From: a virus
Virus record (IMG/VR): IMGVR_UViG_3300027852_000002
Span: 1 to 64,000 of that record
DNA: 64,000 bases
Strand: one strand, 5' to 3'
Of this stretch, positions 1 through 64,000 are shown one piece after another (positions within the stretch are counted from its first letter, which is position 1; each line of letters opens with the position of its first letter). The notes beneath the pieces were generated by a model, which saw only the letters and a program-made list of their open reading frames with translations, did not search any database and was not told where the DNA came from. The position numbers were made by a program, and so were the translations under genes.

Positions 1-83
1 TCTGTTACGTTCTTGTTACGCCTTACAAATCCTCGACGTTTATTAGCTGTTTGTAACAGAGAACCAACACAGAACGCAATTAG

Positions 84-118
84 GCTTTTAATTCCTATAG
101 TTATGCCTTTAATTCCTA
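84..118 (+). repeat. two 14-nt direct repeats GCYTTTAATTCCTA (84-97 and 105-118) upstream of the first promoter candidate
   Basis: Read directly. The copies are 13/14 identical and spaced 21 nt start to start, about two helical turns. Confidence 0.6.
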
Positions 119-135
119 GGAAATAAATGCTTAAT

Positions 136-165
136 TTGACCCTTCTACCGACCACGGGCTATACT
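136..165 (+). promoter_or_regulatory. sigma70-like promoter candidate
   Basis: -35 TTGACC (136-141), 18-nt spacer, -10 TATACT (160-165). It lies about 30 nt upstream of the first large ORF. Confidence 0.5.
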
Positions 166-194
166 CTTCCTCCGCGCTGCTAAGGATACACAAC

Positions 195-2606
195 ATGAAG
201 ATTACTATGCTTGAAGCTAATGCCCGTACTCCCCTCACGAAAACATATTTCTATGATGAAGAGGGCATATTACAAAAACAACCATACCCCCACATCAGTA
301 AGTTCACATCACACCAATACGATGTACTCTCACTCAAAGACATCTACGACCTGTTAACTGGTGTCTTGAAACAAAAGCGAAACTTCTGCCTACTTAAAGG
401 CAACGTCATTCATCCTCTCAATAATGAATCACGGCGTGGATCACATGATCCCAATGCTCTTACCTTCTGGCTCCTTCTTGATATAGATGGAGACATGTCC
501 ACTGATGACATTGATGTACTCCTTGCACGCCTTGGCTTGTCCGGCTATGCCTATATCGTTCAACGCAGCGCCAGTGCCGGTGTCACTGATCAACCAGGTT
601 TACGTACTCATATTTATATACTCTTTACTACACCTGTCTCTCCCTCACTAGTTAAACATGCGTTGATACAATTGAACCTCACCATACCTGAGTTGAATGA
701 TCAGCTACAACTAACTGCTACAGGACGTGGACTGAGGTACATCCTGGATGTAACCACATGCCAGAACGATAAGCTCATCTACATCCAACCAGCCATCTGT
801 AAGAAAGGCGTAAAGCGCAACATCCGTGGTCCTGCTGTTAAATATGTTTGTCGTAAAGGCGACAAACTCACTGTTGATTTTCATAAATGGTGCCCGGAGG
901 TAAACATCATTGCCATTCGAGCCAGACGCACAGCACGTATTGCTGAGCTACGTGCAGAATTAGGTCTGCCCAACCATAAACCCCGCACTAAACTAGTGGC
1001 TAACACAGAAGTCGTCACCAATCCAGCTGAGGCTGTAGTAACCGGGATCCTTGAGAACCCCGACTTCATCCGTCTTAATCTTAACGGCGGAGAAACTTGG
1101 GCATACTGGCATCCAATCAATAACCCGGATGTAATTTATTCGTTCAAAGATGAAGAGCCTTGTCTGGCCAGTGCACTGGTGCCTGAATACTATAACGAAA
1201 AACTAGCTGAACTTGCCCGTGTAGGAGTTGAGCCTGTATATAAAGAAGACCAGGATTTACATTACCTGGCCTTCTCTGATGCTAAATCTGATTCCTATTA
1301 TTACGGCACTTACAGTAATACTGAACAACGCCTGGATCTGGCAGCAACACAGAAACGTGTACTCATTGCTGACTTCTGGGTGCAGAATGATATTGAGGCT
1401 GGTGACTTCATTCCACAGTGGCGCTATGAATTTGAACCACAGAACGATATATTATTTGATCCTGAAAACTGTTTTGTTAATAAGTACCAACCAACAGAGT
1501 TCATGCGTATCTCATTAAAATTAAAACAACGCAAAGCACCAGCAATCCCAAAGAATATCAATACACTCATCCACCACGTCTTTAATAACGATGAAGAGAT
1601 CATAGAGCACTTCCTGAACTGGTTAGCACATATAGTACAGACCAGACAACGCACAGAAACAGCGTGGCTCCTTCAGGGTATACCTGGTACAGGTAAAGGG
1701 CTTCTGTTCAACTATGTCCTTACTCCTATCTTTGGACACGAATATACATCGAACCGGCAACTCAAACAGTTCACACAAGAGTTTCAATCTGGTACACCTC
1801 ATTCTTTCCTAACCATGGTGGATGAGGCCGACGTAGACAACATGACCAAGCGTGATGTTGATGACGCCATTGCTACGTTAAAACATCAGATTACAGAACA
1901 GCGTGTACTATTCGCTGATAAGTGGATTCGTTCACACATGGTTGTGAACTATGCCAACTACATCATTGCATCCAACCGCATTATGTCACTGGTCATTGAA
2001 GACCAGGACCGACGCTTCAATATCGCAGAGCGGCAGGAGAAACGATTACCTAACGGCGGAGACATCAAGAAGACTCTGCCTGGAGAACTGCAGCAGTTCG
2101 CTAACTACCTGATGCTGCGCAAAGCTGACGAGACACTGGCTCACACAGCTATCTGGAATGAAGCCAAGACTGCGTTGCACACGCAGCACTATACTTCCAT
2201 AGGCGAAATAGCCTCAGCCTTTAAGAACCGTGATGCTGAGTTCTTCATCACTGAGCTCCCAGCTGAAAGACGCCACATTAATGACCCATTCGAACTGGAA
2301 CGCTTAGCTCGTTATGAAGCACTGCTCCTTCAGATCATGTCCAGCAAGCCTGACGGCAGTATGAAGATGACTCGTGAACAGATTAACGACCTCTTCTTAT
2401 ACTTGGAACCAACGGTTCCAAAGAAGAACAAGTTCACTTCATTCCTACGTAAAGAATGTGGGCAGTTCATTGAACCTATTAGAGTAGGTGAGCGCACCGT
2501 GCGTGGCATTCAAACAGATTGGCAGATTAGCAAGGAAGCGGTTTCGGCATGGAACGCCTATATAGCTGCCAGCCCCGAGGCATTCAAGATGCACATTGTG
2601 AAATAA
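195..2606 (+). CDS. DNA primase-polymerase (AEP-like N-terminus) fused to SF3/D5-type helicase
   Basis: 803-aa ORF. N-terminal DxD (LLLDIDGD) and His motif (LRTHIYILF). Walker A is GIPGTGKG and Walker B is FLTMVDEAD. AAGGA lies 8 nt upstream of the ATG. Confidence 0.8.
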   Translation: MKITMLEANARTPLTKTYFYDEEGILQKQPYPHISKFTSHQYDVLSLKDIYDLLTGVLKQKRNFCLLKGNVIHPLNNESRRGSHDPNALTFWLLLDIDGDMSTDDIDVLLARLGLSGYAYIVQRSASAGVTDQPGLRTHIYILFTTPVSPSLVKHALIQLNLTIPELNDQLQLTATGRGLRYILDVTTCQNDKLIYIQPAICKKGVKRNIRGPAVKYVCRKGDKLTVDFHKWCPEVNIIAIRARRTARIAELRAELGLPNHKPRTKLVANTEVVTNPAEAVVTGILENPDFIRLNLNGGETWAYWHPINNPDVIYSFKDEEPCLASALVPEYYNEKLAELARVGVEPVYKEDQDLHYLAFSDAKSDSYYYGTYSNTEQRLDLAATQKRVLIADFWVQNDIEAGDFIPQWRYEFEPQNDILFDPENCFVNKYQPTEFMRISLKLKQRKAPAIPKNINTLIHHVFNNDEEIIEHFLNWLAHIVQTRQRTETAWLLQGIPGTGKGLLFNYVLTPIFGHEYTSNRQLKQFTQEFQSGTPHSFLTMVDEADVDNMTKRDVDDAIATLKHQITEQRVLFADKWIRSHMVVNYANYIIASNRIMSLVIEDQDRRFNIAERQEKRLPNGGDIKKTLPGELQQFANYLMLRKADETLAHTAIWNEAKTALHTQHYTSIGEIASAFKNRDAEFFITELPAERRHINDPFELERLARYEALLLQIMSSKPDGSMKMTREQINDLFLYLEPTVPKKNKFTSFLRKECGQFIEPIRVGERTVRGIQTDWQISKEAVSAWNAYIAASPEAFKMHIVK

Positions 2607-2615
2607 GGAGCCAGC

Positions 2616-3158
2616 ATGCCCAAACCAGAATTAGCTCATGAGTATGTAAAGCGCCTATTCTCATATAATCCTGAGACTGGTAATTTACGCTGGAACAAGC
2701 GACCTAGAAGCGACTTCAAAAACTTACAAGCTTTTAATACGTGGAACACCAAATTTGTAAATACAGTGGTTGGAAGTGTAAATGGTAATGGTTATCAATT
2801 AGTCTCTATAGATAATCATACATACCGAGTTCCACGTATTATTTGGTTTTGGGTAGTTGGATATTGGCCTAATATAATAGATCATATAAATGGTCAACGC
2901 ACTGACAATCGATGGAAAAATTTACGAAGTGTAACCCGTTCAGAAAATCAACGGAATGCAAAACTACATAAACATAATATATCTGGGATATGTGGAATAG
3001 CTTATTCCAAGCCTTGTAAGAAATGGCGAGCTCGTATTACAGTAAATAATATTACTAAGCATATAGGGCTTTTTATAAAACTTGAAGACGCAATAGCTGC
3101 GCGTAAAGCAGCTGAGAAAGAACACGGCTTTCATCCTAACCATGGGAGAACGACATGA
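2616..3158 (+). CDS. HNH homing endonuclease with C-terminal AP2-like DNA-binding domain
   Basis: HNH_3-type motif DHINGQRTDNRWKNLRSVTRSENQRN. AP2-like segment GIAYSKPCKKWRARITVNNITKHIGLF..EDAIAARKAAE. The gene is visibly AT-rich relative to its neighbours. Confidence 0.85.
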   Translation: MPKPELAHEYVKRLFSYNPETGNLRWNKRPRSDFKNLQAFNTWNTKFVNTVVGSVNGNGYQLVSIDNHTYRVPRIIWFWVVGYWPNIIDHINGQRTDNRWKNLRSVTRSENQRNAKLHKHNISGICGIAYSKPCKKWRARITVNNITKHIGLFIKLEDAIAARKAAEKEHGFHPNHGRTT

Positions 3159-3451
3159 CAGGTAAAAAACAAGGTGGTTCCGGCAAGCGTTCACGCGGTA
3201 CAGCTCAACGTCTCGCATACCGGATTCAAGATCGTCGCACCAAGAACAGACTACGTAAACTCCAAGCTCACGTTAGACGCCATCCTGAAGATGAGTTTGC
3301 TGTACGTAATCTGATTCTCATTAGTCAGAACAAGCCTGGTAACAAAGGTAAGCGAGCTTACCGTTGGATCAGTAAGCCTGGACACTCGACAGATGACACT
3401 CCCAAGAATGTCATACCAGCTCCTTATATGTATCGCATGAAGATTGCCTGA
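3155..3451 (+). CDS. hypothetical protein (very basic, 98 aa)
   Basis: ATGA overlap with the upstream stop; ORF is in operon orientation. Confidence 0.6.
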   Translation: MTGKKQGGSGKRSRGTAQRLAYRIQDRRTKNRLRKLQAHVRRHPEDEFAVRNLILISQNKPGNKGKRAYRWISKPGHSTDDTPKNVIPAPYMYRMKIA

Positions 3452-3648
3452 TGGCTAATCCACGCCCTCAAGATACCATACCCTGCTCGTTCTGCGGATC
3501 CAAGCTGGGTGAAGAGGGTGTGGAAGCAGTATTCTCTAACGAACATCACTGTATCTGCTCGCTGTGCATTTATGGACTGCACTACCAACTAAAACATACG
3601 CATGAAAACGCTGTACACATGCGAGAACAAGGGAGATTAGATTCGTGA
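3451..3648 (+). CDS. hypothetical small Cys-rich protein
   Basis: TGATG junction; contains CSFCGSK...CICSLC. Confidence 0.55.
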   Translation: MANPRPQDTIPCSFCGSKLGEEGVEAVFSNEHHCICSLCIYGLHYQLKHTHENAVHMREQGRLDS

Positions 3649-4571
3649 ATGAGCCCTATGATCATCTCATAGAAAATTTATACCTGACACTCATTTCAAC
3701 TCAGGAATATCATAAACAACTAGAAAAAATAGCTTTCGATTATTTTGAAGGGCGTTACAACTTTCTAGTAAGCTTCAATAAAATCCGTAAATTATGTAAC
3801 AAAACTGATGAAAACTGCCCTTGGGATCTCTCAGCATATATAAAACTAGCTAAACGTATCCTTCCTGATTTCATTGAAGCTTATCGCGAAACAGGTAAAG
3901 AGTTTGCTAGTACCATTGCTTTAGATAGCCTTGGTATAAACCCAGTTAGACCAGCTGCGCATGAGAAAATACATTGTGAAGTAAAAGACAACCCAGGCTT
4001 TTGCGAACAATGGCGCAAACAAAGTATTTTACCCTCAGGACTAATAAAGATCACTCCTTGTGAACGTAAATACGTATATGATATTGAGCCTGCAATACCC
4101 ACCATAAATGAAAACGGGCACAGCGCTAGTGTTAACATAAAAGAGCTTGAAGCTCGCGTAGCAAGTCAATTATTAACCCAACAGAAACTTAATTTAGAAC
4201 GAGCTAAAGCCCTGCTGGAAAAACACAAAGCTGACATAGCACCATATACAGCTAAACTTACTTCATGGCAACATGAACTGTACCCACACCAAAAAGATTT
4301 AATGCATTACCTCGCAACCCTCAACCAACAAAAGGATAAAACCATGTCTGACTCAAAAGCACTCCTCGAAACCCGTCACTTCCACCGTGGACGTGATGTA
4401 GCTGATATGACTGACAACGAGCTCATCGGTACTATTAAGACCATTGAGCAGGATTTGGAGAAACTGAAGACTGTGAAAACCAAGTCCACCAAGATTGAAG
4501 CCAAGATCAAAGAGATGGAAAAAGCCCTGACTGACATCGCTGTTCTTCTCGACACCCGAGCAGCTAAGTAA
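3645..4571 (+). CDS. hypothetical protein, paralogue of 4902-5633
   Basis: GTG start in a GTGA overlap. Shares F(D/A)YFEGR, TGKEFA and the C-terminal ETRHFxxGxDVxxMTDxxxI...LKxxKTxSxKI motif with 4902-5633. Confidence 0.7.
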   Translation: MNEPYDHLIENLYLTLISTQEYHKQLEKIAFDYFEGRYNFLVSFNKIRKLCNKTDENCPWDLSAYIKLAKRILPDFIEAYRETGKEFASTIALDSLGINPVRPAAHEKIHCEVKDNPGFCEQWRKQSILPSGLIKITPCERKYVYDIEPAIPTINENGHSASVNIKELEARVASQLLTQQKLNLERAKALLEKHKADIAPYTAKLTSWQHELYPHQKDLMHYLATLNQQKDKTMSDSKALLETRHFHRGRDVADMTDNELIGTIKTIEQDLEKLKTVKTKSTKIEAKIKEMEKALTDIAVLLDTRAAK

Positions 4572-4892
4572 ATGAATTCACTTACTTACCTCGCCCTCAT
4601 TCGATCCATAAAACATTGGGACCGGATGAGTCGAGGGCAGCAGGGACCAACCGAAGTTCCAGACGAAGTTAACTGCGCACTCTGTCAACGTTTTACTTTG
4701 TCAGAGTGCTACTCTGTTGACGATGAGGAAGAACAGTGTCCTGTGTACAGACACACAAAAGACTTTTGTAATAATACTCCTTATACAAGAGCTTCTTACA
4801 TCTACAACACGCAAGGCATGAACAATAAAGCCTTCCGCAGTGCTGCTCGTATGGAACATTTCTTCCTAAGATCATTACTCTTTAAAGACTAG
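4572..4892 (+). CDS. hypothetical Cys-rich protein
   Basis: ATG immediately follows the upstream TAA; 106 aa with scattered Cys residues. Confidence 0.55.
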   Translation: MNSLTYLALIRSIKHWDRMSRGQQGPTEVPDEVNCALCQRFTLSECYSVDDEEEQCPVYRHTKDFCNNTPYTRASYIYNTQGMNNKAFRSAARMEHFFLRSLLFKD

Positions 4893-4901
4893 GAATTCAT
4901 C

Positions 4902-5633
4902 ATGTCACCTGATTCAATCATCCCCTTTGATGAGATCATCAAGAAAGACGCCACAAGCGATAGAAAACGTGCTAGGCAATCAGTGTTCGCTTACTTTGAA
5001 GGCCGGTGGTCTATCAACACACTGCGTGGCAACGTCGCTTCGTTAAGCGGAGCTATAAGCCAGCGTAAATACTATGAAGCCAAATCTCCATTGAATCTGG
5101 AGATAACTCTTCGTCTTATTTACTACTTCGCTCCGAAGTTTAGACAAACAGGTAAAGAATTTGCCGTGGGCGTGATTGGAAACCCTAAAGAAACACCCAG
5201 GCCACTGAGTGAAAAACAAAAGTCTCTTCTAAGATACCCAGAACATAAACCTACACAATGGACTGAGGAACAGATAGAAAAAATGAAGCCCAGTCCTGTA
5301 GCATCCGTAGATCCAAACAGGATTCCTACGCTTGAATCGATACAAGAAAGAGATCGCTTATATCGAACAGATCAGAACCATGCAAAGGTACACACCCACT
5401 TTATAAAACCATTCAAAGGAGCTCTTCTTCCTTTCGAAACACGTCACTTCTACTTCGGTACTGATGTAACAGAAATGACTGATGACGATATCATCGAAGC
5501 CATCGCAGCCTTCGAAAAAGAAATTGAAGATCTCAAAGCGATAAAAACTGAGTCTAGTAAGATCATTGATCAGCTCCATGAATTACGAACCTACGCTGAT
5601 AAGCTTGCTAAAATTTTAGATGAAAAGGAATAA
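4902..5633 (+). CDS. hypothetical protein, paralogue of 3645-4571
   Basis: Shares N-terminal and C-terminal motifs with 3645-4571; AGGA upstream of the ATG. Confidence 0.7.
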   Translation: MSPDSIIPFDEIIKKDATSDRKRARQSVFAYFEGRWSINTLRGNVASLSGAISQRKYYEAKSPLNLEITLRLIYYFAPKFRQTGKEFAVGVIGNPKETPRPLSEKQKSLLRYPEHKPTQWTEEQIEKMKPSPVASVDPNRIPTLESIQERDRLYRTDQNHAKVHTHFIKPFKGALLPFETRHFYFGTDVTEMTDDDIIEAIAAFEKEIEDLKAIKTESSKIIDQLHELRTYADKLAKILDEKE

Positions 5634-5636
5634 ATA

Positions 5637-6263
5637 ATGCAGCTGATCAAACCGTACTATAAAATTGAAACATGTTTTAACTCTGAAGAGATGCTCCAGG
5701 CTATCGAACGAGCTGGACGCACTTGCTACAAATCAGAAGACCGCATCACCCCTATGTCTGCTGTGAAGTTCATCAAGATGCTCATCGACCGTGGGCATGA
5801 AAGCGTATTGGAACATGAGAAGATCACAGTACGCTTCATCGTAGACCGTGGGGTGAGTCATGAAATCGTACGCCATCGAATATCGTCCTTTTCTCAAGAG
5901 TCCACACGATACTGTAACTATGGTAAAGGCAAATTTGGTGCAGAGCTGACCTTCATCCATCCCTGTTGGGAAATGAATGACCAAACCAGGCATATGTTTA
6001 TAGATAGCCTAAAGTATGCTGAAGCTTATTATATGGCTCTGCTTGATTTGGGCTGGACTCCACAGGAAGCCCGGTCTGTTCTTCCCAACGCGCTCAAGAC
6101 AGAGATTGTAGTTACTTCTAACCTCCGACAGTGGCGTGAGATATTCAGACAACGCACCAGTAAAGCTGCTCATCCTCAGATGCGAGAAGTAATGATCCCC
6201 TTATTAGCAGAATTACAACGACGAATCCCTATTATCTTTGATGATATAAAGGCGAATCAGTAA
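5637..6263 (+). CDS. thyX: FAD-dependent thymidylate synthase ThyX
   Basis: ThyX signature RHRxxSxxxxSxR is present as VRHRISSFSQESTRY. Length is 208 aa, with a SD-like AAGGAA upstream. Confidence 0.9.
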   Translation: MQLIKPYYKIETCFNSEEMLQAIERAGRTCYKSEDRITPMSAVKFIKMLIDRGHESVLEHEKITVRFIVDRGVSHEIVRHRISSFSQESTRYCNYGKGKFGAELTFIHPCWEMNDQTRHMFIDSLKYAEAYYMALLDLGWTPQEARSVLPNALKTEIVVTSNLRQWREIFRQRTSKAAHPQMREVMIPLLAELQRRIPIIFDDIKANQ

Positions 6264-6405
6264 CACATTATAACAGCAGGGTTCAGTGAAAAGGGTGTTA
6301 TGCCTCGGAAGCGGTGCGGGTAGCCAGTCCAGTTGGCGCTTTACGAATAACCCGTAGCCCCCTTTCCACTGGGACCATTGGTTATGACCGGAGACTTGAG
6401 CAGAG
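6264..6405 (+). other. ORF-free structured spacer downstream of thyX
   Basis: A 12-bp helix with one mismatch, 6284-6295/6360-6371, encloses about 64 nt. The spacer is G+C-rich relative to its flanks. Confidence 0.3.
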
Positions 6406-6669
6406 ATGAGTGCAATAGACGAATGGAAAGATGCACATACTCCAAAAACGTTTGAACTTGCCGAAGAAGTGATTGATGAGCTTATGTCTGCTGCACCGAC
6501 TGACTATTTACCGCCTGGATGGAAAGTAACGGAAGTTGGAGTATCTCGCGTGCTTACCCATGAAGATGGGTCTAGTGTTGCGGTGTATCCAGAAGATTAC
6601 AATCTGTCCAGGGACATATCTGCCGGCATTCTTTACAGGCTTCTAGGTGAGTTCATAGAAAGCGCATAA
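6406..6669 (+). CDS. hypothetical protein (87 aa, acidic)
   Basis: Good ORF in operon orientation; leader is GAGCAGAGATG. Confidence 0.6.
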   Translation: MSAIDEWKDAHTPKTFELAEEVIDELMSAAPTDYLPPGWKVTEVGVSRVLTHEDGSSVAVYPEDYNLSRDISAGILYRLLGEFIESA

Positions 6670-6687
6670 CCCGAGAAACAAGCAGAG
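6667..6687 (+). repeat. 21-nt intergenic leader repeat TAACCCGAGAAACAAGCAGAG, copy 1
   Basis: 20/21 identical to 6904-6924. It starts with the upstream stop codon and ends at the downstream ATG. Confidence 0.7.
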
Positions 6688-6906
6688 ATGAAATGCCAAA
6701 AACATAATGAAGAGAATTGCTCATACTGCGAATCTCAGGACAGTACATTTCTACAGCCTTTGAAATCACTCGCGTCACCGGCTGGTTGTAGTGCCACACA
6801 AATGGCAATTCAGATATTAGAAAGTCATGACATGCTGGAAGAGGCTGAGAACCTAGCCAGAAACACAAAAGAGTGTAAATGCGTAGATTGTACACCATCA
6901 CTATAA
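6688..6906 (+). CDS. hypothetical small Cys-rich protein
   Basis: Begins MKCQKHNEENCSYC... and ends ...KECKCVDC; preceded by the leader repeat. Confidence 0.55.
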   Translation: MKCQKHNEENCSYCESQDSTFLQPLKSLASPAGCSATQMAIQILESHDMLEEAENLARNTKECKCVDCTPSL

Positions 6907-6924
6907 CCCGAGAAGCAAGCAGAG
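6904..6924 (+). repeat. 21-nt intergenic leader repeat TAACCCGAGAAGCAAGCAGAG, copy 2
   Basis: See 6667-6687. Confidence 0.7.
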
Positions 6925-6926
6925 AG

Positions 6927-7178
6927 ATGGATAAAGTGAAATGTCCTAAGTGCCAGGAATTATGGTATCCATCCCATGAGCGTAGAGACCACGAATGCCC
7001 AGAGTGTCAATCATCTGCTTCACCAGCTGATTATGCGCAAAGCCCATTATTTGAGCTAGTACAACTGCATGAATATATCGGACATGCTGAAGTCGTAGTG
7101 CACGATAAAAATGGGCGCAAAGTCTATGCAGGTAACATCGAGTTACAAACTAACCCTGATGCGTACTACAGCACATAA
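6927..7178 (+). CDS. hypothetical zinc-ribbon-like protein
   Basis: Start moved from the track's 6879 to ATG 6927, just after the leader repeat and the upstream stop. Contains CPKC...CPEC. Confidence 0.55.
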   Translation: MDKVKCPKCQELWYPSHERRDHECPECQSSASPADYAQSPLFELVQLHEYIGHAEVVVHDKNGRKVYAGNIELQTNPDAYYST

Positions 7179-7194
7179 CCCAAAAGGCGGAATA

Positions 7195-7524
7195 ATGGAC
7201 AAAACTGACGTTTTCCACGAACCAGTAGACTTACGCCCACAAAAAAAAGCATGGGCTCCAGGACTATATATGAATATATGCGCAGATTGTGGAAAACAGT
7301 TCATTGGAGATAAACGAGCTATACAATGCGCGCCATGTGCCTACGGCGATTCACAAATATCTGTAATCAGAGATGCCATCATCGCTCTTGGAAAGATAGA
7401 TGACGCTAGTTGTTCTGCAGGTGTATGGGACACATTACAAAATGTCGTCACAAATTTAGAACAACTATTAGAGAAAAGGAAGAAGGATGAAGTTACAGCC
7501 AAAACATGGAACAATTCACCCTAA
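7195..7524 (+). CDS. hypothetical zinc-ribbon-like protein
   Basis: Start moved to ATG 7195 (AAGGCGG upstream, previous stop at 7176-7178). Contains CADCGK...CAPC. Confidence 0.55.
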   Translation: MDKTDVFHEPVDLRPQKKAWAPGLYMNICADCGKQFIGDKRAIQCAPCAYGDSQISVIRDAIIALGKIDDASCSAGVWDTLQNVVTNLEQLLEKRKKDEVTAKTWNNSP

Positions 7525-7681
7525 TGAATATAACTGGCAGGCAGAATTTAATCACATGAATCCTGCCATACTAAAGCATGTACCATCAGTAGCCAAAGTT
7601 TATGGATTAGCTCTGGCATACCAAGATGCGTTAGATGAAATTGAGAGATTAGAACAGGAACTGACAGGGAGCAATGTCTAA
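7487..7681 (+). CDS. hypothetical protein
   Basis: 64-aa ORF with a TAATG junction to the radical-SAM gene. It overlaps the upstream ORF by 38 nt, so the start is uncertain. Confidence 0.45.
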   Translation: MKLQPKHGTIHPNEYNWQAEFNHMNPAILKHVPSVAKVYGLALAYQDALDEIERLEQELTGSNV

Positions 7682-8361
7682 TGTACATTCAAATCACAAC
7701 CCGTTGTAATATGAGTTGTGATCATTGCTCCTTTTCCTGCAATCCAACGAGCGGTGAGCACATGAATAAGCGCACTTATAAACAAGCGCTGGAATTCTGT
7801 GAAAACTACGGCTCTAGCATCACCCTTGGTGGTGGAGAACCTACCATCCACCCTCGTTTTTGGGAATTCTTCGGATTAGCATTAGGCAGTACTGCTGAAT
7901 TCTTATGGATGGCTACGAATGGCAAGCGTAAAGAAATTGCTATAGCGCTGGCGAAGCTGGCGCGGGGGAACGACTATTTTGACATCGCCCTCTCTACAGA
8001 TCGTTACCATGACCCCATCGACCCAGCTGTAATAAAAAAGTTCATAGATTATGATCTGGAACTGCGGGACGTAACAAAAGGTTGGGGTATTATTAATAAA
8101 GGTGCTGCCTTTGAGAACGGAGTAGGCGCAATAGATGCATGCACCTGTCAAGACATGCTCATCAACCCTCAAGGCGACGTGTACATGTGCGGTTGTCCTG
8201 ACAGCCTGCGCCTGGGGCAACTCGGAATAATAGACGATACTATCATTACTCGTGCTCGTACTGTTGGTGAAGATACAAACGAATGCGGAGCTGTCCTCAC
8301 TCCCGAACAAGTACAGTACATCTTGTTTAGTGTACCCATATCTGAAGAGGAGGCAGCATAA
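7681..8361 (+). CDS. radical SAM enzyme with C-terminal Cys-rich (twitch/SPASM-like) segment
   Basis: CX3CX2C motif (CNMSCDHC) at residues 9-16. GGGEPT SAM-binding motif. C-terminal CTCQDMLINPQGDVYMCGC. Confidence 0.8.
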   Translation: MYIQITTRCNMSCDHCSFSCNPTSGEHMNKRTYKQALEFCENYGSSITLGGGEPTIHPRFWEFFGLALGSTAEFLWMATNGKRKEIAIALAKLARGNDYFDIALSTDRYHDPIDPAVIKKFIDYDLELRDVTKGWGIINKGAAFENGVGAIDACTCQDMLINPQGDVYMCGCPDSLRLGQLGIIDDTIITRARTVGEDTNECGAVLTPEQVQYILFSVPISEEEAA

Positions 8362-8564
8362 TGCGTAAACTCTTAGATGCTATGGAACATGCAAATTTAG
8401 CTGTAGATTTAGAAACTGGACACCTTTACAAACTAGGTAATCGACAATCTAATTTAGGAATGTCACCAGAGATGGCACTTGTTATAAGCATTACTGATAT
8501 GCCTTCTTTAGCTGAAATGATACGTAAAGAAAACTCAAAGAGATTTTTACGGAGTAAAGAATGA
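8361..8564 (+). CDS. hypothetical protein
   Basis: TAATG junction; 67 aa. Confidence 0.55.
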   Translation: MRKLLDAMEHANLAVDLETGHLYKLGNRQSNLGMSPEMALVISITDMPSLAEMIRKENSKRFLRSKE

Positions 8565-8785
8565 GATCACCTGACGAAATTAAAGATCGACTAGCTGAAC
8601 TGGAACTGGAGATCCTTCATGACGATGATGACGGCAGTTACCTGGACGAAGGTCAGCAAGCTGAGTCGATGGCTCTGGCCTGGGTTCTGGATCGTGACTA
8701 TGACTTCGAGGAGATCTTACAACGTGCCAAAGACAAAGAAGCAGAACAAGAGAAAGCAAACGATGAGATTTCCCAGCAGAACTGA
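8561..8785 (+). CDS. hypothetical highly acidic protein
   Basis: ATGA junction; 74 aa, rich in D and E (HDDDDGSYLDEGQQ...). Confidence 0.6.
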   Translation: MRSPDEIKDRLAELELEILHDDDDGSYLDEGQQAESMALAWVLDRDYDFEEILQRAKDKEAEQEKANDEISQQN

Positions 8786-8927
8786 AATCTTTCTAACGTG
8801 GCTGCAACGAGTCTGGTGTCGCCTCGCTCACCGTAAGTACCACTACGGGTATGATACCGATAGAGACACATACAGAATTGCCTGCATGCGATGTAGTCAC
8901 ATCGAATTCGGTCCCTATGATTATTAA
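8763..8927 (+). CDS. hypothetical small protein
   Basis: Internal ATG of track ORF 8619-8927. The longer version would lie out of frame across 8561-8785. Weak call. Confidence 0.35.
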   Translation: MRFPSRTEIFLTWLQRVWCRLAHRKYHYGYDTDRDTYRIACMRCSHIEFGPYDY

Positions 8928-8938
8928 AGGAGGAGAAG

Positions 8939-9319
8939 ATGACACCCCCAATGCTATATAACCCATACACTGGGAATCGAAGAAACGATAAAGACATCAT
9001 CTCAGATCCAGAAGGACTACTAATACATGTTCCAGAAACAACATTAGAATCGTGTTTATTAGCACCACCAGAATGGATGCCTAAACAAGGAGAATGGATA
9101 TTAACTAGTGATAATAGTAAGTACTGGAGAGTAGATAGACTCTTAAGAAAAACTAATTCTGAAAAATACCCTTGGGAATGTGAGTATAGTCTTCACCGAT
9201 ACGCTAAACCCTTCCCTCTTCAGGTAGAAAGAGACAGATTCCTTGTTTTAGCGACTAAACACTGCCCCCAAATGCATCATGACTGGACAGAAATAATAAA
9301 TATAATCCATAAAAAATAA
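8939..9319 (+). CDS. hypothetical protein
   Basis: Strong SD AAGGAGGAG upstream; 126 aa. Confidence 0.7.
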   Translation: MTPPMLYNPYTGNRRNDKDIISDPEGLLIHVPETTLESCLLAPPEWMPKQGEWILTSDNSKYWRVDRLLRKTNSEKYPWECEYSLHRYAKPFPLQVERDRFLVLATKHCPQMHHDWTEIINIIHKK

Positions 9320-9331
9320 GGAACTTGACCT

Positions 9332-10132
9332 ATGGACGAATTCCAGGATATGATCACGGCTCAAGATAGTGCTGATCAGGGAGTATCAGAAGTGAGCCAG
9401 ATTAAAGCCTGGAGCGCGAGTAGAATAGACACATATTCGTCGTGTCATCACCGCGCCAAACTAGCGTATATAGACAAAGTACCGGAATTACCAAGACCTG
9501 CTCCCCCTCGGGGTAAAGAGCATGCCAATGACCGTGGATCTCGTATCCATGATCAGGCTGAAGCATACGTCATCGGTAAGACTGACAAGATAATTCCAGA
9601 ATTGATGGATTTTGCGTACGACTTTCGATGTCTACGCGATTTATATAAAGCGAACCCAAAGAGCGTAGTTTGTGAACGTGGCTGGGCATTTAACGATGCT
9701 TGGCAACCTGTAGCCTACAACGATTATGAAAACATTTGGCTTCGAGTTATTTTAGACAGCATCGCTTTTGTAAATGATGCTGAAGCCATCGCCATTGATT
9801 ATAAATCTGGTAAGCGCTTCGGAAATGAAGTGAAGCATGCCAAACAGACACAACTATACCAATTGGCATGTTTTATGCGGTACCCATCACTGGAGAAAGT
9901 AACTACAGAGTTGTGGTACTTAGATCAAGATGAACTAGTAAGTATGGTCTATACCCGTAAACAAGGCATGCGATTCCTGCGAGGGTTCAATGAACGTGCC
10001 ATCGAAATGACAGAAGACACTGAATTTAAACCTAGACCCAGTGCATATAGCTGTCGTTTCTGTCCTTACGGACCAGAAGAAACGAGTAATAAATGGCTTA
10101 ATAAAACGGGAGATTGTCCCCACGGAGTTTAA
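9332..10132 (+). CDS. PD-(D/E)XK exonuclease, Cas4/RecB-like with Cys cluster
   Basis: D...IDYKSGK (D/E-x-K) and a QxxxY motif (QLYQLA). One N-terminal Cys plus C-terminal CRFC...C matches a Cas4-type Fe-S arrangement. Confidence 0.8.
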   Translation: MDEFQDMITAQDSADQGVSEVSQIKAWSASRIDTYSSCHHRAKLAYIDKVPELPRPAPPRGKEHANDRGSRIHDQAEAYVIGKTDKIIPELMDFAYDFRCLRDLYKANPKSVVCERGWAFNDAWQPVAYNDYENIWLRVILDSIAFVNDAEAIAIDYKSGKRFGNEVKHAKQTQLYQLACFMRYPSLEKVTTELWYLDQDELVSMVYTRKQGMRFLRGFNERAIEMTEDTEFKPRPSAYSCRFCPYGPEETSNKWLNKTGDCPHGV

Positions 10133-10134
10133 TA

Positions 10135-10281
10135 ATGAAATTTCTTGTACGTTTAATTTTTCTATACCGAGCAAATAAATGCTTTTCGAAAAAGTTAAGC
10201 GGTACAAAACTTCGTTGGGGGGACGTTGTATGTCTTAATTATGAGTTTCGCTTTGAAACTTTTTCTACTGAGGATGAGTAA
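10135..10281 (+). CDS. hypothetical small protein (48 aa, not in track)
   Basis: Hand translation MKFLVRLIFLYRANKCF...STEDE. It exactly fills the gap between neighbouring genes. Confidence 0.4.
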   Translation: MKFLVRLIFLYRANKCFSKKLSGTKLRWGDVVCLNYEFRFETFSTEDE

Positions 10282-10283
10282 CT

Positions 10284-10601
10284 ATGGATCGTTACATAGT
10301 CAGCAATACACAACCTGATTTAGTTATTGCTCAAATTGATGGTGATAATAAATTAATATTCTCTCCTATTATTGCTTGGGCTATATCTTTCGGAGAAAGG
10401 AATATACAAGGAGAAAGTCCTAATTCACCATGGCCTGTTACTCCTGCTTGCACTATAAGTGAGTACGAAATATTCGCTATCTATAATCTATGTACATCAG
10501 AATGGTGGCAAACAGAATTAGCATCAGGTAGGGGTTCTGAGGAACTTACTAAATTTTTACTACAAGCAGAACAACAAAAACGAGGAAAAGATAATGGCTG
10601 A
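10284..10601 (+). CDS. hypothetical protein
   Basis: 105-aa ORF in operon orientation. Confidence 0.6.
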   Translation: MDRYIVSNTQPDLVIAQIDGDNKLIFSPIIAWAISFGERNIQGESPNSPWPVTPACTISEYEIFAIYNLCTSEWWQTELASGRGSEELTKFLLQAEQQKRGKDNG

Positions 10602-10911
10602 AGTAAGACACCTACTACATCAAGTAGCTGTAGAATATGTTTGTGATGCCTGTGGTGAAGGAACCATGGTAGCTCAAGAAGACCAGATTATCGCTCCTTC
10701 TCGAAGCCCAGGCCACCTCCATAAATGTACAAACTGTGGCGAACAGCAAACCTTCACTGATGTACGTTATCCAGGTCAGTACTTTGTAAAAGGTCAAGCT
10801 CTGACGCCACCGGGTAAACAAGCTTCAACTGGACAAGCTGCAAATGATGTTATTGAAACGCCAACATCTATTAACCAAAAACCGAAACGGCGTCGTAAGA
10901 GACGGAAATAA
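10594..10911 (+). CDS. hypothetical zinc-ribbon protein with basic tail
   Basis: CDACGEG...CTNCGEQ; C-terminal KPKRRRKRRK; SD GAGGAA upstream. Confidence 0.6.
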   Translation: MAEVRHLLHQVAVEYVCDACGEGTMVAQEDQIIAPSRSPGHLHKCTNCGEQQTFTDVRYPGQYFVKGQALTPPGKQASTGQAANDVIETPTSINQKPKRRRKRRK

Positions 10912-11028
10912 ATACCTGTCCCTTGGTCTAAAGCTTCCTGGTTGTCCTAGACCAAGCAAATCTAAAAGAGAGAACCAGGACTGGATTAATTAAATTGTAT
11001 TATGAAAGTTAAGAGTGTATACACTCTT

Positions 11029-11929
11029 CCTTCCGGTGGTGGAAATTTACCTTTATAGGGAAAAACCGGAACTTTCACCACTCAATTGAACAAGAAGGCA
11101 GGGCCTACTTTCTTTAGAAGGTAGGGATTTAAGGCACCTAGCCCAGTGGGTGTTTGCCGGATAAACTGGGCGCTAATTTCCCCGCTTGAGGGCGATAATA
11201 CAGGGTAACCTGTAAAAAGGAGTGAAGCCTACGCAACTCCGCCCGTAAGGGTCATTTCAAGCAAGCCGAGTCGGAGGGGCATGCCCCTCGCTTCAGTTCC
11301 TGACTGGAGCTAGATTGTGAGCGATTAAGGCACTGTCGGGCGTAATAACCAAAAGCCTGATGCCGTGAGGTATCTGTGCAAGAAAGTAAACCTTTGACGA
11401 TTAAGGGTAGGATTCCTAAGTTCGAGTCGATAGGCGAGAGCATGGTTCCAGTATGACGCGGAGGGGCTGAAAAGTCTATTCCCGTGGAATATCGTTGAGT
11501 AGCCGATAGGTTAAAGACATTCGGTGTGTGGCATTTTCTGACCGCAAGGCTAGAAAACCACCAGAAGGCGCACATCGTGGTAGGTTTACGTTTAGCTCAG
11601 TTGGTAGAGCTTCGGCATATGGAGCCGACTGTCGCAAGTTCAATTCTTGCAACGTCTTGAAAAATGCAAAGACGCCTTCTGGTACTAGGTAAAAACAGCT
11701 TAATTCTAAACGTCCCACGGGATGAATTTAGATGACTCAATGTCGCAAGCGGAGAGTCATTAATATAGAGCCGCACTATCGCTGTTAGCTGCAGAGGTGG
11801 GTAGGCAAAGTATTGAGTAGCCTAGTAGTACGTATGAACCGCCACATACTCAAAAAGGCAGTTGTGTTGTTGTACTGGAGCGAGTTTCCAGTGGATAAGT
11901 TGGCAACTGAGCGGGTAGCACCGTGAAGG
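11029..11929 (+). ncRNA. candidate large structured RNA (GOLLD/ROOL-like or novel); boundaries provisional
   Basis: No same-strand ORF across 1.1 kb. Many hairpins including GNRA loops. Nested complementary pairs at 11029-11038/11919-11929, 11480-11487/11715-11722 and 11560-11570/11673-11683. Contains a tRNA-like module. Confidence 0.45.
11586..11658 (+). tRNA. tRNA-like gene; the hand fold gives anticodon AUG, so isotype and functionality are uncertain
   Basis: 73-nt cloverleaf. D arm is GCTC-AGTTGGTA-GAGC. Anticodon stem is TCGGC/GCCGA with loop ATATGGA. Variable loop is 5 nt. T arm is GCAAG-TTCAATT-CTTGC. The acceptor stem has only 5 bp, with 1:72 and 2:71 mismatched. Confidence 0.6.
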
Positions 11930-12011
11930 TAATCTGACAAAAGCAGCAGCGTTGTGAGTGTAGTCTCAACTCACTGAATTTAGCACTCTAATAACTAATA
12001 CGGAGAACTCT

Positions 12012-12380
12012 GTGAGAAAACATGCAGAAAAACCAAAAAGTGCTCTAGTTTTCCTTGATACCACTTGGTATAAGATCGGACTACGTAACATGGTGTTTGC
12101 TTGGGATGGAGAGAGATGGACACGTTCAACAAGGTTACGCTCTGCAGTTCTCTGGGGATTTGCTAAAGCCCTAGAAGAAACTATCCAAACAAAAACTGCT
12201 CAGCATAATGAAGCTGAGATGGAATTAACAAAAGTTATGAGAACTGCTGCACAACTTGAAAACGATCTGATAGATTTACACCAACAAACAAAGAAAGCTT
12301 TAAGAGATGCTAAAAAAGCTACCGAATTTGAAAATTCAACTGAATCTAAACCTAATCCTTCCCCCCACGACCTCGTTTAG
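12012..12380 (+). CDS. hypothetical protein (coiled-coil C-terminus)
   Basis: GTG start with GGAG 8 nt upstream; 122 aa. Confidence 0.6.
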   Translation: MRKHAEKPKSALVFLDTTWYKIGLRNMVFAWDGERWTRSTRLRSAVLWGFAKALEETIQTKTAQHNEAEMELTKVMRTAAQLENDLIDLHQQTKKALRDAKKATEFENSTESKPNPSPHDLV

Positions 12381-12391
12381 GAGCTGAAACA

Positions 12392-12748
12392 ATGCCGAAA
12401 ACTAAATGTATGGAGTCTAATCTTCCACCGATGTATCGTTTGGAAGTATTCCAGATTCCAAACCCCCTCACTACTATTGCTATGATCTTCGTCGAAGCTA
12501 AAGTAGAACACATGCCAGATACTCCGATTGGTGTCGGTCAATCTGTCTGTGGTCCGAAAGACAAGCCGAGCTTTCAGCAAGGTAGAGCAATTGCTGTAGG
12601 GCGTGCTATACGTGATTATAAAAACCGTGAAGCACGTGCACTGGAAGCAGCAATTCTTCAGGAAAATAAACGAGTCCGTAAAGAGCTTAAAGCCATGCGG
12701 AAGCAAAAAGTTGCTGAAATAATGGATTCTTTACCAGGAGCAAACTAA
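12392..12748 (+). CDS. hypothetical conserved-phage-type protein
   Basis: AGGAG upstream. The motif GVGQSVCGPKDKPSFQQGRAIAVGRAI resembles a widespread phage motif GxxxCxPxDxFxxxxGRxIAxxRA (from memory). Confidence 0.7.
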   Translation: MPKTKCMESNLPPMYRLEVFQIPNPLTTIAMIFVEAKVEHMPDTPIGVGQSVCGPKDKPSFQQGRAIAVGRAIRDYKNREARALEAAILQENKRVRKELKAMRKQKVAEIMDSLPGAN

Positions 12749-13053
12749 TGGATCGTAATTTCAGAGGTAATATCCACCATCGTAAAGCTATTCATAATGT
12801 ACTGCTGGCACAGGTTGCAATGGCTGTTGGAGATCCTAAACTTTTCTCCAGTGGTATGCACTACCAAGCCGTAGTACGTGACTTTCAGCATAACGCTATC
12901 CGTCGTGCTGAAAAAAGCTATGCTCGTCATACTGGCAGCACCAGTTGTTATACACCGCACCAAGGAGCTCAAGAATGTGCAAGACGAGTAAAACAGATGA
13001 AACACCATCAACAAAAACAGCAGAAGCTTTCCTCCTTGGCGCAGCTGATATAA
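12748..13053 (+). CDS. hypothetical protein
   Basis: TAATG junction upstream. The 3' end overlaps the better-supported 12975 start. Confidence 0.45.
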   Translation: MDRNFRGNIHHRKAIHNVLLAQVAMAVGDPKLFSSGMHYQAVVRDFQHNAIRRAEKSYARHTGSTSCYTPHQGAQECARRVKQMKHHQQKQQKLSSLAQLI

Positions 13054-13289
13054 TGAAGGAACGGGGAAAGCAGTATGATTCCCCTGAAGGCGAACGCAGT
13101 ATGGAAAAGACTATAATTGCGTTCAACATCATAACTGGTAATGGTCTTACTGAAGCTGATGGCTGGCTTCTTATGCAGATTCTTAAAGATGTACGCCAAT
13201 GCCAAAAAACAGGATATCATGCTGATAGTGCAGAAGACGGTGTAGCATATGCTGCTCTCAAAGCAGAAGCTCTAGCCAAAGGAAACTAA
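12975..13289 (+). CDS. hypothetical conserved phage protein (RGKQYD...H.DS..DG..Y motif)
   Basis: AAGGAG lies 7 nt upstream of ATG 12975. An alternative TAATG start exists at 13053. Confidence 0.6.
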   Translation: MCKTSKTDETPSTKTAEAFLLGAADIMKERGKQYDSPEGERSMEKTIIAFNIITGNGLTEADGWLLMQILKDVRQCQKTGYHADSAEDGVAYAALKAEALAKGN

Positions 13290-13290
13290 A

Positions 13291-13539
13291 ATGGATCTGG
13301 ATCTGGTTCTTAGCACTATACTTGTAGTATTTTTTGGGATTGCCATATTTCTATATGGAGGAGGAGCCCTTGTTATCCTTGTTAAACTTTTCCAGAAAAA
13401 AGTTACTTGCTGCAGGCTTGGTTTACATGATTGGCCTGATTGGCCTAATTGCGAAGCACTTTCTAATCAAAGCGTTATGATTAGAAAGTGCTCTAAGTGT
13501 GGTAAGAACCAATACCGTGATCGGAGACAACCCTCATGA
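13291..13539 (+). CDS. hypothetical membrane protein with C-terminal zinc ribbon
   Basis: N-terminal hydrophobic helix LVLSTILVVFFGIAIFLYGGGALVILV; CSKCGK. Confidence 0.6.
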   Translation: MDLDLVLSTILVVFFGIAIFLYGGGALVILVKLFQKKVTCCRLGLHDWPDWPNCEALSNQSVMIRKCSKCGKNQYRDRRQPS

Positions 13540-13733
13540 GTGATCAATCTTCTAAACTAACTGAACTGTTGGCAATAGCCACTACAGCACGAGAAGATTT
13601 CAGTCTTGACTATCAGAACGTAATCGTAACAATAGGGAAGGGTATGTTCTGGAGTAAAGAATTTGATGTAGCAGCTAGAGAACTTGCGAAAAAAATTGAA
13701 GATGAACTTAAAATGTATGATTCCATACTATGA
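13536..13733 (+). CDS. hypothetical protein, paralogue of 26627-26845
   Basis: ATGA junction. Shared segment TIGKGMFWSKEF..A.ELA.KIEDEL versus TIGMGIYWSEEL..A.VLA.TVQVEL. Confidence 0.6.
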   Translation: MSDQSSKLTELLAIATTAREDFSLDYQNVIVTIGKGMFWSKEFDVAARELAKKIEDELKMYDSIL

Positions 13734-14158
13734 TCGGTAAATACGTACAATGTTTTTCGAAATTTCCAGATGGTCCCGAGACCCCATTTGAAGCAAAGAT
13801 TATAGGAGAAAGCGGTGGGCACTGGTTGGTTAAAAGCGGTAAAAAAGAATACAAAGCGCACAAAGGATCGTGCTCAACAGTCCCATACGCCAAAGGCAAG
13901 AGCAATACCGATGCCTACCGTAAAGAAGTTGACAAGAAAACAGGCGGCTACGTCTCCGAAATTAAAAACAAAAACAAAAAGCCACCGAGGGGTACCCCCT
14001 CTGTACACCCACCAAAAAGAAACCGTAAAGTTTCTACTGACGCAAGCATGGACAATGGACGCAAGCGATCCGGGAACCGGAAAAACAAGAAGCCATCTCG
14101 AAGCGTGGGCAAGAAGAAGACGAGCGGGTGGGGGAAAGTTATTAGTAGTAGCTCCTAA
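13730..14158 (+). CDS. hypothetical protein; the first ~60 codons look genuine and the 3' part overlaps the helicase out of frame
   Basis: ATGA junction. The N-terminal MIGKYVQCFSKFPDGPETPFEAKIIGESGGHWLVKSGKKEYKAHKG looks like a small beta domain. The C-terminal half is low-complexity and basic. Confidence 0.4.
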   Translation: MIGKYVQCFSKFPDGPETPFEAKIIGESGGHWLVKSGKKEYKAHKGSCSTVPYAKGKSNTDAYRKEVDKKTGGYVSEIKNKNKKPPRGTPSVHPPKRNRKVSTDASMDNGRKRSGNRKNKKPSRSVGKKKTSGWGKVISSSS

Positions 14159-15341
14159 GTCTATTCTCCAGGTTGCCTGGGGAGATGATATTGATGAATT
14201 CCTCCCAAGCGAATTTACATATTCAATAGCCAACGCAGTTAACCGCGCTTCTGCTTTTGAAAATCCCGCTGATATTTATATCACTAATACGGATGCAGTT
14301 AAGTGGTTGGCTAAACATAAACCTAAATTCTTTAAAGCTTTTGATGAGATCGTGATAGATGAATCTACAGCGTTCAAACACCACTCCAGCCAACGCTCTA
14401 AAGCAGCCAACAATATAATCGAGCGCTTCTCTTATCGGCGTTGCCTTACTGGTACACCTAACTCACGCACTGTAACTGATCTATGGCACCAATACTTTCT
14501 ATTAGACCGTGGGGCACGACTCGGACGTTCTTTCTACCAATTCCGACAAGCATCCTGTGAAGCAGAACAAGTTGGTCCTAGTAGAGAGATGATAAAATGG
14601 GTAGATAAAAAGGGTATCGAAGAAACTGTAGGTGGAATTGTGAAGGATATAACTATCCGACACATCTTTGAGAATTGTACAGACATTCCTAAGAATCATT
14701 CTTATCCCAAATATTTCCAATTGAGTAAAGCCCATCGTAAAAAATATGCAGAACTGGAAGCTTTCTCTATCTTGCAACTGGAAAAAGAATCAGTTGTTGC
14801 AATCAACGCTGCTGTATTATCAGGCAAGCTATTACAGCTGGCGTCCGGGGCTGTCTATTCTGATGATGGCTACGCTGAGATTGCCAACGAACGATATGAA
14901 TTAATAATGGAACTGGTTCAAGAACGCCAACACAGTTTAGTGTTCTTCAACTGGGCTCACCAAAAAGCGGAGCTGGTTAAACTGGCTAAGAAGCTGGGAG
15001 TTACTTATGAAGTTATCGATGGTAAGGTTGTTTCTGACAAACGAAGAACAGAAATCGTTCGTGCGTTTCAGGCAGGATTTTACCAAGTATTGTTCCTGCA
15101 TCCGAAAAGTGCTGCCCATGGGCTTACTCTCACACGAGCAACCACAACCATCTGGGCATCACCAACATACGAACCAGACGTGATGCGCCAGGGGCTGGGC
15201 AGAATCTATCGCGCTGGTCAAACCAAGCGAACTGAAAACATCATGATCACAGCTCGTGACACCATCGAGCACCATGTGTATGGAGTCATGAACGACAAGA
15301 TGAAACGGATGAATAATCTACTCAATATATTGAAGAGGTAA
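13911..15341 (+). CDS. SNF2-family (SF2) helicase
   Basis: Motif I DPGTGKT, motif II IDEST, LTGTPNSR, motif VI QGLGRIYRAGQ. ATG 13911 was chosen. An alternative GTG at 13815 has AGGAGA 5 nt upstream. Confidence 0.8.
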   Translation: MPTVKKLTRKQAATSPKLKTKTKSHRGVPPLYTHQKETVKFLLTQAWTMDASDPGTGKTRSHLEAWARRRRAGGGKLLVVAPKSILQVAWGDDIDEFLPSEFTYSIANAVNRASAFENPADIYITNTDAVKWLAKHKPKFFKAFDEIVIDESTAFKHHSSQRSKAANNIIERFSYRRCLTGTPNSRTVTDLWHQYFLLDRGARLGRSFYQFRQASCEAEQVGPSREMIKWVDKKGIEETVGGIVKDITIRHIFENCTDIPKNHSYPKYFQLSKAHRKKYAELEAFSILQLEKESVVAINAAVLSGKLLQLASGAVYSDDGYAEIANERYELIMELVQERQHSLVFFNWAHQKAELVKLAKKLGVTYEVIDGKVVSDKRRTEIVRAFQAGFYQVLFLHPKSAAHGLTLTRATTTIWASPTYEPDVMRQGLGRIYRAGQTKRTENIMITARDTIEHHVYGVMNDKMKRMNNLLNILKR

Positions 15342-15381
15342 GTATGAATCTGAATCCACGTGCGCAGATACGGAAGAATCC

Positions 15382-15552
15382 ATGAGTATTCACTGTGATT
15401 TTAATCAGTGTATACATAACTGTGGTGTAGGAGTATGTGCGATTGAGCCTCCAACTCTTATTTTATACACAGATGGATATAATATGTTGTTCACATGTGC
15501 TGAAATGAATTTACAAGAAGAACAAAAACAAAAAGAACGGGAGAATCCATGA
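15382..15552 (+). CDS. hypothetical small Cys-rich protein (56 aa, not in track)
   Basis: Hand translation MSIHCDFNQCIHNCGVGVC.... The GAATCCATGAGT leader is repeated at the next gene. ATGA junction downstream. Confidence 0.45.
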   Translation: MSIHCDFNQCIHNCGVGVCAIEPPTLILYTDGYNMLFTCAEMNLQEEQKQKERENP

Positions 15553-15737
15553 GTCTTTATAACAGGCCACACAAGTTATTCATGATACGTTGTAATGGAG
15601 AGCCGGTAAAAGGGACTTTCTTTCAAAGTAAACAAGATGCTAGAGACCATCGGGATGAACTAAAAGAAGAACATCCATCCCGACAATATACTGTATCTCC
15701 AGGACCGGATCATAAACGCTACAGAGGTAAACAATGA
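15549..15737 (+). CDS. hypothetical protein
   Basis: 62-aa ORF with ATGA junctions on both sides. Confidence 0.55.
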   Translation: MSLYNRPHKLFMIRCNGEPVKGTFFQSKQDARDHRDELKEEHPSRQYTVSPGPDHKRYRGKQ

Positions 15738-15904
15738 AATGGATACAAAAATGGAAATGTTTTTTAGGGTTCCATAGTTGGAGAATTAGTTTTGTAACTG
15801 TACATAACAACACTCATTATGGACGTTGTGGGTATAGATGCCAATACTGCTTACAATGGCATAAAAGTTCAACAGCAGTATACAAAGATAATAACAAACT
15901 ATAA
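15734..15904 (+). CDS. hypothetical small Cys-rich protein (56 aa, not in track)
   Basis: Hand translation MKWIQKWKCFLGFHSW...GRCGYRCQYC...; ATGA junction. Confidence 0.45.
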   Translation: MKWIQKWKCFLGFHSWRISFVTVHNNTHYGRCGYRCQYCLQWHKSSTAVYKDNNKL

Positions 15905-15919
15905 AAAGGAGGGAGGCCC

Positions 15920-16243
15920 ATGCCATGGGTGAGAATTTTATACACAACCTCCATATTACTTACAGTTGCTATAAGAGCAGTTATTCTCTACGGTAACGTA
16001 CGCCAAGAGATTGATAAAACTAAAAGGCGAAGATATGGTACCAATACCAAAACGCATCATAACTCTCGACTGGGAAACATATTTCGACAAAGAGTACAGC
16101 CTGCGCAAGCAGGAGATTTCAACCAGCGAGTACATAAAAGACAAACGTTTCAAGCCCCATGGCGTAGGGATACGGTCATCGAGGGAGAAGCGGTCGAAGT
16201 GGTATACGAAGGCCCGGATCGAGAAGAAATTAAATTCGATTGA
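15920..16243 (+). CDS. questionable ORF with a strong SD that overlaps the DNA polymerase 5' end out of frame
   Basis: GGAGG lies 7 nt upstream of ATG 15920. The first ~38 codons are hydrophobic (MPWVRILYTTSILLTVAIRAVILYG). The remainder overlaps the polymerase gene. Confidence 0.25.
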   Translation: MPWVRILYTTSILLTVAIRAVILYGNVRQEIDKTKRRRYGTNTKTHHNSRLGNIFRQRVQPAQAGDFNQRVHKRQTFQAPWRRDTVIEGEAVEVVYEGPDREEIKFD

Positions 16244-17936
16244 CTGGTCTAAGACTGCACTGCTCTGCCATAATACAGCCTTTGATGGATTGATCCTGAC
16301 TCATCACTATGGGGTCACTCCTATGTATTACTTCGATACTTTGAGTATGGCCAGAGCAGCACTCGATCATAGTATTGGCAACGACCTGGATTCAGTAGCT
16401 GCGTATTTTGATAAAGGTAACAAGCTGCCAGATGTATTATCCAAAACCAAAGGTATTTTGGATCTTCCTCCTAATCTCTTGGCTGAACTTGGAGCATACT
16501 GTAATCAGGACGTGGATCTTACTTGGGAAATCTTTCAGGAAATGTTACCTGAATACCCGGAAGATGAGCTGCATCTAATTGATCTGACCATCAGAGCATT
16601 TACAGAACCGTTAATCCAGGTAGATAAACCTATGGTTCAAGCCGAATTGCGCAGTGTATTAAGTAAAAACGGTAGACTAATGCGCCGAGTGAAAGTGGAT
16701 CTGGGCGCTGCAGATATAAAAGAAACTCGTATCATTCTGCGTTCTGACGATAAACTGGCAACTGCCTTCCGTGACCTTGGTTATGAACCGCCAATGAAAA
16801 CCACAAAGAAGGGTAATGTGAAGCCTGCCTTTGCCAAAGCTGATCTGGAATTCCAAGCTTGGCTGGCTCATCCAGACCAGGTTGTGCGTGAGATATGCGA
16901 AGCCCGACAGAACGTAAAGTCCAATATCGCTGAAACCAGGGCAAGACGACTTTTGAGCCACGCTGACCCTGCCTTACCAATCATGTTGAACTACTGCCGA
17001 GCCCATACTTTTCGTTGGTCAGGTGGAGACAAACTGAACCCTCAGAACTTCCCTCGAATTGGAGATCTGAAGAATCCTCGCTCCGGCAGGCTGAGGAAAG
17101 CGCTACGAGCCCCAAAAGGGCAGAAGATGATAATCGTTGATTCTTCTCAAATCGAAGCCCGTATGACAGCCTGGGTCGCAGAACAACAGGATTTACTCGA
17201 TATCTTCCGTAAAAGTGACCGTGGAGAGGGACGCGACCCATATTGTCACATGGGGGATAAGATCTATGGCTATGAAGTCCATAAGAAGAAGCACCCCAAA
17301 GAGCGCTTCGTAGGTAAAGTCGCTGTTCTGGGCCTTGGTTATAACATGGGAGCCCCTAAATTCCAGTATACATTAGAAGCTGGGTTAATGGGGCCATCAG
17401 TTCTAATCTCCATGCAGGAATCAAACCAGGCTGTTACTGCTTACCGGCAAGCTAACAATAAGATTGTCAGCTTCTGGAAATTCATGGATCAACGACTAAG
17501 CGGCATGCTCCTGGGACATGAGTATGAATGGCGTGATGGGCTGGCTGTATTCCACTCAGCAGGCGTAGATATGCCCAACGGACTCACACTATGGTATCCC
17601 GAGCTGGAAGGCCGGGAGAATCCTTACAGTGGCGGATATAACAACTTCAGCTACTTTAACGGGCAGTTCCGGTCTCACATCTATGGTGGGCTGTTTACAG
17701 AAAACTTCGTACAGTCCCTGGCGAGGAGCGTCGTAGCTGAACAGATGCTCAGGATCGCTGAGAAATATCGAGTAGTGATGATGTCTCACGATGAAGTTGT
17801 TTACCTAGCTCCTACCAGACAGGCGAAGCGAGCTTTCGAATATGGTCTGGAAGCTATGCGAATCGCACCTGACTGGTGTTCAGATATACCGCTCAATGCT
17901 GAAGGCCAGTACGAGCAATTCTATAGTAAATCATGA
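16035..17936 (+). CDS. family A DNA polymerase with N-terminal 3'-5' exonuclease motifs
   Basis: Exo I is LDWET. Motif A is DSSQIEARMTAW. Motif B is RFVGKVAVLGLGYNMG. Motif C is SHDEV. Start set at ATG 16035 rather than the track's TTG 16011. Confidence 0.9.
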   Translation: MVPIPKRIITLDWETYFDKEYSLRKQEISTSEYIKDKRFKPHGVGIRSSREKRSKWYTKARIEKKLNSIDWSKTALLCHNTAFDGLILTHHYGVTPMYYFDTLSMARAALDHSIGNDLDSVAAYFDKGNKLPDVLSKTKGILDLPPNLLAELGAYCNQDVDLTWEIFQEMLPEYPEDELHLIDLTIRAFTEPLIQVDKPMVQAELRSVLSKNGRLMRRVKVDLGAADIKETRIILRSDDKLATAFRDLGYEPPMKTTKKGNVKPAFAKADLEFQAWLAHPDQVVREICEARQNVKSNIAETRARRLLSHADPALPIMLNYCRAHTFRWSGGDKLNPQNFPRIGDLKNPRSGRLRKALRAPKGQKMIIVDSSQIEARMTAWVAEQQDLLDIFRKSDRGEGRDPYCHMGDKIYGYEVHKKKHPKERFVGKVAVLGLGYNMGAPKFQYTLEAGLMGPSVLISMQESNQAVTAYRQANNKIVSFWKFMDQRLSGMLLGHEYEWRDGLAVFHSAGVDMPNGLTLWYPELEGRENPYSGGYNNFSYFNGQFRSHIYGGLFTENFVQSLARSVVAEQMLRIAEKYRVVMMSHDEVVYLAPTRQAKRAFEYGLEAMRIAPDWCSDIPLNAEGQYEQFYSKS

Positions 17937-17943
17937 GGAGTTT

Positions 17944-18108
17944 ATGTATATCAAACAAGGTTACTTACGTGCCTGGATTCTAGGGTGGATCCGTTTGGTT
18001 GACGCCCTGGTAAAGATCTTTTCATTCGGCATATTGACGACCAGTTTAGAGTCTCGTTTTCTTAGAAAACAGGCTCGTGCTGAGATTAATAAACGTTATA
18101 AATTCTAA
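17944..18108 (+). CDS. hypothetical small hydrophobic protein
   Basis: AGGAG lies 3 nt upstream of ATG 17944. The track's longer version overlaps the polymerase 3' end. Confidence 0.5.
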   Translation: MYIKQGYLRAWILGWIRLVDALVKIFSFGILTTSLESRFLRKQARAEINKRYKF

Positions 18109-18109
18109 C

Positions 18110-18138
18110 TTGACATACTCTATATCATTAACTAATAT
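18110..18138 (+). promoter_or_regulatory. near-consensus sigma70 promoter
   Basis: -35 TTGACA (18110-18115), 17-nt spacer, -10 TAATAT (18133-18138). GAGG then ATG 18162 lie downstream. Confidence 0.7.
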
Positions 18139-18161
18139 GCAATACATCACGAGGTAATACT

Positions 18162-18545
18162 ATGGCTGAAAAAACAATCGGTGCACTTTCTGATGAGATG
18201 TCCCGCGTACGATCTGCTCGACGTGAGATAGCCAAAGAAGATAAAGCACTCAAAAAAGAATATGCAGACCTGGAAGAGCGGCTAATTGCAGCTCTGGATG
18301 CTCAAGATACAACTAAGGGCGGATCCAAGAAGGTCACTGCTACGATCAATGAAGCGATTGTTTATAACGTCAGCGACTGGGATCGTTTCCACGCCTGGTT
18401 ACGTAAAACCAACCGGTTGTTCATGCTGGAACGTCGAGTATCTAATCCTGCGGTTCGAGAGTATGTAGAACATGCTCGTGGGCATAAGGCTCCTCCAGGA
18501 ACTGATCCATTCACAAAACGAACTATAGGGCTTCGTGATTTGTAA
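18162..18545 (+). CDS. hypothetical protein (N-terminal coiled coil)
   Basis: 127-aa ORF directly downstream of the promoter. Confidence 0.7.
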   Translation: MAEKTIGALSDEMSRVRSARREIAKEDKALKKEYADLEERLIAALDAQDTTKGGSKKVTATINEAIVYNVSDWDRFHAWLRKTNRLFMLERRVSNPAVREYVEHARGHKAPPGTDPFTKRTIGLRDL

Positions 18546-18582
18546 TTTAACTACCAACTAGATCTAGTAAGGAGATTACCAC

Positions 18583-19365
18583 ATGGCAGCACGTAAGAAA
18601 GCAGTAGCAAAACGCAAGACTAACACCAGCATTGCCAACATCGAGCAGCAACTCGCTGAAGAGGCGGCACAGGTTAATGAAACTATCGGTAATATCGGTG
18701 GTAACATAATCAAGGTTGATCAGGCCACCGGAGAGTATTTCGAAATCCCAGGTCTGGGTCAAGCTCCAGCTCCGATGAAGGCAGTCATTCTGGACTACAT
18801 CAGTCAGAATCATCTGTATGAAGGTAAATACAACCCTAACAACATCCAGCCGCCTATCTGTTTTGGTATCAGCCGTGTTGTTAACGCCATGGTGCCCAGC
18901 AACAACAGTCCGGAACCACAAGCTGATAAGTGCTCTGAGTGTGCCATGAACGAGTTTGGTTCTGATGGCAACGGCAAGGCGTGTAAGAACTCCAGGCTGT
19001 TGGCTCTGTTACCACCTGACGCTGAAGATGACGCAGAGATTATGGTACTGCGTGTTTCACCTACCGGCCTGAAGAACTTCGATCAGTATGTCGCCGGTAT
19101 CAGCAAACGGTTTAACAAACCCCCCATCGGTGTTGTAACTGAAATCAGCATCGTACCATCTGGTGCTGGCTTCACCGTAGCTTTTGGCAATCCTGAGCCA
19201 AACACTAACCTGGGTAGTGACTTCGCTCGTAGAGTGGATGCACAAGCCATGTTGGAAGCTGAACCAGACTATTCCTCGTACGGAGAGCAATCTACCAAGA
19301 AAGCCCCCAGACGTGCGAAGAAGAAAGTAGTAGCTCGTAAGAAGACTACTGCTAAGCGCCGGTAA
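18583..19365 (+). CDS. hypothetical DNA-binding protein; possible ssDNA-binding protein, by context only
   Basis: AGGAG upstream. Lys/Arg-rich N and C termini. Zinc-knuckle-like CSECAMNEFGSDGNGKAC. It sits within the replication module. Confidence 0.6.
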   Translation: MAARKKAVAKRKTNTSIANIEQQLAEEAAQVNETIGNIGGNIIKVDQATGEYFEIPGLGQAPAPMKAVILDYISQNHLYEGKYNPNNIQPPICFGISRVVNAMVPSNNSPEPQADKCSECAMNEFGSDGNGKACKNSRLLALLPPDAEDDAEIMVLRVSPTGLKNFDQYVAGISKRFNKPPIGVVTEISIVPSGAGFTVAFGNPEPNTNLGSDFARRVDAQAMLEAEPDYSSYGEQSTKKAPRRAKKKVVARKKTTAKRR

Positions 19366-19368
19366 GGT

Positions 19369-19584
19369 ATGATCCGGGAAGACCAGGTACGCTACGCTCT
19401 GGGATCTTACAAAGATCTCCAGAGCGTAGTAAACACTCTATCAGTACAGGAACTGATGGCAGCGCTTACACTGGAATCCCGTGCCATGCGGCGTGAAGCA
19501 GTGCTCAAACGACTCATTCGTCGTTTGGTACACATGCGGGAACAACAATTCAGAGAAAAACTAACTAAGAGGTTTATGAAATGA
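19369..19584 (+). CDS. hypothetical protein
   Basis: 71-aa ORF in operon orientation. Confidence 0.55.
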   Translation: MIREDQVRYALGSYKDLQSVVNTLSVQELMAALTLESRAMRREAVLKRLIRRLVHMREQQFREKLTKRFMK

Positions 19585-19838
19585 CAAGAAAATCAAGCTC
19601 GGTAACTGACATCAATGCTGACAAGCCTGATCCAAAGAAAACTCTTCGTGAAGAGTTAAAGGATCTTCGAGGCCAACTACGTGAGTTCAAGACTGCTCGT
19701 GCTGCACAGAAGAAAGTTCTCAGTGCAGAGACAAAGGCATTCAAGGCATGTGAACGCGAAGTAGCCAGGACAGAAAAACAGATCGCTGGCAAAAACAAGC
19801 GTCTGGAGAACCTACGTACCAAAACAAGGGCTGCGTAA
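19581..19838 (+). CDS. hypothetical basic coiled-coil protein
   Basis: ATGA junction; 85 aa. Confidence 0.55.
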   Translation: MTRKSSSVTDINADKPDPKKTLREELKDLRGQLREFKTARAAQKKVLSAETKAFKACEREVARTEKQIAGKNKRLENLRTKTRAA

Positions 19839-19950
19839 AAAACCACGAAGTTCCGCGCCCACCGGGACGCATAAAATAGTGGGCATTAGAAAGAGTATAG
19901 GTCAGTCTGTACCCTTCCTAATAACAACACCTACCATGGAGATCTGCACT

Positions 19951-20496
19951 ATGTATAATCACGTAATGGGGGATCTTGAAACCCTCGATATCCAACCAAC
20001 AGCTGTCATCCTCAGTCTCGGAGCAGTTAAATTCAATCTTGAAGATGAAGATAGTTACGATACCCTGGAAGCAACAGGGCGTAGTTACTACCGTACGCTG
20101 GAGCTACCTTCTCAGATTGAGCTGGGACGTACCATGAGCATCGACACTATCAAATGGTGGATGGAGCAGAACAAAATCGCCCAAGGAGTATTCAAAGAAA
20201 AGACAGTTGATGTTGTCAAAGCGTTACGCCATTTCAACAGCTTTTGTTTAGACACCAAGTGTTTGTGGGGAAATGGCTCTTCCTTTGATAACGTCTTACT
20301 CAAATCTCTATATGGAGATTTCGAAACCCCATTCCCATTCAAGTTCTGGAATGATATGGACCTGCGCACTCTCGCCTTTATTGCTGGTAATCCTAGACTC
20401 AAGATTGCCAGAGGCACCGAACACAATGCTCTGGATGATGCCAAGTTTCAGGTACTGAAAGCCCAGGAGTATTACAGGCGAATCCATCGTGGCTAA
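19951..20496 (+). CDS. DnaQ-like 3'-5' exonuclease
   Basis: Exo I is GDLETLD and Exo III is HNALDDA. Start set at ATG 19951, with GGAG 9 nt upstream. Confidence 0.75.
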   Translation: MYNHVMGDLETLDIQPTAVILSLGAVKFNLEDEDSYDTLEATGRSYYRTLELPSQIELGRTMSIDTIKWWMEQNKIAQGVFKEKTVDVVKALRHFNSFCLDTKCLWGNGSSFDNVLLKSLYGDFETPFPFKFWNDMDLRTLAFIAGNPRLKIARGTEHNALDDAKFQVLKAQEYYRRIHRG

Positions 20497-20899
20497 GCCG
20501 GAAACTACATATAAAGCCGGTATTCATCCATTCTTACCAACGGATGTACACCGGGAGGGTATGGCCAATCCCTACCGTGGGGGTACACCGGATAATTATT
20601 ACGATGGCCCCAAATCTGATTTGTGGATTGAGTACAAGTATGTGACGAAATTTCCACGTGTACTGGATCTTCTGAAGCCAACAACTAAGCCCCATCTAAC
20701 TCCATTACAACAGCTGTGGCTGGATCGTCGCTACGATAATGGTGGCAACGCTGCTGTGATTATCGGATCACGGGAAGGAGGATTGATTCTTATCAATAAA
20801 GGTTGGAACACATTGATATGTAGAGAGGAAGCATTCCAAGAACTAAAAACAAAAAAAGAGGTCGCTGCATGGATAACAGGATTCGTATTACATCACTAA
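20489..20899 (+). CDS. VRR-NUC-like PD-(D/E)XK nuclease
   Basis: GTPD...DLWIEYK...LTPLQQLWLD..YDNGGNAAV follows the VRR-NUC pattern G.PD...E.K...Q...G. GTG start. Confidence 0.55.
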   Translation: MAKPETTYKAGIHPFLPTDVHREGMANPYRGGTPDNYYDGPKSDLWIEYKYVTKFPRVLDLLKPTTKPHLTPLQQLWLDRRYDNGGNAAVIIGSREGGLILINKGWNTLICREEAFQELKTKKEVAAWITGFVLHH

Positions 20900-21552
20900 T
20901 GGCTGCTGAAAAAGTAGCAGGCCAACTGGTAAATACCAGTAAGATGCCGTGCAAATCCTGGGGCATATCCAACGAACACTGTAAGACCGGCCAGGAACTG
21001 GCTAAGATCCCCGGTACTGTTTGCTCACAGTGCTACGCCAAACGTGGACCCATCGCTTGGCCGCACTCTCGTAGGCGTCAGGCAGAACGTCTGGCTGGCC
21101 TAGAACGTCCTGAATGGGTCAACGCCATGGTGGCGCTAATCAGTATTGAAGGTAATATGTTCTTCCGCTGGTTCGACTCAGGTGATCTTCAAAATGCCAA
21201 ACACTTGGAACAGATCATCCAGATTGCCAGATTGATACCTGACATTAAATTCTGGTTACCTACCCAAGAACGAAAACTGGTAAAAGAAGTAACTGAAGAG
21301 TGCTTTGTCCCGGATAACTTGACTATTCGGGTTACTAATACCTATATTGATGACAACATGCTTTCTACAGAATTTAAATACTCTGCGTCAGTTATGCGTT
21401 GTAAGAAAAAAGAATGGTATAGCTACTACATTCTAAATGATCAGCTTATCTTTTATTGCCCAGCTGATATGAATATAAGTAACGGCGCTTGTGGAGCTTG
21501 TCGAGCTTGTTGGGATAAGGATATAAAACATGTCGTTTACAGAAAAAAGTGA
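20899..21552 (+). CDS. hypothetical Cys-rich protein
   Basis: TAATG junction. Contains PCKSWGISNEHCKTG...CSQCYAKRG and C-terminal CGACRAC. Confidence 0.65.
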   Translation: MAAEKVAGQLVNTSKMPCKSWGISNEHCKTGQELAKIPGTVCSQCYAKRGPIAWPHSRRRQAERLAGLERPEWVNAMVALISIEGNMFFRWFDSGDLQNAKHLEQIIQIARLIPDIKFWLPTQERKLVKEVTEECFVPDNLTIRVTNTYIDDNMLSTEFKYSASVMRCKKKEWYSYYILNDQLIFYCPADMNISNGACGACRACWDKDIKHVVYRKK

Positions 21553-21685
21553 AACCGAGACCATCCACGCCCTTGGTGAAGACGAAGCCGTTAATGTGGC
21601 TTCAGCTTTAGTACGAAAGAGTAAATGGTTTATTTGCACTCCCATGCCCCATGAAGTTTATGAATTTAAAATAAAAGACGAATGA
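21530..21685 (+). CDS. hypothetical small acidic protein (51 aa, not in track)
   Basis: Hand translation MSFTEKSETETIHALGEDEAVN.... It fills the gap before rIIA. Confidence 0.4.
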   Translation: MSFTEKSETETIHALGEDEAVNVASALVRKSKWFICTPMPHEVYEFKIKDE

Positions 21686-21695
21686 AGGAACCTTT

Positions 21696-23771
21696 ATGAA
21701 ACTGAATACAGCGGAAAGGCTCGTTGAAACTCATCTCCCTAATCCTACTTCTGATTTCTCAATCAGAGCTAGTAGCAAAGCTTTCCAAATTTTATCCAGC
21801 AACCTGTATGAGAACAAGCCTCTGGCCATTGTCAGAGAGCTAAGTCAAAATGCTTACGATTCTCATACTATGGCGGGAAAAGCAGACGTCCCGTTTGAAA
21901 TAGATTTACCCACCGATCTGCGTTCTGATTTACGGGTTCGCGATTTTGGCGTTGGCCTCAGCCACGATCAGATCATGAATCTGTACACCACTTATTTCGA
22001 TTCCAACAAGACCCATACTAATGAGCTCGTTGGTGGTCTTGGTCTGGGTTCAAAAACCCCATTCGCTTATACTGACTCGTTTACCGTGATCAGTACCCAC
22101 GAGGGCCAGAAAAATACTTACAATGCCTTCATCGGAGAGACTGGGACTCCTCAGATTACGTTGATCAGTTCAAAGAAGACTGACTCCTGTAATGGAGTCG
22201 AAATTGTTATTTCTATCAAGCCCAATGACTTTGTAACTTTCCAAAATCAATTGGAGCCAGCCTTACGTTATTTCCCCATTAAGCCATTAATTAATAATGG
22301 AGGGAGAAAGGTCAAAGATGTTGAATACATATACCAGCATAGCTGTCTTGGTATACGCCAAGACGGGCAATCCCGTGATCATTACTACCGTCAGAAAAAC
22401 CATCGTGTAATCCTTGGGCCCATTGGATATAAACTCAATCCTGATGTCTTATCTAAAGAACTCAAAGAAAAATACGAAGCTCTACTTAACTGTTCCAGCT
22501 TCGATCTCTTTGGAGAAATTGGGAAAATTGATATTCATGCTTCACGAGAAGGGCTATCTTATGATAAAAACACACTGGCTGCACTGGATGAACTCTTCGC
22601 AAAAGCTACAGTAATTTTGACTGAATACACACGGACATGGATTCAAGAAGCTGAAACTATTGGTGAGATGATGTGCCGCCAAGTACAAGCTACACTTAAA
22701 TTCGGCGTTGCCCATAAGATTTTTTCAAAACAAGATTTTAATATCGATCTTCCTAAAGGAGTAGTAACTGTTCCCCAAAAAACCTGGAGGAACAAACGCC
22801 CACAACTAAAAGGTTGGGAAACTGTATACACCTTTCAGCCTAATTATACTGGTTACGTAACTCCGGCATTTTTATGGATTGATGTTAATCATCCAAATAA
22901 ATGGCTCGCCAAAAACAAATCAGTGTTCCACGGCATCGATAATCTGGTCATACTTCGTGGGCAGGATATATTAGATCTCTACCCTATAATGGATATATTT
23001 GGTGCAGATAAAATAATCCGATTGAGTGAACTCGAAGCTCCTTTTCAAGAAATAAGAAAAACTAAAAGAGAGAAAGCTCCACCAAAAAAATACGCCAGAC
23101 TTCGTTATAAAGATTCTCCTGACCAGTATGGTTCACCGAGTAATTGGAATGAACAGGACTTTTGTTTACAAACTGATCTCCATGCGGAAATGGATTACTG
23201 GATAGGCATCCGTAATAATGAGTTCATATTTAGCTGTGCTAAATCAAAAGAGCTTTATGATTACAGAACTCTAATAAATATGAAACGTTCTTTTCTGGGG
23301 GATACACCAGAAAGACGACTCATTGCTATTCCACGTTCTTGTAAGCATGTTGAAAAGTATATTGGTATCCCCACTATGGCTGAAGTGATAACAGCAGAAA
23401 TACGAGTCAAGTTAGAGACAATAGATGTTCCCAAGCTGAAAGCGTTCGTTGAGTGGGACTATAAGCATGATGAGTTTGCCATGATATTGCAACTCTCCTG
23501 GATGCCTGCTTTCTGTAAAAAATATCCAAAAGCTCCTCTTACAACTCTCTACACGAAACTTCTTGGTGATTCACAGAAACATTTGGGGTTCTACCGGAGG
23601 GTAGAGGCAAATTTTGCTGAATTGTTGGACGATTATAAACCTAAACAAGCAGAAGTCACCAAGCTGATGGAACGAGTAAAAACTAAATATCGTATGTTGT
23701 TTGATATGCAAACTATTCCAGATTTTAAAGTACTCTCTCACTATTTCGAATTAACGGAGCGTCACAGATGA
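21696..23771 (+). CDS. rIIA: rIIA-like protein (GHKL ATPase N-terminus)
   Basis: The N-terminal FSIRASSKAFQILSSNLYENKPLAIVRELSQNAYDS...RDFGVGL...GGLGLGSKTPFAYTDSF carries Bergerat-fold N, G1 and G2 boxes. It closely parallels the T4 rIIA N-terminus as I recall it. Followed by rIIB. Confidence 0.88.
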   Translation: MKLNTAERLVETHLPNPTSDFSIRASSKAFQILSSNLYENKPLAIVRELSQNAYDSHTMAGKADVPFEIDLPTDLRSDLRVRDFGVGLSHDQIMNLYTTYFDSNKTHTNELVGGLGLGSKTPFAYTDSFTVISTHEGQKNTYNAFIGETGTPQITLISSKKTDSCNGVEIVISIKPNDFVTFQNQLEPALRYFPIKPLINNGGRKVKDVEYIYQHSCLGIRQDGQSRDHYYRQKNHRVILGPIGYKLNPDVLSKELKEKYEALLNCSSFDLFGEIGKIDIHASREGLSYDKNTLAALDELFAKATVILTEYTRTWIQEAETIGEMMCRQVQATLKFGVAHKIFSKQDFNIDLPKGVVTVPQKTWRNKRPQLKGWETVYTFQPNYTGYVTPAFLWIDVNHPNKWLAKNKSVFHGIDNLVILRGQDILDLYPIMDIFGADKIIRLSELEAPFQEIRKTKREKAPPKKYARLRYKDSPDQYGSPSNWNEQDFCLQTDLHAEMDYWIGIRNNEFIFSCAKSKELYDYRTLINMKRSFLGDTPERRLIAIPRSCKHVEKYIGIPTMAEVITAEIRVKLETIDVPKLKAFVEWDYKHDEFAMILQLSWMPAFCKKYPKAPLTTLYTKLLGDSQKHLGFYRRVEANFAELLDDYKPKQAEVTKLMERVKTKYRMLFDMQTIPDFKVLSHYFELTERHR

Positions 23772-24706
23772 CCGAAACATATTACATTCTTACTGATAAT
23801 TCTCTTACTCTTTTCCATAAAGGGAAAGTGTTGGCTACTACCTCTGAACACCAAGAGTGGGAGAAAATTCGTGAAGCTATTAAAAGCGAAGACTGGGAAA
23901 AAGCAGCTCATATGATCGATCTGACTACAGTGCTGGAACAGTACACTCATGGACAGAAACAGATCACCGTACAAAAGGGAGCCCTGTTATACAACGGACA
24001 GATCATCGAAAACTCTCTTACTAAACGAATTCTGCGAATGCAGCGAGAGGGGTTTAACATCAAGCCCATGATCAACTTCATGTATAACTTGATGGAGAAT
24101 CCATCAGATCAAGCACGTTCAGAGTTGTACACCTTCCTGGAGAAGAACGCCCTACCTATTACTTCCGATGGGCACTTCATGGCTTACAAACGGGTAACTG
24201 CTGACTTCATGGATGTATACAGTAAGAAGATTAGCAATCATCCTGGTGCACTTGTGAAAATGGAACGCCATAATGTTTGCGCTGATCAGAAGAAAACCTG
24301 TGCAGCGGGATTACATTTTGCCAGTCTACATTATTTGAAAAACTACAGCGGTGCGAAGCTGGTAGCTCTTAAAATCAACCCTCGTGATGTAGTCAGTATT
24401 CCTACTGATTACAACAACTCTAAAGGGCGTTGTTGTCAGTATCAGGTTATATCAGAACTCAATACAGCTCTCATTCATGGAAAGAACGATGCCTGGGAAA
24501 CACCAGTAGTTGATCTACCCATCTTATCTTATATCATCCATACTACTGAGTATGGCGAACTGTACTATACAGAGGATGGTATTTGGGATGATGAAAAAAC
24601 CGAAGCAAGGCGCTTTGGTACGCAAGCCCAAGCACAGGCTATAGTAGATATGTACGAACATCTACAACTAAAGGTCACAACCATTTCAACAGACGCAGTT
24701 GAATAA
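23768..24706 (+). CDS. rIIB: rIIB-like protein
   Basis: 312 aa. The C-terminal NPRDVVSIPTDYNNSKGRCCQYQV and ITSDGHFMAYKRV...CAAGLHFAS parallel T4 rIIB (HPRDVVSIPIDYNDAKMRTCQYEV, from memory). Confidence 0.85.
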   Translation: MTETYYILTDNSLTLFHKGKVLATTSEHQEWEKIREAIKSEDWEKAAHMIDLTTVLEQYTHGQKQITVQKGALLYNGQIIENSLTKRILRMQREGFNIKPMINFMYNLMENPSDQARSELYTFLEKNALPITSDGHFMAYKRVTADFMDVYSKKISNHPGALVKMERHNVCADQKKTCAAGLHFASLHYLKNYSGAKLVALKINPRDVVSIPTDYNNSKGRCCQYQVISELNTALIHGKNDAWETPVVDLPILSYIIHTTEYGELYYTEDGIWDDEKTEARRFGTQAQAQAIVDMYEHLQLKVTTISTDAVE

Positions 24707-24716
24707 AGGAGGAAAC

Positions 24717-25490
24717 ATGACACAAGTATTAAACTTGATGGTTCACGCTGGAGGTAATCACGTAGAACGTGAACAACTCGCTCTGGTGGAGACCCCACCA
24801 GCTGATCAGAAATCTGGTTGGACACCTATCCCCCACGATGTTCTGGTTGATGAGACCATGCATACGCTGAATGCTTGTGGCTACCGGATAGTTACTGAAG
24901 CTCATGCCCTAGCTCGTAAGGGCATGCAGTATTTCGGAATGGTACAGGTCGCTCCTTATGGCTTGGATCAGGCCACTCCAGAAGACTATTCCATGGTCAT
25001 CGGCCTACGTAACTCCCATAACAAATCATTTTCCGCAGGGCTGGTTTGTGGCTCTGGCGTCTTTGTTTGTGACAACCTGGCCTTCTCTGGAGAAATCAAG
25101 ATTGGCCGTAAACACACCCGCTTTATTAATCGTGATCTGCCAGGGCTGGTACATGCAGCTGTAGGCAGGCTCGGTACTATGCGCCATCAACAAGATCATC
25201 GTATCAATGCCTACAAGCAGTGTGAACTGTCACACGTACAGGCTGACCATCTGATTCTGGAAATGCTGCGCAGTCGTATCATCACTACCACTCAGGTAGA
25301 GAAAGTCGTCAACGAGTGGGACGCCCCACGCCATCCTGAATTCGTTGAAGCTGGCGAAACAGCCTGGAGACTATTCAACGCTGTTACTGAAACTCAGAAG
25401 GGGCGACTTGCTACTCTACCACGTGCCACCCAAGCCCTACATGGAATGATGGATGGTGTATGTGGTGTTGAACTAGCGCAGGTAGCGTAA
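24717..25490 (+). CDS. DUF932-like (phage/plasmid TIGR03299-type) protein
   Basis: AGGAGG lies 4 nt upstream of ATG 24717. Motif LRNSHNKSFSAGLVCGSGVFVCDNLAF...GRKHT. Confidence 0.7.
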   Translation: MTQVLNLMVHAGGNHVEREQLALVETPPADQKSGWTPIPHDVLVDETMHTLNACGYRIVTEAHALARKGMQYFGMVQVAPYGLDQATPEDYSMVIGLRNSHNKSFSAGLVCGSGVFVCDNLAFSGEIKIGRKHTRFINRDLPGLVHAAVGRLGTMRHQQDHRINAYKQCELSHVQADHLILEMLRSRIITTTQVEKVVNEWDAPRHPEFVEAGETAWRLFNAVTETQKGRLATLPRATQALHGMMDGVCGVELAQVA

Positions 25491-25672
25491 TGTTAAACCA
25501 CGCTATCACTCTTACCTTCAGTATACAGACTGAACATGAAGAAATTGAAGATATTTCTGTAGAGGCACTACGTCAAGCACTGCAAAATCGAATAGAGGGC
25601 CTTGATTTTGAAGGTGACCTGGCATGGTATGATGCTTGTGAAATTTATGATACTTATGAGGTAGAGGAGTGA
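25490..25672 (+). CDS. hypothetical highly acidic protein
   Basis: TAATG junction; 60 aa, D/E-rich. Confidence 0.55.
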   Translation: MLNHAITLTFSIQTEHEEIEDISVEALRQALQNRIEGLDFEGDLAWYDACEIYDTYEVEE

Positions 25673-26142
25673 CCCCAGAGCCCCCCCTTTCAGTTGAAAG
25701 AAAAGCTATCATTAAGCTTCTTACTAAAATAGAAGAACTTAAAATAGAGAACAAACTATTAAAAAATGAAATAGCAGAAACTTTCAATCGTCAAATCACT
25801 GATTATTTTTTAAAGTGTTTTTCAAACGCTAAAAAGATGAAATCTATAACAAGTGAAAGCTTTGTTCTTTGTGGAGTATATTGTTTGTTTAGTAAGGGAA
25901 ATCTTGTTTATATAGGGCAAAGTATTAACATATTTGCTCGAATTCAAAACCATACAGATAAAACTTTTGATACTGTTCGGTTTTATCCTTGTGAAGCTAA
26001 ACACTTAAACGAACAGGAAAGCTTCCTTATAGGTTTATTTAAACCAAAGTATAATATATCAGGAACAGGATCTACTCTTATTAATAAAGAAAACATTGGG
26101 GAAGTTTTAGTAGGGCTTTCTTATGCCCCAGATGATTTATAA
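25669..26142 (+). CDS. GIY-YIG homing endonuclease (free-standing)
   Basis: GVYCLFSKGNLVYIGQSINIFARIQNH matches the GIY...YIG...R..N motifs. The gene is strongly AT-rich compared with both flanks. Confidence 0.8.
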   Translation: MTPEPPLSVERKAIIKLLTKIEELKIENKLLKNEIAETFNRQITDYFLKCFSNAKKMKSITSESFVLCGVYCLFSKGNLVYIGQSINIFARIQNHTDKTFDTVRFYPCEAKHLNEQESFLIGLFKPKYNISGTGSTLINKENIGEVLVGLSYAPDDL

Positions 26143-26346
26143 CCTAGCCGGGGGGTCATTAGCCCGGACGGTCTTGAGCAGGTCTATTGGGCCGAGGGAG
26201 TAAAAAGCCTGCTGTCAGAGCTGATGGTCCTCCGTAATTAGTCATACCCAGTGATCTGACCGTCTGACCCACGTCACGGGCTCTAAGGAGGGAAAAAGTT
26301 ACCTAGACAGATTTCACTCATCCAGCACTACTGAGTAGAGGTGTAA
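26143..26346 (+). other. ORF-free G+C-rich structured spacer downstream of the GIY-YIG gene
   Basis: Hairpin at 26148-26152/26163-26167. A nested 7-bp helix at 26167-26173/26258-26264 encloses a 6-bp helix at 26177-26182/26208-26213. An AAGGAGGG at 26285-26292 has no start codon after it. Confidence 0.35.
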
Positions 26347-26526
26347 ATGAATATCGAAGAGCTAAAAATTAAAATTGTTAATGAAATGGATAACTGGGAT
26401 CCAGAAGCTCTTTTAGAGTGGGCTAAAGAACAACGCCATATAGATCTGGACGATCTTCAAGATGAAGATATCTACCAAATCGCTACTCAAACTTTTGGGG
26501 ATTGGGAGCAAGGTGTTTCTAAATGA
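26347..26526 (+). CDS. hypothetical acidic protein (59 aa, not in track)
   Basis: Hand translation MNIEELKIKIVNEMDNWDPEALLEWAKEQ...; GAGGTG upstream. Confidence 0.5.
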   Translation: MNIEELKIKIVNEMDNWDPEALLEWAKEQRHIDLDDLQDEDIYQIATQTFGDWEQGVSK

Positions 26527-26627
26527 ACATAAAAATACTAATCGGTCTTGTTAAACAGTTCATTGCTCTCTTTGAAGTAATAGAATATTTCCATCCTAAA
26601 TCTAAATCTAAAAGGAGAAGAAAATAA
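26523..26627 (+). CDS. hypothetical 34-aa hydrophobic/basic peptide
   Basis: ATGA junction upstream and TAATG downstream. Sequence MNIKILIGLVKQFIALFEVIEYFHPKSKSKRRRK. Confidence 0.35.
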   Translation: MNIKILIGLVKQFIALFEVIEYFHPKSKSKRRRK

Positions 26628-26845
26628 TGTTAGCGATTGTTGATATAAAAGGTGTAGATGAATCAGACTATACTGATGAAGTAGCTGAGCTATTATCAAC
26701 AATAGGGATGGGAATTTATTGGAGCGAAGAACTTCATACTAAAGCTAAAGTATTAGCCGCAACAGTTCAGGTTGAACTTGATAAAGTATATATTAGTAGA
26801 AATACAGAAACTGAAAATACTTTTCCAAGAGATTACGAGAAATGA
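26627..26845 (+). CDS. hypothetical protein, paralogue of 13536-13733
   Basis: AAGGAGAAG upstream; shares the TIGxGxxWSxE segment. Confidence 0.6.
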   Translation: MLAIVDIKGVDESDYTDEVAELLSTIGMGIYWSEELHTKAKVLAATVQVELDKVYISRNTETENTFPRDYEK

Positions 26846-26854
26846 ACGAGGTAA

Positions 26855-26992
26855 ATGATGTATAAATGCACCAGTTGCGGAAAGATGAATTGTGGTTGTT
26901 TAGGAAGATGTTCTCATTGTGGAGCTGCTAAGCTCCCTCCTAAACCTAAACCCAAAGACCAAAAACAAAAGAGGAGCAAAGATGGATACTAA
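26855..26992 (+). CDS. hypothetical zinc-ribbon peptide (45 aa, not in track)
   Basis: Hand translation MMYKCTSCGKMNCGCLGRCSHCGAAKLPPKPKPK.... Confidence 0.4.
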   Translation: MMYKCTSCGKMNCGCLGRCSHCGAAKLPPKPKPKDQKQKRSKDGY

Positions 26993-27185
26993 AAACTATC
27001 GGAAAAAAAGCATACAACCAATGCGGCCTTACATCCCAGGGGAAGATATGGCTGGTATCAGCGTATCACCTGAAGATACGCTAGAAGAAGGAGGAATGGT
27101 CGCTCACAACCCCCAAAATCCACAAGACCGTTGGTATATAGCCAAGCAATTCTTTCTCGATAACTATGAGCTAGTTGATGGCTAA
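26982..27185 (+). CDS. hypothetical protein
   Basis: Start moved to ATG 26982, with GAGGAG 5 nt upstream. Sequence MDTKNYRKKSIQPMRPYIPGED.... Confidence 0.6.
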   Translation: MDTKNYRKKSIQPMRPYIPGEDMAGISVSPEDTLEEGGMVAHNPQNPQDRWYIAKQFFLDNYELVDG

Positions 27186-27408
27186 ATTCACCTACGGATC
27201 ATTTGACTATGGTTGTCAGCAAGCTACCTGTCTTACCTTTGGTAATATCCGCCATGCTTGTAGATACATCGGACGTAGACGCAAACTAAAGATGGATATC
27301 TATTCTCGCGAACGCTTGAAAAAATGGTTTAGAACCCCAAGGATCCGTCATAAATGGAAACCAAAATGGAAACCAATTCTACAGCAGAGAACGAGATTTC
27401 GAAGATGA
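27178..27408 (+). CDS. hypothetical very basic protein
   Basis: 76-aa ORF with ATG 27178; overlaps the upstream stop. Confidence 0.4.
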   Translation: MAKFTYGSFDYGCQQATCLTFGNIRHACRYIGRRRKLKMDIYSRERLKKWFRTPRIRHKWKPKWKPILQQRTRFRR

Positions 27409-27440
27409 AGATAACAAAATGGGAGGAGAGGTAAGCAGAG

Positions 27441-27665
27441 ATGGTAATTTTACAAAACCCGAAGAAAGTTAAAGATTCGCTGGAAGCGTTTAAGCGTTCT
27501 ACTGAAAAAGAGCCTGCTTCACTGGCTAGTTCCTCATTACTTCAACCCGAAGATAGCAAGCGAGTGGCAGATGCTTTGGTGCTATCTATATCTAACATGG
27601 AAGCTGAATTTGCCGGGATGTGCGGTCACATACAATCAATAATCTGGTCGAGAGGTAAGCAGTGA
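27441..27665 (+). CDS. hypothetical protein
   Basis: GGGAGGAGAGG and the AAGCAGAGATG leader lie upstream. Confidence 0.6.
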   Translation: MVILQNPKKVKDSLEAFKRSTEKEPASLASSSLLQPEDSKRVADALVLSISNMEAEFAGMCGHIQSIIWSRGKQ

Positions 27666-27853
27666 TGGATACACCAAGACCCGACGATATTGAAAGGTTA
27701 CGCGAACGGAGAAAAGAAGAGCCAGAAAGTGATTTTGTACGGATACGTCTTGCTGCATTTGAAAACGGGAAGTGTGATCATAGCGAATACACGTTCAAAA
27801 AGTTTGGGCGTGTATGTCCATGTGGCGAATGGCTTAGTGATTTTGGCGACTAA
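27665..27853 (+). CDS. hypothetical protein
   Basis: TGATG junction; contains C...CPCGEW. Confidence 0.55.
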   Translation: MDTPRPDDIERLRERRKEEPESDFVRIRLAAFENGKCDHSEYTFKKFGRVCPCGEWLSDFGD

Positions 27854-27974
27854 CGCTAAATATAAATGCCTGCGATGTGGACATACTTACAAAGACAAAC
27901 CAGGTCCGACAGAGTGTCCTAAATGTGGCCATTTATATGTTAAGTGGGTGAATTATGAAGATGCTGGCGTATAG
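27843..27974 (+). CDS. hypothetical zinc-ribbon protein (FmdB-like YxCxxCGH...CPKCG pattern)
   Basis: YKCLRCGHTYKDKPGPTECPKCGH. Only non-ATG starts are available (TTG 27843 or GTG 27837). Confidence 0.4.
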   Translation: MATNAKYKCLRCGHTYKDKPGPTECPKCGHLYVKWVNYEDAGV

Positions 27975-28012
27975 CAGATGAAGCATAAACGCCGCATATT
28001 GAAATAGATGCA

Positions 28013-28035
28013 GAGGGGTAGGCGAGCATCCCCTC
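28013..28035. terminator. stem-loop at the convergence point of the two gene blocks
   Basis: GAGGGG-11 nt-CCCCTC. No strong U-tract on either strand. Confidence 0.35.
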
Positions 28036-28062
28036 CCTGTATTCTTGGTCACCTATCTATAC

Positions 28063-28230
28063 TTACTGTCCTGTTTGCCTAATCCCTCTTTTCTTTTTCG
28101 GTTTCTTTGGAGTACCTGAAGCAGCTTCTATAGCTGCATCAATACTACGCCCACGTCCAGATAAAGACCTAGCAGCTTTCTCAGCTAACCCACCACCTAA
28201 AGCTGGTCGTTTCAATTTCTTTCCACTCAT
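28063..28230 (-). CDS. hypothetical basic protein (55 aa, not in track)
   Basis: Hand translation MSGKKLKRPALGGGLAEKAARSLSGRGRS...KKPKKKRGIRQTGQ. AGAGGA upstream. It is the last gene of the - strand block. Confidence 0.45.
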   Translation of the reverse strand: MSGKKLKRPALGGGLAEKAARSLSGRGRSIDAAIEAASGTPKKPKKKRGIRQTGQ

Positions 28231-28278
28231 CGTATTATCCTCTTACTTTGATTTACAATTAGTTAAACCTATTATGCC

Positions 28279-28593
28279 TTATCTTACCTTTTGTTTCTCT
28301 TTAATATCTTTTAGCCGCTTCAGACTTTTCCCAGCATCACGTTTTATATGCTTCTCCAGAGAAGTTAAAGGCCGTGCAGCCTTCACAGCTTCATACTGCA
28401 AAAGCATCTGCTGCTTCTGTTCAATACGAAGATCTAATAAATAGTTATGAGTGTTACTACTAACTTGTATGATCTGTTCTTTAAGTTCCGTTTGGTTATA
28501 TCGATCTTCAGCAAAAAACAGACCTGTAGCTGTAGCAGACATTGCTGCCACAATAACTGTAGCCTTCACAAACATATCTGTTCTCTCCTTCAT
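28279..28593 (-). CDS. membrane-anchored coiled-coil protein (spanin/holin candidate)
   Basis: One N-terminal TM helix (FVKATVIVAAMSATATGLFFA) followed by heptad-like charged sequence. It lies adjacent to the hydrolases. Confidence 0.5.
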   Translation of the reverse strand: MKERTDMFVKATVIVAAMSATATGLFFAEDRYNQTELKEQIIQVSSNTHNYLLDLRIEQKQQMLLQYEAVKAARPLTSLEKHIKRDAGKSLKRLKDIKEKQKVR

Positions 28594-29153
28594 TTAATAT
28601 CCAACGCCTTTACAATCTTAGGCCCAAAGAAACCTAACTTTCTCCACTCAAACACATCACTATGACCGTTGGAAACAAACTCATAATTATCTTCCTTGTT
28701 ATAGTTGATATACCGTTCATCATCTCCTATATATCCAGAACTCCCCATCTTTCCCCAAGGATGATTTGGTAACCAACGAGCTATTTTAACCGTACTATCA
28801 GACGGTGAATGCCATACATGACAGTGATTGATCTGTGGGGCCAGCTCTGTTCTACGGTTTAGAGCAGCGTTGATATAAACCATCTGAGAAAACGGTGCGT
28901 TGTAATGAGCAGCGAGATTCAGAATTGCACATCCGTTACTATGCCCTACCCCAATAGAACCTGGCTCCACGACGCGAGATATAATTCGTGCGATACCTGC
29001 GTTACACAGACGCACGCCCAGCAGAAACTTCCACTCATAATCCAACTCCTTTACTGTATAACCAGCTCGCTCAAAATACGGGCGAAGACGGTCAGTAGTA
29101 CCATCTCCTCCATCTCTCACATTAAATCCATGTAACAAGTACACCGTTGGCAT
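28590..29153 (-). CDS. alpha/beta-fold serine hydrolase (esterase/lipase-like)
   Basis: Nucleophile elbow GHSNG, with candidate Asp (SPSDS) and His (NGHSD) in the canonical order. 187 aa. Confidence 0.7.
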   Translation of the reverse strand: MPTVYLLHGFNVRDGGDGTTDRLRPYFERAGYTVKELDYEWKFLLGVRLCNAGIARIISRVVEPGSIGVGHSNGCAILNLAAHYNAPFSQMVYINAALNRRTELAPQINHCHVWHSPSDSTVKIARWLPNHPWGKMGSSGYIGDDERYINYNKEDNYEFVSNGHSDVFEWRKLGFFGPKIVKALDIK

Positions 29154-29761
29154 TACGCTTCCCCAGTAGTTAAGTGAGCCTGCCCTAACGGTAACGCTTT
29201 TTGCACGGGCAGAGGATAAGACTTAGGCCAGCGATATCCCAGCACTCGTGAACGTGGAAACGCTTTGATGTTTACAGCGTTAGCCTGGTTGCAGCCCCAT
29301 ACCAATAAGCGACCTTGTGAATCCTTTCCTACAACCATTCCTACGTGACCTTTCCAAGAGTTCCTACTACCTCTCCAGAATATAACGATGCAGCCAACAG
29401 CTGGTTCTTCCAGCTCAACTCCCCATTTTAGATATGATCGAGCATTAGCTTTTCGTGAACTAATGATATCCGCTTCCTCTAACACTCCACCCATCCCGGC
29501 TGCGCACCACGGCGTTTCATCATCACGGATACCAGACATACGTATGGCTACCCACCAGCGAAGAATTTGTGGATTATGTCTGTGGCCTGGAATCTCTTTC
29601 AACCCAACATACTTTAACGCGATCTTTATCCAAGGATACTGAACAACAGGATCCTCTTTTACCAATCCAGTAAGCCGGTCTAACTCCTCTACCAGCTCCT
29701 GCATCAACTTCCGATCAGTCTTCTCTGCTAGTCGCGCTTTAACTCGTTCGCTAATATTCAT
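29153..29761 (-). CDS. NlpC/P60-type (TIGR02594-like) peptidoglycan hydrolase; endolysin or virion lysin candidate
   Basis: Contains ETPWCAAG, KGHVGMVVG and WGCNQ. Start moved to ATG 29761, with GAGGAG 5 nt upstream and 2 nt after the giant gene's stop. Confidence 0.75.
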   Translation of the reverse strand: MNISERVKARLAEKTDRKLMQELVEELDRLTGLVKEDPVVQYPWIKIALKYVGLKEIPGHRHNPQILRWWVAIRMSGIRDDETPWCAAGMGGVLEEADIISSRKANARSYLKWGVELEEPAVGCIVIFWRGSRNSWKGHVGMVVGKDSQGRLLVWGCNQANAVNIKAFPRSRVLGYRWPKSYPLPVQKALPLGQAHLTTGEA

Positions 29762-29763
29762 AA

Positions 29764-32700
29764 TTACTCCTCGTACAGTTCTTCCATTCTCTCCGCCCAT
29801 GGGCGTAATGTATTCTGGAATGGCAGACTATGGGACAACCATCTCTTCGTAGCTTCTTCTTTACCGCCAGCCAGTGCTCGCAGCCCTTGTATTGACCACT
29901 CAGCCGTGGGCCCTAGCACGCTCTCCATTGGGAACTTACCATGTTTCATATCCTGGTCAGCATTCACCGCTATCTCACCTACACCGAGCAGTCCAGACCG
30001 CTCGAAGGCATACCAGGCATGATCCTCTACTTCCCAACCTTCTTTATGAGGATCATCACCGAGCATGTGCTGTAGGGCGTCACGTGCCACCTCAGCCATC
30101 ATCATGCCAGGTATATACATCCCCATCATCATAGCAGGTCGCCAGTCATTCTGTTGCGCAGCCTCGTGATAACCTCTACGGATAATGGTGTCATAGAAGG
30201 AATACATGAAGCCCTTCATGTGGAATACCAACATCCACTTAGGATCTGACGCCCAGGTGGGCCTGGTTGCTGCTGTAGGCCGTAGAATGGCTCCGTCTAC
30301 CCAACGGTTGATGGCTGACTGTACACGGTCCTCACGCTCGATCCTGGCGTCCAGCTGGGTAATAGCGTCGCCTATGTCCTCTCCCTGAAACTTGCGTTCA
30401 GTCAGGACATCACGCTCAGCCAACAGATCAGCGTATTCCTGGTAACTCATTACTTTTACGTTGCCATCATCAGTAAACTGCAAGTCACCTTCACGCAGCC
30501 CCAGCTCATCCAGATACCGCGCACTGTGTTCAGTCGGGTTCTGACTATGAGACTTGAGAAACTCTGTGGCTCCGGCTACACCCATAACCCTGGTAAACCG
30601 AGTGAACTGAGTCAACATGGTTATGTTGAAAAACCACTCATTCATTCTCTGCAGACCACCAGTAAGATACGTACCGCCATACTGCCACTGCAGCGCTTCG
30701 TTGGTAGTGTGCATCTCGATAGTACCCAGAGTCTCAGCCAGCTCACGTGTAGCAGTCTTATCGTCCTTGACCTTAGCTTTAATTTCCTCCCAACCGGCTT
30801 TATACGCATGCCACGCTATCCGCATGTCGCCAGAGCGTACAGCGATGCCCAGAGGGTCTACGAGGCTGGAGAACAGAGCCGTGCTGAGCAGGCGCATGTT
30901 CTGGTATACAATCATGGCTCCCATGGCTTTCTGGAGCTTAGGATCGATGTCAGCCCCTAATACACCCATTTGAGCATCGGTAAATTTCTGCAGCTGTTCC
31001 ATCTGCGCTGGAGTGGCTCCGTGGCTCCTAGCCTTCTGGTACATCTCCTCCATCTTCTCACCATTTTTACCAAAACGCTTAACGAACTCAGCTCGTTTTA
31101 CACTCTGGTTTACATACTGATATAAAGTAGCACCCAGGTCTTTCTGTAAGAACGGTGCTAACTCATCACGGTGGTCATCCAGGAAGTTGAGTGTACGCAG
31201 CTCCTGTGCTCCCATATATGGCCGGTGCATAATCCGTTCACTCATGAAATCCAGATCGCCCTCACCATTATTACGTACAATGGCGGCATAGATGGCGTCA
31301 GCCTTACGCTGCTTCATCTCATCAGTGATCTCTACTCCTTGCATAGCAGGATTCTCCTGCTGAGTACGTTTACCAGTGGCTGGGTCATACGTTACTCGCA
31401 TACGATAGAAATCATCCGGCGCATACTGAATAATCAGCTGTTTGAACCCTTCAGGATCCTGCTGGATAGTATCGATGTCGTAATTACGTGGAAAGTAGTC
31501 TGGTCCACGCGAACCTATCTCTACACCATTACGTTTGGCGTATGCTCGTACTAACCGCATCACTTTCTGAATTGCCTGCTGTGCTCTGCGTATCTCCGGA
31601 TCTTCCGACAACTGACCTCGTTGCAAGCCATCTATAATCTGCTCAGCATAATCAGTAGAACCGTACTGATTGACGATTTCCTGAATATGTTCTTCAAACT
31701 TGCCAGACATACGCCGTACACCTTCGTGCCAGGTTTCCTTGATGCCACCGTAGCCATACACACGCTGGAACTGCTGCACAATTAATCGAACGTGTGGGTT
31801 ACCCATACCTACAAGGTTAGCGTAGCCCTGCCCCAAGATCTTCTGTACTGGGTCGCCGACGGTCTCCAGAACATTCCTCACCTGAGCCGTAGCGTACTGA
31901 AGTTTATTCTGTGTGAGTTGTTTAGGCCGGTGTAGCGTCATGGCTGGGTTGGCTTCTTTACGCAGACGCAGCTGCTGATCCTGCAGCACTTTAAGTATAT
32001 CTCCAGCCTGATCATACTTGGTTACAATCCCCAGGATCTCCCGTATACGGAACAGCAGCTTGGCAAACACACCGTTAGCCTGTGGGCCAAGTTTGATTCG
32101 CCCTTCGCGTAACAGAGCATAGCCGTAGGCCACGGCTTCATCCGGGTTATTACGTATTCGGTCCACAGCTCCAGGAGTACCTGCCAGCTCGCGTTCAAGT
32201 TGGCGCATCACAGGGAATGAAGTAAATGCTCGACTGAGTATTCCCCGCTCTTCAGCATTGAGTAGCGTGTAGAGAGCATCACGAACTGCCTGTTGGTTAC
32301 CCTGGAAGTCGTTGTTGTCCAACATGGATGCTGCCATCAGCGCCTCTTGTGGATCGACATCTTTGCCAACATGTGCCCTGACTCGTTTAGCCACTCTGTC
32401 GAGAACCTTAGTCGCCTTATCAGGAGCCTTGGTTTCTTCAGCTACCTCCTTCATCTTGGCTACAGTCTCAACGGTGGTGTTGGATTTGTTGTCCCACAGA
32501 GAGTTCAGATATCCAGCCACTTTACGATTAGGCATATACCCTTCTTTCTTCATCTGGGCGAACGCTGCTTTGATCGCATCAGCTACTTCCTTGAAGAACT
32601 TATCAACCAGTGAACGTGGGCGCTTATTCATCTCCATCCAGCGAGCGACGTTATCGGCAAACCACTCAGTGTAACCAGTCTCCGACCCAACCAGGTATTC

Positions 32701-35700
32701 CTGCTGCTCCTCAGACATCTCCTGGATATCAATATTATGCCCACGCTCCATACGGTTCATAGCGTAGAAGAAAGGTTTCTTACCTTCCACAGCTGTATGT
32801 AGGTCAGTACGTCCGTGCTTCTTCACCCAGGTCTGGTAAGCCTTGTTCATCGCCTGCTTGGTAGCGTTGTCAGCATTACGCATGAAGTGACCGAACACAG
32901 CGTGTCCAATCTCATGCGAGAGTATTTCAAACCGCTCCACAGCTGTTAGGTCAGGATGAGGATGTACAAATATGTAAGAGGTCTTCCCTTTCGTTGCATG
33001 GAATCCATGAGCCAGGTTACGCTCGATGCGATCCTTCTTATGAGGAGCGACTTTCAGCGCCTCTTCCAAAGTAAGAATCTTGATATTTACATCCAGCCCC
33101 ATCTTCTCAACAATGCGGTCAGCAAACTCCTGCATCTTCTGGTGAGTAGTTGTATCTTCAGCTTTAATCAATTCTCTGATCGTTAGAGGTTCACGAGGCT
33201 TGCGTACGCCTTTTTTTGTACCAGCTTCAGTGATACGTTTAAGCGCGTCATCAAGAGGTTCTACCTTAGCCCCAGAATCTCTCTGCTTAGCTTGTGTTCT
33301 TTTTCCTACAGGTTTCTGTCCCTCAAACCCACGCACAGCTGTTTCTGCTCCACGCATGGTCGGCCCAGCTCCTTCAGCCTGCTCTAACTTAGTTATCTCC
33401 TGACGAAGCTTACGAACTTCTTGTGCCAGCTCTTTTTTAATTTGGTGCTTTTTCAGTGGCATGATACGCCGCTTCGCATCAGGCATTAATTTCAAAAAGG
33501 CTTCATATGCAGCTTGGTTGCTCATAGAGTCAACCTTGTCACGCAGATCTTTTACCTTCTCATGACGAGAGTTCATCCGCTTCGACGCAGCTGTGTCTTC
33601 ATCTACACGCTCACCTTTATTCTTACGCTTTTCAAAACGCTCTTCCTTAATTTCACGTACAGGATCCCCGCGCTCATCACGATATATAGGGGCAAGTGGT
33701 ACAGCGTCAGGCGTACCAGTCTCCGCTCCAGGCTCCTGTTCAATCTCTGACGGATCGAAAACCTGGTAACGTGGGTTGTCAGTCAAACTCTGTACTTGGG
33801 TTGTATCGAGACTACGCTCAATTACTTCACCAGTTTCGATATCCAATACTGAGAAGAAAGGATAAACTCCAGGTGCTGTTTCCGATTGACTCGGAGTCAT
33901 GACATCAGCCAGAGTGAGTTTCGCAGATCCACTCTTATAGACTACGATGCGCTGCTTCACATTGTCAGGAATACTATCAAGATCCACCTGTATATCCTGG
34001 TGCATCCGTAGAGAGTTGAGTCCAGCAATGAGCTGATCACTTACCTGCTGTAACCGTTCTTGGGAATTCACTACACCTTCGATGTCCTGCAGTTTCTGTC
34101 CCTTCTCTTTCTGATACATCATCTGCGACAGACTCATAGCATTGATAATTACCGGCTTACCATCGCCGCGCACACCAACGATGTCATGCTCTTTGAGTTT
34201 AGGCACGCCTTTGGGCGGATCGTAGTAAGGGTTCTCGATATTATCCATGAGCCAGCCTTCTTGACTCTTACTTAAATCTGCAGCTTTACGAGGTTGGCGC
34301 AGTGGCTGCGACACCACTTTATCCTGAAACAGCTTTGTAGACAGGTCACGTGGAGAAAGTGCCACGCGCTGGCTGGAGTCGAACAACTTCCCACGAGGAT
34401 CTAATTCCAACGTAAGGAAGTGTTCGAGAAACTTCTCTGGGTTTTTTGGATCAAATAATTTATTCCAATCCAGAGTGTTATTCGCAATCTTGCGCTCCAG
34501 CTGTTGCTGGCGTTTCGGTAGCGTCTTATTAATATAGTTCTCCAGGTCAACTACGCTTTGTGAATTGTATTGACCTGCGTTACGTGAACGGTAAGCGCTA
34601 GCAGCTTCAATCAGGATATCGTTATCAGACATATCCCGACGTGCGTTCATAGATTTCAGATTAGCGCTGAGTTTATTGAGTTCTGCTTTATCTGGAGATT
34701 CAGATCGTTTCATTCTACCGATACGACCTTGTAATGTTTTACTGTTACGATACAGCGCAGTTTTATGCCCACGGATTAACGCCTGAGTTTGCTCAGCACT
34801 TAGAGCTGTAATATCAAACCCGGAACCTTCCAACACAGCACTGATATCATCTTCACGAGCCTTAGCATCACTCAAAGCTACATTAGCAGCGTTCATAGTA
34901 TCAGGGATGCTACCCAACGCCCGTTGTAACTTCGAAGATTCTTTCTCAAAAAACCCACGAGCATAGTCAGCCACAAACTCATCTTGTTGGAGTTTAGTTT
35001 CGAATGCGCCTTCAGCTTGAACACGGATCTTATCCAACAGTGTGCGTACTTCTGCGCCTTGCCCAATAGCTCCAAACTGCTCAAGACGTCTATGAATCCC
35101 ACGCACTGCGTTCTGCATCATCTCTCTAGCAACAGCTGGGCGTTTACCACGAGCAATCTGTATTGCCTCCCCAGATAATTCTGGCTTGGAATCTTCGAAA
35201 ATACGGTTCACTTCTTCAGCAAACATACCGTGGGCAAAAGCCTCATCAGAACCAGGTACAACCCCTTCTCCAACTTCCTGACTAATATCCAGCCCCATGG
35301 CCTCAGCTGCTTCAGGACTAAAATCATCAGCCATCTCCTGGATATCAACTTCAGACAGAGTTGCCTGACGTTCGATCTCTTTGTCCAGATCGCCCATTAT
35401 CTTGGTAAGTTTTGGATCTACGCCAGCAGGAGCAGGGATACCACCCAATGCACCGAATGGACCACCGGCGATAGCACCAGCAGCGAAGGCATTCATAATT
35501 GCCGACACACCTTCTTCACCAAGAATCTCCTTATTCTGATCTGCCACCTTCATAGCAGTGCGGCTGATAACTTCCTGCATCGCTTCAGTCGAACCTTCTG
35601 TTACAGACTGGATCAACGCTTCTTTGCCCATACGTTTAACAACGCCGTTCTTAATCTCTTTGAGGGCCAGTTCTTCTACTGTCTTACCGCCAAACTTATT

Positions 35701-37038
35701 GAATACACGTAAAACAGGCAGTGCTTCCAATGCACCAGCTACAACTCCACCTCCTAGACTGACCAATGCTAGTTGGCGTAAAGACAGTGACCCACCAAAA
35801 ATACTTTCAGCAGGCTCAGGAATAGTTCCACGTTTATCACGTGCCTCGATCTGCTCACGAGTTAGCGGTGTTTTTGCGTATTGCGATGTGTACCCTGGAA
35901 GTGCGCCTTCTGCTCCACGCCCCTCGCGTTCGAGCTTATACAGATGCTCTTGCCCTTCGTACCGGGGGTGTACAACTCCGCGTCCAGATTTAAGAACAAG
36001 CTCACCGATTGATTCGTCGCTATCGGATAAGTACGTATCGTCGATTTGCCTGCCGAATCGATCAACTTTACCTGACGGGGATGTCGCAAGGATTTCCCCT
36101 TCTGTGAGTTCCCGTAAGTACTGCGCTGCTTCATCTTTCCCCTCCTGTCCGACATCAGCTGTGTTAATATGAGGAACGCGGATTCTATAAGGCGCAGAAC
36201 CATCTTCTGGCTGAAAGTCGAAAGTATCTCCGTCCACCCACTTAACGGCATATCCCTTCACACCGTTACGAGCATCAGTTATGCGTTCACCACGTTGGAT
36301 AGCTTCCCAACCAGCGCGTGTGGCAGGGTCAGTAACAAGAGCAGGCATGATGCCACCTGCTTCCAGCCCCATACCAGTGCCGATAGCTGTTTTGAAAGCA
36401 GTACGACGAATACCTTTACGACTTATCTCTTGAGCGGCAGTCCCAGCTAAACGACGAGTGGCTTCACGGCCAGCTACAGGAAGAGCGCCACGTTGCGCAG
36501 CAGATAGCGCCATGTCCTTGGTCATACGCTTCGCTTGCTTCTTTGCAGTAGTAGCGATGAGTTTCTTACTAATGGAGTGCGCAGCAGTCTTAGCAACTAC
36601 TCCACCAACACCACCACCGGCGATAATCGTAGCGAGGGAAGGAAGGGCTTCGCCCATCTTGGCAGCAACGAAAGATCCAGCATCTTCAAGACTTTCAATA
36701 TCTTCAAGAGTATTGATCTCAGGAGCTACAAAAGAAGCTGCTTCAAAATACTTCTGCGCTCGTTCTGCAGATTCGATAGCAGCATCATCAGCACCAACAA
36801 GTGCTTGAGCGGCACTCTTCACTCCATGATAGGCTCCAGCAGTACCTTCTAAACCAGAACGTAACCCACGTTTAAAAGAAGACTCAGTATCAGCGCTTCT
36901 TATTGGGCCCTCACCAAACTGCTGTACTGGTTCAGTTAGAGCATAAGGGTCATAGCGAGTATCTTCAGCTTCTTCGTAAGCTTTTTGTGAAGCCGCATAC
37001 TCATCCTCAAGCTGATGCTTGAAATCACGAATACCCAC
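29764..37038 (-). CDS. giant virion/ejection-type protein (2424 aa) with an SNase-like segment and a HEIGH zincin motif
   Basis: Single uninterrupted ORF. SNase-like VDGDT...YRIRV...GQEGKDEA...VDRFGRQ at aa ~258-360. HEIGH at aa 1375. Gly-rich hydrophobic stretch near aa 131-155. GTG start. Confidence 0.85.
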   Translation of the reverse strand: MGIRDFKHQLEDEYAASQKAYEEAEDTRYDPYALTEPVQQFGEGPIRSADTESSFKRGLRSGLEGTAGAYHGVKSAAQALVGADDAAIESAERAQKYFEAASFVAPEINTLEDIESLEDAGSFVAAKMGEALPSLATIIAGGGVGGVVAKTAAHSISKKLIATTAKKQAKRMTKDMALSAAQRGALPVAGREATRRLAGTAAQEISRKGIRRTAFKTAIGTGMGLEAGGIMPALVTDPATRAGWEAIQRGERITDARNGVKGYAVKWVDGDTFDFQPEDGSAPYRIRVPHINTADVGQEGKDEAAQYLRELTEGEILATSPSGKVDRFGRQIDDTYLSDSDESIGELVLKSGRGVVHPRYEGQEHLYKLEREGRGAEGALPGYTSQYAKTPLTREQIEARDKRGTIPEPAESIFGGSLSLRQLALVSLGGGVVAGALEALPVLRVFNKFGGKTVEELALKEIKNGVVKRMGKEALIQSVTEGSTEAMQEVISRTAMKVADQNKEILGEEGVSAIMNAFAAGAIAGGPFGALGGIPAPAGVDPKLTKIMGDLDKEIERQATLSEVDIQEMADDFSPEAAEAMGLDISQEVGEGVVPGSDEAFAHGMFAEEVNRIFEDSKPELSGEAIQIARGKRPAVAREMMQNAVRGIHRRLEQFGAIGQGAEVRTLLDKIRVQAEGAFETKLQQDEFVADYARGFFEKESSKLQRALGSIPDTMNAANVALSDAKAREDDISAVLEGSGFDITALSAEQTQALIRGHKTALYRNSKTLQGRIGRMKRSESPDKAELNKLSANLKSMNARRDMSDNDILIEAASAYRSRNAGQYNSQSVVDLENYINKTLPKRQQQLERKIANNTLDWNKLFDPKNPEKFLEHFLTLELDPRGKLFDSSQRVALSPRDLSTKLFQDKVVSQPLRQPRKAADLSKSQEGWLMDNIENPYYDPPKGVPKLKEHDIVGVRGDGKPVIINAMSLSQMMYQKEKGQKLQDIEGVVNSQERLQQVSDQLIAGLNSLRMHQDIQVDLDSIPDNVKQRIVVYKSGSAKLTLADVMTPSQSETAPGVYPFFSVLDIETGEVIERSLDTTQVQSLTDNPRYQVFDPSEIEQEPGAETGTPDAVPLAPIYRDERGDPVREIKEERFEKRKNKGERVDEDTAASKRMNSRHEKVKDLRDKVDSMSNQAAYEAFLKLMPDAKRRIMPLKKHQIKKELAQEVRKLRQEITKLEQAEGAGPTMRGAETAVRGFEGQKPVGKRTQAKQRDSGAKVEPLDDALKRITEAGTKKGVRKPREPLTIRELIKAEDTTTHQKMQEFADRIVEKMGLDVNIKILTLEEALKVAPHKKDRIERNLAHGFHATKGKTSYIFVHPHPDLTAVERFEILSHEIGHAVFGHFMRNADNATKQAMNKAYQTWVKKHGRTDLHTAVEGKKPFFYAMNRMERGHNIDIQEMSEEQQEYLVGSETGYTEWFADNVARWMEMNKRPRSLVDKFFKEVADAIKAAFAQMKKEGYMPNRKVAGYLNSLWDNKSNTTVETVAKMKEVAEETKAPDKATKVLDRVAKRVRAHVGKDVDPQEALMAASMLDNNDFQGNQQAVRDALYTLLNAEERGILSRAFTSFPVMRQLERELAGTPGAVDRIRNNPDEAVAYGYALLREGRIKLGPQANGVFAKLLFRIREILGIVTKYDQAGDILKVLQDQQLRLRKEANPAMTLHRPKQLTQNKLQYATAQVRNVLETVGDPVQKILGQGYANLVGMGNPHVRLIVQQFQRVYGYGGIKETWHEGVRRMSGKFEEHIQEIVNQYGSTDYAEQIIDGLQRGQLSEDPEIRRAQQAIQKVMRLVRAYAKRNGVEIGSRGPDYFPRNYDIDTIQQDPEGFKQLIIQYAPDDFYRMRVTYDPATGKRTQQENPAMQGVEITDEMKQRKADAIYAAIVRNNGEGDLDFMSERIMHRPYMGAQELRTLNFLDDHRDELAPFLQKDLGATLYQYVNQSVKRAEFVKRFGKNGEKMEEMYQKARSHGATPAQMEQLQKFTDAQMGVLGADIDPKLQKAMGAMIVYQNMRLLSTALFSSLVDPLGIAVRSGDMRIAWHAYKAGWEEIKAKVKDDKTATRELAETLGTIEMHTTNEALQWQYGGTYLTGGLQRMNEWFFNITMLTQFTRFTRVMGVAGATEFLKSHSQNPTEHSARYLDELGLREGDLQFTDDGNVKVMSYQEYADLLAERDVLTERKFQGEDIGDAITQLDARIEREDRVQSAINRWVDGAILRPTAATRPTWASDPKWMLVFHMKGFMYSFYDTIIRRGYHEAAQQNDWRPAMMMGMYIPGMMMAEVARDALQHMLGDDPHKEGWEVEDHAWYAFERSGLLGVGEIAVNADQDMKHGKFPMESVLGPTAEWSIQGLRALAGGKEEATKRWLSHSLPFQNTLRPWAERMEELYEE

Positions 37039-37040
37039 GA

Positions 37041-38414
37041 TTATCGCCTTTTCTTCTTACTTACGTTTTTAAGTCGATCTAGGTTACCACTACTTTGTAA
37101 AGCTTTAATAGCTTCGATATCTTCTGGTTTAAAATCATCAGTGCTTACAGATTCTCCCTGTAAATCAAAGGTTACTGGGGCTTTACCTTCAGCTTTCAAC
37201 AAAGCTTGCGATATCTTATCAACAGCCCCTACCATCTGCTGCATAGAACCTTTCCCGAGCGGAGCATTTTCCCCAAACCCAAGAGCGGTATACCAAGGAG
37301 CATCCTGGAAAGATTTTGATAAGGAGCCAAAAATACCTATCGCGTGTTTTGCAGCCGCAGCATCATCTGAATTCTTAGACGTTAGTGCAGGGCTCCACGC
37401 ATTAGACATTCGTTCCCCAAAACGCGTATCTGGGTTCCCGTCTTTATCCATCTGCATATTCGCGATATCTTCAGAATGTGCTTGGAAAGCTGCTCGCTTA
37501 TCATCTTCTATCGCTCTACCTTCTCTAAACTGTCTTTCTTTTACACTTTCCCCAAGTTGAGCCAACTTAATCCGATCTCCAACATCCATCTGCCCTGCAG
37601 CATTCGCTTCTGCAGCAGTTTTTTCGCGAGCGGTCTGCTGCGTCATCCGAGCTTGCTCCATTCTCATATCCTGTCCACGTATACCACGTCCATGTTCGAG
37701 CGCAGTTTTCTCACGGCCAGCTTCAGTCCTATCCGCCGCAGTAATAGCTGAACGCTGAGCCTTAGTTATCCCACGTGCGCCAGCTACAGGCTGAATTGCG
37801 TTATTGTGTACACGTTGGTTACGTGCTTCCAGCTCCTGCCGCCACCGCGAAGGTGCCTGTTTCGCAGTTTGCCAAGGAGCATAAGCTTGGTGGTCAGTCT
37901 TAGGACCAGTAGTACCCCTAATTCGCCGCAGTGCTGCAAGTTGTTCTTCTGGATCACGTCTTGACTGTACAGGTGATGGCACACTACCAACACCATCACG
38001 TATACCTCTACCTTGGTCTAAAGCTTGCCCTGTAGCGCGGTTAGTAAAATATGGTACAGAGGCTTGTGGTCTACCTTCGGCGTCTTCAATATTCTGTCTG
38101 CCGTGATAAATACCGCCTCCTTTCTCACGAAGACTCACAACATTTTTATCTACAGCTCTAACTGGAGTATCTTCGGGCTGGCTGGGAGCTCCAACATTAG
38201 ACTCTGTCTTAGTTTCTGCCTTAGTTTCTGCCTTAGTTTTCGCCTGTGCTACAGAATTAGTACGCTTCTCAGCTATCTGTTTTACAATTTGATCTGGAGT
38301 TAGCTCTGCTGTTTTAGCAAATGCAGATGGTTTACCTCGTTCTAAAGGCACTCCTCGCCGCACTTCAAAACTACTAGGCTTTAGTTTACGCTTTTTCTCT
38401 CTCATACCAGCCAT
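37041..38414 (-). CDS. virion-associated (internal-protein-like) protein, low complexity
   Basis: 457 aa, rich in K, R, A and Q. AAGAGGAG upstream. Contains an (AETK)x3 tandem repeat. Confidence 0.7.
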   Translation of the reverse strand: MAGMREKKRKLKPSSFEVRRGVPLERGKPSAFAKTAELTPDQIVKQIAEKRTNSVAQAKTKAETKAETKTESNVGAPSQPEDTPVRAVDKNVVSLREKGGGIYHGRQNIEDAEGRPQASVPYFTNRATGQALDQGRGIRDGVGSVPSPVQSRRDPEEQLAALRRIRGTTGPKTDHQAYAPWQTAKQAPSRWRQELEARNQRVHNNAIQPVAGARGITKAQRSAITAADRTEAGREKTALEHGRGIRGQDMRMEQARMTQQTAREKTAAEANAAGQMDVGDRIKLAQLGESVKERQFREGRAIEDDKRAAFQAHSEDIANMQMDKDGNPDTRFGERMSNAWSPALTSKNSDDAAAAKHAIGIFGSLSKSFQDAPWYTALGFGENAPLGKGSMQQMVGAVDKISQALLKAEGKAPVTFDLQGESVSTDDFKPEDIEAIKALQSSGNLDRLKNVSKKKRR

Positions 38415-38426
38415 GCCAGACTCCTC

Positions 38427-40292
38427 TTAATAATCGTAGTTATGGTTTATGTTCGTACTATGATCCGTCGAACTAGACCCAGAAATAGCACCGCTGAGAC
38501 TTACAGCACTCAGTGCCGCCTGTGCTAGACCAGATGATACTGTAGCTCCAGATTTCAGAGCTTCCATAACCAGTTGTAATGCATTAATTGAACGCTGAAT
38601 GTTCACTTCAGCTGCCTTCATTTCCAGGTTAGCTTGGGTAGAAGCTACCTGGACCTTAATATTCTGTTCAGTGGCCTCTGCTTCTATCTGTGCTTGTTGA
38701 GCCCCTAATTCAGCAGAGAACCCTTTAATTTGAGCATCGAACGAAGTTGATTCAGCTTGAATCCTGGAAACCTCGGCTTGGGTCTGTGTACTAAACGCCT
38801 GGAGTTTACCGAGGTACATTCTAAGTGTAGCTTCATTGACCTCAATATCACTACGATTTACAGCCACCAAAGCATCCACATAAGCACGATACCCATTAAT
38901 ACGCCCATTATAAGCATTTACATCTCCTTCATATAAGCGGATCTTAGCCAGCTCTCCTTCAACCTGAGCTTGATATCCCTGGAACTCAGTAGCCTTGGCT
39001 TCAACCCTGGCCTTATACGCATCTACCCCACTGCGGTACGCTTCCAGAGCCAGTTTCTGAACATCTGCTTCAATAGCCGACGCCTGCATCTCAGTCTTAT
39101 AGACCTCCACAATGGTCTGCACAGCTGTCAGAGCGCTCTTATATGCTTCCAGCTCCTGTAGATTCATCTCTCCAATCAGTTTCTGAGCAGCCAGTTCTGA
39201 TTCGAATATCTGGAGCTTCGCCAGCTCACCCTCTATCCGAGTCTTAAAGACGCCAGCAGCAGCCTGATAAGCTGAGACTTGAGCATTATAAAGCTGAATC
39301 TTACCATTAAAAATCTGAATAGAAGCGTTCAGAATCGTAGTTTGCACTTCCAACGCCCGTTGGGCTATGGAATTAGAGTAGTTCATCAGCTGAGTTTCGC
39401 TCTGAAGCGCAGTTGTAAGAGCGAACTGGAGCTGCTGTAGAGCTCTCTCAGCTTGATTGATGTACACCTCTCTGGAAAGGGTCACATCCTTATTGATTAC
39501 TTCCTGTTCAGCTTCCTGTAATCTGGAAGCCAGTGCTCCAGGGGGTAAACTAAAGCCTCGCGCAGCGAATTCCTCAACCGCAGCTTTACGTCCCCTCTCT
39601 CCCTCAGCATGCTCACGAGAGCGTGCGCGGTCCCACAACTGCGTTTCTACAGCCTGGGGAAGCCCTGCAGTACCATTCTGGATATCATCCAGCAGTTTAT
39701 CGTTGATCTCAGTCAACATCGTACTAGAATACAGAGACTCGCTAAAGATAAGCTGTGCTTCCGGCGATACCAGTGATTCCGTCGGCATTGTATCGGTGAA
39801 AGTCGGCAGAGTAATAGTAGGGGCGTCAGGCAGCTCCAACTCACGCAATGTCGGCGTAGTGGGGATATCATACGTAGGCGACCCTGGAATAGACGGTGTA
39901 GTATAATCCGGCGCATCTCCAGGAGGAGTCACAGACAAAGGTGTCGGTGCTACCGGTAGAGTGATATCGGGGTAGAGCGAAATAAATTCCGGGATCACAG
40001 GAGGCGAAATCGCCCCTACAGGAGCCAGTGTAGGTGCGGTCGGTACAGTAGGTGCGGAGAACTCAAAGTTCTCAGGTACAGGGACATCAGGTATAACGAT
40101 ATCGCCGATTTCACCATCGGGAAACACCGTAGCAATATCTACCTGCGGGATATCAGTGATCAGATCCGGATCGATAGTAGCTTGAAGCGTAGCCAAATAA
40201 TCTTCCGCTGAACTAAAAGCACTTGTAGCGTATGATCTGGCAACAGACCATCCATCAGTAACAAGCTCACAAGGACTTGAGCAATCCGCCAT
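38427..40292 (-). CDS. structural protein with Pro/Thr-rich N-terminus and long Ala/Gln/Glu coiled coil
   Basis: 621-aa ORF with a TAATG junction to the upstream gene. Confidence 0.7.
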   Translation of the reverse strand: MADCSSPCELVTDGWSVARSYATSAFSSAEDYLATLQATIDPDLITDIPQVDIATVFPDGEIGDIVIPDVPVPENFEFSAPTVPTAPTLAPVGAISPPVIPEFISLYPDITLPVAPTPLSVTPPGDAPDYTTPSIPGSPTYDIPTTPTLRELELPDAPTITLPTFTDTMPTESLVSPEAQLIFSESLYSSTMLTEINDKLLDDIQNGTAGLPQAVETQLWDRARSREHAEGERGRKAAVEEFAARGFSLPPGALASRLQEAEQEVINKDVTLSREVYINQAERALQQLQFALTTALQSETQLMNYSNSIAQRALEVQTTILNASIQIFNGKIQLYNAQVSAYQAAAGVFKTRIEGELAKLQIFESELAAQKLIGEMNLQELEAYKSALTAVQTIVEVYKTEMQASAIEADVQKLALEAYRSGVDAYKARVEAKATEFQGYQAQVEGELAKIRLYEGDVNAYNGRINGYRAYVDALVAVNRSDIEVNEATLRMYLGKLQAFSTQTQAEVSRIQAESTSFDAQIKGFSAELGAQQAQIEAEATEQNIKVQVASTQANLEMKAAEVNIQRSINALQLVMEALKSGATVSSGLAQAALSAVSLSGAISGSSSTDHSTNINHNYDY

Positions 40293-41428
40293 TATCGTAC
40301 CCTCCTGGAAAGAATAACTGGATAGAATTGGATATCTTCCAACTCTTCTATAGTCTCCCCATCTAAATTCGTAAGTTCAAACTGCCAATACCGGCTTTTC
40401 ACTCCGCGTCCTAACTTAGCTCGTAGAGTATCAAGTCCAGTGTTAGGTGTATCTGATTCATACCACCGTTCTATGCCGTTGCCAGTGATCGTCTTAACCA
40501 ACACTTTTCCGCTGGTCGATACCCCCATATACATCTGTTCTACCCTACTCTGATGTCCCTTTCCTACATCCATCTTACCAGTACGGATGAGAAACTCAAT
40601 CGGCACGCTATCATCATCAGTACCTTCTAGCTTATACAGACCGTTTGGCCCAGCAGCAAAGTAAGTACTTCCGATCCGAGCAAAAGAGTTAAATTCATAG
40701 TTGAGATACTCAGTAACACCTGCGTTCGCAGTATTCATTACCCAAGCACTATAAACTTCTTCACCATCACTGAACGCGATGGCAAAAGTCATTGTATCAC
40801 TAACCAGTGCTTGGTAGATGCCCTGAGATTCAGCAGTATCATCCAACGCAATTGCGTCTTCTACTATCCCAAATACAGCGATATAAGGCGTTACGGTATC
40901 CTGTAGAATAAGATCTTCAGATACTGTCTCATAAGCGTTGAGGTTAAGCTCTTCACTAGCTACCAAATTTATAACTTCTGCTACCGCTGCTTCGAAGCTG
41001 TAGCCCTGCGTAGCGACTAAGTCCATAATCTCAGAAACAACACTATGTACAGTGGCTGCAGAAACAGCTACATCATGAAACTGGCAAATATCGCGTATAA
41101 GAATTACTGCTCCGCGAAACTGCTCCACAGTAGTATCAAACGTAATAGTGTCTGAAACTATTAATTCCCAAGCTATACGGATTGCAGTACTAAAAACGAA
41201 TTGCTCAGAAACTATAGCGTTCTGAGTGCTATTAGAATCTATAGTTGAATTCAACAACAGCGTTTCTTGTACCGTTTTACCGTAAGCAGACGCTATCGAA
41301 GGATCGAATTCAATTGTCTCCTCAATAGTTTCATACGCTATCAGTTGTGGGCGATACCAAATCCCAAACGCCTGTGCCTGCTGTATAGGCACAGGAGGTA
41401 CTGGAAAAATGCAGCTTGGTTGGTACAT
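40292..41428 (-). CDS. virion structural protein (function unassigned)
   Basis: 378-aa ORF in the structural operon. Confidence 0.7.
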   Translation of the reverse strand: MYQPSCIFPVPPVPIQQAQAFGIWYRPQLIAYETIEETIEFDPSIASAYGKTVQETLLLNSTIDSNSTQNAIVSEQFVFSTAIRIAWELIVSDTITFDTTVEQFRGAVILIRDICQFHDVAVSAATVHSVVSEIMDLVATQGYSFEAAVAEVINLVASEELNLNAYETVSEDLILQDTVTPYIAVFGIVEDAIALDDTAESQGIYQALVSDTMTFAIAFSDGEEVYSAWVMNTANAGVTEYLNYEFNSFARIGSTYFAAGPNGLYKLEGTDDDSVPIEFLIRTGKMDVGKGHQSRVEQMYMGVSTSGKVLVKTITGNGIERWYESDTPNTGLDTLRAKLGRGVKSRYWQFELTNLDGETIEELEDIQFYPVILSRRVR

Positions 41429-41429
41429 A

Positions 41430-41879
41430 TTATTCTTCCCAAACGATCTCAGCTATACAGTTTACTGCAGCGGGGGAAGTAACCTGGATACCAATATACC
41501 CCGCACCTGGTACTTCAATCTCTGTTCCTGGATAGAACAAGTGCCGTAAACCGAATTGAACATGAGCTTCAAACGCCATAATAACAGTAGTTCCAGCAGG
41601 CTCTACAGTCGCGGTGTGTTGCGCTGTTGCCTGCGCTGTCTCTGGAGCTCCGTTCCTCTTCTGCGGCGTAAGAGAGGTCATAGTACCTGCTCCAGTCTGT
41701 CGAAGTATCTGCACTACCGCTGGTGCATCGGTACCACCCGGAGCCCCATCAAAAGATACATTGATCTCTTTGATCTTAAGCCTCTGGTTCGTCGGTGCCT
41801 TTACCTGCAGAACAGTTACTGCTGTAGCTATTCCACACGCAACTTCTGCTGTTGATGCGCTTACTAATACTCCACTCAT
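41430..41879 (-). CDS. virion structural protein (function unassigned)
   Basis: 149-aa ORF with AGGAGAG upstream. Confidence 0.7.
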   Translation of the reverse strand: MSGVLVSASTAEVACGIATAVTVLQVKAPTNQRLKIKEINVSFDGAPGGTDAPAVVQILRQTGAGTMTSLTPQKRNGAPETAQATAQHTATVEPAGTTVIMAFEAHVQFGLRHLFYPGTEIEVPGAGYIGIQVTSPAAVNCIAEIVWEE

Positions 41880-41894
41880 TTCATCTCTCCTAAG

Positions 41895-44045
41895 TTAAAT
41901 TGGGGTTGAGGTTTTAGGAATCCCAACCCATGCATTTATATTCCCAGCAGTATTTGGATACTCTTCATGACTGCCTTCCATAACAGCTTCATCCATATCT
42001 GGTGAGTACAAGTTTAAATCCGAAATCCTATCGTTAATAGCCCAAAGCCTCTTTGTATCATAAGCAAGAACTAACCATTTATTACCATAGTCTGGAATTT
42101 TTATAGAATCACCATAATCACTAGTATAAGTTTCGGACTCACTAAAGATTTCAAGATCAGTATGCCCAGCCCGATATAGCATCAAAGTGTGGGTATGGTT
42201 TTTCTCGGTATATGTATCTGTATCCTGGTCAAAGTACACTCCAGCTAATCCCGCACCAGTAGGATCACCACACCAGCCTGTCTTGTTGAACGGCCATGGT
42301 CCACCAACACAATCGAAAGTTACTGTATACGGCTCAAATGTATCATCCCACTCCTTTAATTGATTCGATACATTTACACTCTCCGATATTGAATCTACAA
42401 GTGGCTTAGGGGTGTAACTAATTTGCTCTCGATAAGTTGTGCCATCACAAGAAAAAGACTTAAAACCAGCCCCCGAGCATGGATCGACCTCTACCTGCAC
42501 TGACCGACTCGCCATTGTAGCCCATTCGGAATTCCACCCTGTAGTTGTCTGGTAGAAGTTCCACTCTTTAGATAGTGATGAATAAGCATATGTATACACA
42601 GCTTCCCGCTCACCATTAGGTATTGCCGCACACCTCACATGCTGTGCATCGTATGATGTATAGTTATGCCAAAAAGCTTCTAACCATATTCGCTGCGGCA
42701 TCAGCGTGTCTGCACCACTACTCCGGTCATATAGTGTTGGCTCGTTTACAATTTCCCCTACTAGAGTTTTTTCTACTCCAAGGAAGTAATCATTCACTCC
42801 CTGAGACTCTGTGTTCATATACAGACCCGCTTCAGTCCCTACTGTCTCGGTCCCATCACGCCCAGAAAAGGTGCCAGGAGTGCCGTATAAAAAACCCTGG
42901 GTACCGACCTTGCCACCGCTATACCAAGGAATAAATACATCGTCCTCCACACTAGTAGCGACACCACCAGTTTCATTTATAAAGCTTAATATCCTCAGAT
43001 CATCACCATCATAAAACACATAGATGGGAATATCCCCTGTATCACCAGCCTGAGTTTCTAAATCAAAGTCAGTCATCAATCCACTACCAGCAGGTATCCA
43101 TAGAGTTTTATAGCTCCTCTCTGCTTTTGGCCTTCCGTTACTAATCTCAGACATTGATGCTGCAATAGGATCACCGGTTTCTGGATCAGAGGTGATGTTT
43201 ATACGGTAATGATGAAATCTAATATTATAAGTATCTTCTCCTGCCCAGCAAGTATTATCAGCAGCGGTACCATCTGTATTAAAAGCCCAACCACATTTAT
43301 AAAAAAGTGGATATCTAATATAGAAATCATTAACAACGCCTGCTGAAGCTAACGTTGTCCATCCACTGGATAAAGACTCTTCTTTAATAGGGATGGGGAT
43401 ACCACCTAACAAGGTAGTAAGAATAGCGCCATCCGCATCCACACCTTCAAATCCATATCCTTCTTCACAAAGCTGTAGCTTCTTAGTTTCTATCCCAACA
43501 GCACTGATCCTAATAATCCATGGCACCGGCGCATCTGGATCTTTCCTATTGATAAAAATACCATGCGTTTTATACCACGTTGGACTAAAAGGAATTTCCC
43601 CTGCTACACCCAACAAAAATTGAGCAACTTTAGCCATAGTCCCAGAAAACTCACTAGGAACGCGTGACATGTCTCCTTCTGTAAACAGAAACTTCGGTTC
43701 GCCTTCATCGTTATAGAAAGCGTCCTGTCCTGGTTTCTCTGTAAAGTTTTCAAATCCAGTGCCAAGAAGTAACCCGTTAAGATACCCAAGACATACTTCT
43801 TCTTCTTCCTTTATATCCGGTGCTACATAAATACGACATTCGTCCATCCCGCTATAATGAAGGCACTCTATATTTACACCTTCTACGGGTTTAAAAAGAT
43901 GTTGCGCATGCTGGCGATTATCCCGGTTAGCTTGCGCTATGAGCCCACCAAGCAACCCACGGGCGAAGCCTGTGAGCCGCTTGGCTTTTTCTTCATCCCC
44001 AGAAAACCGGAAACGAACTGGACCATGATGTCGCAACCTGGTCAT
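41895..44045 (-). CDS. large tail/structural protein (function unassigned)
   Basis: 716-aa ORF in the structural operon. Confidence 0.75.
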   Translation of the reverse strand: MTRLRHHGPVRFRFSGDEEKAKRLTGFARGLLGGLIAQANRDNRQHAQHLFKPVEGVNIECLHYSGMDECRIYVAPDIKEEEEVCLGYLNGLLLGTGFENFTEKPGQDAFYNDEGEPKFLFTEGDMSRVPSEFSGTMAKVAQFLLGVAGEIPFSPTWYKTHGIFINRKDPDAPVPWIIRISAVGIETKKLQLCEEGYGFEGVDADGAILTTLLGGIPIPIKEESLSSGWTTLASAGVVNDFYIRYPLFYKCGWAFNTDGTAADNTCWAGEDTYNIRFHHYRINITSDPETGDPIAASMSEISNGRPKAERSYKTLWIPAGSGLMTDFDLETQAGDTGDIPIYVFYDGDDLRILSFINETGGVATSVEDDVFIPWYSGGKVGTQGFLYGTPGTFSGRDGTETVGTEAGLYMNTESQGVNDYFLGVEKTLVGEIVNEPTLYDRSSGADTLMPQRIWLEAFWHNYTSYDAQHVRCAAIPNGEREAVYTYAYSSLSKEWNFYQTTTGWNSEWATMASRSVQVEVDPCSGAGFKSFSCDGTTYREQISYTPKPLVDSISESVNVSNQLKEWDDTFEPYTVTFDCVGGPWPFNKTGWCGDPTGAGLAGVYFDQDTDTYTEKNHTHTLMLYRAGHTDLEIFSESETYTSDYGDSIKIPDYGNKWLVLAYDTKRLWAINDRISDLNLYSPDMDEAVMEGSHEEYPNTAGNINAWVGIPKTSTPI

Positions 44046-44048
44046 AGT

Positions 44049-44570
44049 TTAGGTGCTCTGAGCTTCGACCTCATAAGTGATGTATACATCATCATTATCC
44101 ATGAGGCCAGTACGTGCTGCGGCGAACAATCCAGCTGAGAACAAAGTACCAGTAGTACCGCCCTTCACATTGTTGGTACTCAAAAAAGCACCATAGATAT
44201 CAGAGCTATCCGTATCAATAGTAAACTGTGCTTTCGCTAAAACATTCGAAGCAGTCTGGGCAGTACGAGCACCGGACCAAGCAGGACGTGTTGCCGAGTT
44301 ATCATAATCAGTAAACTCGTTTGCTCCTGCTTCAGTCATAGTCCAACCAGCCAACGGGGTAGCATTACCCAGAAGGCCAACATACCAGTTAGCACTTTGA
44401 GAACCATTCAGCAAAGTGTCGTCAATCGCTTTCTGCAAGCCCGTATTAACGACCATATTTTGAATTAGTTCTTTGAACAATAGTTTTCCATCACGATACG
44501 CTTCTACATAGAAACGACCACCGACCTTAAATCTATCTTCAAGTTGCGACATATCCACCTTATTATCCAT
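44049..44570 (-). CDS. virion structural protein (function unassigned)
   Basis: 173-aa ORF with AGAGGG upstream. Confidence 0.7.
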   Translation of the reverse strand: MDNKVDMSQLEDRFKVGGRFYVEAYRDGKLLFKELIQNMVVNTGLQKAIDDTLLNGSQSANWYVGLLGNATPLAGWTMTEAGANEFTDYDNSATRPAWSGARTAQTASNVLAKAQFTIDTDSSDIYGAFLSTNNVKGGTTGTLFSAGLFAAARTGLMDNDDVYITYEVEAQST

Positions 44571-44589
44571 TTCGATACCCTCTTACTAG

Positions 44590-45849
44590 TTAAATAACAA
44601 CACCATTCCGGCGTACTTCTACAGTAACCCGATCACCCATAGCGAAAGTCTGGACATCATCAATAGGTTCTTTCAAAGTTGAAAGAAACTGTAACAACCC
44701 ATCTCTCTTAACAAACGCCATTGCCCCTTCACGACTTACAGGGAACGACACTTTCTTTTCTGATAATAGCTGTACTTCTCCAGTAGGAAAAGCTACTGCG
44801 AACCCCCGATCACTCATCCATACTGCCATCGTGCCCTGACCTTCGCCTTCTCCAAAATCAGAAGCATCTACGTTCATACCAGTATACCACAAGGCTTTTG
44901 AGCTAGAAGCTTTCTTCAACTTCATCTGCGGAGCATCTTCCCCTGCAAGAAAGTATGTTTGATCAGCGCTAACTACCATCCCTCCATCAACGAACTCCAT
45001 CATAGATACATCTTCAGAAAAATAGAAGAAATTCGCAGCTCGGCGTACTTGCCCATAAGCAAGCGCTTCGGTATACCAAATAACTTTACCAACAGCCATG
45101 TAAATACGCCCGTTATAATACCGAACTATGCTGGCCGGTTCAGGCGGAGTAATATGCTGAGTGCGTAAAGGTGCACCATATATACCGTTAAGAACAGAAG
45201 CGAGTGACGTAACCGTACGCTCCGCTTCGTAGAAGATATCACCATTGAGCTGAGTAATATAAACTCGTGCTTCAACAGCATCTCCCAAATAAACGATATC
45301 TGATACGTAAATCCCTGCAGTTTCTAAAAGTGTAACCAGCTGCGCTTCACAAGCTCCTGACTCTTCGCCTGCTGCATTAGCATAAGTAATACATACTTGG
45401 TAATCTCCGGCAGGTAATGCCCCAGCTCCTGTTTCAACAGTCGGTGCTTGAGGAACAGGGAGACCCCAGTTTTCAACTGCGCCATCCTGGATAATTCCTT
45501 TCTCATAGCCGTTAGAAAAATAAATATCGCTATTAACTTCCGCAAAAGACATACGAGCATCGAGCGTAAAACCGGATTGCAGAGTAACTTCAGTACCATC
45601 CTCATCAACTGAGTATAAAGTATCTCCTTGTACAACGTACCCAACTGTATCCCCAAAAGCTGACCACAAACTATGACGCTTCCCAGACTGCAGTAACTCA
45701 TACCCAGGACGTTGGCGAAGTTTGTTAGTGTTGGTCAAGTCAACATTTTGCGCCTTACGTAGTTCTCCAGGCTTTAGTTCTTCCCCACGACCACGGTTAT
45801 TTATACCTAAGAACTTATTAATTTTGATGGTAGGATCATTAGTAGGCAT
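44590..45849 (-). CDS. virion structural protein (function unassigned)
   Basis: Start moved to ATG 45849, right after the upstream stop. Confidence 0.7.
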   Translation of the reverse strand: MPTNDPTIKINKFLGINNRGRGEELKPGELRKAQNVDLTNTNKLRQRPGYELLQSGKRHSLWSAFGDTVGYVVQGDTLYSVDEDGTEVTLQSGFTLDARMSFAEVNSDIYFSNGYEKGIIQDGAVENWGLPVPQAPTVETGAGALPAGDYQVCITYANAAGEESGACEAQLVTLLETAGIYVSDIVYLGDAVEARVYITQLNGDIFYEAERTVTSLASVLNGIYGAPLRTQHITPPEPASIVRYYNGRIYMAVGKVIWYTEALAYGQVRRAANFFYFSEDVSMMEFVDGGMVVSADQTYFLAGEDAPQMKLKKASSSKALWYTGMNVDASDFGEGEGQGTMAVWMSDRGFAVAFPTGEVQLLSEKKVSFPVSREGAMAFVKRDGLLQFLSTLKEPIDDVQTFAMGDRVTVEVRRNGVVI

Positions 45850-45850
45850 C

Positions 45851-46237
45851 TTATCCCCCAAATATGGCTTTGGCGATCTCAGCTATATTAGCTAAAAAAG
45901 CAATAAAAGCACCTACGAATACAGCAGTACCGAACACCCATTTAAGGATATGTTTATTTTTAGTAACTTGCATATGCAACTGCACAAATTCATCCTTAGT
46001 AACAAACTGCGCAACAAGAAGCTCGTTATGCTTAGAAATTTCGTCGTGGATATCTGTATGGATATCTTTACCGATCCTATCCAAGCGCTTATGCAGAGCG
46101 TTGATCGCAGCATGCAATTCTCCCCATCGTCTATCTTCTTCTTGCATGTGCTTAATCACCTGTTCATGAGCCCATTGCTGTTCTCGTTCAAGGATTGATA
46201 CTCGTGTTTCTAACTGCTGTACAGTTTCTTTACACAT
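45851..46237 (-). CDS. coiled-coil protein with C-terminal transmembrane helix
   Basis: C-terminal WVFGTAVFVGAFIAFLANIAEIAKAIFGG; GAGGAA upstream. Confidence 0.65.
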   Translation of the reverse strand: MCKETVQQLETRVSILEREQQWAHEQVIKHMQEEDRRWGELHAAINALHKRLDRIGKDIHTDIHDEISKHNELLVAQFVTKDEFVQLHMQVTKNKHILKWVFGTAVFVGAFIAFLANIAEIAKAIFGG

Positions 46238-46246
46238 AGCGTTTCC

Positions 46247-46570
46247 TCAAGCATCGTCCAAATTAGGGAATACCGTAAAAGAACCAGTCTCAGAAGACCA
46301 AGTGCCTGTTGGTAATACTACTCGTCCTTGTATCTGCCATAATTCAGTCTCATCCAAGTCATCAGCTATAGTGACATATTGAATTTTCCCATCTGTACCA
46401 TCAGTAGTAAACACTGCATCTTTCACTACAGAAGTTTCTGACTCTGACTTGAAAAAAATAATGTACATATCAGTTGCTAAACTAATATCCATTATGCCAA
46501 CACAATCTTCAAGTTCAACTTCAAAAACAGTACCAATATCACCTTTATGAATTTCATTTTCACAAGACAT
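46247..46570 (-). CDS. small beta-rich protein, possibly an Ig-like fibre/baseplate accessory domain
   Basis: 107 aa. The pattern GD.G..F.V.L.D....DLS.A.....F......DG...Y......L...G.W..Q..V resembles BppU_N-type domains (from memory). Confidence 0.55.
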   Translation of the reverse strand: MSCENEIHKGDIGTVFEVELEDCVGIMDISLATDMYIIFFKSESETSVVKDAVFTTDGTDGKIQYVTIADDLDETELWQIQGRVVLPTGTWSSETGSFTVFPNLDDA

Positions 46571-46571
46571 G

Positions 46572-46757
46572 TTATAGCTCCAAAGAAAAATCTACTTTAC
46601 GTCGTATTTTTAATCCTACAGCTACCAAAGAACGAGTAGGTAAATTAAAACTAACTTGCGGTCTTACACCTAAGTTAAAAGCAACCGCTCTCCGTGCCTT
46701 TAGAGTATGAGCAACAGCACGCCTAGCTTTTAAAGTAAATTGGATAGTATCGCTCAT
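46572..46757 (-). CDS. small repeat protein (LK[AI]RRxVxFxL-type repeats)
   Basis: ATG 46757 in a TGATG junction. About five tandem 10-aa repeats are conserved at the peptide level but diverged at the DNA level. Confidence 0.5.
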   Translation of the reverse strand: MSDTIQFTLKARRAVAHTLKARRAVAFNLGVRPQVSFNLPTRSLVAVGLKIRRKVDFSLEL

Positions 46758-46888
46758 CACCCTTCCAAAGAAAATTGTACCAACCGTCGTATCTTCAACG
46801 TAAATCTTACAACTTCACGCCAACCTATAGTTCCAATCCCAAGACCAAACGTACATATACCCTTTTTATTTAGCCCAAACGTATTCAT
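46757..46888 (-). CDS. small protein (43 aa, not in track) sharing the C-terminal repeat motif
   Basis: Hand translation MNTFGLNKKGICTFGLGIGTIGWREVVRFTLKIRRLVQFSLEG; ATGA junction with the upstream fibre gene. Confidence 0.45.
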   Translation of the reverse strand: MNTFGLNKKGICTFGLGIGTIGWREVVRFTLKIRRLVQFSLEG

Positions 46889-48129
46889 TGCGGCGTCAAC
46901 TCAGACATATCAGCGTTAGTATCAAATACATGCAACGGAGTAACATTATCAGTGTCATAAATAGTTACAGTATTTGCACCCTTATCCCACTTACGCCGGT
47001 TGTAAGCTGCATCGAATAGAGCCTGCACCTGAGTAGGAATAATAGCAGCATTGGTATGGATAGTAGTACCACTAGTTGTGCCTATGATCTCACAGATACC
47101 TCGAACATAAATATCACCGGCAGTCAAGTTATCACCCAACACCAAAGTAGATCCTGACACCACATCCAGGCAAACAGTATTAGCACCAGTCAGATTTTCC
47201 AGCTTCACCGGGCCTGACCAGTTACGAAACGCTAGATTACGACCGCTGCCGCCTAGATTGACCACCGGCAAATCCGCAGCACCCTGACCGACGCAACCAG
47301 ACTTACAATCGATGATAAACGAATCATCGGAACCGTCAATACTGATGTTACCACTTAACTTACACTCTTCGATCTGCCCCTCAATGTACTGCAAATTATG
47401 AATATTACAACCATTAATCCAACTATTACCATCCAGCACCGAGTCGGTAATCGTAGCATTCAGGATCTGGCAATCTAATACATCAGCTCCTGACTGAATC
47501 GTCAAAGTAGTTAGAATTGGATTCTGCCCTTTGATAGAAAACCCCGCCAAAATATCGCCTGATACAAAAGCAAAATTGCCTATCACTCCGATGGCATCAA
47601 GACCTACGTTACTAGCTATCGACACCGCATTATTCACATGGTAAAGAGGATATTTACGATTACCCACCCCTGAGATATCCTCAGTACCGTCCAAAGTGCT
47701 GTCGCTCTTAAGCCATACTGCATTTTGATAAGAAGCAAATTCCAGCTGCTCAGCCATAACCGAGGTCACTCCCTGAGTGATAGGTTGCAGGCCCAGAATA
47801 GCCGCTGTATACGCTCCATCAGTGGGAACGAACGCTGGCAAAGAGGTGCTATCCACAGCGAGGTTGCCAGTTAAGTAAATAGTGATGTCTTCCTCGGGTG
47901 GCTTTAAGCGCCAGCCATCAGTATTGTTCAGAAAAATGTAGCCACCCTGGTTGATGATCGAAGACAAGGGCGCTCCACCGTCTGAACGGAACAGAGCTGG
48001 GTAATGCCTATTATCAGGGTGCCCCAGCATCCAGTCCTTCCACGGTTCATACAGATCATCGAACACATCGACTTCAGATTGACCTGAATCGAGTGTTACG
48101 ATTAAATTGTCTCCATCGAATGTTGGCAT
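46885..48129 (-). CDS. tail fibre/tailspike-like protein (beta-helix-like repeats)
   Basis: 414 aa with short periodic N/G/I/D-rich strands (e.g. DCQILNATITDSVLDGNSWINGCNIHNLQYIEGQIEECKLSGNISIDG). TGATG junction. Confidence 0.6.
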   Translation of the reverse strand: MPTFDGDNLIVTLDSGQSEVDVFDDLYEPWKDWMLGHPDNRHYPALFRSDGGAPLSSIINQGGYIFLNNTDGWRLKPPEEDITIYLTGNLAVDSTSLPAFVPTDGAYTAAILGLQPITQGVTSVMAEQLEFASYQNAVWLKSDSTLDGTEDISGVGNRKYPLYHVNNAVSIASNVGLDAIGVIGNFAFVSGDILAGFSIKGQNPILTTLTIQSGADVLDCQILNATITDSVLDGNSWINGCNIHNLQYIEGQIEECKLSGNISIDGSDDSFIIDCKSGCVGQGAADLPVVNLGGSGRNLAFRNWSGPVKLENLTGANTVCLDVVSGSTLVLGDNLTAGDIYVRGICEIIGTTSGTTIHTNAAIIPTQVQALFDAAYNRRKWDKGANTVTIYDTDNVTPLHVFDTNADMSELTPQ

Positions 48130-49796
48130 CAGTCCACCGGATCGTAGTTGCGATCAGTCTGCTGGTTCACGTCTATGTTTTGAGATACTGAGAACGTCTT
48201 ATTTATAACGAATATCTCAAGCTTACCAGGATAGATGATCTTATAATCAATTGCAGCCCCTGCTGATACAGAAGCTACATAACTGGTTCCGCTGCTATCA
48301 GTACCAGCATCTGCATAATCACTGGTTCCTGTGTCGAATACCCGCACCTCAGATCCCGCTACCAGAGGTGTAAAAGTTAAATTGATTGTGGCGACGTCAT
48401 CAGACGTAGCACTAGTTCCGTTCCTAAACGACGGTTGGGTACCCCCGCCGGAGCGGTTGAATGTCCTGGCCGCTGCAGCGTTGTTGTAAATCATCGCGTC
48501 ATTGGAGCCAGACGCCGGGGTATTGTTATCGCCAGGTGTGCCGCCGTAGGAACCAGTGAAGAGATTACCCACGTTATTCTGGGAGGAAGGCCCTCCAGTT
48601 AAGATCTCGATACCATGTCCGTCAGTAAACTCAAAGTTGCTATATGCAATATCCCCGAGGTCATCCGTGTCCATATAGGCTACACCGTCAGCAGTGTTAG
48701 GAGCAATCACAGAAGCACGGACAACACTGGCATTCGATACGTGGGCCTTATTACCATCAATCAGCAAAACGGACGCCAAGTCATTCGCTGCATCATCCAG
48801 ATCCAGAGTGGCACTATGGATGAGAGAACAACCATAGATACCAATACTATCAATGTTGGCATCATCAAAGTCCAGTGACCATCTGGCACCACCGGACGCA
48901 GCGGTAACTACCCAACCCTGAGCACCAGTAGCGTCGTTGCCTGTCCCGGCCTTCACACCTGCCGTGATGTTGGTAGTACCGCCCGAGTTACCCAGAGCAG
49001 ACAGTGCGTAGAAATCATCGGGCAAGAACTCCTGATCATCCCAGAGAAGCACTTGGTTGGTGTCAGTAAACTCATGGGTAGAGGTGTCATTGATGCCAAA
49101 CTGCACCGGGGCGTTTAATACAACAGAGCCACCAGGGCCGCGTCTGCAAGTACCCCATTTACCTGTGTCAGCGGCAGACACAACATCGTCCCACTTCCAG
49201 TCGGTTGTTCCTCCATTCTTACCTTCAATCTTGATGCCTGCAGTACCATCTGGTAGACGAGTGATCTGATCAAGCCAAGTATTATCCACCATTCGAGGCA
49301 TGATAGTGGCCGTCTGGGACGAAATCCCAACATAGCGTATAGCCGATGTTGCAGGGGTAGTTCCGTTCGTCCAGCCAGCAGTAACTGCCTCAGACCGAGC
49401 GGTTTCGATATCTACCACGAACTGTACCCAGCCGCCCTCAAAAGCGGTAGGCCATGCATCAGATCCAGCGACGTACACCTCGAACCAATCAGTTACGGTA
49501 GCACCACAAAAGCGAACAGTCAGTCCTCCGTTGGATTTGGTCTTGAGGAACGCCACAATCGCACAGTTAACTAGCAGATGGAACGTGTTACTCGACCAAT
49601 CCTGAGCAGACCCAGCATCATGTAGTAGACCATCACGGGTCGTGCCGCCGTAGTACCCCCAGGAAGAGGATCCCTGGTAGTAAACCTCGGTATCGTTAGT
49701 GCCGCTTGCGCCACCAGTCAGATCGTCAGGAGCAGACGTGCTCTCCATCGTATCGACATTAGTGCGACCATCAGTGATCTGGTTAGCCACGGACAC
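48129..49796 (-). CDS. tail fibre-like protein
   Basis: 555 aa, rich in G, T, S, D and N; adjacent to the other fibre genes. Confidence 0.6.
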   Translation of the reverse strand: MSVANQITDGRTNVDTMESTSAPDDLTGGASGTNDTEVYYQGSSSWGYYGGTTRDGLLHDAGSAQDWSSNTFHLLVNCAIVAFLKTKSNGGLTVRFCGATVTDWFEVYVAGSDAWPTAFEGGWVQFVVDIETARSEAVTAGWTNGTTPATSAIRYVGISSQTATIMPRMVDNTWLDQITRLPDGTAGIKIEGKNGGTTDWKWDDVVSAADTGKWGTCRRGPGGSVVLNAPVQFGINDTSTHEFTDTNQVLLWDDQEFLPDDFYALSALGNSGGTTNITAGVKAGTGNDATGAQGWVVTAASGGARWSLDFDDANIDSIGIYGCSLIHSATLDLDDAANDLASVLLIDGNKAHVSNASVVRASVIAPNTADGVAYMDTDDLGDIAYSNFEFTDGHGIEILTGGPSSQNNVGNLFTGSYGGTPGDNNTPASGSNDAMIYNNAAAARTFNRSGGGTQPSFRNGTSATSDDVATINLTFTPLVAGSEVRVFDTGTSDYADAGTDSSGTSYVASVSAGAAIDYKIIYPGKLEIFVINKTFSVSQNIDVNQQTDRNYDPVD

Positions 49797-50214
49797 CTCG
49801 TTTTACAAAGCGATCATACAATACGATGTACGCCGCGCAGAACGCATACATTTCGTGAGCTACCGTAGGAATATAAACTACGGCGTCGGGCTTGCGCCCC
49901 CCAAGAGTTTCTTCAGTTATTACTCCATGGGACCTCCCAAAGAGAAAAATAGTGTTGTCGTCTTCATGATCATACTGGCGTAGTGATACCTCCCCTTTGA
50001 TGCACTCAGCATCTCGGGGAGACAGCACCACCAGAGGACGATCATCTGGCAAGTCTGCTGCACTGCGAACAGGTATCGGGTTTTGGTAAACGCGCATATC
50101 GTCTTCCTGCCCGATCTCCCATACATCCTCCACACCGAAGTTGGAGAATGCGAAGGACCACAAGTCCTGAAACTTGTGGTTCTTCTCACAGTGAAAGCAA
50201 ACTCCTGTTGCCAC
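49783..50214 (-). CDS. SPOUT (TrmH/TrmL-like) fold protein candidate
   Basis: 143 aa. Three segments follow the order of the SPOUT motifs: FAFSNFGVEDVWEIG, TIFLFGRSHGVITEE and VVYIPTVAHEMYAFCAAYIVLYD. GTG start. Confidence 0.45.
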   Translation of the reverse strand: MATGVCFHCEKNHKFQDLWSFAFSNFGVEDVWEIGQEDDMRVYQNPIPVRSAADLPDDRPLVVLSPRDAECIKGEVSLRQYDHEDDNTIFLFGRSHGVITEETLGGRKPDAVVYIPTVAHEMYAFCAAYIVLYDRFVKRGVRG

Positions 50215-50215
50215 G

Positions 50216-53173
50216 TTATAACACCACGTTACGTTCCTGCTGACTCTGGAGCGGTACAGTTAGTGGTGTACCGGACGAGATAGACAGGACTGAAGATGCG
50301 GTGAACTGAGCTGTTTCACGCCCGATGGCCTTTGCTTTCACGAAGGTCTGGGTGGATACCGTCCGTCCACCCTGGGTATTAGAATCAAAGGCAAAGTTGA
50401 ACGCAAAGTCCAAATCAGCTTCTACGCTAGCAACCTGAGTCAGTGTCACTGAGCCTCCAGCTGCCTGAGTATCGATCACCGGCTCAAACTGATTCTGCTC
50501 AACTGTGATGGTACCAGCTGCAACCGTGAGTACTTTCACCACCTTACCAGCGTTGGTACCAGAACCAGCCCCGCTAATGCGCAGACGGTCTCCTATCGAG
50601 AACACGGCTAAGCCACTATTGGTATCACCAATGGTATCAGTGGTGGTAAAACTGATCGTAGTATCCGTCAACGAATTGTTAGTGTCCACGATGAGAGCAC
50701 TCGGAGTGTCGAACGGGTGTTCATCCACATTTACGGCTGCGGAAGAGGTTGTGACCATGGCTTCTCCATCATAGCGGGTCACCGTCCATGTGGCGGTAGA
50801 AGTCTCAGTCACTACCTGATAAACCCCATTCATAGGTTCATCGTCTCCAGCCAAACCGTCTAACCGGATATACGCGCCATCTCCTTCATCCAGCGTAGGC
50901 AAATTAGAACCAGCCGAAGTGATAGTACCGCCAGCATTAACTACCAGATCAGAGACAGAGGTGCGGATAGTACGATCAAAGAACAGGTCGCCTTCAGCTA
51001 CAGTGTCATCGATAAGAATCTGGTTGAAGTCAAGAGTAACAGCGATGGTCTCTTCATTAGAACGTAAGACCCCAGTATTGTCCCAGAACTTCACGTTGTT
51101 AGCGTCGTCAGCGTGGACGTTCTCACAGTACACACCAGAACCGCCGCCTTCAGGGTTAGTCGGGAAGGACAGACCGCCGTCAACAGAACCAAACTCCAGT
51201 ACAGCACCGTTAAACCGGATCAAGCCGTCCAAAGTACGACCGATGTTAGTACCCTGAGAATCAATATCAGTAGACTGGCGCAAGGCATATTGAACATATT
51301 CATAAATCTCAGATGCAGTCTTACCATTGCCATCAATTACAATACCGAAATCCTGAGCACCACCTACTAGCTTGCCGCCACCTTTAGATTGTCCGGTGCC
51401 GTAGAACCCAATGGTGATTCCATATCCTGATACAGTAGCATCAGCTGTAGTAATATTCGCATCTTCAACAGTACCCAAACCAAATACAAATGCGCGGTTA
51501 GAGAGTTGAGAAGCAAGTGCGTCTGCCAGCCCCTGCTGAGCGAAGGACTTACCGTAAGTGTCATCGTCACGAGGACGCAGCTTCAAAGAAAAGGCGAACC
51601 TGTTATCGATGGTCAGAGTTGCGGTGTTATCGTCCGTGGTATCAGAGAAGGTAACCGCACCGCCAGTAAGCGTAGTAACAGTCAGGGCCCCCGTAGCTAC
51701 CGCAGTGATCAGGTAAGTACCGTCATCAGCTGAAGTCTCAGCATTCGCAACAATAACCCGGCCACCAACCTTGTAGCCGTCTGCTACGAAGTCACCGGAA
51801 TCATTACGATCAATAGTGTCACCAGTATCATTGAAGTCATAACCTTCAGTTGCGGTGGCCTGTGCACGGGTTACCGTAGCGTCATACACCTTGATGGACT
51901 CATCTACTGGGCCAGCAAGCTCAAAGTCCACTGTGTCGTCCAGAGCGGTGTTAGTGCCGAACTGGTAAAAACCCAGGTCACGGTCATTATCTTCCACCGT
52001 AGCGTTGGACCGGATAGCAGCGTATTCAGCGGTAACCAAACCAGCTGAGTCAATCTCCTGCCAACCCATGTTTCGGACCAGCTTACGAGACCGAACACCA
52101 AACTCACTATTGTCTACGAAGATCCAACCAGAGTTGTTGCCCGAGGCGTCCTGGCCTACAAGATACTTACCAGCGTCCGAGTCAATGTTAAACATCGGAA
52201 ACGGAGCATTCTTGATCAGAAAGTTGTCATCCTTCCAGTCGATCATTGCACGAGAGTACAGTGGTTGACCTAACACGCCAGTGTCATCGACCCAAGGGTC
52301 AGTCTGGATGTTGAGGGCTTCTGAAGCAGCAGTTGCCGGAGTCTTACCGTCAGACACCATCTCCAGGGTCCAATCAGCACTTACGGTAGTGATGCTGCGT
52401 ACCACGTAGTAGCCGTTGTTGGCTGCGGTGGCGTGATCTGTGACTAACACCTTCTGACCAATCTTTACAGTCGGAAGGTTGTTACCCGCAGAGGTCACTC
52501 CAACAGTTGCACCAGAAGGGGTACCCCACACTGCATCTGACACAGCGGTAATAACTACACCCGGTTGCTCCAGGATATAGAAGCCCAAGGCAGCAGTGTC
52601 GTAGAACACCGACTTCTGCTCAGTGATAACGTTACCAGTATTGGCGGTATCGTTGGCTGGGTTACTGCCTGTAATCTTAGTGCAGGCATAACCATTAGTC
52701 ACTGTACTAGCTACCTGATATACACCGTCGTTGCCAGCAGTATTAGCGTTACGAATCTCGAACCGTTCGCCAACCTCCATCACTGGGAGCGTGAGAACCG
52801 CATCCGTGATCTCGGTGGTTGCAGCAGAGCTACTAGCCCACACAAGGTTAGAGTGAGAAGTATTCAGAGAACACAGGATATCGCAGTCCCGCCCGGTGCC
52901 ATCTACTACAGGATCCGAACCGGATACTTTGCGCACATCTGTGGTACCTGCAGCAGGAGCCGTATCATCTACTTGATACAAACCATTATTAGTGGCCTGT
53001 GGATGGTTACGAATCTCAAAAAATTCTTTGTCCACCATAACTGGGATATTGGTACCCACACTAGTAATAGTTACTGCATCCCCTGTAGGGGTACCGAATA
53101 CTAAGTCAGAGCAATTTTGGATATTGCCTTGGCTAATTGAATGCGGGTCTGCCGCTACTGTTGGATTTGGCAT
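50216..53173 (-). CDS. large structural protein with six internal repeats
   Basis: 985 aa. The motif x(F/V)xIxNxxxxxNNGxYxVxx recurs six times. Confidence 0.75.
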   Translation of the reverse strand: MPNPTVAADPHSISQGNIQNCSDLVFGTPTGDAVTITSVGTNIPVMVDKEFFEIRNHPQATNNGLYQVDDTAPAAGTTDVRKVSGSDPVVDGTGRDCDILCSLNTSHSNLVWASSSAATTEITDAVLTLPVMEVGERFEIRNANTAGNDGVYQVASTVTNGYACTKITGSNPANDTANTGNVITEQKSVFYDTAALGFYILEQPGVVITAVSDAVWGTPSGATVGVTSAGNNLPTVKIGQKVLVTDHATAANNGYYVVRSITTVSADWTLEMVSDGKTPATAASEALNIQTDPWVDDTGVLGQPLYSRAMIDWKDDNFLIKNAPFPMFNIDSDAGKYLVGQDASGNNSGWIFVDNSEFGVRSRKLVRNMGWQEIDSAGLVTAEYAAIRSNATVEDNDRDLGFYQFGTNTALDDTVDFELAGPVDESIKVYDATVTRAQATATEGYDFNDTGDTIDRNDSGDFVADGYKVGGRVIVANAETSADDGTYLITAVATGALTVTTLTGGAVTFSDTTDDNTATLTIDNRFAFSLKLRPRDDDTYGKSFAQQGLADALASQLSNRAFVFGLGTVEDANITTADATVSGYGITIGFYGTGQSKGGGKLVGGAQDFGIVIDGNGKTASEIYEYVQYALRQSTDIDSQGTNIGRTLDGLIRFNGAVLEFGSVDGGLSFPTNPEGGGSGVYCENVHADDANNVKFWDNTGVLRSNEETIAVTLDFNQILIDDTVAEGDLFFDRTIRTSVSDLVVNAGGTITSAGSNLPTLDEGDGAYIRLDGLAGDDEPMNGVYQVVTETSTATWTVTRYDGEAMVTTSSAAVNVDEHPFDTPSALIVDTNNSLTDTTISFTTTDTIGDTNSGLAVFSIGDRLRISGAGSGTNAGKVVKVLTVAAGTITVEQNQFEPVIDTQAAGGSVTLTQVASVEADLDFAFNFAFDSNTQGGRTVSTQTFVKAKAIGRETAQFTASSVLSISSGTPLTVPLQSQQERNVVL

Positions 53174-53183
53174 TTCTATTTCC

Positions 53184-53525
53184 TCAAGTTACATTAGTTG
53201 AACCATGGTTCCCTTGATCAGCTATGATTGACGCTAGAGCTGTTTCTATTGCCTGAAGTGCGTTAATCAAATCCATATCGCCTACTGCTGCTTTTCCCAT
53301 TGCAGTCTTCAGATAATCTTCAAGAGTAATGTGGTAAGCCTGACGCTCATAATAACGCTTCCCCTTACTATCAAGAGCAAACAGGCGATAAATAATTTTC
53401 AAATGATACACCGGGACGACCGAGCTGTCCTCTTCGTGAGGTTGTTCGATTATTAACCGTTCCAGATGGACATTTTTATATTCCAGCGGCGGCTGTTTTG
53501 GTGGTGTATTAACTACGATTGCCAT
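53184..53525 (-). CDS. virion-module hypothetical protein
   Basis: Start moved to ATG 53525, after the upstream stop at 53530. Confidence 0.6.
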   Translation of the reverse strand: MAIVVNTPPKQPPLEYKNVHLERLIIEQPHEEDSSVVPVYHLKIIYRLFALDSKGKRYYERQAYHITLEDYLKTAMGKAAVGDMDLINALQAIETALASIIADQGNHGSTNVT

Positions 53526-53529
53526 TCTG

Positions 53530-54015
53530 TTATACTCCGACTTCCCAATCTTCTGCACCAACATGCCTATTCAATTTTATAGAGCCGTCTAGCAACCCTG
53601 CTTCCACTTCCACTACACTTAATTCACTGATTATGTAAGGAGCAATAACAGCAGCTGACGGTTTTAAGTAGCTTTTAATTGCATACTGAAATTCACCATC
53701 TAGTAAAATAGGATCTCCACTCTCATCCACTACTAACTCTTTCTTTGTAGTTTGCCCACCAACTAATGAAACAGTTCCAGTATAGTTAGCAGTAGCTCCA
53801 GCCATTACTATTTCAGTAGCTTCACCACCCCAACCACCCATAGGCACTACTTCGCCTTGTACTAGCCTGCGGCCAGTTACCACCTGTGTTCCTGGCATCT
53901 GAGAGAAGGTAGAAACATTAAAACCAATAGCTTCTAATAGAGCAATGAAAGCTTCGGGGAAACTAGCCTTTGGAATTGCTGGTACATCTAAAATTACTTG
54001 ATATGTTCTGCTCAT
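53530..54015 (-). CDS. virion-module hypothetical protein
   Basis: 161 aa; TAATG junction. Confidence 0.65.
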   Translation of the reverse strand: MSRTYQVILDVPAIPKASFPEAFIALLEAIGFNVSTFSQMPGTQVVTGRRLVQGEVVPMGGWGGEATEIVMAGATANYTGTVSLVGGQTTKKELVVDESGDPILLDGEFQYAIKSYLKPSAAVIAPYIISELSVVEVEAGLLDGSIKLNRHVGAEDWEVGV

Positions 54016-56162
54016 TACGGGTGCCTCGCTTCTATTTCAGCAGTTGTTTGATCCTTGTTGAATATCTGGAGATCATGGACTTGATTTATGTATGGATGAT
54101 CTTTGAAAATATACAAGAACAATTGAGAAGCCCCAAACTCTCCGTCATAAGCACCAGGAGTGCCGTCCCATGACCATAAACCATCACCATCAATATCTAA
54201 AATTCCAATTTGATAGGTGCCTTCGGTATTGCCCCACCTGACAGCCACGCGGTATTTATTACCAGATACAAAAAGCTCATTAACTGCACCCAATGCAGAA
54301 CCCGCAAATGTTTTTACTCCTCCATCATCCATATAAAGTATGTAGCCACCAACGCCGTCTGTAGTAAACGTTTCTAAATCAGTAGTTGATAGATCAACTT
54401 TGTCATATTCAGGAGTCCAATCAAAGACTAAATAACCCTCATCTTGATTAAACACAGCACTGGAATAAGGATGCTGGTTAGCGTCTGTGTTTCTAATAGC
54501 AGAGCCGCCGATTACCTCAACTAAGCTGGTAGAAAATGCGCTATCTTCCATCTGGTTCGCTATAAAATATAAAGTTGATCCAGCAGGAACCGCGAGCCTT
54601 ACTTTATTACCTATGTCATGAGTCGTTATGTTTTCAGAAGAAATCAGGGTGTAAGTGCTGGCTGTTATATTTACAGCACCGGCAGGTTTATTAAACTCCA
54701 TCCTTCCTGTGCCAGTATCTATGCGTGCATAACAAAAAATACTGTGTGCGGTTGTGTCTGCTGCTCCACCTGTTATAACAGCATATGCCCAAGCAACTCC
54801 TGCACTATTATCAAGTTTATATACTTGCTGATTTCCTATTTGTTTTAATACGGCTGGATAATTTGCTGAATCATCTACAACTGATAAAACAGAAGCGGCA
54901 TCACCAGTTTTTGTTACGCCTGTAGTATCAGTAGGATTAAGGTTGTAGTTCTCACACTTATTAGTACTCTCAGGCTCATGCCTTATAACAGGAACAGGAC
55001 TAAGAGCAGCACCAACAGCTTCAGTTACTACACCATTAACATCTACGGTATTACCGTTAGCTGTGTTGTAAATGCCTATGCCGTCTGTGGCTTTTTTGAC
55101 TGAGAAGCTAGTGACAACCCCAAGAGAAGTAGCTTGCATAAAAATAAAATCTGTTCCACCACCAGAAGTATTAACAAAAGGCACTCCACTGACTAGATCC
55201 TCATAGGTTCCAGTACCTCCAACCTTTGCTCGCAATCCACCTGTAAACTCTGCAACAATCACAAATTGCTCATCCGCAATAACATCTATATCTATAGCAG
55301 CATATAATGTTATATAAGTAGTTGTTGACTCTGCCTGACCTTCAGTAAGCGTCCAGGCAGTACCGGCATCTATCCAAGTAACACCTTCAGCTTCTTGGAA
55401 TGTTGGATCACTACATATCTCTGCACCAGTAGGAGTACCAACAGGCTCATACTCACTAGGATTCTGATTAGCTTGGCCGGTTACATCTTCTAATTGAATA
55501 TTTCTAATAGTAAAATCAGGGCAATAATTACTACCGCCCCAGAACTGTAACCGCATTCCATTATTTAAAGGATCTGTAAAATTAGGAAAACTGTCAACAG
55601 TAAATCGCTGCCACTCATCTGTTAATTCCGCAATATCATTTGCGATAGCTGATGCACCACCATCATACCTATTTAGTTGACAGATAATATTCTTCCCTAA
55701 ATTTGCGGTAGTGGTTTTTGCTTCATAACTAACCCTAAAGTCCTTTCCAACTAAAAGTCCAGCCCCAGGATAAAGTGAAGCATCAGTTTCTATTCTGTCA
55801 GCAGACCCTACCACAGTTACAGTTAAATCTAGCTCACCATATGTGTCACCATCAACTATGGCACCACTTCCATAAGTACGCCAGTTATCAGAATCATGTA
55901 GCTCAGCTATATAAAGATTCCTAACCTGCCTACTACCCTTATAAGGCAATATCCCAGATTCAAAGACTCTCAGTATCCCTTCATGATCTACTACTAATCT
56001 ATAGTCATCGCCCCGGTCATCGTCCCATAGCCCCTGGACTGATCTGCCAGCGCTATCCCAACCAGGAAGACCGAGCAAAGTACGAACTGCAGCGACGCCT
56101 TTCCGGTACGCACCAGGCAAACGGGGGGCGTTATAACGAAGTCTAGGGCTTAAGCGTTTCAT
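54015..56162 (-). CDS. large tail/receptor-binding-like structural protein
   Basis: 715 aa, rich in T, G, N and A; TAATG junction. Confidence 0.7.
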   Translation of the reverse strand: MKRLSPRLRYNAPRLPGAYRKGVAAVRTLLGLPGWDSAGRSVQGLWDDDRGDDYRLVVDHEGILRVFESGILPYKGSRQVRNLYIAELHDSDNWRTYGSGAIVDGDTYGELDLTVTVVGSADRIETDASLYPGAGLLVGKDFRVSYEAKTTTANLGKNIICQLNRYDGGASAIANDIAELTDEWQRFTVDSFPNFTDPLNNGMRLQFWGGSNYCPDFTIRNIQLEDVTGQANQNPSEYEPVGTPTGAEICSDPTFQEAEGVTWIDAGTAWTLTEGQAESTTTYITLYAAIDIDVIADEQFVIVAEFTGGLRAKVGGTGTYEDLVSGVPFVNTSGGGTDFIFMQATSLGVVTSFSVKKATDGIGIYNTANGNTVDVNGVVTEAVGAALSPVPVIRHEPESTNKCENYNLNPTDTTGVTKTGDAASVLSVVDDSANYPAVLKQIGNQQVYKLDNSAGVAWAYAVITGGAADTTAHSIFCYARIDTGTGRMEFNKPAGAVNITASTYTLISSENITTHDIGNKVRLAVPAGSTLYFIANQMEDSAFSTSLVEVIGGSAIRNTDANQHPYSSAVFNQDEGYLVFDWTPEYDKVDLSTTDLETFTTDGVGGYILYMDDGGVKTFAGSALGAVNELFVSGNKYRVAVRWGNTEGTYQIGILDIDGDGLWSWDGTPGAYDGEFGASQLFLYIFKDHPYINQVHDLQIFNKDQTTAEIEARHP

Positions 56163-56455
56163 TAATAATAAGCCACGTGGAGTGTTGCGGTGCTGCCAGC
56201 ATCAATAAACTTTATCGCGTCCAAATCACCGATATACATAAAATCGAGTTCTTCAGTCAGTAACATACCATCAGTACTGATAGGATCCGTACCATCATCA
56301 CGCCAACGTACACTTCCACCTTCAGCTATGATAAGCGCAAGCGTAGCTCCTTCCGGAACAGTCAGTCCCGTAGCTGTAGCTACACTACTTATCTTCTGGT
56401 ATCCCAGAGGATTAAGTGGCCCAGCTACTTTTTGTTGATACTTAGAATGCCCCAT
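56162..56455 (-). CDS. virion-module hypothetical protein
   Basis: 97 aa with GAGAGG upstream. Confidence 0.65.
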   Translation of the reverse strand: MGHSKYQQKVAGPLNPLGYQKISSVATATGLTVPEGATLALIIAEGGSVRWRDDGTDPISTDGMLLTEELDFMYIGDLDAIKFIDAGSTATLHVAYY

Positions 56456-56480
56456 AACACCTCTCCCAATATATTAACTT

Positions 56481-57191
56481 TTACAATCCGCCATAAGTGG
56501 TAGTCTGTGCCCGACGACGTTTACGTTTTAACTCACGATCAACTTCCAAAAGAAAATCATCCCACTTACCTTCCCACTTCTCAGACTCGGTTTTACCCTT
56601 AGTTTCAGTATCATGTTTCAAATACGCCTGGGCTTTAGCTTTCAACAACAACCCGCGTCGATACTGAGAATCGATTTCCAACGCCGCGCCATCCACCAAA
56701 CTAGCTTTTGGTAAACGGTACACAGACCACAAAATAGTATCATTAGTTTTTGGAATTGGAGATAGCCGTCCTTTTCCTTTCTCCAGGTCAGTAACCACAT
56801 AAGAAGGTGTTCCTACCTGATCTTCCCAACCATTTGTCCCGCTTACCTGCATTCCATAATCATCATGGAGTTCCCCCCGTTCCATATCCCTAAGTGTGCG
56901 GGGGAGGAGGGTACGTTTCAACGTCTGCATGCGCCCTTTACGGATTCGCGTAATCCTGGGGTCAACTTTAACCCAGGGATCATCAGCAGTGATAGGAGAC
57001 GAGAATGTTCGCCCATCTGGTAAAGCATCGACGTGGCGACAGAATTCCTCCTGCGCCACGTCGAGATAGCGGATTATTTCCGCATCAGACCACAGAGAGT
57101 CTTCATCAGGAGTGGTGCCAGTTCCAGGCATTTCGGGATCTGTCATATCCTCGCGAAAAAGACGTATCAGAGCTGTAGTATCAATCGCCAT
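56481..57191 (-). CDS. putative head-tail adaptor/connector protein (by position only)
   Basis: 236-aa ORF downstream of the capsid genes. Confidence 0.5.
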   Translation of the reverse strand: MAIDTTALIRLFREDMTDPEMPGTGTTPDEDSLWSDAEIIRYLDVAQEEFCRHVDALPDGRTFSSPITADDPWVKVDPRITRIRKGRMQTLKRTLLPRTLRDMERGELHDDYGMQVSGTNGWEDQVGTPSYVVTDLEKGKGRLSPIPKTNDTILWSVYRLPKASLVDGAALEIDSQYRRGLLLKAKAQAYLKHDTETKGKTESEKWEGKWDDFLLEVDRELKRKRRRAQTTTYGGL

Positions 57192-57567
57192 GCATCTCGT
57201 CCAGTATCATCTGCCAAACGCTGGCGATCTCTTTCGCAGATACAGAAAAACCACAAACCTCTTTCACTACGTTGATCTTTGGTTTTCCGGCAGCAGTAAA
57301 GTCTTCGCGAGCATTTTTTGTACGTATGGCAACCAGAGCTTCCTTGATCTTATTCTCTCGGTCCAAACCTGTAGGATCAGGCATAACTTCGGGCTCAGGT
57401 TGTTTCAGGTCTTCTTCATCTAACGGTACACAGCCTTTCTCCATGGCCAGAGGAACGAGGAAAGCAGGAACTACAGTGGCGTCCTCTTCCTTTTTAAATT
57501 TCTTGAAAACAAGTGTGTGACCAGCCGTAGTGCGTAAAGTGAAATTACGCAATGATTTCATTTTCAT
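57181..57567 (-). CDS. virion-module hypothetical protein
   Basis: 128 aa with GAGG upstream; first gene after the terminator. Confidence 0.65.
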   Translation of the reverse strand: MKMKSLRNFTLRTTAGHTLVFKKFKKEEDATVVPAFLVPLAMEKGCVPLDEEDLKQPEPEVMPDPTGLDRENKIKEALVAIRTKNAREDFTAAGKPKINVVKEVCGFSVSAKEIASVWQMILDEMHGD

Positions 57568-57593
57568 AGTTATAACCTCATTATTATTTTCTT

Positions 57594-57629
57594 AAAAAAA
57601 GGGGGAATAGGGCATAGCCCTACGCCCCC
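57594..57629 (-). terminator. Rho-independent terminator
   Basis: On the - strand, GGGGG-CG-TAGGGC TAT GCCCTA-TT-CCCCC is followed by TTTTTTT (57594-57600 on +). Confidence 0.7.
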
Positions 57630-57646
57630 TAACGGTCCCACGGAGG

Positions 57647-58048
57647 TTAACCGCGTACTTCGTTTCCGCGTCCTTGGACGACGTATTCGAAGTAAACCAA
57701 CCCATTACCTTCGGTAGGAGCACCGACTACAGTTACGGTGGCGATGATTTCATCAACAGTCAGAGACTGATAACCAGTAATGTCGAAATCAACCGGAGTA
57801 CCAGCAGCTGCTGTCTTCAGATCAATCGGAGTAGCAGTGTACTCGTCATCATCAACAGAATCACCGATATCCATTACCGCAGAGGTAGCGGAGTCCCATG
57901 CTAGAATGGGGATATACATACCCCTAGTGATAATTGCATCACCAGGAATTTCTGCCAGGGCCTCAGCAACGCCTGACACAAAATCGTCATAGGCAACTGG
58001 TGCGAGTACTGCTAGAGGCCACTGCTGTTCATATACTTTTGCGCTCAT
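57647..58048 (-). CDS. abundant-transcript head protein candidate (decoration or accessory)
   Basis: 133-aa ORF between the MCP and a strong terminator; AGGAG upstream. Confidence 0.6.
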   Translation of the reverse strand: MSAKVYEQQWPLAVLAPVAYDDFVSGVAEALAEIPGDAIITRGMYIPILAWDSATSAVMDIGDSVDDDEYTATPIDLKTAAAGTPVDFDITGYQSLTVDEIIATVTVVGAPTEGNGLVYFEYVVQGRGNEVRG

Positions 58049-58080
58049 ATTAAATCTCCTGTGTATTGAGCTTCACAGTT

Positions 58081-58104
58081 TTCCCGCCTCAAAAGAGGCG
58101 GGAA
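58081..58104 (-). other. 10-bp stem-loop just downstream of the MCP gene
   Basis: TTCCCGCCTC-TTTT-GAGGCGGGAA on the - strand. There is no 3' U-tract. Confidence 0.4.
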
Positions 58105-58113
58105 TCACTATGA

Positions 58114-59232
58114 TTACGCATCTTCAATAGCAGTATCACAACAGATGACGCCAAAATCCTCGTCACTGTCAGTTACATTGGTGTGGAACACTGGCTTCAG
58201 AAAGCCAAAGATCTTACCAATACTGATGCCCTGCTGGTTATCGTAGTCAAAACCCTTCTCTTCCCAATCAGCATCACCGATGTCGGCGTAACCCAGAGCC
58301 TGGGCACCGCAGAACAGTACACGCTGACCATCCACGTCTTGACTGGAACCCCATTTATCAGTGCCAGAGATCAGACCCTTGGTGTTGTATACATGGCGGT
58401 ATTCAGAGATAGCCAAACCATCTACGAACACAGTATCGGTGCCCTTAAACAGTTCGTTACCAGGACCGCGAACGCCTGCATTACGGACGTTGGCCAGGTA
58501 ATCTGAATCCTGCTTCAGCTTCGCCATACCCAACGGGGTCATGAATACGTGGTAGAAAGCGATGCCATCCTTAGTACGGATCGGACGGAGGAAGTTGTCC
58601 TTGGCATAGGCTTTCAGCTCAACGAGCATACCCCAACTTGGAGTATCGCCACCTTCTACAGCAGCAGTATCACCAGCCTGCAATCCGAGGGTAGCATCCC
58701 ACCGGCGATGGCGGTTAGCAGTTGGAGCAGAAACATCAGCTGCATATTCCAGGAATGGCAGGTCAGAACCTACGCGAGACGCACCATTGGTATGGTAGGC
58801 ATAGTCAACACCGGACATGGTGAGAAATGCCATCTGATCAGAACGGTCAGCCATCCAGTATGCCAGCTTGTCACGGGACTGCTCACGGAAAGTGACAACA
58901 GAGCGTTGCTCAGCCATCTTACCTTCGTTGCGGTTAGCGTGACGCAGCTGATCGATCTGAATAACCTGATCGTAGCTTGCCATCTGCTCTTCGTTACCTT
59001 CCAGAGTACGGTCACCGGCGATACCGTCGCCAACCAGATCTGCTACGAGAGTGATAACAGCACGTGCGCCTTTCTCAGTCTTTTTCAGCTCACTAATACG
59101 CTGAACTAGAGCATCTGCACTGCTGCCTGTGAACTTGTTGAGGAAAGAGTTATTCCGAGCTTGTTCCCAGAAATCCATCGACCAGATGGTTTTTTCCTCG
59201 TCGGTCATCCGACTAAAATTTGTTGCTGCCAT
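58114..59232 (-). CDS. major capsid protein (N4 gp56-like family, from memory)
   Basis: 372 aa. N-terminal FSRMTDEEKTIWSMDFWEQARNNSFLNKFTG and GDRTLEGNEEQM resemble the N4-type MCP. AAGGAGG upstream. Downstream of portal and scaffold. Confidence 0.8.
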   Translation of the reverse strand: MAATNFSRMTDEEKTIWSMDFWEQARNNSFLNKFTGSSADALVQRISELKKTEKGARAVITLVADLVGDGIAGDRTLEGNEEQMASYDQVIQIDQLRHANRNEGKMAEQRSVVTFREQSRDKLAYWMADRSDQMAFLTMSGVDYAYHTNGASRVGSDLPFLEYAADVSAPTANRHRRWDATLGLQAGDTAAVEGGDTPSWGMLVELKAYAKDNFLRPIRTKDGIAFYHVFMTPLGMAKLKQDSDYLANVRNAGVRGPGNELFKGTDTVFVDGLAISEYRHVYNTKGLISGTDKWGSSQDVDGQRVLFCGAQALGYADIGDADWEEKGFDYDNQQGISIGKIFGFLKPVFHTNVTDSDEDFGVICCDTAIEDA

Positions 59233-59386
59233 GGTATGCGCCTCCTTGTATAGACGTAACTGGCGTTAATCCAAAAGTAATTGAACTCTGCTCTATCGCT
59301 GCAGATTGCGAGTCACGACCCTTTTATGGACTAGAGCCCAAGGAGGTTCCGATTCTCCGTTACTGTATCGCACGTAACTTTCGAAG

Positions 59387-59413
59387 GAGCGTAGGGGCTG
59401 AACCCCTACGCTC
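59387..59413 (-). other. perfect 11-bp stem-loop between the Tad2-like gene and the MCP gene
   Basis: GAGCGTAGGGG-5 nt-CCCCTACGCTC. No U-tract follows. Confidence 0.45.
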
Positions 59414-59436
59414 TGAGTATATGTCAAAGTTTTATC

Positions 59437-59706
59437 TTACGCAACAAGCTCCCAATCATTAGCAAGTAAATCAGATTGAGACGCTAACCAAGGTACAATT
59501 GTGCCATCAGCTGTTCGCATATCAATATGCGGTTGGTAGCTAATCTCAGTGCCTTCCAAATAAATACCCAGCAAAGGCGCACGATTTACATTGAAAGTAG
59601 ACCCAGGCACCAGGAAAACAAACATCTCTTTTCCGTTCCAACCAGACCGTGTTACTTTTCCACCATCCTTAAGCATTTCCAACGCTTGACTAAAATCCAT
59701 CTTCAT
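59437..59706 (-). CDS. DUF2829 (Tad2-like) protein
   Basis: MDFSQALEMLKDGGKVTRSGWNGKEMFVFLV...PWLASQSDLLANDWELV matches the DUF2829 pattern F.eAl..lk.G.kv.R..W......W..sq.DlLa.DW. Confidence 0.75.
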   Translation of the reverse strand: MKMDFSQALEMLKDGGKVTRSGWNGKEMFVFLVPGSTFNVNRAPLLGIYLEGTEISYQPHIDMRTADGTIVPWLASQSDLLANDWELVA

Positions 59707-59757
59707 TATTATTTACCTCTATAAGTAGTAGAGGGCCGCAGCCCTCCGTCTTGGTTT

Positions 59758-60855
59758 TTACACGTTGTAATCACCACGCAGCCGTTTCTTCGTTTCTTCC
59801 GGCAGAGCCCGAAAATCGGTTATGGTCATCTTTGATGGCAGTGGATCCTGTCCACTCTTACCAGCTTTGTCGCCATCATCACCAACACCTGACATATCAT
59901 GCGGTTGTTTGTTGGCTGCATCCACAGCTTTCTCCACCGCTTTCTGTTTACGTTTTTCGACTTCCGCCTGCTGCTCTTCAGTAAGTTTAGCCCCCTCCTC
60001 TTCTTCCTCTTCACCAGCCTTAGCTTCACTCTCATCAGCTTTAGCTGCAGGCTCCGGCTGTACAATCTTCACCGCTTCCAGCAACGCATTGGCGGGAGAA
60101 TACTTATTGGTAGCCAGGAACGCCTCGCGTACCTGCTGCACCTGATCAGTCAGTTTCTGATCATAATCATCCGACTCAGTATCCAGAGCGGGGTAACGCT
60201 TTTCGATCACGTCATACGCTGCTTCCAGCTCCAAGTTCTGCGTTACGTCGGTAGCTGTCTGCTTGCTGCTGGCGGCTATATCCAGGTGCATCAGTGCCAT
60301 CTCCTTACCACGAATCTCACGCCGGATTATTACCGCAGCTTCGCGGTTGTTATCAGCCAGGGCATCCAGAAGTTTCCCTTCCAGCTCCTCCAGCTCTTCA
60401 TCGATGGCCTCACGCGGATCAGCTTCAGGCTCCTCTTTCTTCTCCACCGGTTGCCCAGCGAGCTGGTAATCAGTCAGCTTGTCCTGTAGAGCGTTGTTCT
60501 GATCCTCCAGCTCACGTACCCGTTTAGCCTTGGAATCAAGGCGAGACTTCGGAACCATGTGCCCCTTATCGTCATCTCCACTCTTATCATCTCCACTTTT
60601 ATCATCCTCGCCCTTGGCAGCTTTGGCATCAGCGTCAGCCTTTTCATCTTCAGCTACTTTCGCCTCAGCATCAGCTTTGATCTTATCAGCTTCAGCCTTT
60701 TCAGCTGCGGTCTTTTCAGCTTCGGCCTTAGCCGCAGCTTCCGCTTCAGGATCCTTGACCTCATCATCAGTCTCTTTACCGAAGTTATCACCCCGCGCCT
60801 GTGCTACGGCCTTGGGATCACTCCAATCCAGGTCTTGTACTGCTTGCTTACCCAT
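59758..60855 (-). CDS. scaffolding protein
   Basis: 365 aa, rich in A, E, K and D with coiled-coil character. It lies between portal and capsid genes, with GAGGTG upstream. Confidence 0.7.
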   Translation of the reverse strand: MGKQAVQDLDWSDPKAVAQARGDNFGKETDDEVKDPEAEAAAKAEAEKTAAEKAEADKIKADAEAKVAEDEKADADAKAAKGEDDKSGDDKSGDDDKGHMVPKSRLDSKAKRVRELEDQNNALQDKLTDYQLAGQPVEKKEEPEADPREAIDEELEELEGKLLDALADNNREAAVIIRREIRGKEMALMHLDIAASSKQTATDVTQNLELEAAYDVIEKRYPALDTESDDYDQKLTDQVQQVREAFLATNKYSPANALLEAVKIVQPEPAAKADESEAKAGEEEEEEGAKLTEEQQAEVEKRKQKAVEKAVDAANKQPHDMSGVGDDGDKAGKSGQDPLPSKMTITDFRALPEETKKRLRGDYNV

Positions 60856-60857
60856 AA

Positions 60858-62969
60858 TTATTCACCTCGTTTCTCTGCGGGTTTACTTTCTTGTGACTTC
60901 AACACCAACAACTTCTGTGCTTCCGTCGCTTTTTTCAACAAGAGTTCTGCCTGCATCTTTTCTCTCGCCAGGTTCAATTCCTCTCGTTTGATATCCAACT
61001 CTCCATCGATCTTATACTTCTGCAGCCGCATCTCCGCAACTACACGCTCACGCTCAGTACGCGCTTCCAGCAACTTGGCATTGTCACCACCGCCACTACG
61101 CCCCTCGCCTTCAGCAGTCTCCTGCGCCCGTACCAGGTTAAGTGCGGTCTCTGATTGTTTGTGGCTGTTCTCAGCTCTGATCTTATCAGCTTCAAGCCGC
61201 TTGAGTTCGACCTCCAGCCGCTGCAGCTCCTGCTGCTCCGGACTCGGCTCGCCATCACCCATCTTATCCTTGATGCGCTTAACAACTTCACCTTTACGTG
61301 CCAGATGAGAATTCTCAACAATTACATCATCAGGTATGGGAATGCCCTGCTCGCGCATACGCATGGCCTCATCGAACTGAGACTCTTCGAACGTATTGCG
61401 TGGGGGCACTTGAGTAATAGTCAGTTCGTATTCACCCAGAGTGAGGTCGTTAGCAATGCGCCCTTCCGGAGTCATCTGATTAACGGTGAACTCCTCCGAT
61501 TCAGCATTGAGGTCGCTGCCGGTGATACGCATCAACCGTTCTTCAGTATAATACTCCTGCACGATGTCTGTAGTGTTACGTGCTAAAAGAAACTGAGTGA
61601 AGCCGAGGTTAGCCAGAGGCTTGGCAAAGTTCACTGATCCACGTACCTGCTTAGCCATAATGGCCTTAGCCGCCACGTCAGCTCGGTCAAAACCCCGCAT
61701 GGAATCAGAAGACATGGAGATCTCTTTCAAATCCTCAGCCGCTTTAAACGCTACCCGCTCCAGTCCAGTCGGAATGGCATTGGCGGTGATCTTATCAGCG
61801 TTGTTGATATCGTCCAGCTCCATCACCAGACCAGTCTCAGCTCCACGCTCCTCCACCTCTTCGATATCCATATTCTGCAACGAACCGGTCTTGATCTTCC
61901 ACCCGCTGTTGGCAGTAGTATTGATTACATGCAGCTCCTGGCTAGAGCTCTTATTGTACAGCTCCTGCGGCCCGATCATATTCTCAACCAAGCCGATGGT
62001 GTTGCCTCTGCGAAAAAACGGGAAATACGGAACTACAGTGAAGTGTTTATACGGGCTGCGCTCGTGATGCAGTACTACGTCGTCAGCAGTTACAGTCCAC
62101 CAGTAAGCATCGGTAGGGCGGGAAATAGTGCCGAGGTTGAACGCCTGCATGATGAGGCGGATCTTCTCCCGATCCATATCTTTCGGAATAATACGAGTGT
62201 CGCCAGTAACCAGGTCTACGAAGTGTTCGCGCTGTTCAACTTTCTTATACTGACGCTCCAGAATACGAATTCTGCGCCGATGCGCTGCGTTGGCATCATC
62301 AGCAGTCCTGCGCCGACTACCACCGAAAGTATCCGGCCTGGTATCGATGAAGTCATACCCATACATATAGTTCGACTTGGTCTTGTGTTCCAGCTCCTTC
62401 TTGGCAGCAGCCCCCCAAGTCAGTTCGATGTCATCCAGACTGAACCATTTGGATATAAACAGCTCTTTCCAATAGTCCGGATCATACTCTTCGGCATCCG
62501 GATCCAGGACCACATTATTAGGATTCAGTGATTCAATCTTCACCTCTCCAAACACAGAATCGTTAAATCCCAGGCGTACATCGAAGAAGCCCCGACTGGT
62601 AATACTCCCATCATCAAAAACAGCTGACTCTTTCCAGGTCAGCTGTGTGTTGTTCTGAATCTGTATCCACACCTTTGACAGTGCGTCAGCCGTCTCCTGG
62701 TTCCCATTCTTCGAAGGCCGGAATCCAATCTCCGCCCGATTCTCAATCTGTTCACCGAAGATACTGGCCATGCTCGGCAGCACCTTATTCATAGTCAGGG
62801 CTGGACGACGGGTGCGTCGTAACTTGGCCAGATCCTCTTCGTCCCACTGTATGCCAGCAAAGAAATTCTCACACTTCTTGGCTTTCTCTAAAAACTTAGT
62901 GTGTCCGTTATCACGACAATACACATAGTGTTCTGCTTGCTCTGTAGCAACCTGGCTGGTCATTGTCAT
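60858..62969 (-). CDS. portal protein
   Basis: About 703 aa, downstream of TerL and upstream of scaffold and MCP. Start set at ATG 62969; the track's 62999 is a TTG overlapping the HAD gene. Confidence 0.75.
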   Translation of the reverse strand: MTMTSQVATEQAEHYVYCRDNGHTKFLEKAKKCENFFAGIQWDEEDLAKLRRTRRPALTMNKVLPSMASIFGEQIENRAEIGFRPSKNGNQETADALSKVWIQIQNNTQLTWKESAVFDDGSITSRGFFDVRLGFNDSVFGEVKIESLNPNNVVLDPDAEEYDPDYWKELFISKWFSLDDIELTWGAAAKKELEHKTKSNYMYGYDFIDTRPDTFGGSRRRTADDANAAHRRRIRILERQYKKVEQREHFVDLVTGDTRIIPKDMDREKIRLIMQAFNLGTISRPTDAYWWTVTADDVVLHHERSPYKHFTVVPYFPFFRRGNTIGLVENMIGPQELYNKSSSQELHVINTTANSGWKIKTGSLQNMDIEEVEERGAETGLVMELDDINNADKITANAIPTGLERVAFKAAEDLKEISMSSDSMRGFDRADVAAKAIMAKQVRGSVNFAKPLANLGFTQFLLARNTTDIVQEYYTEERLMRITGSDLNAESEEFTVNQMTPEGRIANDLTLGEYELTITQVPPRNTFEESQFDEAMRMREQGIPIPDDVIVENSHLARKGEVVKRIKDKMGDGEPSPEQQELQRLEVELKRLEADKIRAENSHKQSETALNLVRAQETAEGEGRSGGGDNAKLLEARTERERVVAEMRLQKYKIDGELDIKREELNLAREKMQAELLLKKATEAQKLLVLKSQESKPAEKRGE

Positions 62970-62979
62970 ACATACACCC

Positions 62980-63447
62980 TTACTTGTTCCAAGGCTCAAA
63001 TTCTTTGAGCGCTTCTATATTAGGAAAGACCCCATTAAAACACCACGCTCGATCATCGATAGTTACAGATGCTGGTGGCTTAGTAAGAGGGAATTTGATT
63101 TGCTCTAAAATAAGCTTAGTCTGGTGCAGAGCTTCTTCGTCATGAGTTCCAAATCCTGCCGTATTAAAATCCCAGTGTTTGAACCCCTCAATAGTCTGGA
63201 AATAACCATACAGTGCTTGTTTCAGCCACCGTTTCATGGCCCGACGTCCACCCCACTGCGCTGACCGAGCGGAGTAAATTTGTACATCAAAGTGCATTAG
63301 TGCTTCTATCAAAAATGGTTGTGTCCCCTCTACCGGTAAATCACTAATCACCCGTGCCCCCTGCCACCCACTGGTATAAGAGTGGAGCACTCCATCAAAA
63401 TCCAAACACAAAATCGGTTTACGAGACTTCTTGTGTTTTTTCGCCAT
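62980..63447 (-). CDS. HAD-superfamily phosphatase (deoxyribonucleotidase-like)
   Basis: Motif I is LDFDGVL (DxDxV). Late motif is TKPPASVTIDDR. 155 aa. Confidence 0.7.
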   Translation of the reverse strand: MAKKHKKSRKPILCLDFDGVLHSYTSGWQGARVISDLPVEGTQPFLIEALMHFDVQIYSARSAQWGGRRAMKRWLKQALYGYFQTIEGFKHWDFNTAGFGTHDEEALHQTKLILEQIKFPLTKPPASVTIDDRAWCFNGVFPNIEALKEFEPWNK

Positions 63448-63463
63448 GCTATCTCCCTAAGAG

Positions 63464-64000
63464 TTACGCACTCATCGCCCCGTTGCCGCTACCGACTCTG
63501 CCTCGCGTGGCCAGCTGTCCTTTCATCTTGTCCTTCCAGCCTTTCTTCTTCTTTTTCTTCTTCATACGCGGTGGCTCATGGTGCGCTACCATGCGCACCA
63601 GCCACGCCAGCGAGTCAACGATATCATCAAATGTACCATTAGGGAACCTCAGCAACTCCGACGTAAACACCTCTACCCACGGCTCACCCTGCGGCAGCAG
63701 TATCCTGCCCTGCTGCAACCAGCCCTGTGCAGGGCGTGCCCGAGCCAACTTATCAGTCACCGGTTTCAGCGTATCATCCAACGACATGTACATCCGCTCC
63801 CTGCGCATCTCTTTCTTCAACGTCGGCATCACAGCCATCTGTATCTGCCCCTGCTCCAGCCCCAACTTCTGTAACTGAGCTTTATACGGCACCGCAGCCC
63901 CAACAATAGTTTCAGCCAGCATATCGGTCTTCACCCGCACCATATCCAACAAGTGTAGTCGATCTTCAGGGTCATGCGCACCGATCAGCCCCACTGTCCA
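63464..64000 (-). CDS. terL: terminase large subunit, C-terminal part (ORF runs off the window)
   Basis: The frame stays open to the window edge. FDDIVDSLAWL is typical of the TerL nuclease-domain end. It sits upstream of the portal. The C-terminal tail is unusual (K7 run). Confidence 0.65.
   Translation of the reverse strand, partial: WTVGLIGAHDPEDRLHLLDMVRVKTDMLAETIVGAAVPYKAQLQKLGLEQGQIQMAVMPTLKKEMRRERMYMSLDDTLKPVTDKLARARPAQGWLQQGRILLPQGEPWVEVFTSELLRFPNGTFDDIVDSLAWLVRMVAHHEPPRMKKKKKKKGWKDKMKGQLATRGRVGSGNGAMSA

Follow-up and report, generated by a model that had tools for sequence, protein, structure and literature searches.

A divergent GOLLD RNA with a tRNA-like module in its linker in the genome of an uncultivated phage

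The gene-free interval at 10912-12011 of the viral DNA analysed here (64,000 nucleotides of IMG/VR record IMGVR_UViG_3300027852_000002, hereafter the window) encodes a divergent member of the GOLLD family, whose RNAs are among the largest non-coding RNAs of bacteria and phages. The 3' half of the RNA has the complete architecture of the GOLLD 3' domain, and the 5' half shares homology with the 5' domain found in a GOLLD clade whose members carry a tRNA-like insert. The base of the linker is closed by a covarying helix (11560-70/11673-83), and a second covarying pairing ties the linker flank at 11580-87 to a loop of the 5' domain at 11225-32 (Table 1). Considered as a whole, the explanation that we favor, and hold to be highly probable, is that of a GOLLD RNA of ~850 nt, cage-forming by homology, whose linker carries a tRNA-shaped module that would act as a fixed mimic.

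Table 1. Features of the GOLLD locus, in window coordinates
Feature	Position	Strand	Basis or remarks
Leader between upstream ORF and conserved RNA	10912..11126	+	Local hairpins 10922-30/10949-57, palindrome ~11007-11024, 11104-12/11117-25
GOLLD 5' domain, type common to tRNA-bearing GOLLD RNAs	11127..11520	+	nhmmer, shared covarying helices
GNRA hairpin ACAGG-GTAA-CCTGT	11200..11213	+	Covariation
Hairpin GGAGT/ACTCC	11219..11240	+	Covarying stem; loop 11225-11232 is AAGCCTAC
GNRA hairpin GCCC-GTAA-GGGT	11241..11252	+	Covariation
3'-terminal third of 5' domain	11390..11521	+	AAGGGTAG motif, two covarying hairpins, GAGTAGCC-GATA-GG hairpin
GOLLD conserved 3' domain	11521..11972	+	Rfam RF02032, positions 1-416 of 416
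Linker-closing helix, 5' strand (ACCAGAAGGCG)	11560..11570	+	Inside internal loop of first 3'-domain hairpin; pairs with 11673-11683
Linker flank GTAGGTTT	11580..11587	+	Pairs with 5'-domain loop 11225-11232; overlaps nominal tRNA positions 1-2
tRNA-like module in GOLLD linker	11586..11658	+	ARAGORN; Rfam tRNA model 11588-11655
Linker-closing helix, 3' strand (CGCCTTCTGGT)	11673..11683	+	Directly after conserved GCAAAGAC
3'-domain pseudoknot, 5' strand (UG, then UACUAGGU)	11680..11690	+	Rfam alignment; pairs with 11820-11827, 11831-11832
3'-domain pseudoknot, 3' strand (GCCUAGUA ... CG)	11820..11832	+	Rfam alignment; conserved GAGUA precedes

The interval lies between an upstream ORF that ends at 10911 and a downstream ORF that begins with GTG at 12012. 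As had been claimed, it is free of same-strand ORFs, in that no plus-strand ORF reaches 60 aa and only chance ORFs of 37-54 aa are present. The two antisense ORFs are where they had been placed (11252-11575, 107 aa, and 11476-11718, 80 aa); as neither has a Pfam match and both lie under covarying RNA helices, a protein-coding reading was dropped. The G+C enrichment that had been noted is also evident, at 0.45-0.51 over 11000-11900 against 0.34-0.44 in the flanks. Each of the hairpins and long-range complements listed in the original prediction can be found in the sequence at the given coordinates, the 9-bp hairpin at 11104-11125 with one G-U pair and the 11029-38/11919-29 pair with one bulge. 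The prediction had cautioned that such complements may arise by chance, and rightly so: the interval has 18 perfect inverted repeats of at least 8 nt against 9.6 +/- 4.0 in dinucleotide shuffles, a weak excess that was reached in 10 of 200 shuffles. The folding energy of 11086-11975 corresponds to z = -4.6, as calculated from only 20 shuffles.

Comparison with related loci separated the proposed helices into those that are conserved and those that are not. Covariation was observed for the two GNRA hairpins, for the hairpins 11732/11754 and 11874/11887, and for the 11-bp pair 11560-70/11673-83, which is the only one of the three long-range pairs to be conserved. The pair 11480-87/11715-22, together with the hairpin 11813-19/11847-53, is incompatible with the conserved structure, and the pair 11029-38/11919-29 is not conserved in the nearest relative, the IMG/VR locus L004. 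Nor does the RNA extend over the full 1.1 kb; it occupies ~850 nt of the interval, the RNA proper running from about 11127 (possibly 11086-11104) to 11972. The leader that precedes it has no homology to any related locus and may hold the promoter or the 5' end; a plus-strand search of the locus for sigma-70-like promoters and intrinsic terminators found none.

The original prediction had left a choice between GOLLD, ROOL, and a new large RNA, and had named the Rfam models for GOLLD, ROOL, group I/II introns, and tmRNA as the means to decide. Among these, GOLLD alone gave a match, and at full length: RF02032 aligns on the plus strand with 124.2 bits, with E=6.5e-34 when a 1.5-kb segment (10700-12200) was searched and 2.8e-32 for the whole 64 kb. 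The ROOL, group I/II intron, tmRNA, and other Rfam models had no match at E<=10 in 10700-12200 or at E<=0.01 in the 64 kb, a scan of the whole window returned the GOLLD and tRNA models and nothing else, and ARAGORN found no tmRNA. The GOLLD reading is thereby retained, and ROOL and a new class are not. The 124.2-bit match is below the Rfam gathering score for RF02032 (150 bits), which is why a default Rfam scan missed it; at the gathering threshold only the tRNA was found, and GOLLD emerged only when an E-value threshold was applied. The low score is explained by a 73-nt insert in the linker, the deletion of one hairpin (model positions ~250-266), and the addition of 24 nt to a late loop. The pseudoknot is present, with UACUAGGU (11683-90) paired to GCCUAGUA (11820-27) and UG to CG, and the conserved GAGUA is at 11815-19.

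The 5' region provides a second link to GOLLD. With nhmmer it matched the 5' regions of three GOLLD loci that are above the Rfam cut-off, L165 (E=8e-9; 164.7 bits for its 3' domain), L176 (6.5e-7), and L100 (2.7e-6). Alignment with related loci places the start of the 5' domain near TTTAAGGCACC, and is good only over ~11190-11270 and 11390-11520, the middle part (~11270-11390) being idiosyncratic. The first GNRA hairpin recurs in related loci as GTGTG-GTGA-CACAC, ATGGG-GTAA-CCCAT, and GGTC-GCAA-GATC, and the second as GCCA-GCAA-TGGT, GCCG-GAAA-CGGT, and GCTA-GTAA-TAGT, as expected of covarying stems. For the end of the domain we built a covariance model, R1, from 31 other loci with the window left out; 18 of the 20 consensus pairs in its training alignment show compensatory changes. 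In the 64 kb, R1 matched once, over model positions 1-140 (42.1 bits, E=2.2e-9), and this match adjoins the 3'-domain match at 11521. This type of 5'-domain end was found by R1 in only 2 of 62 classical IMG/VR GOLLD loci, and nhmmer searches, with single sequences and with profiles, linked the 5' region of the window to none of the 5' domains in 60 classical IMG/VR GOLLD loci. Homology of the 5' region was seen only against tRNA-bearing GOLLD loci; the commoner type of 5' domain gave no match in sequence.

The 11-bp long-range pair that had been proposed turns out to be the helix that closes the linker. It has 11 perfect pairs in the window. Of 49 unique related loci, 48 show it with covariation and with at least 7 bp; 33 variants occur, and the mean length is 9.6 bp (permuted mean, 6.15 +/- 0.23). 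The pairing between the 5'-domain loop and the linker flank comprises 8 pairs in the window and at least 5 bp in all 37 loci compared, with 18 distinct motif pairs and an observed mean of 5.9 bp (permuted mean, 4.9 +/- 0.14). The L20 region, in the 3' domain, was also considered as the partner of the flank and rejected, since covariation with the flank was seen for the 5'-domain loop and not for L20.

Exactly within the variable linker sits the tRNA-like module, whose presence had been predicted and is borne out by both ARAGORN and the Rfam tRNA model, the latter with 48.9 bits over model positions 3-68 only. The core is complete, with D, anticodon, and T arms, U8, A9, A14, G18G19, and the T-loop TTCAATT, and the anticodon loop, AUAUGGA, has U33, a purine at position 37, and the anticodon AUG (A34). 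Of what a functional tRNA requires, the cloverleaf and elbow are present, but a seven-pair acceptor stem with CCA and the anticodon and identity of an isoacceptor are not: five of the seven acceptor pairs form, with T-T and T-C mismatches at 1:72 and 2:71, the tail reads TGAAAAA without CCA, and both position -1 and position 73 are T. Bacterial tRNA-His has the anticodon GUG and a G-1:C73 identity pair. The module looks unable to become a working tRNA, although two terminal mismatches alone are no proof against processing by RNase P or RNase Z.

The same truncation is seen across the 43 unique embedded elements that we compared with 316 unique free tRNAs of the same loci, a set fetched with one sequence pattern so that it samples one clade with many related members. 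All seven acceptor pairs form in 7% of the embedded elements (3/43) against 81% of the free tRNAs; 1:72 is paired in 30% against 91%, positions 1-3 are paired with 70-72 in 30-56% against 91-97%, and an NCCA tail is found in 0% against 94%. This result may fail to extend to other GOLLD clades. Most members of the clade retain a CUNNNAA anticodon loop, and their loops are mostly of Asn (GUU, AUU) and Lys (UUU) types. Because the embedded elements lack the acceptor end and CCA and their 5' flank takes part in covarying base pairs with the 5' domain, we infer from these comparisons that the module is a built-in tRNA mimic fixed on the scaffold rather than a precursor to be excised and charged. 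The occasional presence of tRNAs in the GOLLD linker has been described (PMC12286853, PMC12990946), as has an embedded 'pseudo tRNA' in the GOLLD RNA of M. aubagnense, for which expression of its own was not detected (PMC6582537).

The known GOLLD RNAs self-assemble into an RNA-only cage with the linker in its interior, and closed homo-oligomers have been established for the env-38 (14-mer) and Streptococcus agalactiae (12-mer) examples (PMC12286853, PMC12990946), which correspond to PDB 9MEE and 9L0R, respectively. Like these, the window RNA comes from a phage and combines the full architecture of the 3' domain, pseudoknot included, with a large 5' domain that is separate from it. It also shares with env-38 a variable linker closed by a helix, which in env-38 is formed by UGAUAGAC/GUCUAUCA at the equivalent place (816-nt copy; 833 published). 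The env-38 RNA has UAAGGUUUAG as a 5'-domain loop and AAACC after the 3' strand of P13. One of the two P21 hairpins is missing from the window, as it is from the S. agalactiae structure, which is without P21b (PMC12990946); L165, above the cut-off, lacks the other one. The window RNA departs from the GOLLD norm in its 124 bits, below the 150-bit cut-off, in its 24-nt late-loop insert, and in the lack of a flanking tRNA array.

The closest resemblance is to the sampled tRNA-bearing GOLLD RNAs, a set made up of those of the Caulobacter phages phiCbK and Ccr34 ('tRNA-Gly TCC', JX163858 and KY555147), of L004, and of ~50 metagenome loci. In all of these the insertion point of the module in the linker is shared and lies between ...GCACRUC-NNN-GURGG and AAANGCAAAGNC, and the acceptor truncation, linker-closing helix, loop-linker pairing, and a homologous 5' domain are shared with the window. 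Unlike the window, ten of the tRNA-bearing loci score 150-231 bits and sit in tRNA arrays, with many tRNAs each; the anticodon AUG and the middle of the 5' domain are unique to the window. Outside the sampled loci, GOLLD RNAs of Mycobacterium and Mycolicibacterium carry an embedded tRNA-Phe or pseudo-tRNA, and tRNA-bearing members also occur in Lactobacillales. ROOL, also large and phage-associated, is similar in outline in that its cage encloses the linker, but it is unrelated in sequence and fold, and its model has no match at E<=10. Viral tRNA-like structures, such as the plant-virus 3' TLS, and tmRNA also use a tRNA-shaped module within a larger RNA as a mimic; they keep a chargeable acceptor/CCA end, whereas the window module is internal and lacks one.

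The genes around the RNA (a PD-(D/E)XK exonuclease, a SNF2 helicase, DNA polymerase A, and a primase-like protein) identify a phage location, and the primase-like protein is 34% identical to that of Pseudomonas phage KPP25, to whose group the lineage is distantly related. In the 64-kb window ARAGORN detected no free tRNA gene, its sole call being the embedded module, although tRNA arrays are the usual, if not obligatory, surroundings of GOLLD loci. The RNA is absent from the closest phage relatives. When the interval was compared with the phage collection by blastn, only tRNA-like matches of 60 nt were returned, and the late genes gave nothing. No relatives of the downstream ORF or of the helicase were found in IMG/VR, where the pattern GCAAAGACNCCT...GCTTAAT had, apart from L004, only chance matches; a metagenome pattern based on the loop insert specific to the window and L004 had no match.

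Could the interval be an ordinary intergenic spacer that contains a normal phage tRNA-His gene, with its complementarity due to chance? Two programs do call a tRNA, and the perfect inverted repeats are only weakly above shuffles, but both flanks match GOLLD-specific models (E=1e-32 and 2e-9), the acceptor stem has 5 pairs with neither a G-1/C73 pair nor CCA, the anticodon is AUG (A34) rather than the normal His GUG, and the helix enclosing the tRNA covaries across 48 loci. The 3'-domain match, the R1 match, and this helix refute such a reading, which we consider barely tenable. A decayed GOLLD relic, a pseudogene whose RNA has lost the ability to fold or function, would account for a score below the threshold, the absence of one hairpin, and the lack of neighboring tRNAs, and would suit both the 124 bits, against 150-231 in ten other tRNA-bearing members, and the absence of the RNA from the closest phage relatives. 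Decay is nevertheless very unlikely, given that all 416 positions of RF02032 are matched end to end, that the pseudoknot is intact, as are the 11 perfect pairs of the linker-closing helix and the 8 pairs between loop and linker, that single-hairpin losses also occur in L165 and in the solved S. agalactiae RNA, and that the folding energy is low (z = -4.6 with 20 shuffles).

A third possibility accepts the RNA as GOLLD and takes its module for a genuine tRNA precursor, stored in the cage and freed by RNase P and RNase Z ('inhibited storage', PMC12990946). The canonical core of the window module, with U8, A14, G18G19, the TTCAA T-loop, U33, and a purine at 37, is what a precursor should have, as is the CUNNNAA loop of most clade members, and 3 of 43 embedded elements do have all seven acceptor pairs. 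Against this stand the pairing of positions 1-3 with 70-72, at 30-56% rather than the 91-97% of free tRNAs, the complete lack of CCA in the 43 elements when 94% of neighboring free tRNAs have it, the engagement of the 5' flank, including nominal positions 1-2, in covarying pairing with the 5' domain, the anticodon AUG in the window, and the undetected expression of the M. aubagnense pseudo-tRNA (PMC6582537). On this evidence a stored precursor appears improbable, and we prefer a fixed mimic.

In the explanation that we favor, the GOLLD RNA of this uncultivated phage would be transcribed on the plus strand, together with the early/replication genes. Its linker is occupied by the tRNA-shaped module, in which the upper part of the acceptor stem and the CCA end are missing. 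By homology with the env-38 and S. agalactiae structures, it would fold without protein and assemble into a closed homo-oligomeric cage, in which the 5' domains would form the caps and the 3' domains the ring, and the linker, hence one tRNA-like module per subunit, would face the interior. Since one hairpin of P21a/P21b is missing and a late loop is enlarged by 24 nt, no oligomeric state can be assigned to the window RNA, and even the formation of a cage is uncertain. As a working guess, tRNA-shaped surfaces might be displayed or sequestered by the cage during lytic growth, for a partner that binds tRNA.

The cage structure of GOLLD was reportedly solved in 2025. The window RNA belongs to a known family rather than to a new class, and it extends that family by a divergent member that falls below the standard Rfam threshold and is not surrounded by tRNA genes. 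The loss of the acceptor end and CCA, together with the pairing of the 5' flank, bears on what the 'tRNAs' in GOLLD linkers are for. More speculatively, and with rather low expectations, we suggest that in a large GOLLD clade the embedded 'tRNA' may be a permanent mimic with a truncated acceptor rather than cargo, and the cage a sponge or trap for some partner that binds tRNA; with the 5' flank of the module anchored in the 5' domain by the loop-linker pairing, the inner wall of each cage would be lined with 10-14 decoys shaped like a tRNA. Such a partner could be a host anticodon nuclease or another tRNA-targeting defence, a modification enzyme, or a ribosomal site, among others. The Asn and Lys anticodon types could fit a decoy for anticodon-directed enzymes, and shared ancestry is equally possible. 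If this proposal holds, the lack of tRNA genes in the window would mean that GOLLD functions independently of a tRNA array.

The interval 10912-12011 (+) is bounded by a 105-aa ORF (10594-10911, +) and a 122-aa GTG ORF (12012-12380, +) and, in keeping with the ORF-free stretch of the original prediction, holds nothing on the + strand that reaches 60 aa as an ORF. Both antisense ORFs are present where they had been placed, with no match in a Pfam search, and G+C content is indeed higher inside (0.45-0.51) than in the flanks (0.34-0.44). Every hairpin and long-range complement that had been proposed was found at its coordinates, and the accompanying warning about chance was apt: perfect inverted repeats of at least 8 nt number 18 in the interval versus 9.6 ± 4.0 in shuffles, so weakly above chance that the case for an RNA needs other support. 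Folding of 11086-11975 gives an energy z-score of -4.6 (20 shuffles only), and from 10912 to ~11100 a search for promoter and terminator consensus was negative. The ORF that directly precedes the RNA has a match to PHROG 9369 (E=8.7e-11), a group of unknown function, and weak zinc-ribbon-like Pfam matches below their cut-offs.

At gathering thresholds, the sole Rfam match is to tRNA, at 11588-11655, and ARAGORN reports a 'tRNA-His (AUG)' at 11586-11658. When an E-value threshold is used, the GOLLD family (RF02032) matches 11521-11972 (+) over all 416 model positions with 124.2 bits (E=6.5e-34 for the 1.5 kb searched, 2.8e-32 for the whole window), short of the curated cut-off of 150 bits. The alignment accounts for the missing bits: the tRNA-like element adds 73 nt within the unstructured linker of the model, one of two neighbouring small hairpins (model positions ~250-266) is deleted, and there is a 24-nt insert in a late loop of the 3' domain. 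Running the Rfam models had been suggested as a check, and the guess of a GOLLD- or ROOL-class RNA is thereby borne out for GOLLD; at E up to 0.01 no further family was matched in the whole window, with ROOL, introns and tmRNA all absent. The RNA of the interval is a genuine GOLLD, a new and divergent member of this known class of ~800-nt phage and prophage RNAs, in which the 3' domain is conserved while the 5' domain and the linker vary. In the P21a/P21b region, the window has lost the second small hairpin and L165, a tRNA-bearing metagenome locus, the first, as independent losses; P21b is among the elements missing from the 12-meric S. agalactiae RNA (PMC12990946). The window's remaining loop, UUAGCUG, keeps a self-complementary AGCU/GC, in line with the symmetric L21a kissing loop of env-38.

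Upstream, the 5' region of the window has no sequence-level match among the 5' domains of classical IMG/VR GOLLD loci, but it does match those of tRNA-bearing loci (L165, E=8e-9, window ~11194-11520; L176, 6.5e-7; L100, 2.7e-6). The last ~140 nt of the 5' domain were aligned from 31 loci, the window excluded, and 18 of the 20 pairs in the consensus fold show compensatory changes. The alignment was turned into a covariance model, R1, which has a single match in the 64-kb window, at 11390-11521 (+) (42.1 bits, E=2.2e-9), adjoining the Rfam GOLLD match. Of 62 classical loci R1 matches just two, L004 and L073, so this kind of 5'-domain end is clade-specific. The L073 match (4946-5089, -; 35 bits, E=1.7e-6) lies in a classical IMG/VR GOLLD that has no tRNA embedded, with tRNA-Met directly upstream, as described for env-38. 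The conserved 5' domain of the window starts near 11127, and its middle (~11270-11390) is idiosyncratic.

Conserved elements of the window RNA
Feature	Position	Strand	Basis
Hairpin, GNRA	11200-13	+	covariation across loci
Hairpin	11219-40	+	covariation across loci
Hairpin, GNRA	11241-52	+	covariation across loci
Pseudoknot, intact	11683-90 with 11820-27		RF02032 alignment

Set against this conserved structure, the originally proposed pairings divide. Covariation supports both GNRA hairpins (11201-12 and 11242-51), and 11732-38/11754-60 and 11874-79/11887-92 are each an Rfam consensus helix. The pairing 11560-70/11673-83 is the helix that closes the linker, again supported by covariation: among the matches listed, it has at least 7 contiguous pairs in 48 of 49 unique loci (mean 9.6 pairs, 33 variants, versus 6.15 ± 0.23 in permuted loci), and the env-38 sequence shows the same helix. 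Three other pairings find no support: 11813-19/11847-53 would consume the conserved single-stranded GAGUA and is missing from L004, 11480-87/11715-22 clashes with a conserved local R1 helix and with a hairpin loop, and 11029-38/11919-29 spans from the unassigned leader to a window-specific loop insert and is likewise missing from L004.

Directly 5' of the tRNA-like module, 11580-87 (GTAGGTTT) covers nominal tRNA positions 1-2 and is complementary to a 5'-domain hairpin loop, 11225-32 (AAGCCTAC). Among the matches listed, this loop-linker pairing reaches at least 5 bp in 37/37 loci (mean 5.9 bp versus 4.9 ± 0.14 in permuted loci) through 18 motif pairs, including CCTAC/GTAGG, CCCAC/GTGGG, CCTAAC/GTTAGG, CCTTAGC/GCTAAGG, TCCAC/GTGGA, CGTACC/GGTACG, TCTAC/GTAGA, CCACT/AGTGG, CCAAC/GTTGG and CCTCAATAC/GTATTGGGG. 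A possible equivalent in env-38 pairs GGUUU of a 5' loop with AAACC, which follows the 3' strand of P13. The pairing may be intra- or inter-chain, and it may be a pseudoknot already drawn in the published consensus. As a candidate partner of the linker flank, L20 of the 3' domain was rejected, since the two do not covary.

The module itself has a canonical cloverleaf core and elbow and an AUAUGGA (AUG) anticodon loop. Its acceptor is paired only from 3:70 to 7:66 (1:72 is T-T and 2:71 is T-C), the CCA and the His identity pair are absent, and the Rfam tRNA match covers only model positions 3-68. The embedded elements of L004 and the Caulobacter phage phiCbK are cut back similarly. When 43 unique embedded elements (among the matches listed) were compared with 316 unique free tRNAs of the same loci, all seven acceptor pairs were formed in 7% versus 81%, 1:72 was paired in 30% versus 91%, 2:71 in 44% versus 96% and 3:70 in 56% versus 97%, and an NCCA tail was present in 0% versus 94%; at the top three positions, embedded elements pair about as often as random bases would with G-U allowed (37.5%). 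We attribute the free top of the acceptor to the complementarity of the 5' flank, positions 1-2 included, to the 5'-domain hairpin loop. Judged from its sequence, the module is probably a fixed mimic and not a tRNA precursor. In the collection of papers searched, none treats GOLLD and 'acceptor stem' together.

A tRNA-like insert in the linker is an already known feature of GOLLD variants: tRNAs occasionally occur there (PMC12286853), a review that proposes 'inhibited storage' describes a Mycolicibacterium GOLLD with tRNA-Phe in J13/15 (PMC12990946), and the embedded element of M. aubagnense was termed a pseudo-tRNA, its expression not being detected (PMC6582537). An IMG/VR scan with a 3'-domain motif gave 76 GOLLD loci, with a tRNA-like element embedded only in L004 (1/76), the window's nearest relative among them. 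Following a lead from the Kretsch supplementary alignment, the annotated 'tRNA-Gly TCC' of phages phiCbK and Ccr34 was found to sit within GOLLD. Metagenome and genome contigs scanned with a pattern of D-loop, T-loop and post-linker GCAAAG motif gave at least ~53 loci with GOLLD around the match (nhmmer); all ten of those run on Rfam reach the cut-off (150-231 bits) and lie in tRNA arrays. The variant is common in metagenomes (L094-L212; also L221, L247, L282 and L322 from genomes, L004, and L092 from phiCbK). In phiCbK, the permuted tmRNA model RF04321 matches L092 716-1034 (-) (JX163858 ~104215-104533; 71.4 bits, cut-off 47), ~500 nt upstream of GOLLD on the opposite strand, in a stretch without annotated feature.

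The window matches the 70-kb ENA metagenome contig ERZ27237542 k141_2819089. The neighbours of the RNA are phage replication genes, and the primase-like protein shares 34% identity with its counterpart in Pseudomonas phages KPP25 and phiR18. ARAGORN found no free tRNA genes in the 64 kb. The late-gene block contains a very long ORF (29764-37038, -; 2424 aa). The five contigs closest in their helicases (59-63% identity) lack a gap this large and match neither R1 nor the GOLLD 3'-domain HMM, so the RNA is not a conserved feature of the phage lineage. In one related contig (L091; helicase 59% identical), a gene with a Gad2 Pfam match (PF26128; 2647-3591) lies between exonuclease and helicase, about where the window carries the GOLLD RNA.

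The env-38 RNA forms an RNA-only 14-meric cage whose caps are 5' domains (nt 1-420) and whose ring is 3' domains, with the linker (nt 497-538) disordered and facing the interior (PMC12286853). By homology, the RNA described here would self-assemble into a cage with its linker modules inside.

Follow-up and report, generated by a model that had tools for sequence, protein, structure and literature searches.

What is a tRNA-shaped sequence doing in a 1.1-kb gap without plus-strand genes (10912-12011) in a phage genome, and does it decode or is it part of something larger? The window analysed here, 64,000 nucleotides of a virus genome, contains at 11586-11658 a 73-nt cloverleaf flanked by two perfectly complementary 11-nt arms, which the initial annotation interpreted as a tRNA-shaped domain within a larger RNA rather than a stand-alone decoding tRNA. 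Both halves of that interpretation stand, and the larger RNA can be assigned to a known family, GOLLD: with a probability of about 80%, the locus encodes a divergent phage GOLLD RNA of ~795 nt whose variable linker holds a tRNA that was captured and has since degenerated.

The phage and its GOLLD RNA

The virus genome is complete (70,109 bp, with terminal repeats). Among its products are head and portal proteins and a family A polymerase, all with PHROG matches, as well as an SNF2 helicase and rIIA; the major head protein best matches those of the Pseudomonas phages KPP25 and phiR18 (58%), and the phage is podovirus-like. A search for close relatives found none: the only other contig, L291, has 7.8 kb identical to the window and may come from the same sample, so that a within-species comparison of the anticodon is impossible. 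The relatives recognizable at the protein level (55-63% identical) have, at the syntenic site, neither the 1.1-kb gap nor a GOLLD match, which implies that the cassette is accessory. The plus strand showed no sigma70 promoter, and no terminator scored above chance.

In E-value mode, the Rfam GOLLD model (RF02032) aligns in full (model positions 1-416) with 11521-11972 (E 5.5e-34, 124.2 bits). Two points speak against the assignment, the low identity of the nearest GOLLD core (57%) and this score, which lies under the Rfam gathering threshold of 150, a curation cut-off at which the GOLLD of the window is missed and which 16 of the 19 comparator loci used pass; other clear members of the family that bear an insert fall below it as well (L203, 143 bits; L289, 102 bits). 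Fourteen control genomes searched with RF02032 gave no match, and of the 20 loci scanned after retrieval with a first DNA pattern, none had an RNA-family match that reached the gathering threshold. The 340 nt upstream of the Rfam match are homologous to the 5' domains of other GOLLDs (E 1.4e-16 to L170), and alignment with L112 and L066 places the 5' end at ~11179; in L112, a sigma70-like promoter lies directly 5' of the equivalent first hairpin. Two antisense ORFs, 11252-11575 and 11476-11718, were rejected as genes because both overlap covarying RNA. The features of the locus, with tentative helix numbers derived from the linker name J13/15 and the published covariation table, are as follows.

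11179..11975, plus strand: GOLLD RNA, ~795 nt (Rfam match and homology of the 5' domain; both ends approximate)
11179..11520, plus strand: GOLLD 5' domain, outside the Rfam model, homologous to other GOLLD 5' domains
11522-11528/11571-11577, plus strand: P13, 7 bp, enclosing the P14 hairpin and a bulge that is the 5' strand of P15
11529-11560, plus strand: P14 hairpin, inside P13 (covariance-model alignment)
11560..11570, plus strand: 5' arm of the helix; the P15 5' strand is 11561-11570, and A11560 is shared with P14
11586..11658, plus strand: pseudo-tRNA insert in linker J13/15, with intact D, T and anticodon stems, a 5-bp acceptor and no CCA
11617..11623, plus strand: anticodon loop AUAUGGA, with A32, U33 and anticodon AUG at 11619-11621
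11660..11671, plus strand: conserved A-rich linker motif with invariant columns
11673..11683, plus strand: 3' arm of the helix; the P15 3' strand is 11673-11682, and U11683 starts P16
11683..11972, plus strand: remainder of the GOLLD 3' domain, which is conserved, including the invariant GUGGAUAA and the terminal hairpin
11683-11689/11821-11827, plus strand: P16 (complementarity in the window)
11696-11700/11860-11864, plus strand: pseudoknot of the conserved 3' domain

Among known GOLLD RNAs, env-38 has been visualized by cryo-EM as a 14-mer (bioRxiv 10.1101/2024.12.08.627333), and that of S. agalactiae is a 12-mer (reviewed in PMC12990946). Like RF02032 members such as env-38, the RNA of the window is phage-encoded and ~800 nt long, and has a full 3' domain (P13/P14, a bulge-to-core pseudoknot, P16, the invariant motifs and the terminal hairpin), a homologous 5' domain, and a variable linker in the same place; the complementarity of P16 and P17 is present. 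Unlike the known members, it has a GCAA loop on P14 instead of an A-run and a shortened P21 region, it is not part of a tRNA array, and its nearest GOLLD core is only 57% identical. The GC of the linker motif (11666-11667) is complementary to the GC of the loop at 11745-11746, and L133 shows a compensatory GG/CC swap at these positions. This pairing probably corresponds to bridge B7, the intermolecular L20-J13/15 kissing interaction described in the cryo-EM cage (Kretsch et al., bioRxiv 10.1101/2024.12.08.627333).

The flanking helix

The arms at 11560-11570 and 11673-11683 form a perfect 11-bp inverted repeat; a repeat of this kind arose in 1 of 1000 mononucleotide shuffles of a 164-nt stretch, as opposed to 108 of 1000 for the 1.1-kb gap. 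The repeat is thus rare locally, yet not within 1.1 kb, and its reality rests on covariation more than on rarity. In a 57-sequence alignment, P15 shows two-sided changes at all 10 pairs, with 90% of cells paired; the corresponding shuffle test is inflated by related sequences, and slid controls drop to 38-50%. An anchored search recovered P15 of at least 6 bp in all 70 homologues (on average, 9.2 bp vs 6.0 for mismatched partners), always between the segment that follows the invariant AAAG and the bulge that immediately precedes the 3' strand of P13, and the 5' arm of the window itself forms at most 6 bp with the 3' arm of any other sequence. The published covariation table for GOLLD lists a pairing in the same place, between P14 and the 3' strand of P13 (env-38 467-471/555-559, E <= 2.6e-6). 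The neighboring P13 is paired in 96% of cells, with two-sided changes at 6 of 7 pairs; the P14 stem is misregistered in alignment A2 (42% paired) and was excluded as evidence.

On this covariation, the helix is a core GOLLD pseudoknot that crosses P13, and the eleventh pair is a slip at the junction. The initial annotation had the module bracketed and enclosed by the 11-bp helix, in the manner of a stem that hosts the tRNA. The perfect repeat is indeed there, but only 10 bp of it make up the family helix, and a pseudoknot crossing P13 does not enclose the module: P13, P14 (which ends at 11560) and P15 (11561-11570/11673-11682) abut without gaps, U11683 opens P16, and in the GOLLD model P14 and P16 compete for the outermost nucleotides, A11560 and U11683, respectively. 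Nor is P15 purpose-built for the insert, given that it also forms in the insert-free GOLLDs L042 and L086.

The tRNA-shaped insert and its counterparts

The insert falls within the unstructured linker of the GOLLD model. ARAGORN, which the initial annotation had proposed to run, calls tRNA-His(atg) at 11586-11658, with the anticodon, which begins at position 34, at 11619-11621, and the Rfam tRNA model gives 48.9 bits, aligning over model positions 3-68 only and leaving out the outer two acceptor pairs. The insert folds into a cloverleaf, as originally described; its D stem has 4 bp, the anticodon, T and acceptor stems have 5 bp each, and U1.U72 and U2.C71 are unpaired. The elbow residues are kept (U8, A14, G18G19, U54-U55-C56, A58); A32 and U26 are atypical; and the ends show U-1 (11585) and U73 (11658), the tail reading UGAA, with no CCA. 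The placement of AUG at 34-36 is upheld, too: a misfolded Met anticodon, CAU, was rejected since, with a stem of 5 bp, the loop is held at 7 nt and has AUG at 34-36. BLASTN against annotated phages matched the tRNA body alone, mostly to tRNA-Met, and was uninformative.

The identity of bacterial tRNA-His is set by G-1/C73. With bacterial tRNA-His (GUG), the insert shares the cloverleaf, U35-G36 and G37, but differs from it in having A34 in place of G/Q34, U73 in place of C73, A32, and a 5-bp acceptor, and in lacking both G-1 and CCA. In the entire 70-kb genome, the sole match to the Rfam tRNA model is the insert itself. Relaxed ARAGORN settings add a tRNA-Ile at 48794-48888 on the minus strand, within the ORF 48129-49796, which Rfam does not support and which is probably spurious.

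When viral and metagenome contigs were scanned with patterns, ~80 distinct GOLLDs proved to carry a tRNA-shaped insert, and the embedded elements were parsed without using the acceptor stem. Because this set was gathered by a T-loop/linker pattern and a single clade accounts for 47 of the 80 rows, the percentages that follow are not independent counts, and the conservation of the T loop is in part imposed by the search. Among 64 embedded elements, acceptor positions 1-3 are paired in 41, 44 and 45%, and positions 4-7 in 89-100%, whereas the acceptor pairs of 403 free tRNAs from the same loci are 93-99% paired. CCA is present in 1 of the 64 vs 391 of the 403, A32 in 13 of 58 vs 7 of 403, and loops that are not 7 nt long occur in 6 embedded elements and in none of the free tRNAs. 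The D, anticodon and T stems of the embedded elements are 96-100% paired, with many two-sided (compensatory) changes, and near-identical GOLLD cores bear different anticodon loops (for example, L224 and L222). By this comparison of sequences, the oddities of the window are the norm for GOLLD-embedded elements, and its insert belongs with the degenerate ones. Since it is the acceptor end that deteriorates among family members, the suggested role of the domain as a handle for RNase P or CCA addition is disfavored.

Across the embedded loops (L264, L233, L247, L248 and other loci), Lys/Asn-like UUU, CUU and GUU account for 37 of 58, and UUA occurs in two; the AUAUGGA loop of the window, which resembles a His-AUG loop, is thus unlike the commoner ones. 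The anticodon-loop comparison proposed in the initial annotation shows that AUG-type loops recur: on a GOLLD-core tree built without the inserts, AUG loops require 7 changes, at least four of which are forced by well-supported branches, and L284 carries the identical loop AUAUGGA. With matched patterns, the viral collection contains 4 GOLLDs with AUG vs 2 with GUG, CUG and UUG combined, and the genome collection contains none with an AUG loop; among the 403 free tRNAs of the same phages, the AUG anticodon does not occur. The recurrence is a weak hint, not proof, of selection, and several of the AUG-type inserts have intact acceptors.

What the insert might be for

That the RNA matches GOLLD along the full Rfam model and the 5' domain, that its helix is the covarying family pseudoknot, linking the P13/P14 bulge with the beginning of the 3' core so that the insert loops out between P13 and P15, and that inserts of the family preserve the D, T and anticodon stems but drift in the loop, in CCA and in the outer acceptor pairs, we consider close to certain. 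What the RNA does can be projected from the solved members of the family. It is likely that GOLLD is transcribed on the plus strand together with the upstream plus-strand genes, and the RNA would assemble into an RNA-only cage of 12-14 subunits with the linker and the insert facing the interior. The insert would then stay tethered, being neither matured nor charged, and would not decode His. According to Kretsch et al. (bioRxiv 10.1101/2024.12.08.627333), the GOLLD linker is located in the cage interior and sometimes contains a tRNA.

The elbow and the anticodon stem are retained whereas the acceptor end is lost, which suggests that the insert is kept for its shape. We tentatively favor, at somewhat less than even odds, the view that this shape offers host factors that bind tRNA a surface on which to dock, or a decoy. 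Nearly as likely, although still doubtful, is that the insert is a functionless, decaying relic of a tRNA captured out of an array in a phage and tolerated in a disordered linker, with stems that persist only since a compact fold spares the folding of GOLLD. The absence of the insert from many GOLLDs, the drift of the acceptor end and the loop, the absence of GOLLD from the syntenic site of the protein-level relatives, and the disorder of the env-38 linker in cryo-EM (Kretsch et al., bioRxiv 10.1101/2024.12.08.627333) are all consistent with a relic. It fits less well with the covariation of the arms over cores that are only ~57-62% identical, and with the preservation of the D-loop GG and the elbow residues, which exceeds the needs of any compact hairpin, even if the conservation of the T loop is partly imposed by the search.

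Retention for shape contrasts with the possibility, improbable for this copy, that the insert is a tRNA precursor kept in storage, which RNase P and RNase Z would excise and which, after CCA addition, would work as a tRNA, be it His(AUG) or another, or else that the cut would leave two GOLLD halves held together by P15. The ARAGORN call is compatible with a precursor, A34 alone would not disable the tRNA, given that tRNAs with ANN anticodons can be functional in E. coli (bioRxiv 10.64898/2026.05.15.725136), and 'inhibited storage' has been proposed already (PMC12990946). However, pairs 1-72 and 2-71 are broken in the window, CCA is missing, U-1 and U73 stand where G-1 and C73 would be expected, A32 and U26 are atypical, and AUG is not used by the free tRNAs. 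The closest published parallels are the tRNA-Phe (PMC12990946) and the pseudo-tRNA (PMC6582537) in J13/15 of mycobacterial GOLLDs, which occupy the same position and likewise show no CCA and a frayed acceptor end; for the pseudo-tRNA, no separate RNA was detected by northern blot (PMC6582537). The precursor idea fares better elsewhere in the family. In a diverse clade, 4 of 33 elements have a full acceptor stem and CCA: L268 (1053-1112), L290 (3712-3770), L163 (12393-12449) and L133, each with a 7-bp acceptor, of which L163, L268 and L290 have the AUG loop and L268 and L290 also C73. These four are better candidates for a releasable tRNA than the window, and some lineages may release a real tRNA from GOLLD.

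A conformational switch, in which the 3' acceptor strand would toggle between the acceptor stem and the 6-bp pairing of CGTCTT (11653-11658) with AAGACG (11669-11674) noted in the initial annotation, is highly improbable and was rejected, because that pairing, which does exist, appears in the MFE fold and is favored locally (-23.8 vs -19.8 kcal/mol), is found in 1 of 71 sequences, the window only, being missing from all 70 homologues (typically 2-3 bp), and would occlude the invariant AAAG and two pairs of P15.

Retention for shape can be extended to a more speculative, and on balance unlikely, scheme in which GOLLD-embedded tRNA shapes make up a display module that is exchangeable and under selection. 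A single cage would present 12-14 mimics, with the elbow and anticodon stem fixed and the loop diversifying. These would be multivalent decoys against the anticodon nucleases of the host or other defense factors that bind tRNA, and the recurrent N-U-A-U-G-R-A loop would be one selected specificity. Lys tRNAs are known targets of anticodon nucleases, which, together with the Lys/Asn-like loops, motivates a test of the decoy idea.

The presence of tRNAs and pseudo-tRNAs in the GOLLD linker has already been published, and what is new here is a divergent member of the family from a small (70-kb) podovirus-like phage without a tRNA array. Comparison across the family quantifies what had been remarked before, namely, that the elbow and anticodon stem are kept whereas the acceptor end and CCA are lost. 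This pattern speaks for a shape module that stays tethered rather than for a stored tRNA, and points experimenters to the parts to mutate.

Several other apparently structured elements lie upstream of GOLLD on the plus strand. Two hairpins (11104-11125 and ~11134-11157) lie within 11104-11178, just before GOLLD, and a pattern of crossing inverted repeats at 10922-10980 (10922-10930/10948-10956, 9 bp; 10936-10946/10970-10980, 10 of 11 bp), resembling an H-type pseudoknot, starts 10 nt past the stop codon of the ORF 10594-10911; no homologue of either was found among the fetched loci. Between these two, 5' of GOLLD, the segment 11011-11066 consists of a variable hairpin followed by a nearly invariant block of ~42 nt that starts with CCUUCCGGUGGUGGAAAUUUACC and ends with GGGAAAAACCGG. 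This motif has no Rfam match, and its three sequences are too few for covariation; it recurs in two other phage contigs, at L264 (2956-3013) and, on the minus strand, at L292 (3660-3715), among repeated closed RNA modules near tRNAs.

Follow-up and report, generated by a model that had tools for sequence, protein, structure and literature searches.

The window analysed, a 64,000-nt stretch of viral DNA (positions 1 to 64,000 of IMG/VR record IMGVR_UViG_3300027852_000002), has as its largest open reading frame an uninterrupted gene on the minus strand (29764..37038), which encodes 2424 aa from a GTG start that lies 2 nt past the upstream gene's stop and is preceded by AAGG at a distance of 10-13 nt. 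By our own arithmetic, the chance of 2424 codons without a stop is ~(61/64)^2424, about e^-116, and the mass of the product, estimated from its length, is ~268 kDa. The product contains no cysteine. An earlier reading made from the letters alone (the sequence-only reading) had described a single ORF, the largest of the window, followed after 2 nt by a peptidoglycan hydrolase gene. Both descriptions held, the 2-nt spacing provided that ATG 29761, closely preceded by GAGGAG, is the start of the downstream gene. The product of the downstream gene (202 aa from that start) matched the tail lysozyme family phrog_1259 (1e-38) and TIGR02594 (1e-35), and its match to CHAP (1.5e-5, 25.9 bits) was just under the cut-off of 26. 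This CHAP-type hydrolase is a likely partner enzyme of the giant protein for envelope penetration. In one relative the slot just 3' of the giant gene is occupied by a patatin phospholipase gene, and it thus holds an envelope-attacking enzyme in both.

The capsid protein is nearest to the KPP25 group (58% identity) and not to N4, so the N4-like capsid proposed in the sequence-only reading was not confirmed, while the rII genes proposed with it are present (rIIA and rIIB). The gene order, from a head-closure gene through several structural genes to the giant gene, is the same in KPP25. A promoter and terminator scan across the giant gene gave none above shuffled expectation, and a DNA-level search of phage records gave no match. 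Searches with the whole giant protein returned only chance-level, sub-threshold matches in Pfam (no polyvalent-domain model matched), nothing in PADLOC, nothing meaningful in NCBIfam, and only coiled-coil noise in phmmer against the PDB. The features of the locus are as follows.

29153..29761, minus strand: downstream gene, 202 aa if started at ATG 29761, CHAP/TIGR02594-type cell-wall hydrolase (PHROG, Pfam, NCBIfam)
29764..37038, minus strand: whole giant gene, 2424 aa plus stop, GTG start (ORF list, position of the start)
36319..36891, minus strand: first half of the N-terminal module, aa ~50-240 (BLAST to P0013-P0026, cluster search, hydropathy)
36577..36657, minus strand: Gly-rich hydrophobic segment 1, aa 128-154 (hydropathy)
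35872..36294, minus strand: thermonuclease (SNase)-like domain, aa 249-389 (PHROG, PDB profile searches, alignment of 11 inserts)
35359..35832, minus strand: second half of the N-terminal module, aa 403-560 (BLAST, cluster search, hydropathy)
35698..35805, minus strand: Gly-rich hydrophobic segment 2, aa 412-447 (hydropathy)
35425..35511, minus strand: Gly-rich hydrophobic segment 3, aa 510-538 (hydropathy)
33739..35358, minus strand: middle region, aa 561-1100 (conservation, AlphaFold)
33187..33738, minus strand: charged K/E/R-rich linker, aa 1101-1284 (alignment, composition, AlphaFold)
32524..33186, minus strand: zincin-like, predicted metallopeptidase domain, aa 1285-1505 (phrog_87, invariant residues, AlphaFold, Peptidase_M78 in P0029)
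32269..32283, minus strand: RDALY, aa 1586-1590 (alignment with P0005, P0007-P0012, P0014-P0016 and P0019)
29767..32271, minus strand: C-terminal all-helical domain, aa 1590-2424 (PHROG, KPP25 alignment, AlphaFold, Foldseek)

N-terminal module and its thermonuclease-like insert

The thermonuclease-like domain is an insert that splits the N-terminal module in two. This module is common to at least 1247 clusters at E ≤ 1e-3 (320 at ≤ 1e-10), mostly of proteins of 1.8-4.5 thousand residues, and its second half contains the conserved motif EGSTEAMQE at aa 481. InPase, LPD38, LPD39, ART-PolyVal, PBECR5, SNF2 with Eco57I methylase, GGDEF and Peptidase_M78 were found among the 18 module-bearing proteins scanned, and LPD38, a GH108 lysozyme and an anthrax-lethal-factor-like domain among closer relatives. 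The hallmark domains of polyvalent proteins found in these relatives are those described by Iyer, Burroughs, Anand, de Souza and Aravind (2017, J Bacteriol; PMC5512222), and the N-terminal module of the giant protein is thus also one of bona fide polyvalent proteins. The Gly-rich hydrophobic stretch that the sequence-only reading had placed at aa ~131-155 is real (aa 128-154, Kyte-Doolittle 19-residue mean 1.65), and two further segments were found in the second half of the module (means of 1.77 for segment 2 and 1.38 for segment 3). All three are of moderate hydrophobicity only, and their model confidence was low.

The V.DGDT...RIR...FGR pattern at aa 258-360, suspected earlier to be SNase-like, proved to be a genuine thermonuclease-family match. 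The domain matched a PHROG endonuclease family (2.6e-5), its 4-sequence profile produced a PDB match at 3.6e-5, and its 11-sequence profile matched PDB thermonuclease chains with an E value of 8.6e-13; all but two of the 120 database matches listed for the latter profile carry PF00565, with E values down to 7e-16. The Pfam model PF00565 gave no match on the giant protein even at E ≤ 1. The active-site equivalents are D271 (D21), R287 (R35), N292 (D40), T293 (T41), D295 (E43) and R329 (R87). The segment thus reads NTAD in place of D-T-P-E, with D21 and T41 kept and D40 and E43 replaced by Asn and Asp, and the canonical Ca2+ ligand/general base set (D21, D40, T41, E43) is incomplete. The variant site D271/R287/N292-x-A294-D295/R329 is nevertheless conserved across the 11 relatives, down to about 30% identity: the phosphate-binding Arg is kept (R287 invariant, R329 nearly invariant), and the changed residues N292 and D295 are invariant or nearly so. 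A minority of stand-alone thermonuclease-family members likewise have Asn in place of D40 and Asp in place of E43. The altered site was therefore read correctly, and the accompanying worry that the domain may be inactive is weakened, because the changed residues are conserved in the insert family and occur in stand-alone thermonucleases. Judged by these alignments, aa 249-389 are a true staphylococcal-nuclease homologue, for which nuclease activity is predicted at most; the domain retains the D21, R35 and R87 equivalents of the PF00565 family, and differs from it in the two substitutions and in being embedded in a 2424-aa putative virion protein.

Zincin-like domain and middle region

The HEIGH sequence lies at aa 1375-1379 (32902..32916), exactly where the sequence-only reading had placed it, and its interpretation as a zinc-metallopeptidase signature was upheld, as it belongs to a real module. 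By our own arithmetic from composition, chance would produce about 0.07 HExxH motifs in a protein of this length; 28 of 28 relatives have one. H1375, E1376, H1379 and the downstream E1458, the putative third zinc ligand within EWFAD (EWxAD in the alignment), are invariant among nine aligned sequences. In the AlphaFold model (pLDDT 89-97) the domain consists of a helix, three strands, the HExxH helix and the Glu helix, which is the same order as in the MPTase core (N-terminal helix, three-stranded sheet and two C-terminal helices), and both the HExxH on a helix and the Glu on a following conserved helix are present. The domain matched phrog_87, annotated as metallo-protease (4e-4), and in the relative P0029 Peptidase_M78 passes its cut-off. 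Pfam peptidase models gave no match on the giant protein, and neither Foldseek nor a PDB profile search gave a significant match for the domain: the best Foldseek match of the whole 1200-residue model was the metalloprotease MATCAP with an E value of only 1.1, and the profile reached only an M3B peptidase at 0.03. Residues 1285-1505 thus look like a zincin-like domain with predicted protease activity. A metzincin reading of HEIGHAVFGH was dropped for lack of conservation of the third His, which two of the closest relatives replace by Tyr.

A further, decayed zincin site is indicated 210 residues downstream of the present one. In the KPP25-type relatives (P0005, P0007-P0012, P0014-P0016 and P0019), which have no DGDT/SNase insert, an intact HExxH directly precedes the C-terminal domain, whereas the giant protein reads RDALY at this position. 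By this alignment, RDALY is a decayed remnant of that HExxH, and the present zincin-like domain is a different zincin. For the six KPP25-type relatives found by both BLAST and the RDALY alignment, only the C-terminal third aligns.

The middle region (aa 561-1100), modelled as long helices with a small alpha/beta domain at aa ~940-1050 (model residues 550-660, pLDDT ~90), is conserved in none but the three closest relatives, and gave no structural match in Foldseek and no sequence match; a profile of aa 600-1100 found nothing in the PDB. The linker that follows varies in length among relatives and was poorly modelled. Foldseek of the model of aa 390-1589 against the PDB, a multi-domain model with a mean pLDDT of 62.8, gave no significant match.

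These modules allow a purely structural alternative to be weighed, in which the giant protein would be a core scaffold, plug or length-determining protein of the virion and its enzyme-like modules would be catalytically dead units for folding or binding. The two altered SNase residues, the Pfam SNase and peptidase models below threshold on the giant protein, and RDALY, a clearly dead second zincin remnant by which module decay occurs in the lineage, are consistent with it. However, the altered SNase residues are held across the inserts along with D271, R287 and R329, the same substitutions are found in stand-alone proteins of the thermonuclease family, and all four catalytic or ligand residues of the zincin are invariant. 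In addition, other enzymes are swapped in at equivalent places in relatives, which points to selection for activity. A catalytically dead protein is therefore rather improbable.

C-terminal helical body

The C-terminal domain (aa 1590-2424) is the part conserved family-wide. It matched phrog_30152, a virion structural protein family (1e-89), and aligned with KPP25 ORF088, labelled virion structural protein in its record, with 28% identity over 817 aa (E 5e-79). KPP25 ORF088 and the phiR18 'virion structural protein' (Kochitakasuvirus) share with the giant protein these homologous C-terminal 817 aa, the gene order and a related capsid, but the alignment with ORF088 is confined to the C-terminal third. 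The AlphaFold model of the domain (pLDDT 77.6, pTM 0.74) gave 91 Foldseek matches at E ≤ 1e-3 among viral models, including the KPP25 protein (4e-35, TM 0.74) and proteins annotated as 'large polyvalent protein associated domain'. Many further matches carry an annotation as internal virion or core protein, among them those of Vibrio VP2 (6e-11), PAO1_Ab05, RSB3, LKA1, LIMElight and Bordetella BB8, and 'internal virion protein D'; for the annotated internal virion proteins, the predicted model gave E values of 1e-8 to 1e-11 and a TM of about 0.5. The best PDB match was 9jyy_I of the mature T7 core, a chain of 1223 residues that we take to be gp16, judged by chain length (prob 0.99, E 1.8e-3), which superposes poorly overall (TM 0.20/0.15, rmsd 28.9). 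Long helical proteins can yield spurious structural matches.

No sequence relationship to gp16 was detected. Comparison with T7 gp16 by hhalign gave a probability of 0.2% (gp16 alone and a 5-member gp16 alignment), and for this reason membership in the gp16 sequence family is not claimed. BLAST and phmmer of N4 gp50, T7 gp16 and T7 gp15 against 174 family proteins gave nothing. A profile of the C-terminal domain against the PDB found only apolipoprotein and designed helical proteins, counted as noise. The likeness of aa 1590-2424 to gp16 is thus a match of predicted structure, without sequence similarity. The giant protein resembles T7 gp16 and the podovirus internal core proteins in the predicted structural class of its large helical body, in the position of its gene late in the tail and internal-protein block, and in its association with a cell-wall-degrading activity. 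Unlike gp16, it is almost twice as long, has additional nuclease-like and zincin modules, and has no fused N-terminal lytic transglycosylase (Pfam, PHROG), the separate CHAP hydrolase being encoded just downstream.

The absence of gp16 sequence similarity and the low global TM-score to the solved T7 core would also fit a polyvalent effector carried in the head, outside the DNA channel, like the Dar proteins of phage P1, the resemblance to gp16 then reflecting a packaging domain of a general helical type; in myoviruses such as P1, polyvalent proteins are carried as cargo inside the head (PMC5512222). This location is unlikely, as the structural matches are specific to podovirus internal core proteins (TM about 0.5 over >800 residues), the gene occupies the position of gp16 in podovirus structural modules, and the structural module contains no other gp16-sized candidate. 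A divergent RNA polymerase carried in the virion, of the kind of N4 gp50 or gp62 of crAss-like phages, which would transcribe early genes once injected and which the sequence-only reading had wished to see considered, is suggested by the giant size, the gene closing the late structural operon as gp50 does, the zincin ahead of a large C-terminal region as in gp50 (PMC5512222), and the lack of a phage RNA polymerase gene among the 39 window ORFs scanned against PHROGs, but it is largely refuted and very improbable: there is no similarity to N4 gp50 anywhere (BLASTP; hhalign with the C-terminal and N-terminal profiles), no PHROG or Pfam match to a polymerase and no polymerase module, none of the Foldseek matches listed for aa 1590-2424 and aa 390-1589 is a polymerase, the capsid is KPP25-like, and the assigned domains leave only ~540 poorly conserved residues (aa 561-1100) where N4 mini-vRNAP needs about 1100 (PMC5512222). 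Polymerase motifs suspected by eye within the C-terminal body (K2037...Y2045, FYDT) were dropped, with Y2045 being Phe in the closest relatives and the fold matching core proteins. The family protein P0136, with 3498 aa close to N4 gp50 in size, was also found not to be an N4-like polymerase (BLAST, phmmer).

Relation to polyvalent proteins and proposed role at infection

Taken together, these observations make it probable that the gene encodes the large protein of the virion interior (core/ejection protein) in a podovirus distantly related to KPP25, on the plan of a phage-type polyvalent protein. This kind of protein is already known, and the giant protein joins it as a further member. In common with phage-type polyvalent proteins (PMC5512222), it is one very long polypeptide encoded in a phage structural module, joins other effector-type domains (here SNase-like, within 2424 aa) to a zincin-like metallopeptidase hub, and shares its N-terminal module and C-terminal body with bearers of LPD38/39, ART-PolyVal, PBECR5, InPase and methylase-helicase. 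It differs from them in the lack of any Pfam polyvalent-domain match of its own, in having the SNase-like domain inserted within the N-terminal module and not placed behind it, and in its staphylococcal-nuclease-type cargo, which has no mention in the main text of the 2017 survey (PMC5512222). The ejected multi-enzyme 'ejectosome' protein put forward in the sequence-only reading thus stands as the best-supported reading, in view of the C-terminal structure, the shared N-terminal module, the KPP25 homologue and gene order, and the real modules; we infer its packaging and ejection, as well as both enzyme activities.

As an internal core protein, a few copies would be packed in the capsid on the portal axis, by analogy with T7 gp16, N4 gp50 and polyvalent proteins. 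At infection the protein would be unfolded and ejected via the tail, ahead of or with the DNA, and its C-terminal body and hydrophobic segments may help to build or anchor an inner-membrane channel. In T7, opening of the cell wall is done by the transglycosylase fused to gp16; here, the separately encoded CHAP hydrolase would open it. In N4 gp50 the N-terminal region serves injection and the C-terminal region encapsidation (PMC5512222). The zincin might cut the giant protein into working pieces or attack host proteins. The module expected for a protease delivered into the cell, as proposed earlier, is present, although processing of the giant protein itself is as likely a task for it as attack on host proteins (Iyer et al. 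2017, PMC5512222). The nuclease-like domain could act on nucleic acid, by binding or cutting, either where the DNA enters or in the cytoplasm.

These results provide a testable domain map for a putative 268-kDa virion protein otherwise without annotation, and remove a mis-annotation, as a giant gene ending a late operon need not encode an N4-like virion RNA polymerase. They also join two literatures, that of podovirus ejection proteins such as T7 gp16 and that of the computationally defined polyvalent proteins, since a body of the gp16 class here bears the N-terminal module common to polyvalent proteins. Should the nuclease-like and zincin modules prove active, they would be injected enzymes of the first seconds of infection, and hence candidates for host takeover or anti-defence. 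We propose tentatively, and regard as doubtful at present, that the polyvalent-protein group of at least 1247 clusters is the gp16-equivalent subunit of the ejection channel, with enzymes carried in the conduit itself, and that in the present clade an SNase with a re-tuned N-x-A-D active site lies between membrane-inserting half-modules and the ancestral junction zincin (now RDALY) has been replaced by a second, unrelated copy. If so, the nuclease would be set at a defined side of the inner membrane just as the DNA enters, and might there remove, for instance, nucleic acid of the host or defence signals based on nucleotides.

Genome context and the giant gene

The window carries two blocks of genes in opposite orientations, which include the following genes and features.

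Plus-strand genes (+): primase, exonucleases, helicase, family-A DNA polymerase, thymidylate synthase, rIIA and rIIB
2616..3158 (+): HNH endonuclease, directly 3' of the primase gene
7681..8361 (+): radical-SAM-like protein, amid the replication genes
11586..11658 (+): tRNA-His with the unusual anticodon ATG, the single tRNA called by ARAGORN
Minus-strand genes (-): portal, major capsid protein, head-closure protein, several unannotated structural-size proteins, the giant gene and the hydrolase
62980..63447 (-): phosphoheptose-isomerase-like gene, adjoining the portal gene

The rII genes named in the sequence-only reading were both found on the plus strand, but the capsid, which it had called N4-like, instead resembled that of the Pseudomonas phage KPP25 group (genus Kochitakasuvirus), at 58% identity. 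Genes from the head-closure gene through the giant gene are ordered as in KPP25. As no GenBank phage searched at the DNA level matched the window, the phage was regarded as a distant, uncultured relative of KPP25. A PHROGs scan of 39 ORFs in the window revealed no RNA polymerase gene; the 70-kb contig extends about 6 kb beyond the window. The two gene blocks converge on 26142..28279, about 2 kb free of ORFs of at least 100 aa, around which GC skew was high and positive (+0.126 over 26001-28000). In a 621-aa protein (38427..40292 (-), phrog_10969), aa 209-353 matched PDB chain 26la_X (E 5.7e-5). This chain, also present in 44nx, is named 'Structural protein' and has 318 residues; as KPP25 ORF003 likewise has 318 aa, the virion of a related phage may already have a solved structure.

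The giant gene (29764..37038 (-)) is the largest ORF in the window, with 2424 codons without interruption, and by our own arithmetic the chance of a stop-free run of this length is about e^-116. It starts with GTG 2 bases past the stop codon of the upstream gene, AAGG is located 10-13 nt 5' of the GTG, and the first 126 codons contain no in-frame ATG. The 2424-residue product contains no cysteine. A mechanical ORF list places the downstream gene at 29153..29800 (-), beginning at ATG 29800 with a 37-nt overlap with the giant gene; its start is most plausibly the in-frame ATG 29761, 2 nt past the giant gene's stop codon, with GAGGAG just 5' of it. The product is a CHAP/TIGR02594-type hydrolase, in agreement with the peptidoglycan hydrolase proposed for this position. 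In L005, the contig carrying the close relative P0003, the giant gene is directly followed by a patatin-like phospholipase gene (L005:16720-17607) and not by a CHAP hydrolase gene, and the slot after the giant gene thus seems to hold interchangeable envelope-attacking enzymes.

N-terminal module, nuclease-like insert and zincins

A search of 5.8 billion proteins yielded only 27 relatives of the giant protein. Three close relatives (39-50% identity, 2240-2271 aa) align end to end. Most of the remaining relatives share the C-terminal third, many also have two short blocks near the N-terminus (aa ~50-240 and ~425-560), and the region around HEIGH is present in some; an HExxH motif is present in 28/28 proteins, the giant protein included. 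When aa 1-600 were searched exhaustively as a profile, 1247 clusters at E<=1e-3 (320 at <=1e-10) contained the two N-terminal blocks, which usually adjoin each other. Among the matches listed, most were 1800-4500 residues long and the others were shorter, apparently partial. Eighteen proteins with these blocks, compared with Pfam, carried InPase, LPD38, LPD39, ART-PolyVal, PBECR5, GGDEF and Peptidase_M78 domains, as well as an SNF2 helicase combined with an Eco57I-type methylase. Closer relatives carried LPD38, DUF7178, GH108 lysozyme with a peptidoglycan-binding domain, and an anthrax-lethal-factor-like domain.

The staphylococcal nuclease (SNase)-like pattern of the sequence-only reading lies exactly where it was placed (aa 258-360) and marks a true homologue: a profile built from the four closest sequences matched staphylococcal nuclease chains at 3.6e-5. 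The insert occurs in 11 cluster representatives, every time between the two N-terminal blocks, and the 11-insert profile matched PDB thermonuclease at 8.6e-13 and stand-alone PF00565 proteins in a large database at down to 7e-16. In SNase numbering, the giant protein retains D21, R35 and R87, while D40 is replaced by Asn and E43 by Asp. Across the 11 inserts (~30% identity), D271, R287 and A294-D295 are invariant, and N292 and R329 nearly so. Asn occupies position 40 in 25 of the 120 stand-alone relatives listed, and Asp position 43 in 8. The altered segment noted earlier is real. Because the changed residues are kept, or nearly so, across the inserts and occur in stand-alone relatives, the site looks like a maintained variant and not like decay; the domain may cut nucleic acid or only bind it.

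The HEIGH motif was likewise located precisely (32902..32916, aa 1375-1379), and its reading as a zinc-metallopeptidase signature was supported: H1375, E1376, H1379 and E1458 (motif EWxAD) are invariant in nine aligned sequences. The AlphaFold model of aa 390-1589 was poor overall (pLDDT 62.8) but confident across the putative zincin domain (89-97), whose predicted order of helix, three strands, HExxH helix and Glu helix resembles that given for the polyvalent-protein metallopeptidase core (PMC5512222). Among curated models, phrog_87 matched weakly at 4e-4 and Peptidase_M78 exceeded its cut-off only in the relative P0029; neither the PDB search nor Foldseek gave a significant match to the zincin. 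KPP25-type relatives retain an intact HExxH ~20 residues ahead of the C-terminal domain. The equivalent site reads RDALY, WAFHN or VAYHT in the giant protein (RDALY, aa 1586-1590, 32269..32283 (-)) and its nearest relatives, with the downstream PEER helix decayed as well. The clade is thus predicted to have a dead ancestral zincin and, ~210 residues upstream, a second zincin of another subtype that is live.

The Gly-rich hydrophobic stretch proved genuine (aa 128-154, Kyte-Doolittle 19-residue mean 1.65), and two further segments were found at aa 412-447 (1.77) and aa 510-538 (1.38). The region of aa 561-1100, whose conservation is limited to the three closest relatives, consists of long helices and a small, confidently modelled alpha/beta domain (aa ~940-1050), and gave no match in Foldseek or PDB profile searches. 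It is followed by a variable, charged K/E-rich linker (aa 1101-1284).

C-terminal body and the polymerase question

The C-terminal third matched phrog_30152 'virion structural protein' (aa 1601-2359, 1e-89) and KPP25 ORF088, an annotated virion structural protein (aa 1601-2417, 28% identity). Its AlphaFold model, built from an 18-sequence alignment, was nearly all helical and reasonably confident (pLDDT 77.6, pTM 0.74). Foldseek against predicted viral structures gave 91 matches at E<=1e-3. At the top (E ~1e-35, TM 0.74-0.77) stood the KPP25 protein together with 'large polyvalent protein associated domain' proteins; below them came many proteins of T7-like and phiKMV-like podoviruses with an internal virion or internal core annotation (E 1e-8 to 1e-11, TM ~0.5 across >800 columns). 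In some matches, an SLT transglycosylase, matrixin or RadC/JAB domain precedes the same C-terminal body. The only notable solved structure was the mature T7 core chain I, presumably gp16 given its length of 1223 residues (probability 0.99, E 1.8e-3, global TM just 0.20). Membership in the gp16 sequence family is not claimed, as the C-terminal third showed no sequence similarity to T7 gp16 even in profile-versus-profile comparison. The modelled fold places the domain in one structural class with the internal core proteins of podoviruses, and it very probably has their function.

The suggestion of a divergent virion RNA polymerase found no support: the giant protein is not similar in sequence to N4 gp50, no polymerase fold was among the Foldseek results for aa 390-2424, and the unassigned sequence is too short for an N4 or T7 type.

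Proposed role and assignment

While the domain map and homologies are computed, the mechanism is modelled on T7 gp16, N4 gp50 and polyvalent proteins. The N4 gp50 and polyvalent-protein side comes from PMC5512222, in which Iyer et al. (2017) described giant phage and plasmid proteins that join a zincin-like metallopeptidase hub to many effector domains, and proposed that they enter the host together with DNA; the domains seen in relatives of the giant protein are domains of such polyvalent proteins. A few copies of the giant protein would be packed inside the head on the portal axis and ejected via the tail upon infection. The C-terminal body and hydrophobic segments may contribute to an inner-membrane channel, while the CHAP hydrolase of the neighbouring gene would open the wall. 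The zincin may process the giant protein or attack host targets, and the nuclease-like domain may act on nucleic acid at the entry site or just inside. An ejected multi-enzyme protein, as first envisaged, is the probable reading; the SNase homologue and zincin-like domain were found together with a core-protein-like body.

Taken together, the giant protein is most likely a phage-type polyvalent protein, previously unannotated and built on the internal-core scaffold of a podovirus, a kind already known. In their main text, Iyer et al. (2017; PMC5512222) make no mention of SNase-type cargo or its placement inside the N-terminal module; both leave the category of the protein unchanged, as does the relic zincin, a neat evolutionary detail.
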